Of a stretch of DNA of 64,000 nucleotides, positions 1-64,000 are shown in pieces. The stretch is taken from the NCBI RefSeq assembly GCF_030144855.1, contig NW_026781408.1, positions 62,001 through 126,000 on the forward strand, written 5' to 3'. How positions within the stretch are numbered: position 1 is the first letter of the stretch; each line of letters starts with the position of its first letter. The stretch is from Hypanus sabinus. Its lineage: Eukaryota. The position numbers and the translations under genes are program-made. The notes beneath the pieces are model-generated. The model did no database searches and was not told the DNA's origin. It worked only from the letters and a program-made list of their open reading frames with translations.

Positions 1-242
1 ACCAAACTGCATCATACTATTGGACTACGCATGGAGTCAAAATTGCAAATCCAACCACGAACTGCCCCTCCTCACAGGGAGGGGTCCTCCTTTTATACCA
101 TGTAAAAAAAACACCTGTCACATGACCTCTACTGTCAGGAAAGTGATGTCACTCCACCATCACAAGACCATTATCTTAAGTCCAGCATATCTTCAACACC
201 ACTGTCACGTGACAAGTACAAGATAGCCACGTATCTTGTACA
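1..242 (-). repeat. 3' LTR (runs off the window), preceded by a polypurine tract at about 243-251
   Basis: 1-152 aligns with 5637-5792 (about 10 mismatches plus a 6-bp indel). On the minus strand GGAGGGAGG is immediately followed by TGTACA. Confidence 0.88.
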
Positions 243-3200
243 CCTCCCTCCAAAAAAAATATTATTCTGATAAGAACAAAATTTTAACAATTATTTACAA
301 AAATATATATAAATTTTATAATATACACAGTACACAGAGTATTATGATATAGCATCTTACAACTTCCAATACAGTAGGTGTTACAATTGTTTAAAAAAAT
401 CACTCCATAAAAAAATTACATTGTACAATCAACATCTAGATAGACAATCAGCAACCACTTTATCCTTACCTTTAATATGAGTTATCACAATATTGTACTC
501 TTGTAACATCAAATTCCAATTTAATAACCTTCTGTTTTTGTTTTTCATCTTACACAGAAACACTAACGGATTATGATCAGTGTAAACAATAAGTGTTTTT
601 TGAGTTGTACTAACATATACATCAAAATGTTCTAAAGCTAAAACAAGAGATAACAATTCCTTCTCTATTGTCGAATAGTTTCTTTGATGCTTATTAAACT
701 TCTTAGAAAAGTAAGCTACTGGATGATCAACCTCATCACCCTCATTCCTTTCCATTAAAACTGCTTCTGCAGCCTCATCACTAGCATCTACAGTTAATGA
801 AAAAGGTTTTTCAAAGTCAGGTGCCTTGAGCACAGGTTGTTGACATGTCATAGTTTTCAATTTCTCAAATGCTTCTTGAAAAGGCACTGTCCACACAAAC
901 TTCTCAATCTTCTTCAAAAGGTTAGTTAATGGAAGGGCAACATTTGCAAAATTCTTTAAACAATTTCGATAATATCCTACCATTCCCAAGAATCTCCTGA
1001 GAGTTTTTTTTTCCCGTTGGAGTGGGAATCTCTGAAATTGCCTGAACTTTTGCCTGAACAGAAGCTACCTTACCATGACCCACAACATAACCAAGGTAAG
1101 TCACAGTGGCATGTCCAAATTCACCCTTAGCTAAATTAATAGTTAAGTTAGCTTTTGAAAGCCTTTCAAACAATTTCTCCACCGCAGTAATGTGTGTTTC
1201 CCAAGTATCATTTCCTGTCACTAAATCATCAATATAAGCATCTGTATCTTTCAATCACTGAATCACAGAGTTAATCATCCTCTGGAAAGTACCTGGGGCA
1301 TTCTTCATCCCAAATGGAAGTATATTATATTCATATAGCCCAGGTGGAGTTACAAATGCAGAAATCTCTCTACCTCTGTCCGTTAGTTGTACACACCAAT
1401 ACCCTTTCAATAAATCAATCTTTGTAAGGAACTTTGCATTTCCAACTTTATCTACACAATCATCTACTCTAGGAATTGGATATGCATCTGTTTTCATTAC
1501 CGCATTCACCTTCCTATAGTCCGTACAAAACCTAATACTATCGTCTGGTTTTGACACCACAACACAGGGTGAACTCCAATTCGAGTTAGAAGGCCTAATA
1601 ATATTATTCCCCAACATATATTTAATTTCTTTCTCAGCAAGTTCACATTTTTCTATGTTCATCCTATAATGGTGTTGTTTAATGGGTTTGGTATCTCCAA
1701 CATCTACATAATGTGAAGCTATAGTAGTCCTTCTCGGAACGTCTGGAAACAAATCCTTATATTTAAAAATTAATTTCTTCATCTGCTGTTTCTGCTCTGG
1801 CTGTAAATGTGCTAATTTATCATCAATATTTTCCAGAATGGTTGAGCTTGGTAACCTGACAGAAACAATGTTGGATTTAGAATGAAATTCAGATGAATCA
1901 TCTATCATGTTCCTAGTTAGATCAGACTCATTATCATTAACCACAACAGTCACAGTAGCAGAATGTTTCTCATAATATGGTTTTATCATATTTATATGGC
2001 ACAGTTGTGTTGGGCTTCTACGATCTGGAGTTTTTAATCACGTAATCCACATCATTGATTTTAGACACAATTTCATAAAGACCATGAAATCAAGCTGGTA
2101 AAGGATTTGTTTGCACTGGGAAAAGAACCAGCACCTTATTTGCAGGTTTAAATATCCGCATCTTAGCTTCTTTATCGTAACAAGTTTTCATTTTCTCCTT
2201 GCCAATTTTAAATTTTCCTTGGCTAAGCTACAAGCTTTATGTAACCTGTCCTTAAATTTCAAAACATAGTCCAACAAATTAGTGTGTACTTCCTTACTAA
2301 TCCACTGTTCTTTTAATAAAGCTAAAGGTCCTCTAACTCTATGCCCAAGTACAAGTTCAAATGGACTGAAACCTAATGATTCCTGTACCGATTCCCTTAC
2401 TGCAAATAAAAGTAAGTTTATACCCTCATCCCAGTCACTTTCATTTTCCACACAAAATGTCCTAATCATATTCTTGAGGGTAGAATGAAACCTCTCCAAG
2501 GCACCTTGCCACTCTGGATGGTATGCAGATGAAGTAATTTGCTTAGCTCCCAATTTATAAACTATCTGTTGAAACAATCCGGACATAAAATTACTGCCTT
2601 CATCAGATTGTATTTCCTTAGGTAATCCAAAATAAGTAAAGAATTTTATAAGCGCCTTTATCACAGTTTTAGCTGCTATATTCCTAAGTGGTACTGCCTC
2701 TGGAAACCTAGACGAAGTACACATGATAGTCAACAAATACTGATAACCAGTTTTTGTTTTTGGTAATGGACCGACACAATCTATAATAACGTTAAAAAAC
2801 GGTTCACCAAATGTTGGAATAGGTTGTAATGGAGCCACTGGTGTAACTAGATTTGGTTTACCCACAATCTGACAAGTATTGCATGTTTTACAAAACATCG
2901 CCTAATCTTTTCTTAGACCAGGCCAGTAAAAATGTTTTAAAATCTTGTCCACAGTTTTCCTTACCCCTTGATGTCCACCTAAGGGCACACTATGAGCTAA
3001 AGTAAATATCTCATTTCGATAAACCTTCAGGACAACTACCTGGTAAACAATATTCCATTCATCACTTGCAGGAACTGTAGGTGGTCTCCACTTCCTCATC
3101 AACACTCCTTTTTCAAAGCAATATCCTACTGGCACCTTCTCAATTTCAACATCTGGTAGAGCTTGTTCTCTTAATCTTATAATCTCAGGGTCTCTACTCT

Positions 3201-4980
3201 GCTCTGCTATCATCCCCTTGCGAGACAGAGATAAATCTTCATAGTCAGACTTACTGCAAGAATCTTGTTCAAACAATGAAGGTAAGGAAGTCTCTGACAC
3301 ATCCTCAAAACTCGAATCCTGAGATGAACAGTCATGAGTAACAACCTCATTCTGCACATCAATCTTTTTAGCCACAGCTCTAGTCACAACACAGGAAGAA
3401 TCTGTGTTAGAATTCATCTCTGGTTCCTCTGACTCCATTGTCAAATGCACTTCAGGAAAAAATTGTCCAACTGCCAAGTCATTACCTAACAATAAAGAAA
3501 TATCCTTCACAGGTAAGCTAGGCTGTAATCCTACTTTAACAAGTCCTGTAACTAACCCTTACTTTATGCAAATGTACAGGCATAAAGGCACTCCCAACAC
3601 CTCATATATAATTTACCTCATCATTAAACTTCAATACACTGTCTAACATCAGTGATTGAGACTTTTATTGGCACTGGAGTAGACCCTTCTTTCAAGGATA
3701 CAAACCCTTCAGTTATAAAATGATCATATCCACCTTTAATTTGGTCAGACTAACAAAACTTCATTTGTGTTTGTCAAAACCTGTAATTTACAGGTGTTTC
3801 AGTATGTTGCATGCAAGCATCTTGGACTGCTTCTTTCTCTTTCTTTTTCAATCGGAAACAGTTTGCTATTACATGGCCAGGTTTCTTACAATAGTTACAA
3901 ATAGGACCAAACTGTCTTTCCTTCACAGGATTTCCTTCCTCTTTACCTTTCTCATTACCTAGTAATTTAATTTCTGGTTTACCTTGAATCTCCGTGTTAT
4001 TTTTCCTCTTATAAATTCTGCCCCAAGGAAATTTATTCTTATGGATTAAAACATACTCATCAGCTAATCTACCAGAGTCCTGCAATGTATCAATATCCCT
4101 CTCATTTAAGTAGGTATTTACTTCAACAGGGATGCTTTGTTTAACTTCCTCCATTAAAATCAGTTCTTTCAATTTATTACAGTCCCCATTTACAAAGAGG
4201 AAAGCCATCTCTCAAAACGCACAGCTTTATCATAGGCAAATTCCACAAGTTTTTTCCACAGACTTCTTCAAACTTCTGAATCTTTCTCTATATGCTTCTG
4301 GGACCAATTTGTATGCTTTCAAAATCTGCTGTTTCACAATATCATAATCAAGTGCTTGCGCAGCAGTTAAAGCTATATAAACTTGTTGTGCTTTGCCTTT
4401 AAGTACACTCTGCAACAACACTGACCACTTATCTTTCGGCTACTCTGAAATCTGTTTTCTATTTCTGTTTCACTAAGTGGAGGGACCAATTTAATTTCTT
4501 GACTAACAACAAACGGTTTTCTAGAACCAGAAGACTGATTCTCAGACCTTAATTCCGCCATCGCATATTCAAATTCCCTCTTTTTATTTTCAGCTTTTGA
4601 CCTATAACGCTCCAATTCTGCTTTACTTTGTTCCAACTTCATTTGTTCGAGTTGCAACTGCATCTCTAGATTACTTATTGGAAACAGCTCTAAAGTGGGT
4701 TCATCAAAATCACCCGAATCCACATAGTCTGATGTGATTTTTCTCTGTATTAGAGCCTTTGATGTAGACCTTGAAATACCTTTAAGTTCCAATCTACTAG
4801 CTATCTCAGACACCTCAGTTTTTTTCACCTTCGCTAACAACTCTGGCAAAGCCAGAAACTCAACAATATTCATTGCTGCCGAATTCCACTCACAAGCCAA
4901 TCAGACAAAAGAATCCAGTATTCCCCTTTTCCAAAACACCGATTCAAAATAGAACAAACATGTAAACACAAAAATGGTTA

Positions 4981-4998
4981 ATCCCGGATATACCCCCA
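4981..4998 (-). promoter_or_regulatory. Primer-binding site, tRNA-Pro type
   Basis: Minus strand TGGGGGTATATCCGGGAT matches the canonical TGGGGGCTCGTCCGGGAT at 14/18 positions, 6 bp from the LTR end. Confidence 0.8.
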
Positions 4999-5004
4999 TA
5001 TATA

Positions 5005-5793
5005 TGTTACGGATTCAGCAGCAATAGATATAATGTGAGGCAGGGTTTTTTTTAAAAATAACAAATAAAAAATGTATTAAACACTGAAAAACAAACCCCC
5101 AAAAGCAACAAACATCTAACGTAACTGGAAATCAGCTGCTGTGCTGCGGTTTAAACAGTTCTTAAAGGAATAAAGCGAAAACAGTTCTTAAAGCAATGTT
5201 GCAAAAACAGTTCTTCAAAGTAGTACTGCAGAAGTTCAAAGTGCTTGCAGTCCATTAAAGGAGAGACGTTTTAGACAATTTAAATTCTCTTTCACGTCGT
5301 GTTGCTGAGGTTTCCAGTCGAACTATATTTTTCCTGGAGAATTTACGAAGGTGAAAATGAAATGGCTTAGAGGCACTGACCTTTCCTTTACAAAACTGTA
5401 CCCAACCCTTTCTGCTAATATGTGCAGGGGTTAACACGGGCACAGCCAATGGATTCCTTCCGAATGAGGATCAAACAAGGTCGAACCTGTTTCACCATTG
5501 AAACTGACTTCCCTCGATCTTTTAACTCCTGAAATCTGATCTTCACTCTCCACTAATTTTTACCTGGCAGCATTGTAACGAAACTGCCAGCAATGAACTT
5601 TTAAACTTTAGGCTTTAAATAAAACCCCACCTTTCAACCAAACTGCATCATAATATTGGACCACGCAGTGGCATGGAGTCAAAATGGCAAATCCAGCCAC
5701 GAACTGCCCCTCCTCACAGGGAGGGGTCCTCCTTTTATACCCTGTAAAAAAAAACTGTCATATGACCTCTACTGGCGGGAAAATGATGTCACC
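5005..5793 (-). repeat. 5' LTR, truncated by about 90 bp at its outer end
   Basis: Ends ...CCGTAACA on the minus strand just before the PBS. Homology to the 3' LTR stops at about 5792. Confidence 0.88.
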
Positions 5794-6169
5794 AATGGGA
5801 AGAGTGTAACTCCTCTGTTGACTGTGTGGTGGGTTGGGTGGTTCAGGTAATTGTTACCTTTGGCGGTAAAGCTCAACAGTCTCAGCGCCAGTTTGATGTA
5901 ATGAAGTGCACACGTGATGTCATATCCTGGTGTGGGGAACGCACACGTGACAGCAGTGTGGGCCGGGCTTGGGTTGGGGTGTTCCATCTGTTGAGGGCTG
6001 CTTTTTCTTGTCCCCTTGAATATATCTCTCTTTGCAAAAGTCTCTGCTTATCCCTGGGAATATAGTAACACATCACCATGACTGTCCTGGTACTGCCCAT
6101 CACCACCACCTTGCTCAGGGTTACTGTCAGCCTGCCTGGTCAATCCCTTCCTCAGCAAATCTCTGGAAT

Positions 6170-6450
6170 ATCTCACAAAATGCTGGAGGTACTCTGCAGC
6201 TCAGGCAGCATCTATGGAGGAGAAAAAACAATCAACGTTTCGGGCCAAGGACCTTCATCGGACTGGAAATTAGGGGACAGAAATTTGAGATATTGTCACA
6301 CTAATTTCTATTCCTCGTGGTCCTGATCCAAAATGTCACATTTTTATTCCTGTCCATGGATGCTGCCTGACCTGCTGAGTTCTGCAAATCTTTTGTGTGT
6401 CTTTGTGTTGCCCAAAACTTTCAGCATCTGCAGAATGTCTTGTCTTCTGG
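6170..6450. mobile_element. Palindromic Penelope-derived non-autonomous element (degenerate)
   Basis: Arm CACAAAATGCTGGAGG..CAGGCAGCATCTATGG and its inverted partner CCATGGATGCTGCCTGACCTGCTGAGTTC..TTTTGTGTG. A paralog lies at about 7290-7560. Confidence 0.7.
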
Positions 6451-6671
6451 AGTAACTCGCTATTTGAATGTGCATCACAATCTGTCAGAGGAGCAGGAGC
6501 AGACGGTAACTGTACTCCTTCCACGTGTGACTGTGTTTTCCCCAGAGATGTTGACTCTCTTTCTCATCTCTGTTCAGTTTTCACCAATGTTTTCTGAATT
6601 GCCAATATTGAATTAAACCCAGACACAGAATGAGCAGAGTATTTATAAATTAAAATAACTCGCCAGCATAC

Positions 6672-6732
6672 CTGTATCATTTCCCGATGTTGACATCACT
6701 GGAACTCCTCCACTGCTTGCACCTTGACCCAT
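6672..6732 (-). CDS. Putative first coding exon MGQGASSGGVPVMSTSGNDT (exon 6672-6755), resembling elasmobranch NLR N-termini
   Basis: Polypyrimidine TTTTGTTTGTTTCAG acceptor, AAAATGG start, and phase-1 donor CAG|GTATG. The NLR resemblance is from recall only. Confidence 0.55.
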
Positions 6733-7774
6733 TTTGAGGACAGGTGTGATCAGTTCTGAAACAAACAAAAACGAGGGTCAAACATTCACTGGGGTTTAAG
6801 GAGAACACCGTTTTGTTTTTAAACGGAGGCAAACACTTCCAAACATATTGGGCTTGTCCACTGAAGCCGTGACATTGCCTGGTCCTCCCACAGTCACACA
6901 ATGTCCATTTCCACACTATCCATGGATTGTACACTGTGCCTGAATTCTCCAGGGTATCTACTCACTATATTACACGCAATTCCCTTTAAGGAACCATTCT
7001 TGTGTCCTGGGCTGGGAATGATGTGTCATGTGACAGCAGGCAGGAGGGGGCGCAGTGTGGTGTCAGATCCCGGTCTGAAACGGACTCGGGCTGGGGTGTT
7101 CCATCTGTTGAAGGCTGCTCTTTCTTGTCTCTGTTAATATACTCTCTGTTTTCAAAGGACTCTGCTTATTCCTGGGTGAATATAGTAACCCATCACTATC
7201 ACTCTCCTGATACTGTCCATCACCACCGCTTTGCTCTGGGTTACTGTCTGCCTGCCCGGTCAACCCCTTCCTCAGACAATCTCTGGAATAACTCACAAAA
7301 TGCTGGGGAGCTCAGCAGGTCAGGCAGCATCTATGGAGGAGAATAAACAATAAACGTTTCGGGCCAAGGCCCTTCATCGGACTGGAAATGAAGGAACTGT
7401 AATTCCAGATACTGTCACACTACTTTCTATTCCTTGTGGTCCTGATCCAAAACGTCAAATGTCTATTCCTCTCCATGGTTGCTGCCTGACCTGCTGAGTT
7501 CCGCCAATATTTTGTGTGTGTTGCTCAAACTGATCAGCATCTGCAGAATATCTTGTGTTATGTAGAATCTCGCTACTTTAATGTGCATCATAATCTGTTA
7601 GAGGAGCAAGAGCAGACACAAGTGACTGTTTCCTTCCACAAGTGACCGTTTCCCCAGAGATGTTAACTCTCTCTCATCTCTCTGCTCAGTTTTTCACAAA
7701 CATTTTGTGAATTGCCGACGTTGAATTAAACCCAGAATCAGTAATTTATAAATTAAAATAATTCACCAAAATAC

Positions 7775-7835
7775 CTGTGTCCTTTCCCGATGTTGATGTC
7801 ACTGGAGCTCCTCCACTGCTCGAACCTTGACTCAT
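7775..7835 (-). CDS. Paralogous putative first coding exon MSQGSSSGGAPVTSTSGKDT (exon 7775-7867)
   Basis: TTTTTTGTTACAG acceptor, ATG, and donor CAG|GTATT. Same 61-nt coding length as the 6672-6732 exon. Confidence 0.55.
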
Positions 7836-8199
7836 TTTGAGGACAGATGTGATCAGTTTTTGCTGCTCTGTAACAAAAAAAATAACAGGAGGATCAAACA
7901 ATCACTGGGGTTTAAAAGAGAACACTGTTTTGGTTTTAAACTGAGGCAAGGAATTCCAAACATCTTGGGTTTGTCCACTGAAACCTTGACATGGCCGGAT
8001 CCACCTGTGCCCGTCCACCCACAGTCACACAATGTCCATTTCCAATCTCTCCATGGAACATAGATTGGGATAGGATTCTCCAGGGTTATCTACTCACTAT
8101 ATTACAGGCAATTCCCTTTTAGGAACCAATCTTGTGTCCTGGACCGGGAGTGATGAGTCTCCGGAATGGCAAGCCAGGTTGAACAGACAGCACCCATTG

Positions 8200-10200
8200 C
8201 CTTGGTCCTCCTACCACTGGTGGCGCTGTGGTGAGTAATGGACAACTGTTCCAGCAGTGTGGGCTGAATCATTTCTGCTGACGATCAGGCTTCTATTCCT
8301 CTCGTCACTGGATTATACAGATTTCTCAGTCACACCTGATTCTCACCGTCTCCTTTCATTTTAACATCACCTGGCATTGACACCAATGTCAATATATGAT
8401 TTGTATCGAAAGAATAACACACTGACAACCTGAACAACACAATGTCACACATAGCATCGTGACATTTTGCCCTGAACAACTATCGTTCTTTCTGCAGGAT
8501 TTCAAGACCATTATTAGCACCAAAACTTGATTAATATTTCTTTGAGCATATCACCTGGCTATTATCAGATAGTTAGTTATATGACACCTTGTTAAACACA
8601 ATGTTGACAAGTCACACGTCCAAAACTGCCAGTTGGGATTAATCATCAAAATAAATGAAACAAAATGATGGAATTATTCAACAAGACAGTGAGCATGTTA
8701 ATATTTCAAATGGAAGACCCTGTTTCAGAGCTGAGCCTGAGTGTAGGAGCCATGTATCTGTTCTCTATCAGCATTGCATCCTGCATTGTGTATTTATGAT
8801 ACTTTTTATGGTAATGTTGCATCACTGGGGTTGTAGTAAATGCAAAGGGAACCAGTTACATATTTGTGCTTTGTTCACTGTAGTACACAGCTGGGGACTG
8901 ATGAATGTAATATATGTTGTTATTATCCACTCAGATACACTGAACTTACACTTGGGTACAGTGCAGTTTCATCGCTTCGAGATTGTATGTTTGCTGATTA
9001 CTAATAAAGTACCCAACACATAGGCCCTACTTTTGTAACAATCATTATTGGAGCTGAGGGCACGTCTTGCAAGTATGACAAATCCGCGGATGGCGCCAGC
9101 AATGGCAGATTTGCTTGGTTGAATCCCACCGCTACATTCTCGACAGAATGACCTTGACAATTGTGGGGATGACTTACAGCAGACTAAAACTATGGAGTGT
9201 ATGGACTTTGTCCTCCTACCACTGGTGGTGTTGTGGTGAGTAATGGACAAGTGTTACCGCAGTGTGGAACATCTATTCTTCTCTTTTCAGTTTAACATCA
9301 TCTGGGATTGACGCTTCTGGCAATATATGCTTTGAGTCTACATAGAATCACTGACATCTCGAACAATGCAATGTCACAAATAACATCATGACATCTTGTC
9401 CTGAACCACGACATTTTCTCCTGCAGGACTTTAAGACCATTTTTATCACCTAAACTCAGTCAAGATTTCTTTGAACTTATCACCTGGCTAATATCAGATA
9501 GTTACAAGGCACCTTGTTAAGCACAATGTAGACCTGCCATACATCGAAAACAGCAAGCTGGGAAAAGAAGCTTTTGAGATAAATAAAACAAAATGCTGGA
9601 ATTATTCAACAAGACAGACAGTATGTGAATATTTCAGGTGGAAGACCTGGTATCAGTGCTGAGCCTGTGTATCTGTTCCCTATCTGTATTGTGTATTTAT
9701 GATTTTTTTTATGGTAACTTTTCGCATCATTCGTGGTGTGGTAAATGCAAAGGGAATCAGTTACATGTTTGTGCTTTGTTCCATGCAGTACACAGCTGGG
9801 GACTGATGGATATCATATATTTTGTTATTATCCTCTCAAATATGCTGAACTTACACTTGGCTACACTTCAGATTCATCGCTTCAAGATTGTACATTTGCT
9901 GATTGCTAATAACGGATCGAATACATATCACCGACATTTGTAACAATCATCACGGGAGCTGAGGGGACACCATGCAAAGATAACAAATCCGTGGGGTCGC
10001 TAATAACGGCAACTTGGTTTGGTTAGAGTTCACCGCTACATTCTCAACAGATGTTTCTCAATCAGCCGATCATTTAAAACATTCTGATGCACATAATGAA
10101 TACTTTGCTTCATTATTCACAAGTGAAAGAGACCTTGGAAGTTGTGGGGATGACTTACAGCGGACTGAAACACTTGAGTGCACAGAATTTAAGAAAGAGG
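8200..10200. repeat. Tandem duplication of an approximately 1-kb unit (about 8200-9205 and 9206-10200)
   Basis: Both units start TCCTCCTACCACTGGTGG.GYTGTGGTGAGTAATGGACAA, stay colinear, and end in the same CR1 fragment. Confidence 0.85.
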
Positions 10201-10383
10201 ATGTGCTGGACCTTTTGAAAGTTTGATAAGCCGCCGGGACTGGATGAGATATAACCCAGGCTACTGTGGGAAGTGAGGGAGGAGATTGCTGAGCCTCTGG
10301 CAATGATCTTTGCATCATCAATAGGGATGGGAGAAGTACCAAAGGATTGGAAGTTTGCATTGTTCTTTTGTTCAAGAAAGGGA
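10090..10383 (+). mobile_element. CR1 LINE ORF2 fragment
   Basis: NEYFASLFT and the GGGACTGGATGAGATATA (PGxDxI) region typical of the CR1 pre-RT segment. Confidence 0.8.
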
Positions 10384-10587
10384 CAAACAACCTCAGACTC
10401 CATCCTATCCAACTTCTCACACCATATTTATCCTCTCAGTTAATTCCCTCTCCCTCTTACTGCTGCTGGGATCCCTCCTTCCCTGGGGAACCAGCATCAA
10501 CTGAAGGGCTGAGAAGTCTTCTCCTAACTGTCAGCGATACATCAGAAACCTGCCGCAGGAGATACTTCACAAACACCCCCAACTTAC

Positions 10588-10680
10588 CTCGGAGAAAAAT
10601 GTAAATAATTCAAAAAGCAGGACATTTACTTTGAGATTTGTTCCGCTTTGACGGGGAGTTCAGAGCGGGAGTGTGAGATG
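10588..10680 (-). other. Putative non-coding first exon (paralogs end at 15197 and 27301)
   Basis: Minus-strand donor GAG|GTAAGT next to a CCAAT/E-box/CRE module. The donor is GAG|GTAATT at 15196 and is mutated to GAG|GGAAGT at 27300. The 5' limit is approximate. Confidence 0.5.
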
Positions 10681-10699
10681 TGATCAGCAGGGTTAACAA

Positions 10700-11110
10700 C
10701 CCCTCGGCTGGCCCATCTCCACTATTGGGTGCAACCAGTGATTGACATTGCTTTGCACCAATGGGAAGAGTGCAACTCCTCTGTTGATGGTAGGTGGGGT
10801 GGGTGGGTCAGGGAATTGTTACCTCAGCCAGTAAAGTTCAACCGTCTCAGTGTCAGTGTTATGTAAGGAATTGCACACATGACATCATATCCCAGTGTGG
10901 GGTACCCACACGTGACACCAGGCAGGTGGGGGCGCAGACTGATGTTAGATCCAGTGGTGGGGATCCCACATGTGGCACCAGGCATGTGATCCTGGTGTGG
11001 GGAACCCACGTGACATCAGACACATGAGGGCACAGACTGAAGTTATATCCCAGTGTGGGAACGCAATGGCGTCACGTGTGGGTGAGAGCTTGTTTTCAAA
11101 AGCTGTTCAA
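10700..11110. promoter_or_regulatory. Duplicated promoter module (CCAAT boxes, E-box/CRE repeats), CpG-decayed copy
   Basis: ATTGG/CCAAT boxes and repeated CACGTGAC units. Homologous to 15310-15600, 27420-27720 and 5791-5960. Confidence 0.6.
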
Positions 11111-11329
11111 TGGAGGTTTCAAATGATTTTAGTGGAACAACAAAGGAAACTTAACAGGTTTCATCACTGAATGCAGTGTTGTGTGAGGGGAAGTCCCCTG
11201 CTACATGCCTGGCGTTATGGAGTGGGCAGTGGAGCCTTTATCTTGTGTTGGGTTACAAAACCCCCAGTGTTCCTGGGGAGGACTTTCCAGTGTGATCTGG
11301 TTCGGGGTGCTTCAGTCAGTGCAGTATCT

Positions 11330-11590
11330 TGTTCACCACCCCTTTTGATACAGCCCACAACAGTGGTGTCAACAACGTACTTATATATGGTACTTAGCCA
11401 CACAGTCACAGGTGTAAAGCGAATAGACTGGGGGCTGAGTACACATCTCTGTGGTACTCCTGTGATGATGGAGATTGTGGAGGAGATGTTTTTGCCAATC
11501 TGAACTGAGTGGGGTCTGCAAGTGAGGAAATCCAGGATCCAATTGCACAAGGATCTATTGAGGTCAGGTCTAGAAGTTTAATGAGAAGCT
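11330..11590 (-). mobile_element. Rex1/Babar-like LINE RT fragment
   Basis: [40 protein letters not shown]. Confidence 0.8.
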
Positions 11591-12374
11591 TTGAGTGGAC
11601 GATGATTTTAAAGATAACCCAGTAAATTTTATTTTAAACTTACTCAGCATCCCTTATGAGGCAAATGACATCAAGCATTTGCAGCTCCAGTTCCTTAACA
11701 CTTCTCTCAGGAGTTGCAGCTTGGTGTACTGGTGTAGATGTGGTTACCTGGAAAGCTGGAGGTCTCCCCGAATATCCAGTAATTTCTTTTTTATTTTGAA
11801 TAATGCACAAACACCATTTTCAAGATGCTTGTAACATCCTGAACAGATTTTGCAGAAATGCAAAGCCCATATTCATTAGTTTTCTCTTCAGTCTAATACA
11901 TTCCTTACAGCCAATGTTCACAACATCCTTTCCCTCCCCCCCCCCCCCCCAATCACCCCACCTCACGCTCCTGAGGTCAGTTGTCTATTCACTGAAGGGC
12001 ATTGATCAGAGAATGAAAAATAATGCAACACTCCTTTGTGAGCTGTTACTGACCAAAATAAACTGAAAAAGCTCTGTATCACATGCTGTGAGTTTAATTT
12101 CTGTAATAATGAAATTAAAGTTGTAATTTACCCTTTTACCCTGCCTTGTGCTGCATTTAATTCAACCTGTGCTGGTGATGCTTCCCCAGGCACACTGCCC
12201 CGTGGGGGCGAGGGTCCTCTCCCAATTCCGACCCCGCAGACTATCCCAACACAAAATGGAAAGGAAACTGCTGTCCGTCCAGGAGGAGCGAGCATGTGCT
12301 GTGATTGTTGAAGCAAGCATGAGGGGGCAGGCCTTGAAATGAAACCCACAGATGCTGCAGAACTACGGTAAAAT

Positions 12375-14740
12375 GAGATGGCTTTTTAGAACAGCTTATT
12401 GTTGAGCCCACTAGGGGATCATCTGTACTGGATTGGGTGTTGTGTAATGAATCAGAGTTGATTAGAGAGATGGAAGTGAAGGAACCCTTAGGAGGCAGTG
12501 ATCACAACATGACTGAGTTCCTGTGAAATTTGAGAAAGAGAAGCCGAAATCCGATGTGTCAGTATTTCAGTGGAGTAAAGGAAATTACAGTGGCATGAGA
12601 GAGGAACTGGCCAAGGTTGACTGGAAAGGGACACTAGCAGGAAGGACGGCAGAGCAGCAGTAGCTGGAGTTCATGTGAGAAGTGAGGAAGATATATTCCA
12701 AAGAAAAAGAAATTTTCAAATGGAAAAAGGATGCAACCATGGCTGACAAGCGCAGACAAATCCAAAGTAAAAGCAAAGCAGAGGGCATACAAGGAAACAA
12801 AACTTAGTGGGAAGAAAGTGGATTGGGAAGTTTTTAAAAGCTTACAAAAGGGAACTAAGAAGGTCATTAAGAGTGAAAAATTGAACCATGAAAGGGAGGT
12901 AGCAAATAATATCAAAGAGGATAATGAAAGATTTTAAAGTACATAAAGAGTAAAAGTCAGGTGAGAGTAGATATAGGACCAATAGAAAATGATGCTGGAG
13001 AAATTGTACTGGGAGAAAAGGAGATGGTTAGAAACTGAATGTGTATTTTGCATCAGTCTTCACTGAGGAAAGCTTCTGCAATATACCGGACATTCAAGGG
13101 TGTCAGGGAAGAGCAATATGCACAGTCACAATCACGACAGAGAAAGTACTCAGGAAGCAGTATAGTCTAAGGGTAGATACGTCTTCTGGACCAGATGGAA
13201 TGTACCCTCATGTTCTGAAGGAAGAAGCAGTGGAGATTGCGGAGGCATTTGCAATCATCTTTCAAAAGTCAACAGATTCTGGTCTGGTTCCGGAGGACAG
13301 GAAGATTGCAAATGTCACTCGGCTATTTAAGAAGGGGGCAAGGAAGCAAAAAGGAAATCTTGACATCAGTGGTTGGGAAGTTGTTGGAGTCGATTGTCAA
13401 GGATGAGATTACGGAGTACCTGGAGACATATGACAAGATAGGCCGAACTCAGCATGGTTTCCTTAAAGGAAAATCCTGTCTGACAAACCTCGTGCAAATT
13501 TTGGAGGAAATTACAAGCAGGCTAGACAAGGGAGATGTGGTGGATGTTGTGTATTGGATTTTCAGAAGGCCCTTGACAAGGGGCCACACATGAGGCTGCT
13601 AAACAAGATAAGAGCCCATAGAATCACAGGAGAGTTGCATACGTGGATTGAGCATTGGTTGATTGGCAGGAAACAGAGAGTGGGAATAAAGGGATTCCAT
13701 TCTGGTTGGCTGCCAGTTACCAGGGGTCCACAGGGGTCCGTGTTGGGGCCGCTTCTTTTTACGTTGTATATCAACGATCTGGATTATGGAATTGATGGCT
13801 TTGAGGCTAATTTTGCTGATGATACAAAGATAGGTGGAGTGGCCCGTAGTGCTGAGGAAACAGAGTCTGCAGAGAGACTTGAATAGATTGAGGGAATGGG
13901 CAAAGAAATGGCAAATGAATTAGAATGTCGGAAAGTGTACGGTCAAGCTCTTTGGAAGAAGAAATAAATGGCCAGACTATTATTTAAGTGGGGAGAGAAT
14001 TCAAAGTTCTGAGAGGCAACAGGACTTGGGAGTTCTCGTGCAGGATAACCTTAAGGTTAACCTCCAAGTTGAGTCGGTGGTGAAGAAGGCGAATGCAATG
14101 TTGGCATTCATTTCTAGAGGTATAGAGTATGGGCGCAGGGATGTGATGTTGAGGCTCTATAAGGAACTGGTAAGACTTCACTTGGAATACTGTGTGCAGT
14201 TTTGGACTCCTTATTTAAGAAAGGATGTATTGACATTGGAGAAGGTTCAGAGAAGATTCACTAGAAGGATTCTGGGAATAAGAGGGTTAACATATGAGGA
14301 ATGTTTGACTGCTCTTGGACTGTACTCCTTGGAGTTTAGAAGAATGAGGGGGGACCTCATAGAAACATTTCGAATGTTGGAAGGCATGGACAGAGTGGAT
14401 GTGGCAAAGTTGTTTCCCATGGTGGGGGAGTCCAGTACGAGAGGACATGACTTGAGGATTGCAGGGCGCCCATTCAGAATGGAGATGTGAAAACATTTTT
14501 TCAGCCAGAGGGTGGTGAATCTGTGGAATTTGTTGCCACGGGTGGCAGTGGAGGCCAGGTCATTGGGTGTATTTAATGCAGAGATTGATAGGTATCTGAG
14601 CAGTCAGGGCATCAAAGGTTATGGTGAGAAGTCGGGCGAAAGAGACTAAAGGGGAGATTGGATCAGCTCATGTTGAAACGGCGGCGCAGACTCAATGGCT
14701 GACTATCTGAATAGCTGACTTCTGCTTCGTCTTATGGTCA
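12375..14740 (+). mobile_element. 5'-truncated CR1 LINE (end of endonuclease, RT, 3' UTR), frameshifted
   Basis: SDH motif, QHGFLKGKSCLTNL, DFQKALD, PQGSVLGP, FADD, LEYCVQFW..RRMRGDLIE, and a CR1-type 3' tail. Confidence 0.95.
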
Positions 14741-15196
14741 AATGGGCTCCAAGCACCGGACCCTACGACAGCCAATGGGAAATCCTGCAGACCCAAAAAG
14801 GGTCTGGTTATTCTTTCTCAATAGACGCACAGACAACAGGAACAGGCCTCTCAGCCCATCCAGTCATTCAATGACCCAAGACCAGTCCATCCTTGCACCC
14901 CAACACCACTCCAATCCAGATCAACAGTCTGTCAGGGTTTGCCCCCCAAAGTGGTGGATATGTCTGCTTACCACCACCGTGTGCTCAGACATTTCCAATG
15001 GTGAGCTTGTCCCTTCCCTCACTATTAATTGGCTCCTTCCCCCATCCTGCTCCTTGATCCCCCACTGGGACAAACATCCTCTGAGGCTCCATGCTGTCCT
15101 CCCCCCTCACACCATCTTTACTCTCTCAGTAAAATCCCTCACCCTCATCCTTCTGCCGGATCACTCACTCCCGGGTTTATAAATGCCCCAAATTAC

Positions 15197-15600
15197 CTCG
15201 GAGGGAAATGGAAATAAATCAAGAAGTGGGACATTTACTTTGAGGTTTGTTACGCTCTGACGGGGAGTTCAGCAGAAGCAGGAAATGGGTTCAGCAGTGG
15301 CAACAATCTCTCGGCTACTCTGCTTCCGCGATTGGGTGTAACCAGTGATTGACATTGTTTCGCACCAATGGGAATAGCTCAGCTCATAAACCCTCTGTTA
15401 ACCGTGGTGGTGGGTCAGGTGATTTTTACCTTATGCATTAAAGATCAAATGTCTCAGTGTGAATGTGACACAAGGAACTGCACGCATCACTGCATCAGAT
15501 CCCGGTGTGAGGAACCCAGACCTGACATCAGGCGCAGAGTGACGTTATGTGTGGGTGAGATCTTGTTTTCAAAAGCTGTTTAATGGGTGTTTTTAATGAT
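15197..15600 (-). promoter_or_regulatory. Second copy of the promoter module plus minus-strand first exon
   Basis: GATTGGGTGTAACCAGTGATTGAC..CACCAATGGG, colinear with 10588-11110. Confidence 0.55.
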
Positions 15601-17117
15601 TTCAGGGTACAAAGGAGGAAACTTAACGGGCTTTATCACTGAATCCAGTGCTGTGTGACGTAAAGTCCCCTGATATGTGTCCGGCTTTGCCATGTTGTTG
15701 ATGGCTGGGCTGCATGGCCTTTTTCTCGAGTTGGGTCACAAAACCCCAAATGTTTCCTGGGAGGATCTTCAGGGTGATTTGATCTGAGGTGGTTCAATCA
15801 GTGCGGTGTCCTGTTGTTCACTAATTTCATAAACAACGTGTTTGCTAGTGTAAACCAGAATTGCCAGCAGGGTAAACACAGATTTGTGTCAGTGAACAAA
15901 ATCTCTGCATTCTTTGTCTCCTCGGAAACTAATCAATCTGACAATGTGGACCACAGATACCGCTTAATCTAAAACTGAGTGAACCATTCAGACAGCTGAT
16001 CGCCGAGAGGAATCATGTTTGTTGGTCATTAATTTTCACCCAGAGTCATTTGAATGGAGTTAATGTAGAGTTCAGAGGTGTCACCATGAAAGGACAAACA
16101 CTCTACAGTTTCCCTCCGACGTCCGGCCATAGGTAGTTACGCAGGGACCTCCTGCAAATGGCAGCACAATGCCAACCCCAGCTGATGTCAGCGGGCAGCG
16201 GAGAGGAAGGCGCTGATCTCAGGTTCGTGTAAATACATGACTGGTTGCAATGGGAAAGGGTCGGGTCTGAGCCCGACACCTGCACAGTCTGGGCTCTCCA
16301 GTGCTGCAGCCCTGGTTTCAGTTTTGCTCCCGAGCCAGGATTGTGGGATCAATTAGTTGTGGTTCCCGAAGCTGGAAGTGTGGACATGGGTGAAGGGAAT
16401 CTGTCTACGTGTACAGGTGTGGGATAAATCGTGGGAGTGTTGTGGTGGGATTGCCGGGGTGGAGGGTGTTTGGGGCGCGACCTGGGAGGATGGGTCCGGG
16501 GGCAAATTAAGTTGTAAACAAGGAAGGATCTGGTCCATTGGATCAGACAGTTCATGTGCCCTAAGAATCTCTTTATATTAATTACTGTCTAATCTTGTTG
16601 CGAACATTGTGTTTGTTACACAACCCCAGAGTCTGGGAACAGCTGGATTGTACGAAGCAAAGTGTGATGATGAGAGGCTGTTTATTGCACTTGAGCCCAG
16701 TGCCTAGTGAGGTTTTCCATGGTTACACCTATTGCAACTTGTCATCTATGTCAATAATTTGGTTGAGAATGTATAGGTTATGGGTAATGAGTTTGCAGCA
16801 AATAATTTTAAACAATTACATTTTTTTAAGATCTTAAGTATAAATACTCCCGTCTCCCTCTCCCCATTCAGAACTAACCCCCACTGCAGCTACTTCAGAA
16901 GATGCAAGATCTGCAAATGATCAAACACTGAGGTAATGTGAATGACTTTGTAGAGCTGGACTGCTGACAACACATTACCAAATCTGGAGTGATTGCAACT
17001 GGATCTGTCAGAGGCAACTGATACTTCTGGGCACATTCTGTCTCACTCCAACTATTTCCTATCTTTGTGCAGGTATGTAATGGGGACAGGACCAATGTCT
17101 GAGTAAATGAGACTCAC

Positions 17118-17286
17118 CAAACTTTCTCCTGACTGAATGAATGTTAACTCTGAGTCAGATGGGTTCTGTCCAGTTGATGCTCTCAGTCCTTGGGCAGGTT
17201 CACTTGCTGCTGTTCCCTCGTCTACAGTCGTGGTTTGCTTCCAGATGTGGGCTTTTCTTCCAATAAATCTCTCAACACAGGTCTAA
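17118..17286 (-). other. Putative exon (..DEGTAASEPAQGLRASTGQNPSDSELTFIQSGESL)
   Basis: Pyrimidine-rich acceptor (TTTCTGTTTAAAG, or the adjacent TTAG) and donor TTG|GTGAGT. One frame is open for about 55 codons. Confidence 0.4.
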
Positions 17287-18834
17287 CTTTAAACAGAAAG
17301 ACAATGAAACACGTTAACAATGCAAAGGGGAACATTTCTGCTCAATGTACCAAAAAACATAAGCTCACTGAAATTTAATTATTAAAGACAAATATAATGA
17401 TCTGAGTGAAGAAATCTATAATTGTCCGTCACATGTCACAAACCCTTACATGGGATAGGAAGGAGTCATCGTTCAGTTATGGTAAGACTGAAGACGCAGG
17501 AATAGAATTAGGTGATTCAGTCCATCAAGTCTACTCCACTATTCAACCATGGCTGATTTTATTCCAACAGCATGTTCCTGCCTTCCTCCTGTAACCCTGA
17601 AGGTGATTAGCAATCTTTTCTGGAAATTTAAGCTATTCCAGAGTGAATGTAATAAAGAGAAACTGGAATTACCAGAAACACTCAACAGGTAAGGAACAGC
17701 TGTGGGGAAAGGAACAAATTTGATGATTCACGTTCACAACTTTCGTTACAAAGTCTTCAAATATTTTCAGGTTTTGGTGCAGATCTGCAGCATCTGAAGC
17801 TTCTGTTTGATTTTCACTATCTGACAGAGACTTGAGACTGAGGGTGGATTTCCAAACACCATCTGAACCATTTTTCCTGGTGCAAAGATGGAACAGCCCA
17901 TTTAATCACAGCTTCATCCTATGACGGATGGAATGGGAACTCATTCTCTCCTCAGATTAGCAGTGATTGTTTCCAAATGAACTCGATCACCAGACATCGG
18001 AACCCAGATCAGAAACACCTACTCAACCGCTCATAAATACAGGTAATGTCACCTGCGGGTTCATTACTGGGTGACATTCCAGGCCAACCATCACAGGGTC
18101 ACAGAGCTGTACCTGCTACTTACCTACCCTGGAATCCTCACACACTCCCCCCACGTCTCACATGGAGTAGTCTAATCAGGAATTTTCCTGCAACAAATTT
18201 CCAGACACCCAGTCACCACTTCTGATTCATTGGGGAAGGAGGACCATTCAGCCCCATCTGCAGAAATACGGAACTGGGCTGAAGCCAGTTCCACACTGTT
18301 GGGAGTCTCCACCCCAGGCTTATTACTCTCCCATTACTCTTTGCTGTCAGTAATGTGCTGCAGTGTCTCAGCCATTCACAGTTCAAAAACTCATACTACC
18401 ACACCGACAGAACTGGAACCTGATGATCCTCTCACAGATCCATGTAATAATGACCGATTCTGTATTAACTCCGAGGCTAAAAGTGCAACAGAATTGATGA
18501 AGACAAAGGTTAAAAGAAAGACTGAATGATGTGGTGGGATATAGGTTGAACAAGATGGTTGATATATATCATTGAGGTGGTGGGATACAGACTGGACAGA
18601 GGTTGAACAAGATGGTTGATATACATCACTGAGGTGGCTGGATACAGGCTAGACAACGGTTGAACGAGATGAGTGAGGAATGAGCAGATGGAACCAGGTG
18701 GGAGAAGGGATCAAGGACGATCACTGATGGTCCTCTAGCAATACACAGATACGGAATTAATGATACATACTGTGACACTCTCAGAGGAGGGGGATGGGGG
18801 GAGGAGAGGAGGGTCTGGTCGACAGCCCACACCT

Positions 18835-19100
18835 ACATTTGTGGAGTCGGCTGATGGTGCAGTATCAGCTCCCGGCTCGCGAACGGAGGGTCTGAGCTCG
18901 ATCCAGTGACGGACCACTCCCAAGTGTGCACTCCATCCATGCCAGGTTGCTGTCGATCTTGCAACTCGACCTTTTAAAAAAACACTGCCACATCCATTTT
19001 AAAATCGCACGTGGAATATTGTGGAGGATCAAATACCCAAATCCAAACAGCTCTGTTTATTGTTCTTGTGTGAAAATGCTTTTGTGGGGTTATGATGGTA
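18835..19100 (+). mobile_element. SINE-like element
   Basis: tRNA-like head followed by GTCGATCTTGCAACTCGACC-A-run. The family is not firmly assigned. Confidence 0.4.
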
Positions 19101-21299
19101 TGTTCCAGTTCATTTATTGTTACCTTTTAGCTTGGATTGTACAGTTTTTGCTTGTCTATTTCTGGGCCACCCTAACTGTAAGTGGGGTGTGTGAAGATTA
19201 CCTCCCTTGTCTGTATGACACTGGTTAGGTTCACTCTCCGGGTCCTGCTGGCTGGTCTATTTTAAGTTTATCACAATAAAACTGCTGAGTTTAATGAGCT
19301 ACCTCGTCTGTCATTATGGAACAAATGTTCACCACAATACTACTGTATAAAAGATCCCAAAGGAACAAACCTAGAACAAACCACAAGAACTTTGGTATGC
19401 TTTGCCCATCACCAAATGTTATCAATACAGCATATTTTCCATCCGGATACTTCATGGCTTGGTATGGTGACTGCAAGGAACTGCAGAGTTACGGACACAG
19501 ATCAGCTCATCACAGAAAACAGTTTCCTCTACATGAACTCTTTCTGGACTTCCCACTCTCTCGGTAAAATGAAAGATCCCCACAACCTGGGACATTCTCC
19601 TTTCTCACCCACCCCAATTAGGGAGAAGGTAGAAGAGCCCCGAAGCACATATCACCAGGCTTAAAACCGGCTTATCTGAACTGAAAAAGTTTTTGAGAAG
19701 TTCCAGGAAGCGAGGTGAAGTCGACAGTTTGGGAAGTTAACGGGACTCATTGGCAATATCAGATTTCCTCAACAAAGGAAAAGATGCTTGTGCTGCGCAG
19801 CACAAAATGGTGACTGTACTCTGTCGGCCAAAAATCACTGCCATTCCGCGGACTCTCAGCATGCGCGATGTGATTTTCACATCACAGCCGGAAGGGGTGG
19901 GGGGCCTCGGGGAAAAAAGCTGCAGGCTGCAGATCTGCGGCGAAATCAGAGCGGAAAGCAGGATACCGTGACCGGTCGGTGCGTCTCCCCGACAATAAAC
20001 CGGGTCCATAAGACACAGGAGCAGAATTAGGCCGCTTGGCCCATCGAATCTGCTCCGGCGTTCAATCACGGCTGATCTTTTTCTTCCCCTCCTCACAGCC
20101 CCACTCCACGGCCTTCTTATCGTAACCTACAAAATCTCCCTCTTAAATAACCTCCAACATGGCCCCCACAGCTCGCTCTGCTGATTTCACAAATTCACTG
20201 CACTCTGGCTAAAGAAATTCCTCCGCACACAAAATGCTGTGTTCCACAGTAACTGAGTAAATGGCCGACAGCTCGGGAAGTTACCGGGACTCACTGCCCA
20301 ACATCAGACAACCAGACTTGACACTGGCCTCAGTACTCACCGATGGGAATCTGAATTCCAGCCCGAGGAGGCGAGGACCCGTTCCCTCCCTCTACCACCC
20401 CTCCCCCGCAGACGATCCGCTTCAACAACGAACGGGATGAAAATAAACCACCCCCCACCCGGGGTTGTGTGAGCGCGCAGGGTGATTATTGCGGAGGGTG
20501 CAAATTCCACTGACCGACCCAGCAGACTCCGTGAGGAAAACAAACTTGCCCCTCACATCTTCTGCAACCTACCTTATCTTTGACATTTGAACTCTGGGGA
20601 AAAAGATATCGTCTGCATATTCTACGTATTCCGCTCGTAATCTTTAAACGTCCATCCAGTCTCACCCCAGCCTGCGCCGCTCTGGAGAAAACAACACGTT
20701 TGTCCAGCCTCTCGTTATAGCTCATGCCCTCTAATCCAGGCAGTGTCCTGGTAAACCTCATCTGCGCCCTCTCCAAAGCCCCGACATCCTTCCGAGAATG
20801 GGGGCGACCAGAACCGTATGAAACACACACAACCCGGACCGACCCCGGCAGATTCTGTGAAGGAAGCGAGGCGAGGCCGTCAGTTCGGGAAAGTTCATCC
20901 CCTCCCCCTTCAGGCTTCACCGATCGCCTTGTGTTTCTCTCTCCCTCCCCACCCCCACCTTTTATTCTCCAGTCCTGCCGAAGGGTTTCGGCCGGTAATG
21001 TCGACTGTCCTCTTTTCCTGGATTCTGCCCGGCCTGCTGAGTTCCTCCGGCATTTTGTGCGCGTTGCTCGCATTTCCAGCAACTTCAGATTTTCTCTTGT
21101 TTGAGTTCGGGAAAGCGAATGGGACTCTGAAGTTTAAATGGACTTTTAAGATAAAGGGAAAGTTAAAGCTCGGGACCGGCATCAACACTCACCAATGGAA
21201 AGTCGTTGGTGTCGCTCCGCAGAGAATAATCCGTCTCCGGCTCCCCGCCCCAGGGGGCGAGGACCCGGACCCGCTGCCAATCCGACCACCGACCCACTT

Positions 21300-21440
21300 C
21301 AACAAAGAACGAGAAACACTGCCCCTGCAGCACTGAGCATGCGCAGTGTCATCAGGGCGTCATCACAGCGGTGGGCGGGGCCTCTGAAAGGAACTACCCT
21401 GCTACGAGGGAAAACGGGATTACGTGACGGTGGTGGGTCT
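21300..21440. promoter_or_regulatory. CpG-island promoter with an NRF1-like site and a GC box
   Basis: GCATGCGCA at 21337-21345 and GGGCGGGG at 21373-21380 within the CpG-rich 19790-21620 region. Minus-strand donors TTG|GTGAGT at 21192 and TCG|GTGAGT at 20340. Confidence 0.6.
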
Positions 21441-21464
21441 CCCACGTGTCCCGGTGACTCCGCT

Positions 21465-22540
21465 CGTCGCCCCTCACACGCTGCCCGACCCACAGCTGCA
21501 TTTCCCACATTATTTCATATTTACACCAGATACGTTTTGCATTTTTCTTATGTATCTCCCCGTCCGATCCTCCACCTCCCCGGGTCGCGGTTACGGGTTC
21601 GATTCCCATCCCGGTCCAACACACAGTTCAGACGCAAAACAGAATTGCCCACACAAAATGCAGGAGGAACACAGCAGGAACGTCAGGAACGAATGGTCCA
21701 CAGGGCTTCTCCCTATAGATGCTGCCTGGCCTGCTGTGTTCCACCAGCATTTTGTGTGTGTTGTTGTTCACATTTCCAGCATCTGCTGACTTCCTCATGT
21801 TTGCTCCAAAACAGAATTGTTCTGGTTTCATTTAAATAAATCTATGTTTATAAACACTAATATCTATTCACTTTCCTCAGGCCTCACTGGACAGGAACAC
21901 TGAAGCATCAAGTGAGAAACAGCAGGATGTGGCCATTCTAACCAGCAACAAGATGGCGGCTGCTGTCCCATCTCAGCCACATGTTTCTGTCCAATCCTCA
22001 TTTCCGCGATCCCTTCGCTCTCCACACAACTGCCGGCCTTTGATTTATGTGAGGATGATCGCTGAGTCTCCACCGCCCTCTGTGGTGGGGATTTACAGAC
22101 ATTTACCACCCTCGGAGTGGAGACATTTCCCCTCATTTCAGTCCCGGACCGTCCATCCCCTTTTTCAGAGACTGGGATCCCTGCTTCAACCGGTAATGAT
22201 GTTGTGCATTTCAGTGTTCACCTCTCAGTCCTCGATTCTCTAAATGAAAGGGTTATATCATTTGATATTTCTCCATATGATGACCCCACCACCTCAGGGA
22301 TCAGTCTGGTGAATCTTTATTGCACTCTCTATAACAAATACTCTCTAACCTCTTTGTAATTAATTTCCATCTTCTGCAGCCCCGTGTTGCCCCAAACACT
22401 CACCTCCCACCCCGTCACTATTTCCACCTTCCCACCTCCCCCCTCGCCTGGATCCACCTCTCAATCCCCAGCTCTTGCCCCATCCCGACCCCTCACCTCT
22501 TTTCTCTGACTATTTCCCGTCCACTCTCAGTCCAGAGGGT
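21465..22540 (+). repeat. Segmental duplicate of 25925-26850
   Basis: Colinear from CGCCCCTCACA(C/T)GCTGCCCGACCC to TTTCCCGTCCACTCTCAGTCCAGAGGG. Confidence 0.9.
21648..21806. mobile_element. Palindromic Penelope-derived element with a 13-bp target-site duplication
   Basis: CAAAACAGAATTG at 21635-21647 and 21807-21819. The paralog at about 26105 has the empty site. Confidence 0.85.
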
Positions 22541-22544
22541 ATGT

Positions 22545-24430
22545 CCTCTTCAAAATTTAAAGTGGATTGTGTTGGCCCTTTGCCAAAGACTAAAGCTGGC
22601 CATCCGTATCTGCTAACTATTATGTGTACTGCATCCAGATTCCCAGAGGCAATACCTCTCAGAAATATTAAAGCTAAAACTGTGGTGAAGGGTCTTACCA
22701 AGTTTTTTACTTTATTTGGTTTGCCTAAAAAAATCCAGTCTGATAAAGGAAGTAATTTTACATCTGGATTATTCCAGCAGGTAGTTTATGAACGGGGAAC
22801 TAAACAAATTACATCATCTGCATACCATCCAGAATCACAAGGGGCTTTAGAAAGATTTCTTTCTGCCCTCAAAGCCATGATTGAGACATATTGTGTTGAA
22901 AATGGAAAAGACTGGAATGAAGGAATACATTTGCTTTTGTTCGCAGTAAGAGAGTCAGTACAGGAAACACTAGGATTTACTCCATTTGAGCTTGTATTTG
23001 GTTGTAGAGTGAGGGGAACTTTGACCTTGTTAAAGGAACAGTGGATTAATGGGGATGTACATGTTAACTTGTTAGACTATGTTTTGAAGATCAAAGATAA
23101 ACTACTCCACACCTGAGGTCTAGCGAGACAAAACTTAGATTTCTCAAAACAAAATGAAGTGTTGGTTTGATAGGAGGGCTTGCGAAAGAAAATACCAGGT
23201 GGGGATAAGGTGCTTACCTTATGTTGAAGAATGTTGACAAATCCACCTCAGGCGAATCTCAATGGACCGTATAAAATAGTCTCTCAAATTAATGATCTGA
23301 ATTGTGTTATTAAAACACCCGACCAATGTAAACTAACACAGGTGGTACACATAAATATGATAAAGCCTTATTTTGACAAGCAGGCACCATCTGTGAGTGT
23401 TGTTGTCAAAACATATGAATCTGGCAAACCTGCGAATGAAACAATTGACTCGTCTGAGAATTTTCACAAGCCAAACGTGGTCCCAGTTAGGCTAATGAAC
23501 TCGGTTGTTCTGGAAAACATTGATAACAAGTTGGCTCATCTGCAGCCAAAGCAACAACAACAGCTGAAGGAATTAATTCTGGAGTTTAAAGATGTATTCC
23601 CCGTTGTTCCCAAGCAAACCACGGTTGCAGCACATGATGTAGATAATGGTCAAGCCAAACCAATTAAACAACACCCATATTGCATGAATGCAGAAAAGTG
23701 TAAATTGCCTGAGCATGGAATTGAATATATACTGGAAAATGGTATTATTAGTCCTTTAGCAGCAGATTGCTCACCCTGTGTTATTGTGCCCAAACCTGAT
23801 GGTAGTGTTAGATTTTGCACTGATTATAGGAAGGTAAATGCAGTAACAAAAACAGATGCCTATCCTATCCTTAGGGTGGATGATTGCATCGATAATGTTG
23901 GAAAAGCTAAATTTCTTACAAAGATTGATCTTTTGAAAGGATATTGATGTGTTCCATTGATGGACAGAGGTAGAGAAATTTCTGCATTTGTGACACCATC
24001 TGGTTTGTGTGAATACAATGTTTTACCTTTTGGAAGGAAAAATAATCCAGGAACATTCCAGAGAATGTTTGATTCTGTAATTCGAGGATTAGAACATACA
24101 GATGCCTATATTGATGACTTAGTCACAGGAGTGCCACTTGGGAAGAGCATATCTCTGCAGTAGAAAAGCTATTTGACAGGCTTTCCCAGTCCAGCCTTAC
24201 AGTTAACTTGGCTAAGAGTGACCGCCATGCCACTGTGACCTGTCTTGGCTATGTTGTAGGTCAAAGCAAGTTGGCTCCTGTTCGGGCAAAAGTCCAGGCA
24301 ATTTCTTCAGTTCCTATTCTGACGCTGAGAAGTTTCTGGAAGAACTTTGCTGCTTTGCTCTTCCTCTGACCAATCTCCTGAAGAAGGGTGAAATGTTTGT
24401 TTGGACAGAGATGCATTTGATCGATTGTTA
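22545..24430 (+). mobile_element. Gmr1-like gypsy internal fragment (integrase core followed by RT)
   Basis: ORF 22475-23116 (DCVGP..SDKGSNF..GALERF) lies upstream of RT ORFs 23231-24163 (RFCTDYRKVN, YIDD). Confidence 0.93.
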
Positions 24431-24434
24431 TCAG

Positions 24435-25190
24435 TATTTGAGATTAGGCCAATCAATGTAGTGCTGACAGCAAATTTAATTAGCAGATTGGAGCTGTGGG
24501 TGGCAACACAAGTCATGGGTGCACAGAGAGTAAAGGAGAGGGCCAAAGAGACAACCCTGTGGGGTATGTGTGCTGAGGGTCAGAGAGACAGAGGAGATGG
24601 AGCCCACTCTTACCACCTGCCGGCGATCTGACAGGAAGTCCAGGATCCAGCTACACAAGGCAGTGTGAAGGCCGAGGTCTCTGAGCTTCTTGTCGATACT
24701 TCACGCCTTTGTCTGGCTACTGCTCTGCCCATGACTGCAAGGAACTGCAGAGAACTTTGGAGGGCAGAGAACATCAGAGAAACAAGCCTCCCCTCCATGG
24801 ACTCTTCCTACACTTGCCCTCCCTCGGAAAAGCAGGCCATGTACTCAAAGACCCTCATAACCTGGTCATTCTCGCTGCAAACCCGCTCCCCCATCGGGGA
24901 AGAGATACAAAAGCCTTAAAGCGCGAACCACCCGGCTCAAGGACGGCTTCCTGTCTGCAGTTAAAAGCCAAATGAATGATAAAATGGTCTCGACCTCACA
25001 ATGTAACTCGACGTGACCCTGCACCATTTGTCTATCTGCACTGCACTTTCCCTGCAGCCACAATGCTTTGTTACAGTGATTATTTTGTTGTATATCAGCT
25101 CAATGTACCGTCGTAATGTATCGATCTGTGTGGATGGTACATCAGGTAAGATTTTCACTGTAGATCAGTACATGATGATGATAAACAAAT
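24435..25190. mobile_element. Rex1-like LINE pieces: minus-strand RT (about 24435-24700) and plus-strand 3' end (about 24700-25190)
   Basis: CSWILDFLSDRRQVVRVG..PQGC. The identical arrangement recurs at 47430-48100. Confidence 0.75.
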
Positions 25191-27419
25191 TCCCCATTTG
25201 TGTGGAAATATTAGACAGACTGAGCTTCTGATCTGGAACCAAAGTAGGAAACTGAACTGTTGTCATTTCTGAGGAAAGCAAATATATGGAAAAGGATTCA
25301 ATCTCACATTACGATCCGCGGTAACTGGGAACTGGTGACCGGTGATGGGTCTCCCATATCAATATCAGAATCAGATTTAATAGCACCGGCATATGACATG
25401 AAATTCGTTGTCCCTGCGGCAGCAGTAGAACCTAATTCATAACAATAGATTTTAACAATTGTAATTTAAAATAAGAATATACTTATATATATAGTACAAA
25501 AATAGAAAAAAAATGTAATAAGCTATTTTAATTGTGTGGAGCAATTTGACTGACTGGGTGTTGCTTTAGAAATTCTGAAGTGAAGCTGAACTAAACTTTA
25601 CACATTTTTGAGAAACTCAGAGAAATGCAAAAGGCTAAATTCTCACATAAACGGGTCAGACACCCAGAAACATTGGCAGCACTTCAGCACCTCAAAACAG
25701 TGGAATGAAACATGCAGAAAGTATTGCAGAGAAAAACCATATTGTCCACCACAACGAGAGGACGTGACAGATCCGGATCTCACTGCCTTGTCTGAACGGG
25801 GAAGATGAAGCTACACGTACACGTAGAGCAGTGACCCGCAGATGCTGCCGATCTGCAGAAAAACGTGAACAGGAACCGGGATCAGGTGACGGGTGGAGGG
25901 TCTCCCTCCTGAACTGGTGACTCTGCTCCTCGCCCCTCACATGCTGCCCGACCCATCCACCGCATTCCCCACATTATTCCATATTTACCCCAGATACATG
26001 ATTATTTTTCCACACCATATCTTCCCCGATCCTTTTCCCTCCACGTCCAGGTCACAGAGTCACCGGCTCAATTCCCATCCAGGTCCAAAACATAACTCAG
26101 ACGCAAAAAGGAAATGTTCACGTTTCATTTAAATCAGTTTTGTGTTTCTAAACACTAATTTCTATTCACATTCCTCCAGAGCCTTGCTGGACAGGAACAC
26201 TGAAACATCAAGTGAGAAACAGCAGGAGGCAATTCAGCCCCTCTAACCATCAGCAAGTTGGCGGCTGCTCACCCATCTCAGCCACGTGTTTCTGCCCTAT
26301 CCTCATTTCCTCCATCCCTTCGGTCTCCACACATCTGTTTTACGTGCGGACAATCACTGAGTCTTCACCGCCCTCTGTGGTGGGGATTTATAAACATTCA
26401 CCACCCTCGGAATGGAGACATTTCCCCTCATCTCAGACCCGGGCAGTCCACCCCTGTTTCAGAGACTGAGATCCCTGGTTCAACCGGTAATGATGTTGTG
26501 CATTTCAATGTTCACCTTTCAGTCCTCGTTTTTCTAAATGAAAGGGTTATCACATTTGATCTTTCTTCATATGATGACCCCACCACCCCAGGGATCAGTC
26601 TTCATTGTATCTTCATTGCACTCTCTCTAACAAATACTCTCTAACCTCTTTGTTCATCCTCGATGGAATTAATTTCCATCTTCTGCAGCCCCGTGTTGCC
26701 CCAACCACTCACCTCCCACCCCTGTCACTATTTCCACCTTCCCACCTCCCCCTCACCTGAATCCACCTCTCACTCCCCAGCTCTTGCCCCATCCCCACCC
26801 CTCACCTCTTTTCTCTGACTATTTCCCGTCCACTCTCAGTCCAGAGGGAGAGTCTCGGCCCGAAATGTTGACGGTCCATTTCCCTCCACAGATGCTGCCC
26901 GACCCACTGAGTTCCTCCGGCAGTTTGTTCTTTGGTCTGTATAACCCGTGTTAGTTTGGGGAGCGGGATTTTACACCATATTCCAGGTACAATCTCAACA
27001 AAGCACAAATAATTGTCACTTTGCCCGGACCACCGGCCCCGCTTGCAGGGCAACAGTCTGCCGGTGTTTGCCCCCCATGTGGTGAATCCCTCTGCTCGAC
27101 ACCACCGTGGGCTCAGACATTTCCACAGCTGAGCCCCTCCTGTCCCCACTGGGACAAACATCCTGTCCGCCCCCTCTCTCAGCATCTTCATCCTGTCAAT
27201 AAAATCCCTCCCTCCCCGGGGAAACGGCATCGAACCGACGGGCCGAGCGGATACATCAGACTCCGGCCGCAGGAGACGGTTCACAAACGCCCCAACTTCC
27301 CTCGGAGGGAAATGGAAATAAATCAGAAAGCGGACATTTACTTTGAGGTTTTCTCCGCTCTGAGGAGGCGCTCGGCGCTCGAGCGGGAGACGAACTCAGC
27401 GGGGTAACGCCCACTCGGC

Positions 27420-27720
27420 CTGTCCGCCTCCGCCACTGGTTGTAACCAGTGATTGACATCGCTTCGCACCAATAGGAATAGCGCAGCTCCTGAACACTCT
27501 GTTGGCAGCGGTGGGGGAGGGGCTGGTCACGTGATTATTAGCCCAGCCGTTAAACCGATAAAGCTCGAGCACAGCAGCGCGTGGGTGACGTAAGACACCG
27601 CGCACGTGAGGGCAGATCCCGGTGTGGGGAGCCCATGTGTGACGTCAGGCGCGTGGGAACTGTGTCTGACGTCACCTGTGGGCGAGCGCTGGCATTTAAA
27701 AGCACCTTAATGGACTTTTC
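27420..27720. promoter_or_regulatory. CpG-rich copy of the promoter module: CCAAT, USF-type E-box, three CRE/ATF sites
   Basis: CCAAT 27469, GTCACGTGA 27526, TGACGTAA 27586, TGACGTCA 27640 and 27667. Confidence 0.7.
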
Positions 27721-28849
27721 AGTGGGACAACATTAATGACGGGTTTCATCACTGAATCCAGTGTTGTGGGATGTAAAGTCCCCTGTTATGTGTCCGGCTG
27801 TGCCGTGTTGTTGGTGGAGTGGGCAGCGTGGTGTTTGTCTCGATTCGGGTCACAACACCAGAATTGCCAGCGGGGTCCACACGCAGTGTATTAGTCAACA
27901 GAAAACACTGTGTGTATTCTCAAGTGAGGAGTCTGTGTGGAGATGCAGCTTCCCTGGAGGTGGACCAAAAAGGACACACCAACAGGTGGAACCAGCTGCG
28001 GGAAGACATGATTTTTCAGGTCTGATGACGAGCTGAATGTACCATAACCTTCAGACTGAATCAGAAAACCATTCTGAGGGTATTTGAAACGTCAGAAGCA
28101 GAGGAGATGTGATCCTATGTCTCCATCAGACCTCAGTGAGATGGTTCCAGTTATAAAGTGCAGGGATGAAAGCACAGTGTTTGGGGTCTGATTTAATCAC
28201 TGATTCTGACACAGTGAGAGGGTTAGTTTTGCTGTAAGGAAGCAACATTAATGCAAGAAGACACAGGAACTTCATCAGTTGCCAGTTGTTTAGCAGAAGT
28301 GACCAATCTCTATGCTACTTTGACAGAAACAGATATTCCCAGAGGTGAGAAAGGGGTGCAGTCTGGTTTATTTCAGTTTGGAGAGGGGTGTGGAGTTTTG
28401 AAATCAATGCCTCGCGGTGCCACCATCGTTAATTTAGCATGTCCGGATTGGTGGATCACACAGCACGGGAACAGGCCTCTGGCCGGCAATACCTGTTCTG
28501 ACCAGCCACTCACTGTCCACACGGGTCCCATTCATCAGCACTTGGTTCACAGCCGACTGTATCTCGGCAGTTTCAATGCTCATCCTCTTCGTAAATGTTG
28601 TGAAGGGACCTGCCTCCACCACCACCTCGGGCAGTGAGTTCCAGATTTCAGCTACCCTGGTGACACCGGCTCCTCCGCTGTTGTGCGGGGTAGGGTTGTT
28701 ACCTTTGGGGTGGGGGGGGGGCTCGATGTTATTGTTCCCTTTTGTCCAGAGGGGTGGGGTTTGTAGATTGATGATCGGGATGCCGTTCTTTTTTTAAGCT
28801 GGGGTTGGGGTGGGAGTTTGATTTTTCTCTCTGAACGACTTTCATGCTG

Positions 28850-29300
28850 GGACTCACAAACACAACAGCTCGTTAGTGCCGCTGTATCTGTCAGTTCACC
28901 AGCGCTTGAAAGCAACCGATCCTTGAATGTGGAGACGGAGATGCTGGAGAAGACAGCGCCCCACTCGCTGCAAGGAGAGCCCGAACACGTGCCCATGTCC
29001 GTGATCTGATTGGATACATCGCCATGACGTTCAGAGCAGTGAGATATCATTCCCTGGGTCTCATTTTGGAAGGGATTCAGTCGGCCATCGCAGATTCACC
29101 AACAGCTTCGCACTGGGAAGCGGCCGTTCACCTGCTCCGTGTGTGTGAAGAGACTCATTCAGTGAACCCACCTTGTGATGCACCGGTGAGTTCACAATAA
29201 ATAGAGGCCACATTTCTGTCCGGAGTGAGCAAAGAGTTTCACTCAATCATCCCAGCTGCGGCAACACCAGCAACTTCACATCAGGGAGGAAGTTCAAATC
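28850..29300 (+). pseudogene. Degenerate C2H2 zinc-finger exon remnant
   Basis: CGGCCGTTCACCTGCTCCGTGTGTGTGAAGAGACTC (RPFTCSVCVKRL) with stops. A paralog lies at 51588-52040. Confidence 0.75.
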
Positions 29301-29724
29301 AGCTCCGTGTTAAATGTTTAACCATCACGGTGATGAAGGCAGCTGCAGGTTCATGAGGGACTGTTACTGTCAGATTCTGCAGTTCTTGCGGCTGCTCATC
29401 GCACCCAGGACTGAACCCTGGTCACTGAGCATTGGAGGAGTCTGTTCTGCTGATGTTAGACTTAAACTAGACTGATGTTTAATATTGTGGAGCTGTGAAA
29501 GATAAATCAGTTTGTATCAAATCCCGTGTCTCAGGTTCTTATCGTCTCTAACACACTCACAATGTACACTAGAGTGGCCACTCTGTCCATCTGGTCCCTG
29601 CCCATGTTTCTGTTCCATATCAGTATATTAAAATCTACCCCTGCCGTTCCCCCTCTCACTCTCCCTGTGATGACAGGTTACAACTAGTCACCGCTCCGTG
29701 GAATAGGAGATTTCTCTTGAATTT

Positions 29725-30090
29725 CAGAGAATCATAGAAATCTACAACACATTACAGACGCTTTGGCCCACAATGTTGCGCCGACCATGTAACTTACACT
29801 AGAAACTGCTTTAAAATTACCCTACCGCATAGCCACCTATTTTCCTAAGCTCCGTGTACCTATCATAGGACTCTTAAAATACTCTATTGTATTCGCTTCT
29901 GCCACCATCGCTGGCAATGCATTCCACACAAACACCACTCTTTGCTTTAAAACCTTAGCTCTGACATCTCCTCTGTACCTACTTCCAAGCAGCTTAAACC
30001 TATTCCCCCTCGTGTTAGCCGTTTCTGCCCTGGGAAAAAAAGCCCCTGGCTATCCACACGACCAATGCCTCTCATCATCTTATACACCTG
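29725..30090 (-). mobile_element. CR1 3'-end fragment (paralog at 52445-52810)
   Basis: QVYKMMRGIGRVD on the minus strand plus the 3' UTR and tail. Confidence 0.8.
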
Positions 30091-30269
30091 CATGAATTCC
30101 CTGCATGATTTTCTCCGGGTTGAACAAGACGATGAGCTCACTGTGGTTGTGACGTTGTTCAGGGCTCCGGACGAAGTTGGTTAAACTCCTTCTTCTCCGC
30201 TCTTTTCAATGTTTTGTGTCATTTTCACCTATTTTAAAGGACTTTGACTCACAGCTGGGTTGTTGCAAT

Positions 30270-30945
30270 TTTTACGTACCAGCAGCAATAGATCACTAAC
30301 GGAGTCTGGTTTCGATGTTAAAACTACTCTCTTCATTAGTATCTACTCCAAATCTAAAAGATTGAACGAAATAAACAGCAATTAACGGTGTTGTACGTAT
30401 TCCAAACTATTGGGAAACAATGCTTAAAGTCTTAAGATGGTAAAGTGGAAAAGTTCAGTAATCCACGGAATAAGTGAGTGAGAGGAGAGATTTGTAAATC
30501 CACACGAAGATGTAGAGAGAAGGCAATTACGAAGAATTCCACACACATTCCACGCTGGATAAACGAAATAACAGTCGCAGAAGATCGTATCCGGCGATTA
30601 GTTCCGAAATCCACTTAGAAATATCACCAGGTGACAGTGACAGGAATATCGTCTTCAAGTGGTTACCACAGAACACCCCGATTCCAGGTAAGGGAAATCC
30701 ACACATCTGGATGATACGAAGTGACAGTCACACATCCGTTGTGCACTGCATGCCGATGATCAACCCAATCTTTTGGGCATAGCAGTGACAAGCTGAAGTC
30801 TCTCTCACTCTTCCTCTCTTCCTCTCCCTCTCCTCCCCCCTCTGTCTCTCTGTCTCTGCTGCAGCGCCTGTGTGACGTCACAGACCCGCCTCACTCAGGC
30901 ACTTAAAGCGACACTCACAGTAAACGAACCTGCGGTCTCGTAACA
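30270..30945 (-). mobile_element. Solo LTR with a 4-bp TSD (CAAT)
   Basis: T(T)TTAC..CGTAACA termini and CAAT at 30266-30269 and 30946-30949. The empty site GTTGCAATGCACC is at about 52984. The U5 end resembles the ZNF-abutting LTR. Confidence 0.88.
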
Positions 30946-31569
30946 CAATGCACCTCTAAAGTCTGACAGCAGACTGGCGAGTGAATCTTCGATGGAGCAG
31001 AGTCGGAAACCAAAGAGTTGCCAGCCTGAGTCAGGCTTTGCGGCTCCAGAGAGAGAATGGGTCTGGAGTTTACGAGGAAGAGGAGAGGGAAGAAACAGAC
31101 CAACAGGATATGGCTACAAAAGGAAAATCAGAAAAATTTGGAAAAAAGATTGTTAGTTTCTGCAAAATACTGGTGGAAATCAAAAGATTAGGCAGCAATT
31201 GTGGAGAGGAATAAATAAACAACTTTTAGACCGAGCCTCTTCAGCATGCCTAGACTGTGGACTCCACTGCTTAGTTACTACCTGAACTGCAGAGCTCCTC
31301 CAGCATTTTGTGTGTGTGCGCGTCTCTGTATGTCCAGCCACTGCAGAATCTCTTGTGTTTTATATCCACATTTTACATTGGCATTAGATACACGTGGATA
31401 TTGAATACATTGTTTATGTGAGCCGCTTCCTGCGTTAAAAAAGCTTCAGATTTTTTCTATATACCCGAAAAAAAAATGAGATATGGACATTGAATCGGTG
31501 CTTCAAGAACTGTTTAATGGCACCGGTATTACCCAAAAGGCCCTGCCAGAATAATTCTTATCAGGCACT

Positions 31570-31670
31570 GAAGCGCTGATGAACTGCGCAGGCGTCAGGC
31601 TGACGGCGTCCCCGAGTATCACGCATGCGCGCAGCACATGAGGCCTTGAAAATGTCGGTTGCAGGTAAGA
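31570..31670 (+). promoter_or_regulatory. Putative promoter and first exon of ZNF gene A
   Basis: NRF1-like TGCGCAGGCG (31585) and CGCATGCGC (31622), YY1-like AAAATGTCGG, donor CAG|GTAAGA at 31665. Conserved at 53630-53715. Confidence 0.65.
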
Positions 31671-31927
31671 GCGATTCTCCGTGTTTTTATCTTAAACACC
31701 GACTTCGGGATAATTCCTCTGAATTTCGGAGACCGTGACCAGCAACCCCGGGACAGTCCTGCCCTCTTCCCTCTCTCTCAGCCCCACGACCCGTACACGG
31801 GCCCCGGGGAGCTTCCGGCTGATGAGGGAATGGGAACCGATGGATCTCTCAGACAGAGCTGAGCTCCAGCTATCTAAATGCAAGGATTAGGAACTCGGAG
31901 AAAGGGAACAAAATCTTTTACATCACC

Positions 31928-34544
31928 CATCTGTGGACACTCTCTGGAGGTCCAAGATTCGTATGTTACACGACTGCTGGACTAAGTGTGTAAATGTAGG
32001 AGTGGACTATGCTGAAAAATAGATGTGCTAGATTTTCTAAAATTGACTCCTTCTACCTTAGGCCACAACCTTATCTGTCATTCCTTATTTATTTATTTAT
32101 TTATTTATCTATCTATCTATCTAGCTATCTATCTATCCATCTATCTATATTATATATATGGAAAAGCAGTATAACATTAGATGATCCAGCATAAGATGAA
32201 AGTTTAAACCTTAGCCTTTGTTTTAAATCAATACTTAGTCTTTTCTGTGATTAGAAAATCGGAATCTTGGTTAAATTACTGGACATAAAGTATGGTGAGG
32301 TGCATTGCTAGCATTGTAGATTAGCAAATATTCTACTGTGGATTGGACTTCCAGAGCACAGTTATTGGATATCCACAGGACAGTACTGTCAAAGACTAAG
32401 ATGGTACTTTCAAATAGAATTGGAAAGGAAATGAGAGGGAATTTTTGAGTGATGCAGAGCAAGAGAAAAGGATTGGAATTGAGAGGATAGTTCTGGTTGA
32501 TGATCTCCTTTCATGCCAACAATAATTTTATAAAATTGTTCTGTGATTCTGTGTGAAGCTTTCCCTGGTCATTTGCCACCTCTTCTTGTGATTCTGCTCC
32601 TAAATGTGAAGACGTGGAGAAGTGAGTTTAAAATTATGCCATTGAACTGGTTGTAAGAATGGACCACACCTATTGGTCCTCATTTGGTTTATTCGGAGCC
32701 TTGTCAATAGCATGAATAACTGAATAAACATCTCATTAGAATGGGGTAGATTAAATTGAATATATAGGATCTTTAAATTATACCCCTTCCCACTTATTAT
32801 TTTCGCTGGAAAAGAGATGTTGAAATTCTAAGTAATCCTGACTAAAGTGTATTAATGTTTGAAAAAAAAAGCTCAAGGTCAAATAAGTGTGAAACATTTG
32901 TAGAGTATTTTATAGGAAGGGACATTAAAGACATTCATCATTCATGCTGATTTTTCCTCCCAGCACTGCCGCAAATACACAAACCACCCCACCTCCCTTC
33001 AAATCTACTCCATGCTATGCCTGATGAACCAGCCAAGATTAGCAGTTCACCATCTGTGGGAAAAATTGAGTACAAATACCTAATAAGGTTGGGATGTGTA
33101 CATTCGTCTCCCAATTTATGATGTAGGAGCATTGACATTATGCTGCTTTGTGTGTAAAATATACAATCCTCTTTGTTCAATTCTTTATTAGCTCGTGAAC
33201 TTACAAGTTTGCTTCAGGGAGTTAAGCAATTTAATTTTAAACAACAGCATGAATTGACAAATGTTACCAATTTTAAATAGCAAAAAGTTTATAGTATTTT
33301 TTTCCTGGGAAAAAATAGAAGTGGGGAAAAAAAAGACTTTTGGTCTGAAGTTTGAATAGTGTTATCATGTGACTGCATTTTTCAAAAGAAAAGAACAAAG
33401 ATTGTAGTTATCCAAATGCAGAAGGGTTAATCCTACGTTAAACTTGTGAATTAGGATTAAGAGATCCAAGATAATGTTAATTTAATGAAATAATTTAAAT
33501 CCAATTAATGCTTTAAATCTACACTATATGTTCAAGAATGCATTTTAGGTAGCTCAACACCTCAAGCAGGTCAGTCAGGTATCTCTGCTCCCTTTAAACT
33601 CGCACGTTTCTGTTTCCCAGATGCCTTTGAAACTTACTTTGACCTTATTTTCTGAGCTTCTTTTAAACTTGGAGGTTATGTGGAACACATCATTCTGTAA
33701 TGTGATGTCTAAAAACAGTGATTTGGAAGTGAGGTATGATATATTAATATGAGAACATCTAATAATACAGAAAATCTGCTGGTCCGACACCCAAGACCCA
33801 ACCATGGCAGGTTCACTAAGTTTTACTGTGGTTCGTCACATGTTTGGAGGGCTGTCGCCTGAAAGTAATGATCATTAATCACCATCAATGTTACATAGTT
33901 CACACTGAAAATAAAAGCACAAGGGAGAAATCGGCCTCTGCCGCACCTTTTTTTCAGAGTGCTCAGTGGTTCATTTGAAATCAGGTCCAGAATTTTTCTG
34001 CACTTCTGATGGGAAATCTGTTGGATGTGTTTCTGACAAACAAACACCCAAAAAATGTAATGAGTCAATGCACCAAGTGGATTGAACGCCAGCACTTTTG
34101 AACAGTGTGTTTCAGCCTATTCTGTTTCAATCTTTATGAAATGTGAAATAATATGAAAGGTCTAGAACTTGATTGAGGGCTAAAAGATTACGAGAGGCAT
34201 AGACAGGGTGGATAGTCAGTACCCGTTTCCCAGGGCACCAACAGCAAACACCAGAGGGCATATGTATAAAATTAAGGGAGGGAAGTTCAGGGGAGACATC
34301 AGGGGTAAGTTTTTTTTTTACACAGAGGGTTGTGAGTGACTGGAATGACTTGCCAGGGGTGATGGTGGAGGCTAAAACATTAGGGGTATTTAACAGCCTC
34401 TTGGACAGGCACATGGATGAAAGAAAAATGGAGGGTTACGGGGTAGTGTGGGTTTAGTTCTTTTTTTTAAGGTTTATATGGGTTGGCACAACATGGAGGG
34501 CTGAAGGGCCTGTACTGTGCTGTAGTGTTCTATTCTATGGCTCT
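31928..34544 (+). mobile_element. Composite retro-insertion: about 2.2 kb of unique sequence plus a CR1 3' end, with an 18-bp TSD
   Basis: AAAATCTTTTACATCACC at 31910-31927 and 34545-34562. CR1 3' end and tail at about 34170-34544. Absent from the paralog at about 53945. Confidence 0.85.
32085..32160. repeat. (ATTT)n/(ATCT)n microsatellite
   Basis: Read directly from the sequence. Confidence 0.9.
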
Positions 34545-34959
34545 AAAATCTTTTACATCACCAGTTGAGAAAATCATCTTTGATCTACCTCCAATCACAA
34601 AGAGGAAATCTGCAGGTGCTGGAAATCCAAGCTACACACACAAATTGCTGGAGGAATTCAGCATTAGTACTCTTTTCCATAGATGCTGCCTGGCCTGCTG
34701 AGTTCCTCCAGCATTTTGTGTCTGTTGCTTGTTCTACCTCCTCTCGGTCTGCATTTTTCTACCAGTGAGAACACGCTTCCACCAATTCTGTCTGGCTACG
34801 TAATGATATCAAACACCTTTGCCCCGGGCAACAAGTAGCTTTCACATCAGAAATGTGCCAGACTCCAGGGAGATGGACTACTGTCCTTAAAGGCAGTATT
34901 CCTTGGCATTACCATCACTGAGTTCTCCACTGTCAGTCACCTGGGTGAGACTTGAGGGG

Positions 34960-35230
34960 AAATACTTATGTACAATACCGTCTGTATTGTTGCTGTAGAA
35001 TTTTCAAGTGGGAAGAAGTGGAGTGATATTTGGAAATCTGAAATTGAAAGCATCATTTAGCAAGAAAATCACAAATAGGTGGTTTGCAAAAGCTGTGGCG
35101 AGTAAATCCTTCATTAACCTGTTACATAGGTTGTGTGAGAGTGCAGATGAACTCGATCAAGACTCAACCAGAGGAGATTAAAGTTCTTACTGACAGTGAT
35201 TTGCTCGCTGTTGAAATGAAAACCTCTCTA
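34960..35230 (+). mobile_element. Possible hAT transposase N-terminal (TTF-type zinc finger) relic; paralog at 54335-54483
   Basis: Reads CTCLHFGDAKFAGEFASGKK..IWKSDFLKHHLVRKLH in copy B and EEIKVLTDSDLLAVEM in copy A. Confidence 0.4.
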
Positions 35231-35784
35231 TATAAAATTCAGTTTGCACATGTTGTTGTCACTGGGTAAAAATTGTACAGTACAAGGTTTTTGCACACAC
35301 TGGTCATTACAAATTAGAGGGGATATTGGTGGGAAGGCGGGGAGACCTCCAGTGTCCCTGACGTCCTCACGTATATCCAGCTGCACTTTAAGGAGTTGGA
35401 GCTGGAAATGGATGAATTCCGCATCATCCAAGCGTCAGAGGGTGTGATAGGTATGACGAGCAGAGAGGTGAGTTGTACCCAGGGTGCAGGACACAGGAAA
35501 CTGGGTGAGAGTCAGGAAGGAGAATGTTAAATAGCCATCGCCGAGTACTCTTGTTGCTATCCCACACAACAACAGGTGGACACTTTAGAAACTGTTGGGG
35601 GGAATTACCTGGCAGAGGAAAGTCAAAGGGGTGATAGGGGATTTGTTAGTTAGTGGAACAGAACTAGAAAGGGATGAGTATCCTAGTGGCAAGGCTTGCT
35701 GGTGCTCCCCTGTGGGGTGGGTGGTTAAACTAAAGTTGCAGGGAGGATCGGAGCCAGAATGACAGAACAGAGAGTGGAGAGGGT

Positions 35785-36540
35785 GAATTGAATCGAATTG
35801 ACTTTATTACTTACATTCTTCATACATGAGTTGTAGAAATCTTTATGTTATGTCTCTGTCTAAATGTGCAATGTTAAATTTTTTAATAGTTTATAATAAA
35901 TAGTATGTACAACAGGACAGTCAGGATAAATAAAAGTACAATTGTATCAGCATGAATTAATCAATCAGAGGGCCTGGTGGAAGAAGCTGTCCCTGGGCCT
36001 GTTGATCCGGGCTTTCAGGCTGTGCTACCGTTTCCCAGATGGTAGCAGCTGGAACAGTTTGTGGTTGGGGTGGCTCTGGTCCCCAATGATCCTTTTTACA
36101 CAGTGGTCCTTTTTACACACCTGTTTTTGTCAATGTGCTGAATAGTGAGAAGTTCACATCTACATATGCGCTGGGCTGTCCGCACCACTCTCTGCAGGGT
36201 CCTGCAACTGAGTGAAGTACAGCACCCATACCAGGCAGTGATGCAGCCAGTCAGGATGCTCTCAATTGTGCCCCTGTGGAAAGTTGTTAGTATTTGGGGC
36301 CCCGTCCCACACTTCCTGAACCGCCTGCGGTGAAAGTGGTGCTGTTGTGCCTTTTTCACCACACAGCCAGTATGTACAGACCAGGTGAGATCCTCGGTGT
36401 TGTGTGTGCCAGGGAACTTAAAGCTGTTCACCCTCTCAACCGCAGATCCTGGGTCAGCCTGTCTCCATTTCTCCTGTAGTCTGCAGCCAGCTCCTTTGTT
36501 TCAGTGACATTGAGGGCAAGGTTCATTTTTGACACCAAAC
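35785..36540 (-). mobile_element. Rex1-like LINE 3' fragment
   Basis: FKFPGTHNTEDLTWS..KKAQQ..TIESILTGCITAWYG, with a (ATTCA)n tail. Confidence 0.85.
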
Positions 36541-36544
36541 AGAT

Positions 36545-39500
36545 GTCATTCAGACCTCAGGACATGAAATTATGATATTGTAGCCATTACTTGGACTTGC
36601 TTGCGCCCAACAGTCTGAGGGATTTCAAGGAACAAATCTGTAGAGAGATTGCGGACTATGCCAAGAAACAAAGGTTGATAAAGTGAGTGATTTTAACTTT
36701 CCATTTATTGACTGGAATCCTAGGCTGTAAAAAGACTAGATGGGGTAGAGCTTATCAAATCTACCTTAATCAGTATGTAAAATTCCTGATGTAGAAGTGT
36801 GCAATAAGCTATTGGGAAGTGATCTAGGGCGAGTGACAGAAATTAGTGTATGGGAACACTTTGTATCTACTGATCATGAGATTCCAAGTAAATACAGAAA
36901 AGCAGAGGCCTGGACCTCTCTTGAGATTCTAAATTGGAGAAAGGCCAATTTTTATGATATTTACAAGGATTTGACAAGTGTGGATTGGGACAGGATGTTT
37001 TTTAGCAAAGGAGAACTTGGTAAGTGGGAGTTCTTCAGAAGTGAAATTTTAAGGGTGTAGAGTTTGTATGTATCTGACAAAATAAAAGTTGAATGGTAAC
37101 TAGTGCAGGGAATCTTGGTTTTCAAGAGATATTGAGGCCCTGGATATCTCGTTCCTCTAAATGCCGTGGACTGTTGGGTGCAACCAAAACTCATTAATGA
37201 CAACCATTTAATAATTCCACTCCTGAACTCATCTGACTTTCCTTTAGTTGTCTTCTTTTGGATTCTAAAAGCTTCCTAATGGTCTTTTGCTCTTTTGTTT
37301 GCCCTCTCCTCTGCTTTTATGTTGGTTTTGGTTTCTCATTTAATCCACGGTTGTGCCCTGCTGTCATTCCAATGCTTCCACGTCTTTGGGATGTATCGAT
37401 TACTCAGCTCTCGAATTGCTCCCAGAAACTCCAGCCATTGCTGCTCCATTGTCACTCCTACCTTTTCCCTTCCAAACAAGTTTGGCCAGCTTCTCTGTCA
37501 CAGAAACATGGAGAAGTTCAGTACAGAAACAAGCTATTTGGCCCATCTAGTCAATGCCAAAAACATTTAATCTCTCTAATGCAACTACCTGCACCGGGAT
37601 CATCACCCTCCGTACCCCTACCATCCAGGTACCTGTCAAACTTCTCTTAATGGTGAAATCGAGCTCATATTCACCACTAGTGCTGACATCTCATTCTGCA
37701 CTCTCACGACCATTTCAGCAAAGAACTTTTCCAAATGTTCCCGTTAAATTTTCACCTTCCCCACTTACCCATGACCTCTGGTTGTCGTCCCACCCAACCT
37801 CAGTGGAAAAAGCTGCTTGCATTTACCCTATCTATACCCTCATAATTTTGTTTACTTCTAACAAATCCTCAAAGCAATGTAAAATTTCTTTGTTTATGTT
37901 TGGAGCCTTTTTTAGGTGTATAAGATGATGAGGGGCATTGAGTGTGTGGAGAGCCAGAGGATTTTTTCCCAGCGTTAACATGGCTAACAGGAGGGGGCAT
38001 AGTTTTAAGGTGCTTGGAAATATATGCGGAGGGGATGTCAGGGGTAGGTTTTTTACACAGTGAGTGTTGGATGTGTCGAATGCACTGCCAGCAGCGGTTG
38101 TCGAGGCGGATACAACAGGGACTTTTCACACTCTCTTAGATAGTTACATGGAGCTCAGAAACATAGAGGACTATGCGCTAGGGAAACTCCAGGCAGCTTC
38201 TAGAGTAAGTTACATAGTCGGCACAGCACTGTGGGCCAAAGGGTCTGTAATGTGCTATAGATTTCTATCATTCTATGAAATTCAAGGGAAATCTCCAAAC
38301 CCACGGAGTGGTGACTAGTAGTGAATATTGGGAAAGTTACTGGAACGTATGACCAGGAACCGGAAATATAAGTATTTGGATAGATGTGGAATGATTAAGA
38401 ATAGGCAACATGGCTTTGCGCAGGATAGGTCATGTCTAACCAATCTTATAGAGTCTCTCGAGGAAGTTATCAGGATAGTGGATGAAGACAAGGCAGTGGA
38501 TGTTGTCTACATGGATGTTAGCAAGGCACTTGACAAAGTCTCATATGGGAGGTTGGTCAAGAAGGTTCAGTCACTCAGCATTCTAGATGAGATAGTAAAT
38601 TGGATGAGACACTGTCTTTGGCAGAAGCCAGAGTGTGGTAGCAGATGGTTGCCTCTCTGACTGGAGGCCTGTGACTAGTGGTTGCCACAGGGATCAGTGC
38701 TAGATCTGTTGTGGTTTGTCATCTATATCAGTAATCTGGATGATAGTGTGGTTAACTGGATTAGCAGATTTATGACCACCAAGACTGGTGGTGTAGTGGA
38801 CAGCGAGGAAGACTATCATGGCTTGCAGTGCAATCTGGACCCCCTGGGAAAATGGTTTGAGAAATGGAAAATGGAATTTAATTCAGACCAGTGTGAGCTG
38901 TTGCACTTTGGTTTGACCTACCAAGGGAGGTCTTTCACAGTGACTGGTCGGGCACGGAGGAGTGTTGTAGAAGAAAGGGACCTGGGAATACAAGTCCTTA
39001 ATTCACTGAAAGTGGTATCACAGTTAGATAGTGACGGAAAGAAAGATTTTAGCCCATTGGCTTTCGTGAACCAAATCCTGACAATAGATGGATATTATGT
39101 TGACTTGTAAAAGAGGCCTAATTTGGAGTATTGTGTGATGTTTTGGTCACCTACTGACAGGAAAGATTTAAAAGAGATTCAAAGATTTCAGATAAAATTC
39201 ACAAGGCTGTTGTCAAGTTTGGAGGACTTGGGTTATAAGGAAAGATTGAACAGGTCAGGACTTTATTCTTTGGAATGTAGAAGATTGAGGTGAGATTTGA
39301 TTGTGGTAGAGGGGCATAGATAGTGTAAATGCAAGCTGGCTTTCTCCACTGAGATTGGGTAGGACTTCAACCAGTGGCCAGGGGTTAAGGGTGAAAGGTG
39401 AAATGTTAAGGGGAACATGAGGGGAAGCTTCTGCACACAGATGGTCATCTAGGTTTGGAATGAGCAGCCAGCACAAGTGGTGCACGCGAGCTCGATTTCA

Positions 39501-39615
39501 ACATTTAGGAAGTTCGTGTAGGTACCTGGATTGTAGGAGTGTGGGAGGGGTAATTTAAATAGTTCAGCACAAGACTAGATGGCCCAAAGGACCTGTTTCT
39601 GTGTTGTACTTTTCT
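36545..39615. mobile_element. Nested CR1 fragments, mostly plus strand; RT and 3' end at 38320-39615
   Basis: LNWRKANF, QHGFAQDRSCLTNL, PQGSVL, WKMEFNSDQC. Minus-strand pieces at 37140-37870. Confidence 0.85.
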
Positions 39616-40516
39616 ACAAGAACTTGAAATATTACAAAAATTCACTCTAACCCCTTTTACCAGCTGTGCGGACCAACCAGTCATCTCAGCAGGAATTTTT
39701 TTATATGGTGTTAAAGCTGTAGCACTTTAAGTTAATAATACATAAAAGAATTCCCAGATGCACATCCACAAAGACAATTTGCGTGAGACTGTTTCAGTTA
39801 CTGTGGGGCCAGGCACCCATGTAGCTCAGCAGGAACAGGGAATAATACCAATGGAGAGAGTCAAACTGAGCCAGTTCACAGATTGGAGACGGCAGAAATG
39901 CCCCATTCTTATAGAGACAGGAAGAGCTTCAGGGAATTGATGGTCATTCCAGATACCAGCACTCTGCCCAGTCAGAAGATGATTTCTCTGTCCAACTTGG
40001 GTTGAACCTCACTGTAACCGTGTGATACCAAGTCAAACCATGGCAACTCAAGTAATCTCATCTGAAATGTTGTCCTAAACCCATTGATGGATTTTGTAAA
40101 TGTTTTCACAGGTTAAAAACGAGAAGGAATTTGTCGCCGGGGATCTCAAACAGAAAACGCCAGTTTTGCTGTCTCTGTCTGGATATTTAAGAAGTGGAGC
40201 GAGGGATTCAATCGACTATCCTTCCTGCTCAGACTGTGGAGAGGGATTCAATTGATCATTTGACCAAATAGCAAGCCAGTCATCTTACACAGGAGAAAGG
40301 CTGTTCACCTGCTCAGACAGTGGGAATAGATTCACTCAGTTATCACAATTGAAGGTACATCAGCAAGTTCACACTGGGCAAGGCCATTCATCTGTTCTGT
40401 GTGTGAGAAAGGATTCAGTTGGACCTGTGGACACACCAGTCAGTTCACACCACACCTGGTAGAGGCTGGTGATCTGCTGAATTTCTGGGAAAGGATTCAC
40501 TCAGTCATTTGACCTT

Positions 40517-42391
40517 ATGGCTCACCAGCGAGTTCACACTAGGGAGAAGCCATTCACCTGTTCAGTCTGTGGGAAGGGATTCACTCAGTCATCCAACCTA
40601 CGGAGTCCCCAGCGAGTTCACACTGGGGAGAGGCCGTTCACCTGTTCAGAATGTGAGAAGAGATTCACTCAGTCATCCAACCTACGGAGTCCCCAGCGAG
40701 TTCACACTGGAGAGAGGCGCTTCACCTGCTCAGTCTGTGGGAAGAGATTCACTCGGTCATCCAACCTACTGGTACATCAGCGAGTTCACACTGGGGAGAA
40801 GCCATTCACCTGCTCAGAATGTGGGAAAGGATTCAGTGAGTTATCCAACCTACTGGTACATCAGCGAGTTCACTCTGGGGAGAAGCCATTCACCTGCTCA
40901 GTCTGTGCGAAGGGATTCACTCAGTCATCCAACCTACAGAGTCATCAGCGAGTTCACACTGGGGAGAAGCCATTCACCTGCTCAGAATGTGGGAAAGGAT
41001 TCAGTGAGTTATCCAACCTACTGGTACATCAGCGAGTTCACTCTGGGGAGAAGCCATTCACCTGCTCAGTCTGTGCGAAGGGATTCACTCGGTCATCCAG
41101 CCTACAGAGTCATCAGCGAGTTCACACTGGGGAGAAGCCATTCACCTGCTCAGAATGTGGGAAAGGATTCAGTGCTTTATCCAGCCAACTGAGACATCAG
41201 CGAGTTCACACTGGGGAGAAGCCATTCACCTGCTCAGAATGTGGGAAAGGATTCAGTGAGTTATCCAGCCTACTGAGACATCAGCGAGTTCACACTGGGG
41301 AGAAGCCGTTCACCTGCTCAGAATGTGGGAAAGGATTCAGTGAGTTATCCAGCCTACTGAGACATCAGCGAGTTCACACTGGGCAGAAACCGTTCACCTG
41401 TTCAGAATGCGGGAAGAGATTCACTCAGTCATCCCAACTACAGAGTCATCTGCCAGTTCACACTGGGGAGAGGCCATTCACCTGCTCAGACTGTGGAAAA
41501 GGATTCACTCTGATATCCCGCCTACAGAGACATCAGCGAGTTCACACGGGGGAGAAGCCATTCAACTGCTCAGTCTGTGGGAAGGGATTCACCCAGTCAT
41601 CCCACCTACGGAGTCACCAGCGTGTTCACACTGGGGAGAAGCCATTCACCTGCTCAGTCTGTGGGAAGAGATTCACTGTGTCATCCCACCTACAGAGTCA
41701 TCAGCGAATTCACACTGGGGTGAAGCCGTTCACCTGCTCAGAATGTGGGAAGGGATTCACTCAGTCATCCAACCTACGGAGTCATCAGCGAGTTCACACT
41801 GGAGAGAGGCCATTCATCTGCTCAGAATGTGGGAAGAGATTCACTCAGTCATCCGCCCTACAAAGACACCAGCGAGCTCACACTGGGGAGAAGCCGTTCA
41901 CCTGCTCAGAATGTGGGAAGGGATTCACTCAGTCATCCTACCTACTGAGACATGAGAGTGTTCACACCGGTGAAAAGCCGTTCAATTGCACAGAATGTGG
42001 GAAACGGTTCACTCTGTCATCCCACCTTCTGGAACACCAGCGAGTTCACACTGGGGAGATGCCGTTCCCCTGCTCAGAATGTGGGAAGAGATTCACTCGC
42101 TCATCCGACCTGCAGAATCATCAGCGAGTTCACACTGGAGAGAAGCCATTCCCCTGCTCAGAATGTGGGAAGAGGTTCAGTCACTCACGCTCCCTGCAGA
42201 GACACCAGTCAGTTCACACTGGGGAGAAGCCGTTCATCTGCTTAGTCTGTGGGAAGAGATTCACTGAGTCATCCAGATTACTGGAACATCAGCGAGTTCA
42301 CACTGGGGAGAAGCCGTTCATCTGCTTAGTCTGTGGGAAGAGATTCAATAACTCATCCAGATTGCTGGAACATCAGCGAGCTCACACTTGA
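40517..42391 (+). CDS. Tandem C2H2 zinc-finger protein A, 624 aa, 22 finger units (fingers 1-2 have His to Pro)
   Basis: CxxC-x12-HxxxH units with TGEKP linkers. Exon acceptor TTTTCACAG at 40111. The ORF ends at GGA>TGA in a linker, and two decayed fingers follow up to 42549. Confidence 0.92.
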   Translation: MAHQRVHTREKPFTCSVCGKGFTQSSNLRSPQRVHTGERPFTCSECEKRFTQSSNLRSPQRVHTGERRFTCSVCGKRFTRSSNLLVHQRVHTGEKPFTCSECGKGFSELSNLLVHQRVHSGEKPFTCSVCAKGFTQSSNLQSHQRVHTGEKPFTCSECGKGFSELSNLLVHQRVHSGEKPFTCSVCAKGFTRSSSLQSHQRVHTGEKPFTCSECGKGFSALSSQLRHQRVHTGEKPFTCSECGKGFSELSSLLRHQRVHTGEKPFTCSECGKGFSELSSLLRHQRVHTGQKPFTCSECGKRFTQSSQLQSHLPVHTGERPFTCSDCGKGFTLISRLQRHQRVHTGEKPFNCSVCGKGFTQSSHLRSHQRVHTGEKPFTCSVCGKRFTVSSHLQSHQRIHTGVKPFTCSECGKGFTQSSNLRSHQRVHTGERPFICSECGKRFTQSSALQRHQRAHTGEKPFTCSECGKGFTQSSYLLRHESVHTGEKPFNCTECGKRFTLSSHLLEHQRVHTGEMPFPCSECGKRFTRSSDLQNHQRVHTGEKPFPCSECGKRFSHSRSLQRHQSVHTGEKPFICLVCGKRFTESSRLLEHQRVHTGEKPFICLVCGKRFNNSSRLLEHQRAHT

Positions 42392-42493
<102 letters not shown>

Positions 42494-43313
42494 TGAGAAT
42501 GTGGGATAGGATTCACTCAGTCATTCCAACTACTGGCACACCAGTCAGTTGTTATGAATCCCTAGGTTTTGTTTGCTGTGGACTGTCATTTTAAGAGAGA
42601 GAGATTAAGAAGGTGAATCAGTCTGACTTGCAGCTTGTTTACATCACTCACAGCTTGTTCAGTTTTAACTGAGGACACAGACACTCAGAGTCAGACGGAG
42701 ATGAAGGAGGAAAAATGGAAAGATCGATACAAGGGAAATAGGTGCCAAGGGTCACTGTTTGGAATTTTCCTATGCCCGCAAGTATGGGTTAATTATCGAT
42801 TCATCGTACACCGAATGTGTGGTTGTCACCTTGTTTGATCCATAGGAGTGGATCTGATTTGGGGTATCATGTGAAGACCACCGATGTGTTAACCCTTGCC
42901 TGGGTGTGGTGTGGTAATTCACTTGAAGACGATACGCCTTGTGACAAGTCACTTTGGGTGATAATTAGTATGTGGATTTGGAAGGATGACAGATAATATC
43001 TACAGTGACTGTTCTCTTGTTTTACCACCATGGAACCTGTGGAATTCGACATAATTGCCTTCTCTCGACATTTACCCTGGATTACATATATCTCTCTCAT
43101 CACCTATTCTGTGGTTGAACTGAACTTTCATACTTTACCATCTCAAGACTCCAAGCCTTGTTCTCCCCAAGCTCAATAGTTTTGGATTTATATTTACACA
43201 CATATATACACATAACACTGTTAACTTTTGTTTATCTTGCTTAAGTTACTATATTATAAGTCGATTCTAATAAAGATAGTTTTAAGATCAAAAACAGACT
43301 CCTGGTGTAGTCT

Positions 43314-43547
43314 CCACGAGGAAATCTGCAGATGCTTGGAAGTCAAACACACACAAAATGCTGGTGGAGCACAGCAGGCCAGGGAGCATCTATAAGGAGA
43401 AGCACTGTCAACGTTTCAGGCCGAGACCCTTTGTCAGGCAGTCTCAGGCAGTCCTGATGAAGGGTCTCGGCCTGAAACGTCGACTATGCTTCTCCTTATA
43501 GATGCTGCCTGGCCTGCTGTGTTCCACCAGTATTTTGTGTGTGTTGT
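43314..43547. mobile_element. Palindromic Penelope-derived element inside the LTR, 14-bp TSD
   Basis: Approximately 100-bp inverted arms. TCC(T/A)GGTGTAGTCT at 43300-43313 and 43548-43561. Empty site in LTR B at about 63321. Confidence 0.88.
43450..43485 (+). ncRNA. Minimal type-I hammerhead ribozyme motif
   Basis: AGUC-CUGAUGA-AGG(GUCUCGG)CCU-GAA-ACGU-C-GACU: stem I, intact core, stem II, palindromic stem III and a GUC cleavage triplet. Confidence 0.75.
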
Positions 43548-43606
43548 TCCAGGTGTAGTCTATTGGTGCTGATTCGTTTCTAAAGCTTTACGATTCATAA
43601 CAAAAT

Positions 43607-43625
43607 TGGGGCCTGCATCTGGGAT
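43607..43625 (+). promoter_or_regulatory. Degenerate tRNA-Pro PBS
   Basis: TGGGGCCTGCATCTGGGAT, 4 bp after the LTR. The paralog is at 63379-63397. Confidence 0.7.
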
Positions 43626-46600
43626 ATGAACAGCTATGGGGGCGTAGTCATTAATTATCGATTTCATTGGGGAAGTCCCTTTTGATATATTTGTGTGTAG
43701 AAAATCAGCAGCGGATGCTGATTATTGTTTGGAAGCAGGAACCTCTGAGGCATTAGAGGATGCCAGATGGATTGAGTTGTTGAGTCTTGCTAGAAGGTTA
43801 AAACTTGCTATGTTGAAATTGACAATGAGGAGGGAACAGATGCAGAGGGTAATAGCTGAACATTATGTATCTGAGGGTGTGTTTAAAGTGGAGGAGTTGG
43901 ACGTGTTTCCTGGAAGTAAACCTAGTGAGCTTGAGCTCCAGGACAAGTTAGAAAAATTAAAGATGGAGGCTGCGGAAAGGCAGAGGCAATTTGAGGCAAG
44001 AGAGGCAGAAAATCAGAGAGGAGGCAGAAAAACAGAGAGGAAGCAGAAAGACAGAGGCTATTCGAGCTGGAAAAGATACAGTGGTTGCAGCAAAGGGGTC
44101 TAGCGTTAGACTCTGGTGATGAGTTTGAGGCCAGTCAGGAAATTAAATTGGTACCTCCATTTGATCAGAAAGAGGTTGATAAATACTTACAGCATTTTGA
44201 GAAGGTTGCTTAGAATTTAAAGTGGCCAAAAGAGGGTTGGTTCTCTTACAAAGGGGGAGGCTCAGCAAGCCTATTCTGCTTTGACAGTTGATGAAGCAGC
44301 TGATTGTGACATAGTGAAACAGGCTGTGCTCAAAGCTTACGAGTTGGTCCCAGAATCATACAGGCAAAAGTTTAGAAATTTGTGGAAATCTGTGAACCGG
44401 ACATATGTAATTTGCTTATGAGAAGTCTGTGTGTTTTGATCGCTGGTGCACATATATGATGATATATATGATGATGATAAATATATGATGATTTTAATAG
44501 CTTGAAAGAGTTAGTTTTAATTGAAGAATTCAAAAAGTGTGTCCCTGATGACATAAAAACATATTTAGATGAAAAGGATGCTGCCACTTTGCAGGAGTCT
44601 GCTAGATTAGCAGATGAGTTTGCTTTAACTCATAAGGTTAAGTTTACCCAGAATAAGAGCTTCCAAAAGAGTAGCAGGGGTCACCAGGGTAAACGCGAAA
44701 TTATAGCTGGAACTAGTGACAAGTGTAAGGATGAAGGGAAGCAGTTGAAAGAGAAATATTCTGGTCTTGCTTGTTACTATTGTAAGAAAGCTGGTCATAT
44801 GATGGCTAATTGTTCTGTCCTGAAGAAGAAAAAGGAAAAGGTGTCAGTCCCGAATACCTGTGATCAGTCTGTTGAAGCACCTATCAACCCACAGGGTTCT
44901 GAACATTCTGTTGAGGCTCAGTTATGGACTGAGAGTTCTGACCGAATTAAGAAGGCTTTTGATCATTTTATGTCAAATGGGTTTGTATTAGTAAAGGAAG
45001 GGTGAACCCAAGAACCAGTGAAAATTCTTCAAGTTACTGGCGATTCTCAGTCACTTATATTAGCCAGCGTTCTAAAGTTTGGTGATGAGACTTAACACTG
45101 GTGAGGTAAATCTTATTGAAGGCACTGGGGGTGGCATGGTTTCTGTGCCGTTGTACAAGGTAACTTTACTGTCAGGGTTGGTTTTGGGACCTGTTAAAAT
45201 CGGATTATGCTCCATTTTACCATTGGAAGATGTTGGTTTGCTGTTAGGGAATGACCTAAAATTGTTCCTGCAGTGCTATTGACAACTAAGACAACCGCTG
45301 ACGACCCACAGATGGATTTAAACATTTATCCTTCCTGCGCAGGAACTCGAAGTATGGCTAAGAAGTCTGCCGATGCAGACGGTTCTGTGCAGCATGATTC
45401 TGATACCCATGATAGCCAAAATCGGGATTCAGGTTATGATGTCAGGGAATTTCTGCCTTCATTGTTTCAACAGGATTCAGGTCGTAAGTCTGATGAGAAA
45501 GATGTATCCCTGTGTAGGAAGGAGTTTATAGCAGAACAGAACCGAGACCCTGAGATTGAAGCTTTAAAAGAAACAACTTTCTCAGATGATGAGATTAAGA
45601 AAGTGCCAGCAGGGTATTATCTCAAGGATGGAGTGTCAATGAGGAAGTGGAGGCCACCTGCTATACCAGCGAGTGAGGAATGGGCAATTGTTCACCAAGT
45701 TGTAGTTCCTAAAGTTATATGGCTGAAATTTTAACTTTGGCCTGCAGTATGCCATCAGGTCGACATTTTGGAGTGAATAAAACTGTAAACAGTTATGAAA
45801 TAATTCTACTGGCCTAATTTGAGGAAAGATGTTGTGACCTTTTGCAGAATCTGTCACACTTGTCAAGTTGTGGGTAAACCGAATCAGGTCACGCTAGTGG
45901 CCTCACTCTGCCCTATACCTGCATTCGGTGAACCCTTTTTAAAATTTATAGTGAGGGGTCCTTTGTCCTTGTTAAAGGAACAGTGGATTGATGGGGATGT
46001 ACATCTTAACTTGTTAGACATTGTGTAGAAGTTCAAGAATAAACTACAAGTCTGTAGTCCAGTGAGACAAAACTTAAAGATTTCTCAAAACAAAATGAAG
46101 TGTTGGTTTGATAAGTTGGCTTTGGAAAGAAAATACCAGGTTGGGGATAAAGTGCTTGCTTTATCTCCAATATTGATGAATCCACTTCAGGCTAAGTTCA
46201 ATAGACCGCATGAAATAGTCTCTCAAATTAATGATCTGAATAATGCTATTAAAACACCTGACCAACGTAAACTAACACAGGTGGTGCACATAAATATGAT
46301 AAAGGCTTATTTTGACAAGCAGGCTCCATCTGTGAGTGTTGTTGTCAAATCATATGAATCTGGCAACCCTGAGAATGAAACAATTGACTTGTCTGAGACT
46401 TTTCACAAGCCAAACATGGTCCCAGATAGGCTAATGAACTCAGTTGTTCCAGAAAACATTGTTAACAAGTCGGCTCATCTGCAGCCAAGGCAACAACAAC
46501 AGCTGAAGGAAGTAAGCCTGATGTTTAAAGATTTATTTCCCGATGTTCCCAAGCAAACCACGGTCGCAGTACATGATGTAGATATTGGTCAAGCCAAACC

Positions 46601-47430
46601 GATTAAACAACACCCATATTGTATGAACGTTGAAAAATGTTAAATTGGCTGAGCAAGGAATTGAATATATGCTGAAAATGGTATTATGAGTCCTTCAGCA
46701 TCAGATTGGAGCTCACCCTGCGTTATTGTGCCTTATCCTGATGGTGGTGTTAGATATTGCACTGATTATGGGAAGGTAAATTCAGTAACAAACAGATTCC
46801 TCTCCTATCCCTAGGGAGGATGATTGCATCATTAAGGTTGGAAAAGCTAAATTTCTTACAAAGATTGTTCTGTTGAAAGAGTATTGGTGTGTTTCATTGA
46901 CGGACAGAGGTAGAGAAATTTCTGCATTTGTGACACCTTCTGGGTTCTGTGAATACAATGTTTTCTCTTTTGGAAGGAAAAATGGTCCAGGATCATTCCA
47001 GAGAATGATTGATTCTCTAATTCGAGGGTTAGAACATACAGATGCCTATATTGATGACTTAGCCACAGGGAGTGGCACTTGGGAAAAGCATATCACTGCA
47101 GTCGAAAAGCCGTTTGACAGGCTTTCCCAGGACAACCTTACAGTTAGCTAAGAGTGAATTTGGCCATGCCACTGTGACCTGTCTTGGCTATGTTGTTGGT
47201 CAAAGCAAGTTGGCTCCTGTTCGGGCAAAAGTCCAGACAATTTCTCAAGTTCCTATTCTGACTGCTGAGAAGGCTCTTAGAAGGTTTCTGGGAATGGATG
47301 GATATTATCGTAAGTTCTGTAAGAACTTTGCTGCTATCGCTCTTCCTCTGACTAATCTCCTGAAGAAGCGTGAAAAGTATGTTTGGACTGAACCTTGTCG
47401 GGAGGCATTTGATCGATTGAAAGGTATTAT
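43626..47430 (+). mobile_element. Decayed Gmr1-like internal region: gag (SCAN-like, CCHC), PR, IN (core deleted), RT; 3' truncated
   Basis: ORF fragments 43693-47434: LKAYELVPESYRQKFR, CYYCKKAGHMMANC, CRICHTC, YIDD. Many stops. Confidence 0.93.
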
Positions 47431-48810
47431 TTGAGGTTAGGCCAATCAATGTAGTGCTGTCAGCCAATTTCATTAGCAGGTTGGAGCTGTGGGTGGCAAC
47501 ACAAGTCATGGGTGCACAGAGAGTAAAGGAGAGGGCCAAAGAGACAACCCTGTGGGTTATGTGTGCTGAGGGTCAGAGAGACAGAGGAGATGGAGCCCAC
47601 TCTTACCACCTGCCGGCGATCTGACAGGAAGTCCAGGATCCAGCTACACAAGGCAGGGTGAAGGCCGAGGTCTCTGAGCTCCATGTCGATACTTCACGCC
47701 TTCGTCTGGACTCTCCCTACACTTCCCCTCCCTTGGAAAAGCAGGCCATGCACTCAAAGAACCTCATAACCTGGACATTCTCGCTGCAAACCCGCTCCCC
47801 CATCGGGGAAGAGATACAAAAGCCTTAAATTGTGTAACACCAAGCTGAAGGATGGCTTCCTGTCTGCAGTTATAAGCCAAATGAATGATAAAATGGACTC
47901 GACCTCACAATGTAACTCGACGTGACCCTGCACCATATGTCTATCTGCACTGCACTTTCTCTGCAGCAATAATGCTTTGTTACAGTTATTGTTTTATCGT
48001 ATATCAGCTCGATGTACCGTTGTAATGTATCGATCTGTGTGGATGGTACGTCAGGGAAGATTTGAACTGTCGTTCAGTACATGATGATAATAAACAAATT
48101 CCCCATTTTAATTGTGTGCAAATATTAGACAGACTGAGCTTCTGCTCTGGAACCACAGAAGGAAACTGAACAGTTCTCTTTCTGAGGAACGCAAGTAAAT
48201 AGAAAAGGCTTTAATCTCTCATTACGATCTGCTGTAAGTGGGATCAGATGACTGGTGGTGGGTCTCCCATATTAATATCAGAATCAGGTTTAATAGCACC
48301 GGCATATGTCATGAAATACGTTCAGAAGTAGAACCTAATTTTTAACCATAGTTTTTAACAATTGTGATTTAATATAAGAATATAAATATCACATTGTTAA
48401 ATTATATAAATAGTACAAAATGAAAAAAAAGATGTAATAAACTATTTTAACTGTGCCGACTGTTTGACTGACTGGGTTGTTGCTTTGGAAGTAGTGGAGT
48501 GAAGCTTAACTGAACTGCACACATTTATGAGAAGCTCAGATAATTATAAAAAGCTAAATTCTCACATAAGTGGGTCAGACACCCAGAAACATCGGCAGCA
48601 CTTCAGCAGGTAAAAACAGTGGAATGAAACATGGTGAAAATATTGCCGAAAAAAAACCATATTGTCCACCACAACGAGAGGACGTGACAGATCCGGATCT
48701 CACCGCCTTGTCTGAACGGGGAAAGATGAAGCTACACGTATAGGTAGAGCAGTGACCCGCAGATGCTGCAGATCTGCAGAGAAACGTGAACAGGAAACGG
48801 GATCACGTGG
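45950..48810 (+). repeat. Segmental duplicate of 23008-25885
   Basis: Same gypsy RT, same gypsy/LINE junction, and same downstream unique sequence. Confidence 0.9.
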
Positions 48811-49190
48811 CCGCTTTGGTCTCTCACCCCCAGACAGATGTCCGTTTACCCACTACTCTGTGGAAAGACGCAAACGCCGCTCACATCTCCTCTCACCTTA
48901 AATGTATTAGACATTTCAACCCCCAGGAAAAATATATCGTCTGTCCACTCTGTCTATTCCTCTCGTAATCTTATAAACGTCCATCCAGTCTCACCCCAGC
49001 CTGCGCCGCTCTGGAGAAAACAACATAAGTTTGTCCAGCCTCTCGTTATAGCTCATGTCCTCTAATCCAGGCAGTGTCCTGGTAAACCTCTTCCCCGCCC
49101 TGTCCAAAGCCCCAACATCCTTCCGAGAATGGGGGCGACCAGAACTGTATGAAACACTCCAGATGTGGGCTAACTAGTTTTATAAAATTG

Positions 49191-50220
49191 TGTTACAAAC
49201 TGTAGCGTTTTAGAAACAAACCAGTAGCAATAGAGTTCACACTGGAGTCTGGTTTTGATGTTAAAACCATTATCTTTAGTAGTATCGACTGATAATATAG
49301 TAACTTAACGAAATAAAGGAAAGTTAACAGTGTAATGTGTATATATGTGCAAGTATAACTCCCAGACTATCGAGCCTGAGGGAACAAAGCTCAGAGTCTT
49401 GAGATGGTAAAGTATGAAAGTTCAGTAATACACGGAATAAGTTATGGGAGAAAGATATTTGTAATCCTGGGTGAAACGTAGAGAAACGGCCGTTACTAAA
49501 ATTACCGCCGTCGATGTTCTTATCCGTTGAATCCGTCCACATACGAGTTATCAGCGAAAGTGACCTGTCACAGGAATACCGTCTTCCAGGGGTTACCAAA
49601 CAACATACCCAGGCAAGGGTTAACAGAATATATTCCACAATCCACTCCTATGGATTATAGGAAGTGACAGCCACACACGTTCGTTGTGGTTCCGTGTAGC
49701 GATGATCAACCCACTCTTGTGGGCATAGGAGACTTTCAACCCTCAGCTGCGACTAANNNNNNNNNNNNNNNNNNNNNNNNNNNNNNNNNNNNNNNNNNNN
49801 NNNNNNNNNNNNNNNNNNNNNNNNNNNNNNNNNNNNNNNNNNNNNNNNNNNNNNNNNNNNNNNNNNNNNNNNNNNNNNNNNNNNNNNNNNNNNNNNNNNN
49901 NNNNNNNNNNNNNNNNNNNNNNNNNNNNNNNNNNNNNNNNNNNNNNNNNNNNNNNNNNNNNNNNNNNNNNNNNNNNNNNNNNNNNNNNNNNNNNNNNNNN
50001 NNNNNNNNNNNNNNNNNNNNNNNNNNNNNNNNNNNNNNNNNNNNNNNNNNNNNNNNNNNNNNNNNNNNNNNNNNNNNNNNNNNNNNNNNNNNNNNNNNNN
50101 NNNNNNNNNNNNNNNNNNNNNNNNNNNAGCGCTGTCAGCCTGTGACTGACGTCATAGTCCCGCCTCCTCACGCCGGCGCTCTTAAAGAAACAGTCACTGT
50201 ACGACCGCAGGCTCGTAACA
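49191..50220 (-). mobile_element. Solo LTR related to 30270-30945, inserted in a minus-strand CR1 fragment and spanning the assembly gap
   Basis: TGTTAC..CGTAACA termini and colinearity with the other solo LTR. CR1 sequence continues on both sides. Confidence 0.8.
49757..50127. other. Assembly gap (371 N)
   Basis: Run of n. Confidence 1.
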
Positions 50221-51587
50221 GCCGCAACACAACTTCCCGACTTTTGAACTCAATGCTTCAACTAATAAAGACAACCATGACATTTGCCTTCTTAATCACC
50301 CGATCAATCTGTGCAGTCTCTTTCAGGGAGCGATGAACTTGGAGTCTAAGATCCCTGTGATCATCAACACTGTTCAGGGTTTTGCATTCAACAGTGTACT
50401 GTCTCATACATTCGACCTACCGAGCTGCCAAGATGATCATCACTAATCAAATCTCACTGAGATTTCTCAGGTCCTGTTGAATTTATTGTAAAGTGCACAA
50501 GTACGGGAAGGTACAGGTACAGAGAGACACTGACTTGTAGCAGCATCACAGGCAAGTACATTCAGATAACACACGGAACACAAGTTATACGAGGCTCTGT
50601 CAGTAACAATCTATAAATATGTTTTCTGTCATCAACAATATATAAAATACATTGTGTCATGATCACTATTAAAATGTGCATTTTGTGTCAATAACAGACT
50701 TGGAAATGTTGAATGTGCTCCCTGTCTGCATTCCTCCTGTAATCCACAACCAGCTCCTTTGTTTTTATCACAACGAGGCAGAGGTTGTTTTCTTGACACC
50801 CCTGTGTCCGGGTGATGACTTCTTCTCTGTAGGCTGCCTCGTCATTATTTGGGATTCGGTCGATCAATGTAGTGCCGTCAGCAAATGTAATTAGCAGATT
50901 GGGACCCGCCACTGCAGCCCCACAGTCCACTATGTACTGATTGCAAAGCTACGAAATTGCATGTGAATAGCCTCCCCTCCACCAACTCCACTCTTTCTGC
51001 CTCACCAGCAGACTGGGACATCTCACATCTCGTTGCCTCCTCCAGGACAATAAACTGTGAACAACTGTGGTCAGGGACTGATCTCTGGGGTACTCCAAAC
51101 GCTACCTCCTTCCAGTCTGAAAACGACCCACTCATCCAGACACACACTACCGGCAGTTTATCATCTCCAACGAAAAAGCCTAATCACCTACTCCTGAGGG
51201 TCAATACCATTGCTGACTCTGAGTTTACCACCGTCAAATGCCGGGAGGGTCATAATAATCAGAAAGTCTCTAGTCACAGCCGTGTAAATAAAATGTGATC
51301 TCAGTGGGTGTGTGGCGCATGCTCAGAATGCGAATGAGACAGACAAACTGAGCCAAGTCACAGACTGATGAAGGGGAGGAAGGATCCATTTTGATACAGA
51401 GAGGGAAGCAGAGAGTTTGATGTTGTGGTTGATTCCGGAACTGTGGCCAGTTAAAAGATGAAGTCTTGTCCCCCCAAATTGTTTTGAGATGTGACAGTGT
51501 TTTTCTCTGAAGGCACCATGGAAACTAAATAATCTGAGTGGAAATGTTGTCCTTCACCCACTGACGTGGTTTGTAAACTTTTAACAG

Positions 51588-52040
51588 TTTAGAAAAGACA
51601 AAGGATTTGTGTATGGGAATCACAAACACAACAGCACGATAGTTCCGCTGTATCTGTCAGTTCACCAGCGCTTGAATGCCGCCGATCCTTGAATGTGGAG
51701 GCGGAGATGGCGGAGAAGACAACGCTCCCTCTTGCTGCAAGGAGAGCCCGAACATGTGTCCATGCCCGTTATCTGATTGGATACATCGCCCTGACGTTAT
51801 AGCAGTACTGGCTCTCATTTTGGAAGGGATTCTGTCGGCCATCGCAGATACACCAACAGCTTCGCTCTGGGAAGCGGCCGTTCACCTGCTCCATGTGTGT
51901 GAAGAGACTCATTCAGTGAACCCACCTTGTGATGCTCCGGTGTGTTTACAATAAATAGAGGCCACAGTGAGCAAAGAGTTTTACTCAATCATCCCAGCTG
52001 CTGCAACACCAACAACTTCACATCAGGGAGGAAGTTCAAA
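51588..52040 (+). pseudogene. Degenerate C2H2 zinc-finger exon remnant
   Basis: Acceptor context homologous to 40111 and 59568. RPFTCSMCVKRL with stops. Confidence 0.75.
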
Positions 52041-53624
52041 TCAGCTCCGTGTTAAATGTTTAACATCACGGCGACTGAAGGCAGCTGCAGGTTCATGAGG
52101 GACTGTTACTGTCAGATTCTGCAGTTCTTGCGGCTGCTCATCGCTCCCTGGATAGAACCCTGGTCACTGAGCATTGGAGGAGTCTGTTCTGCTGATGTTA
52201 GCCTTAAACTAGACTGGTGTTTAATATTGTGGATCTGTGAAAGATAAATCAATTCTGTATCAAATCCCATGTCGCAGGTACTTAATGTCACTGCCAAACT
52301 CACAATTTACACTAGAGCGTCCACTCGATCCATCTGGTCCCTGCCCAGGTTTCTGTTCCATATCAGTATTTTCAAATTTACCTCTCACTCTCGCTGTTGC
52401 AAGGTGTCACCACTCTGTGGGAGAAGTGATTTCCCTTGGATTTCTTAGAATCAGAGAAATCTGCAGCAAATTACAGGCCCTTCGGCCCACAATGTTGTTC
52501 CGACTGTGTACCCTACTCTAGAAAATGCCTAGAATTACCCTACCACAGAACCCTCTATTTTCCTAAGCTCCATGTACCTGTCTAAGATTATCTTAAAAGA
52601 CTCTATTGTACCCGTCTATACCACCGTCGCTGGCAGTGCAGTCCACACACCCACCACTATCTGTATAAAAAAATATATATCTCTGACTCCTCCCTTGAAC
52701 TACTTCCAAGCACCTTAAACTATGACCCCCACGTGTTCGCCATCTCGGCCCTGGGGAAAAAGCCTCTGACTTTTCACACGATCAATGCCTCTCATCATCT
52801 TATACACCTGCATGAATTTCCTGCATGATTTTCCCCTGACTAATTAACACGATGAGCTCGCTGAGTATTTGACCTTCCTCAGGGCGCTGGACTAAAGTGG
52901 GTAAATTCCTTTTTTCCCTGCTCTTTTCAAATTTTGTATCATTTTCACCAATTTCAAAGGACTGTGCCTCAGACAGCTGGGTTGTTGCAATGCACCTCTA
53001 AACCCTGACAGCGGACTGGCGAGTGAATCTTCGGTGGAGCAGAGTCAGAAAACAAAGAATTACCAGCACCAATCAGGGCTTTGAGGTTCCGGAAAGAGAT
53101 GGGGTCTGGAGGTTCCGAGCAGGAGGAGGAAGAGGAACCAGACCAGCGGGTTGTGGCTATGAAGGAAAGATGAGAAACATTTGGAAACTGGTTAATCGAA
53201 AAACAAAATGCTTAATTTCTACAAAACATTGCAGATTATCAGCAGATCAGGCAGCAAATGTGGAGAGGAATAAATAGGCAGCATATAAGCCGATCCCCTT
53301 CAGCATGTCTAGACTGTGTACTCCTCTGCTTAGTTGCTGCCTGAACCTCAGAGCCTCTTCAGCATTTTGTGTGTAATCATCTTTGTATTTCCAGCAAATG
53401 CAGAATCTCTTTTGTTTCAGATCTGTTTCAGAACACGAAATGCCTGTTGATATTGAGTGTATCGTTTATGGGAGCCGCTTTCTGCGTTAAGAAAGCTGCT
53501 GAGTTTTCTACACAGAAAAAAAAACTGAGATATGGACGTGGAACCGGTCCCTGCAGAATCTTTTAATGGCACCATACTTACCCATAAATCACCACGTTTA
53601 AAATTTCGCTGTCGTTTGAAGCAC

Positions 53625-53717
53625 CGATCAAATGCGCAGGCGTCAGGATCGCAGCCGTCTCCGATAAATACGCATGCGCGCAGTATACAAAATGTCGGGA
53701 GGATCGGAAAGGTAAGG
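53625..53717 (+). promoter_or_regulatory. Putative promoter and first exon of ZNF gene B
   Basis: TGCGCAGGCG 53633, CGCATGCGC 53671, AAAATGTCGG, donor AAG|GTAAGG at 53712. Confidence 0.65.
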
Positions 53718-54484
53718 GTTTTTCTGACTCTAATTGGGTGACAATTGCTGTGAGAACCGGAGGCTGTCGCCCGCAAACTCAGCACAGGCCAGATTTTTTC
53801 TTCTCTCTCAGCCCCACGATCCGTACACGGGCCCCGGGGAGCTTCCGGCTAATCAGGGAACGGGAGCAGATAGATCTCACAGACGGAGCTGAGCTCCAGC
53901 TATCTGAATGCAAGGATTAGGAACTCGGAAAAAGAGAACAAAATCTTTCTATCAGCTGTTGAGAAAATCACTTTTGTTCTATCTCCTACCGCAGCAAGTG
54001 AAAATCTGCAGAAGCTGGAACTCTTTTAATGCTGGAACAGCATTAGGACTCTTTTCCATAGATTCAGCCCGGCCTGCTGAGTTCCTCCAGCATTTTGTGT
54101 GTGTTGCTTGTTCTACCTCCTCTTGTTCTGGACTTTTCTACACGTGAGGACATGTTTTGACCCGTTCTGTCTTGGTACATAATGATATCAAGCACCTTTG
54201 TCCTGGGCATCAAGCAGCCTTCAAATCACAAATATGCCAGACTCTAGTGAGTCAAACTGCTGCCCTTCCCTTCATATTCATTGGCATTGCCATAACCGAG
54301 TTCATCACCGTCCGTCACTTGAGGGAGGGTTCAGTGGAAATATTTATGTAAAATACAGAAACTGGTTGTACCTGTTTGCATTTTGGTGATGCAAAATTTG
54401 CTGGAGAATTTGCAAGTGGGAAGAAGGGGAGTGATATTTGGAAGTCTGACTTTTTAAAGCATCATTTAGTAAGAAAATTGCACA

Positions 54485-55775
54485 CAGTGACATACAAAAG
54501 TCTGGGCACCCCTGCTCAAAATTCCTGTTCCTGAGAACAGCTAAGCGAGTAAAACAATGACCTGATTTCCAAAAGGCATGAATTTAAAGATGACACATTG
54601 TTTAATATTTTAAGCAAGATTACTCTTTTGCATCCATCATTTACAGTTTCAAAATAATAAAAAAGGAAAAGGGCCTGAGTTTGGACACCCTCCATAGTCA
54701 GTGCTTAGTAACAACCCCGTTGGCAAGTATCACAGCTTCTAAATACTTTCTGTCGCCAGCCAAGAGTCTTTCAATTCTTGTTTGGGGATTTTTGCCCATT
54801 CTTCCTTGCAAAAGGCTTCTAGTTCTGTGAGATTCTTGGGCCGTCTTGCATGCACTACTCTTTTGAGGTCTATCAACAGATTTTTGATGATGTTTAGGTC
54901 AGGGGCCTGTGAGGGCCATGGCAAAACCTTCAGCTTGTGCCTCCTGAGGTAGTCCATTGTGGATTTTGAGGTGTGTTTAGGATCATTATCCTGTTGTCGA
55001 AGCCATTCTCTTTTCATCTTCAGCTTTTTTACAGACGGTGTGATGTTTGCTTCCAGAATTTGCTGGTATTTAATTGGATTCCATTTCCCTATACCAGTGA
55101 AATATTCCCATGCAACTGGCTGTAACACAAGCCCAAAGCATGATCAATCCACCCCTTGCTTAACAGTTGAAGAGGTGTTCTGTTCATTCTGCACCCTTTT
55201 TTTCTCCAAACATACCATTGCTCATCGTGGCCAATAAGTTATTTTGTAACTTCATCAGTCCACAGGATTTGTTTCCAAAATGCATAAGGCTTGTTTAGAT
55301 GTCCCTTTGCAAACTTCTGATGCTGAGTTTTGTGGTGAGGATGCAGGAAATTTTTCTTCGGATGACTCTTCCATGAATGTCATATTTGTGCAGGTATTGC
55401 TGCACAGTAGAACAGTGCACCACCACTTCAGAGTCTGCTAAATATTCCTGAAGGTCTTTTGCAGTCAAACGGGGGTTTTGATTTTCCTTTCTAGCAATCC
55501 TACAAGCAGTTTTCTCGGAAGGATTTCTTGGTCTTCTGGACCTCAAAATGACCTCCACCGTTCCTGTTAACTGACATTTCTTAAGTACATTACGAACTAA
55601 GGAAATGGCTAGCTGTAAACTCTTTGCTGTCTTCTCTTGCTTTGTGGGCATTAAGTATTTTAATTTTCAGAGTGCTAGGCAGGGACTTAGCGGAGCACAT
55701 GTCTGCTGCTTGTTGGGCCAAGGTTTGTGGAGTCGGTATTTATAAGGCTTTGAAATTTGTAACACCTGGCTTTTC
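54485..55775 (-). mobile_element. Tc1-like DNA transposon relic (one TIR retained)
   Basis: TIR CAGTG..AAAAGTCTGGGCACCCC with an internal direct repeat at about 54678. Transposase fragments 55295-55651 and 54739-55128 (QQDNDPKH..WPSQAPDLNIIKN, catalytic E lost). Confidence 0.92.
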
Positions 55776-56429
55776 CACAATAACAGGCAGGACACTTTAG
55801 AAACTGTTGTAGGAGGAATTATCTGGCAGAGCTAAGTCAAAGGTGTGATAGGGGATTCGATAGTTAGGGGAACATAACTAGAAGAGGATTAACTTCCTAG
55901 TGGTAAGGCTTGCAAGTGCTAGTGGGGAGTTAAACTAAAGTTGCAGGCAGGGAGGGAACCAGAATGACAGAACAGATAATGGAGGGGGTTAATTGAATTG
56001 AATTGGCTTTATTACTTATATCCTTCATATACATGAAGAGAAAAAAACATTTACATTATGTCTCTGACTAAATGTGCAATGTGCAATTTATAGTCATAAT
56101 AAATAGTGTGTACAACAGGCAGTCAACATAACATAGAGATACAGGATGAATCAGGATGAATTAATCAGTTTGATGGCTCAGTGGAAGAAGCTGTCCCAGA
56201 GCTTGCTGGTCCTGGCTTTGGGATGTTTGCACCACTCTCTGCAGAGTCCTGTGATTGAGGGAAGTACAGTCCCCATACCAGGCAGTGACACAGCCAGTTA
56301 CAATACTCTCAATTGTAACCCTGTTGAAAGTTCTTAGGATTTAGGTCCCTATTTCAAACTTTTCAATGCTCTGAAGTGAAAGAGCACTGTTGTGTATTTG
56401 TCACCAAACAACCAGTGTGTATGGAACAT

Positions 56430-59080
56430 ATATTATGATATTGTAGCCGTTACTGGAACTTGGCTCCAGCCAACAGTCTGAGGAATTTAGAGCGACAATT
56501 TTTTCTCTGGTGATCGCAGACTATGCCAAGAAACAAAGCTTGATATATTAAGTGATTTTAATTTTCCATATATTGACTGAGACTCCTATACTGTAAAAGG
56601 GTTAGTTGGGGTAGAGTTTGTCAAATGTGCCCTTAATCGGGATGTAGAATTCCCAATGTAGAAGTGTGCAATAGGCTGTTAGGAAATGATCTAGGGCTGG
56701 TGACACAGAATAGTGTTCATAATTCCATGAGATTCCAAGTAAATATGGAAAAAGAGAGGTCTGGACCACAGGTTGAGATTCTAAATTGGAGAGAGGTCAA
56801 TTTTGATGGTGTCAGAAAGGATCTGACAAGTGTGGATTGGGACAGGCTGTTTTCTGGCAAATGTGTACTTGGTGAGTGGGAGTTCTTCAGAAGTGAAATT
56901 TTGCAGGTGTAGAGTTTGTACGTGCCTGCAAAACTAAAAGTTGAAAGGTAACTGGTGCAGGGAACCTTGGTTTTCAAGAGATATTGAGGCCCCGGATATT
57001 TTGTTCCTCTAAATACCTCAGACAGTTGGGTGCTACCAAGACTCATTAATGACTGCAATATCGTAATTCCACACCGTGAGCTCATCCGACAATTTTTTCA
57101 GTTGTCTTCTCTTGGTTTTTAAAAGCTTCCCAATAGTTTCTGCTCTTTTGTTTGCCCTCACTTTGTCTTTTATGTTGGCTTTAGCTTCTCATTTCAGCCA
57201 CAGTTGTGTCCTCATGCCTTTCCAATGCTTCCACTTCTTTGGGATGTGTCTATCACTCACCTTCCGAGTTTCTGCCAGAAACTCCAGCCATTGCTGCTCC
57301 GTCATCACTCCTACCAGATTCCCCTTCCAGACAAGTTTGGCCAGCTTCTCTGTCACAGAAACGTGGAGAAGGTCCGAACAGAAACATGCCCACTCTGGAC
57401 GATCGGAATGGTAATCTATACGGGAGACAAAATAGATGGGGGAGGTTTTAAATAGTAGTTTTGCATCTGTACTTACTCAGAAGATGGGCAAAGAGTCTAT
57501 AGAAGTGAGGCAAAGCAGCATCAACTTCATGGACCCTGTATAGATTACAGAGGTGGAAGTGTTTGCTGTCTGAAGGCAAATTAGTGTGGATAAATTCCCA
57601 GGGCTTGAAATGTAGATCCCTGGCACCCTGTGGAAGACAAGTGCAGAAATTGTTGGGATCCAAGCACAGATATTTAAATCATCCTTAGTGACAGGTGAGG
57701 TACTGGAGGATTGGAGGACAGACAATGTTGATCCACTGTTCAAGAAAAGCTCTAAAATTAAGCTAGGAAGTGATATGTTGGTGAATTTCACAGCAGTAGT
57801 GAGAAAGTCATTGGGACATATGTGCAGGAACCGGATATATAAGTATTTGGATAGATGTGGACTGATTAAGGATAGACAGCATGGCTTTGTGCATGATAGG
57901 TCATGTCTAACCAATCTAATGGAGCTACTCGAGGAAGATATCAGGAAAGTGGGTGAAGACAAGGCAAGTGGATGTTGTCTACATGGACTTTAGCAAGGCA
58001 CTTGACAAAGTCTCATATGGGAGTTTGGTCAAGAAGGTTCAGTCACTCAGCATTCAAGATGAGACAGTAAATTGAATGAGACACTGTCTTTGGGAGAAGC
58101 CAGAGTGTGGTAGCAGATGGTTGCCTCTCTGACTGGAGGCCTGTGACTAGTGGTTGCAAAAAGGATCAGTGCTGGATCTGTTGTTGTTTTTCATCTATAT
58201 CAGTAATCTGGATAGCAAATTTGTGGATGACAACAAGACTGGTGGTGTAGTGGACAGTGAGGAGGACTATCAGGGCTTTCAGTGTGATCTGGACCAGGTG
58301 GGAAAATGGTTTGAGAAATGGAAAATGGAATTTAATGCAGACCAGTGTGAGTTGTGGCACTTTGGTCTGACCTACCAAGGGAGGTCTTTCACAGTGACTG
58401 ATCGGGCACAGGGGAGTGTTATAGAAGAAAGGGACCTCTTGAAGAAGAAAGTCCTTAATTCACTGAAAGTGGTATCACAGTTAGATAGAGACGGAAGGGA
58501 AGATTTTAGCCCAATGGCCTTCATGAACAAAAATACTGACAACAAAAGATGGATGTTATGTTGACTTGCAGAAGACATTGCTGAAGCCTAATTTGGAGTA
58601 CTGAGTGCAGTTTTGTTCACAACCTACAGGAAAGATGTAAGGACTTTGAAAGAGTTCAGAGAAAATTCACAAGGATGTTGCCATGTCTGGAGGACTTGTG
58701 TTATAAGGAAAGATTGAACAGGTCAGGACTTTATTCCTTGGAATGTAGCAGATTGAGGAGAGATTTGATTGTGATAGAGGGGCATAGATAGTGTAAATGC
58801 AAGCTGGCTTTTACCACTGAGATGGGGTGGGATTACAACCAGAGGCCCTGGGTTCAGGATGAAAGGTGAAATGTTAAGGGTAACATGAGGGGAAACTTCT
58901 TCATACGGTCAGTCTTCCGGGTGTGGAATGAGCAGACAGCGCAAGAAGTGCATGCAAGCTCAATTTCAACATTTCAGAGGTTCATGTAGGTACCTGGATG
59001 GTAGGGGTATGGGAGTGGGCAGATTAAATAGTTCAGCACAAACTAGATGGCCCAAAGGGCCTGTTTCTGTGTTGTAATTT
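56430..59080. mobile_element. Nested CR1 fragments, paralogous to 36545-39615
   Basis: ORFs 56664-56912, 57688-57993 and 58154-58564 carry CR1 RT motifs. Confidence 0.85.
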
Positions 59081-59660
59081 TCTACAAGAATCTGAAATAT
59101 TACAAAAATTCACTCTGTCTTTTTAACAGCTGTGGAGACCAACCATTCACCTCAACAGGAATTTTTTATATAGCGTTAAAACTGTGGCACTTAAAGTTAA
59201 TAATACATAAAAAAAAATCCCAGATGCACATCAAGAAAGACTATTTGTGTGAGACTGTTTCAGTTACTGTGGGGCCAGGCACCCATGCAGCTTACCAGGA
59301 ACAGAGAATAATACCAATGGAGAGAGTCCAACTCAGCCAAGGTACAAATTGGAGATGGCAGAAATGCCCCATTCTTATAGAAACAGGAACAGCATTAGGG
59401 AATTGATGGTCATTCCAGACTGTGCCCAGTCAGGAGATGATTTATCTGTCCAACCTGGGTTTAACCTCACTGTATCAGTGTGATTCCAGATCAAACCTTG
59501 GCAACTCAAGTAATCACATCTGAAATGTTGTCCTAAACCCATTGATGGATTTTGTAAATCTTTTACAGGTTAAAAATGAGAAGGAATTTATCTCCAGGAA
59601 GCTCAAACATGGCACACCAGTTTTGTTGTCTCTGTCCAGATATTTAAGAAGTGGGGTGAG

Positions 59661-59750
59661 GGATTCAATCGACCATCCTTCCTGCTCAGACTGTGGGGAG
59701 GGATTCACTCGATCATCCTTCCTGCTCAGACTGTGGGGAGGGATTCACTC
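59661..59750 (+). repeat. 40-bp tandem duplication in the ZNF B leader
   Basis: GGATTCA(A/C)TCGA(C/T)CATCCTTCCTGCTCAGACTGTGGGGAG twice. Single copy in gene A. Confidence 0.9.
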
Positions 59751-60015
59751 CGTCATCTGACCAACTGGCACGCCCGTCATTTTACACAGGAGAGAGGCCG
59801 TTCACCTGCTCAGACAGTGGGAATGTATTCACTCGGTCATCACAATTGAAGGTACATCAGCACATTCACACTGGGCAAGGCCATTCACCTGTACTGTGTG
59901 TGAGAAAGGATTCAGTCAGTCTTCCCACCTGTGGACACACCAGTCAGATCACTCTGGGCAAAGGCTGGTGATCTGCTGAATATCTGGGAAAGGATTCACT
60001 CAGTCATCTGACCTA

Positions 60016-61740
60016 ATGGCACACCAGCGTGTTCACACTGGGCTGAGGCCGTTCACCTGCTCACAATGTGGGAAGGGATTCACTCAGTCATCCCACCTGC
60101 ACAGTCACAAACGAGTTCACACTGGGGAGAAGCCATTCACCTGCTCAGTCTGTGGGAAGGGATTCACTCAGTCATCCACACTACAGAGTCATCAGCGAGT
60201 TCACACTGGAGAGAGGCCATTCACCTGCTCAGAGTGTGGGAAGGGATTCACTCGGTCATCCCAACTACTGGCACACCAGCAAGTTCACACTGGGGAGTGG
60301 CCTTTCACCTGCTCAGAATGTGGGAAAGGATTCACTAAGTCATCCAGCTTACTGGTACATCAGCGAGTTCACACAGGGGAGAAGCCATTCAGCTGCTCAG
60401 TCTGTGGAAAGAGATTCATTCAGTCATCTTACCTGCAGAGTCATCAGCGAGTTCACACAGGGGAGAAGCCGTTCAGCTGCTCAGTGTGTGGGAAGAGATT
60501 CACTCAGTCATCCCACCTACAGAGTCACCAGCGAGTTCACACCGGGGAGAGGCCGTTCACCTGCTCAGACTGTGGTAAGAGATTCACTCAGTCTTCCACC
60601 CTACAGAGTCATCAACGAGTTCACACTGGGGAGAGGCCGTTCACTTGCTCAGAATGTGGGAAGAGAGTCACTGATTCATCTGCCCTACAGAGACATCAGC
60701 GAGTTCACACTGGGGAGAAGCCGTTCACCTGCTCAGAATGTGGGAAGAGATTCACTGATTCATCCACCCTACAGAAGCATCAGCGAGTTCATACTGGGGA
60801 GAAGCCATTCACCTGCTCAGAATGTGGGAAGAGATTCACTCAATTATCCAATCTACAGAGACATCATCGAGTTCACACTGGGGAGAAGCCGTTCACCTGC
60901 TCAGTCTGTGGGAAGAGATTCACTGATCCATCCACACTACTGAGTCATCAGCGAGTTCACACTGGGGAGAAGCCATTCACCTGCTCAGAATGTGGGAAGG
61001 GATTCACTCGGTCATCCTACCTACAGAGTCATCAACAAGTTCACACTGGAGAGAAGCCGTTCACCTGCACAGAATGTGGGAAGAAATTCACTTGGTCATC
61101 CACACTACAGAGTCACCAGCGATTTCACACCGGGGAGAAATCGTTCATCTGCTCAGACTGTGGGAAGGGATTCACTGACTCTTCCACCCTACAGAGACAT
61201 CAGCGAGTTCACACTGGGGAGAAGCCATTCACCTGCTCAGAATGTGGGAAGGGATTCACTCAGTCATCCCACCTACTGGAACACAAGTTAGTTCACACTG
61301 GGGAGAAGCCGTTCACCTGCGCAGAATGTGGAAAGAGATTCGCTCACTCATCCAACCTACATAGTCATCAGCGAGTTCACACTGGGGAGAAGCCGTTCAC
61401 CTGCTCAGAATGTGGGAAGAGATTCACACACTCTTCCACCCTTCAGAGACATCAGCGAGTTCACACTGGGGAGAAGCCGTTCACTTGCTCAGAATGTGGG
61501 AAGGCATTCACTCAGTCATCCCACCTACTGGCGCACCAGTCAGTTCACACTGGGGAGAGGCTGTTCACCTGCTCAGACTGTGGGAAGGGATTCACTCAGT
61601 CATCCAACCTACAGAGACATCAGCAAGTTCACACTGGGGAGAAGCCGTTCACCTGCTCAGTCTGTGGGAAAGGATTCACTCAGTCATCCCAACTACTGGA
61701 ACACAAGTCAGTTCATAGTGGGGAGTGGCCATTGTTATGA
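60016..61740 (+). CDS. Tandem C2H2 zinc-finger protein B, 574 aa, 20 fingers
   Basis: Uninterrupted ORF of canonical fingers. Acceptor TTTTACAG at 59568. The stop codon lies inside the LTR terminus. Confidence 0.95.

Positions 61741-64000: not shown

Follow-up and report, generated by a model that had tools for sequence, protein, structure and literature searches.

A young CR1-tailed retro-insertion with apparently non-coding cargo tells apart two diverged ZNF loci of Hypanus sabinus

Introduction

In LINE-1 5′ and 3′ transduction, flanking genomic DNA is co-transcribed with the LINE and inserted with it between target-site duplications (TSDs). Cartilaginous fish genomes are rich in CR1, a LINE of a type for which retrocopying that depends on poly(A) is thought to be limited. 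Reverse transcriptases of this "stringent" CR1 type select a template by its 3′ tail (PMC3747384), so that trans copying is open to any transcript bearing such a tail. The structure recognised in CR1 consists of a 3′ hairpin and an ATTCTRTG microsatellite (PMC8665684), and CR1-tailed SINEs move through recognition of their tail by the CR1 reverse transcriptase (PMC5729268).

Here we describe a block of DNA in a ZNF locus of Hypanus sabinus that can be set beside several of these systems. The window, by which we mean the whole 64-kb stretch of DNA that was analysed, contains this locus (A) and a diverged paralog (B). Like a LINE-1 transduction, the block is non-LINE DNA inserted together with LINE sequence between TSDs, and an empty site reveals the event; unlike LINE-1 transduction, its LINE part is only a dead CR1 tail of ~385 bp, and the cargo is six times as long as that part. 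Because nothing of the LINE is present except this tail, the proteins would have had to act in trans and to select the RNA by tail recognition, not by poly(A). The TSD-flanked arrangement of TguSINE1 and PittSINE (PMC5729268), in which non-LINE sequence lies 5′ of a CR1 tail and is mobilised by the CR1 reverse transcriptase, is also similar to that of the block, which differs from these elements in having neither a tRNA nor any other pol III head and in the length of its cargo (2.2 kb versus ~100 bp). Finally, the block shares with U6/L1 (PMC6789731) and with the tripartite pseudogene of Magnaporthe (PMC2104539) the presence of two unrelated RNA-derived parts in one orientation within a single TSD-flanked insertion; unlike in these chimeras, its 5′ part cannot be recognised as any cellular RNA, nor does it stop where an RNA would have its 3′ end. 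All in all, the block is a clean insertion, driven by a CR1 tail after the duplication of the locus and carrying apparently non-coding cargo. Events of this kind are known, and this one seems to be a common side effect of active LINEs.

Results and Discussion

The block is flanked by an exact target-site duplication and is absent from the paralogous locus

In a self-comparison of the window, locus A (23005-43313) and locus B (45947-63334) emerged as a diverged duplication of ~20 kb, with 73-87% identity. In locus A, the 18-mer AAAATCTTTTACATCACC occurs at 31910 and again at 34545, these being its only two exact matches in the 64-kb window, and 2,617 bp lie between the two copies (Table 1). In locus B, the two flanks meet at one diverged version of the site, AAAATCTTTC-TATCAGC, and the block is missing. 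The left flank (31709-31918) aligned with 53740-53948 and the right flank (34545-34799) with 53940-54178 of B, and the offset between A and B fell by 2,647 bp across the insertion site. The empty site is continuous sequence, the run of N in locus B being located apart from it, at 49757-50127. The initial annotation had described a 2.6-kb block bounded by an exact 18-bp direct repeat and absent from paralog B, and it was correct in each of these respects. Hence one TSD pair surrounds both the cargo and the LINE part, and the corresponding empty site exists, which is the arrangement expected of a transduced flank. The block is a retro-insertion: the TSD, a LINE 3′ end that abuts it and the empty site together indicate target-primed reverse transcription of one CR1-tailed RNA.

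Table 1. Features of the insertion in locus A and of the empty site in locus B (positions in the window)
Feature	Position	Strand	Basis or remark
Promoter/first-exon-like segment upstream of the insertion	31560..31664	+	Conserved between A and B
TSD, 5′ copy, 18 bp	31910..31927	+	Exact 18-mer; aligns to a single site in paralog B
Cargo, ~2.2 kb, AT-rich, non-CR1, apparently non-coding	31928..34159	+	3′ boundary good to ~+/-15 bp
(TATC)n microsatellite in the cargo	32086..32148	+	TRF: period 4, 15.8 copies; preceded by a short (TTTA)n run
5′-truncated CR1-type LINE 3′ fragment (remnant of the ORF2 C-terminus and 3′ UTR), ~385 bp	~34160..34544	+	Homology to copies in the window
Predicted CR1 3′ UTR hairpin	34484..34522	+	RNAalifold consensus
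CR1-type octamer ATTCTATG (ATTCTRTG)	34532..34539	+	Followed by GCTCT and then by the TSD
TSD, 3′ copy, 18 bp	34545..34562	+	Exact 18-mer; same alignment evidence as the 5′ copy
Empty site in paralog B	~53940..53957	+	Both flanks of the block align here, 73-83% identity

The block ends in a CR1-type 3′ tail

The segment adjoining the 3′ TSD copy was found to be homologous to three CR1-type tails of the window, located at 52820-52446 (−), 30084-29734 (−) and 37914-38293 (+), with 66-67% identity over 350-380 bp (E 1e-19 to 1e-21). The first two of these are one ancestral CR1 copy that was duplicated along with A and B. The segment in the block covers only the last ~100 codons of ORF2, and the ORF remnants that it contains (34208-34339 and 34332-34457) are in different frames, so that the coding remnant of CR1 is broken. 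Pfam returned no match for this ORF2 remnant, no CR1 C-terminus was carried by proteins P0102 and P0061, and no full-length CR1 partner was present within the window.

An RNAalifold consensus over four copies predicted a hairpin of 14 pairs close to the 3′ end, which is present in the predictions for all four; no compensatory changes were detected among these copies, and the stability of the hairpin in the single-sequence fold was unexceptional (z = 1.2). The octamer ATTCTATG is exact, lies 5 bp before the TSD as one full unit only, and also closes the CR1 copy at 38270. The block therefore carries both elements expected of a CR1 3′ end, an octamer of the ATTCTRTG type and a hairpin kept in the four copies without compensatory changes, and its description as ending in a CR1 3′ tail holds for the last ~385 bp, which match the three other tails.

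The independent CR1-type fragments of the window (34160, 37914 and 52830) begin within ~15-25 bp of one position, ~380 bp from the 3′ end. This common start suggests either that truncation favours this point or that such fragments form a short unit of their own. Since the CR1 part of the block begins near the usual 5′ end of independent copies, it is what would be expected of a pre-existing, standard 5′-truncated copy.

The cargo is AT-rich and apparently non-coding

The GC content of the cargo is 0.35, compared to 0.43-0.48 in the flanks. No second copy of 31928-34164 was detected in the 64-kb window, even when sensitive blastn with 7-base words was used. ARAGORN predicted 0 tRNA genes in the block and Rfam matched no RNA inside it; accordingly, a pol III-type head (tRNA, 5S or 7SL), as SINEs possess, was not found by either program. 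An A-run, an AATAAA signal and an Rfam RNA were all absent from the junction between cargo and CR1 (34130-34165), and the 5′ part does not stop there as a discrete RNA would at its 3′ terminus, which would be expected after a template switch.

Searches of Pfam, NCBIfam and PDB revealed no credible homology for the cargo, the only Pfam matches being sub-threshold ones to RasGEF and DUF7725. Ten ATG-initiated ORFs of the block had no match in the protein collection, relatives of a 90-aa ORF were not found, and one metagenome pattern scan, in which a donor was sought, was blank. The cargo may originate from intron or intergenic DNA, and nothing indicates that it contains real exons. On the minus strand of 32151-34164, five stretches distributed over different frames remain open for 75-97 codons; Markov shuffles yielded ~1.2 stretches of at least 75 codons (P 0.002-0.008), and counts in control DNA were similar to that of the cargo. 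The best look-alikes of these stretches, the C-terminus of MED27 (32624-32761, E 0.8) and DUF7725 (E 0.013), were at the level of other chance matches, and a coding minus strand was discarded as a candidate.

The template was possibly a read-through transcript of a dead CR1 copy with its 5′ flank

As to how the block arose, we propose the following order of events. A duplication of ~20 kb would first have given rise to the ZNF loci A and B; locus A would then have received a DNA copy of a single RNA through target-primed reverse transcription. The last ~385 nt of this RNA would have been the CR1-type 3′ tail, with its predicted hairpin and ATTCTRTG octamer, and the first ~2.2 kb an unrelated non-coding sequence. 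The CR1 machinery would have copied the tail-bearing RNA in trans, by recognising its 3′ tail. The source RNA, in turn, may have been produced by read-through across an ordinary dead, 5′-truncated CR1 copy together with its upstream DNA, so that cargo and tail would already have been co-linear at a source locus from which a cargo of single-copy origin was taken. We favour this 5′-flank transduction as the origin of the template, although at somewhat less than an even chance. The coincidence between the start of the CR1 part and the starts of independent copies supports a pre-existing truncated copy as the source, and the absence of an A-run and of AATAAA at the junction argues against a second, polyadenylated template. 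Two considerations count against 5′-flank transduction. One is that the hairpin has no covariation support. The other is that CR1 copies are usually severely 5′-truncated, which makes a full copy, 2.6 kb in length, of a chance transcript an uncommon product.

A second explanation, only somewhat less probable, is that the block belongs to a non-autonomous retroposon present in many copies, a long element whose body is non-coding and which depends on a LINE through a borrowed CR1 tail. The defined ends with their TSD and the functional-looking CR1 tail would suit such an element, and a perfect TSD fits a family that was recently active. Against it, the 64-kb window held no second copy, a result that rules out only families with copies in the tens of thousands, and both a pol III head and an Rfam match were absent.

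It is improbable, though conceivable, that the two parts were joined by a template switch, in which the CR1 reverse transcriptase, after ~385 nt of CR1 RNA, would have changed to an unrelated RNA and continued on it for 2.2 kb. TSD-flanked chimeras driven by CR1 have been documented (PittSINE, PMC5729268), and U6/L1 (PMC6789731) and fungal chimeras (PMC2104539) are also known. However, the end of the cargo at the junction shows no poly(A) run, no canonical poly(A) signal and no 3′ end of a known small RNA, and the point at which the enzyme would have switched falls where truncated CR1 copies usually begin.

We consider it unlikely that dead, truncated CR1 tails of the stingray genome repeatedly carry kilobases of upstream host DNA to new sites, or else that the block is a previously undescribed 2.6-kb non-coding element dependent on CR1. 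If dead tails did so repeatedly, this would be the CR1 counterpart of L1 transduction, and recurrent trans-mobilisation driven by CR1 tails would provide a route for shuffling non-coding DNA, such as promoters and splice sites, in cartilaginous fishes.

The exon-like segments of the cargo are within chance expectation

In the initial annotation, the cargo had been interpreted as an intron-containing fragment of another gene, that is, as unspliced pre-mRNA of a coding gene whose genuine exons could be spliced into ZNF A. Three exon-like segments (32255-32294, 32964-33087 and 33549-33733) are indeed present as described, preceded by AG, followed by GT and open in the frames given for them. They do not, however, exceed what chance provides. 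The longest open stretch on the plus strand of the cargo comprises 67 codons, compared to a mean maximum of 77 in Markov shuffles, 86% of which reach 61 open codons. Open segments of 100-400 nt bounded by AG and GT numbered 98 on the plus strand versus 81 +/- 48 in shuffles and 241 on the minus strand; pieces of the window that served as controls contained 161-743. Therefore, segments of this kind are equally common in shuffled sequence and commoner in control DNA, and those of the cargo are no better than chance.

Homology searches with the encoded peptides, which had been recommended as a check, were carried out in Pfam, NCBIfam, PDB and HMMER and yielded no credible homologue. HMMER analysis of 33549-33749 against 1.84 billion representative proteins gave as its sole match P0001, a bacterial SLH/Ig-repeat surface protein (nine weak repeats summed, 28% identity), which we regard as spurious. 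ESM Atlas assigned the same region an ABC1/UbiB-like identity with a score of 0.91 and 158 shared features, below the guide value of 170; this lead was supported by none of Pfam, PDB, NCBIfam and phmmer against the whole library. The RasGEF match, at 32916-33080, was also dismissed as chance: it was sub-threshold in Pfam (14 bits, E 0.044), lay in a frame different from that of the proposed exon, corresponded to no RasGEF structure in PDB and had an Atlas score of 0.61.

The reading frames across the proposed splice junctions led to a similar result. The phases of the first two segments had been said to fit, and joining these segments indeed leaves an open frame; in contrast, the join of the second to the third (33087 to 33549) runs into a stop. 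Splicing of the putative first exon (31652-31664) to 32255 encounters a stop after 10 codons, and splicing of 33733 to 40112 encounters one after 26 codons, so that the suggested donation of N-terminal exons to ZNF A through the junctions 31664>32255 and 33733>40112 finds no support. In sum, AG/GT-bounded open segments, the in-frame join of the first two and the Atlas match below its guide value speak for captured exons, whereas their chance-level frequency, the want of any homologue and the stops at three joins leave neither a captured coding fragment nor a new N-terminus supported, and we judge this interpretation to be very improbable. The retrocopy of a gene with its exons would be recognised by protein homology or a coding signal, and the putative exons displayed neither. 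Likewise, there is no evidence that the insertion changes the ZNF product.

A plausible placement of the insertion in the first intron of ZNF A, in sense orientation

The block and the ZNF ORF run in one direction, and the block is located downstream of a CpG-rich, promoter-like segment that is common to A (31560-31664) and B (53600-53730) and comprises GCGCAGGCGTCAGG, ACGCATGCGCGCAG, ATGTCGG and an AG/GTAAG donor. The putative first exons defined by these signals end in phase 1 after 13 nt in A and 22 nt in B, and on this basis 31560-31664 would contain exon 1 of ZNF A. A CpG-rich segment shared by both loci, with an ATG and a GTAAG donor upstream of the block, makes placement in the first intron plausible; of the earlier statement that the insertion is a sense one in this intron, the orientation and the downstream position are observed directly, and the intron is a plausible context.

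Both intact ZNF ORFs begin in the middle of a finger array (40112-40517 and 59980-60016), with degenerate fingers containing three stops upstream. In ZNF A, the three stops in the ZNF frame fall between 40112 and the ATG at 40517, and consequently an in-frame connection from the ATG of the putative exon 1 to the array by way of 40112 is not possible. An exact copy of the 624-aa ORF of ZNF A (40517-42391) was present on two contigs of GCA_030144855.1, of 332 kb and 1.32 Mb, which means that a second identical copy or a haplotig of the locus exists. A homology search for an annotated gene model of ZNF A returned only foreign ZNFs.

The insertion is younger than the A/B duplication

Non-coding DNA of A and B beside the insertion site is 73-74% identical (~26% diverged). 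The two TSD copies, in contrast, are identical at 18 of 18 positions. Were the insertion as old as the duplication, the probability of this identity would be ~0.74^18 = 0.004. By this measure of divergence, the insertion clearly postdates the duplication, and the claim of a single retro-insertion into locus A is upheld in the form of a target-primed, post-duplication event that brought in non-CR1 DNA along with a CR1 3′ tail. That the block is older than the duplication, and that recombination between the 18-bp repeats removed it from B, is scarcely credible, because, although a repeat-mediated deletion would also leave a clean single-copy site as in B, the TSD copies have remained identical amid ~26% A/B divergence (P ~0.004). 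The block is thus one clean, datable insertion and a useful marker for telling apart the two ZNF paralogs.

Other repeats in the window

Remnants of LTR-retrotransposon genes were located at 429-3510 (−), 22475-23947 (+) and 44502-46643 (+); they comprise RVT_1, RNase H, integrase and a SCAN-like gag with a zinc knuckle. Immediately 3′ of the insertion, at 34602-34734, lies a short repeat able to form a hairpin. It has a sub-threshold Rfam match to MIR6024 (31 bits versus a gathering score of 72), and ~10 more copies occur in the window, including those at 21715-21769, 43318-43546, 6174-6398 and 7294-7525.
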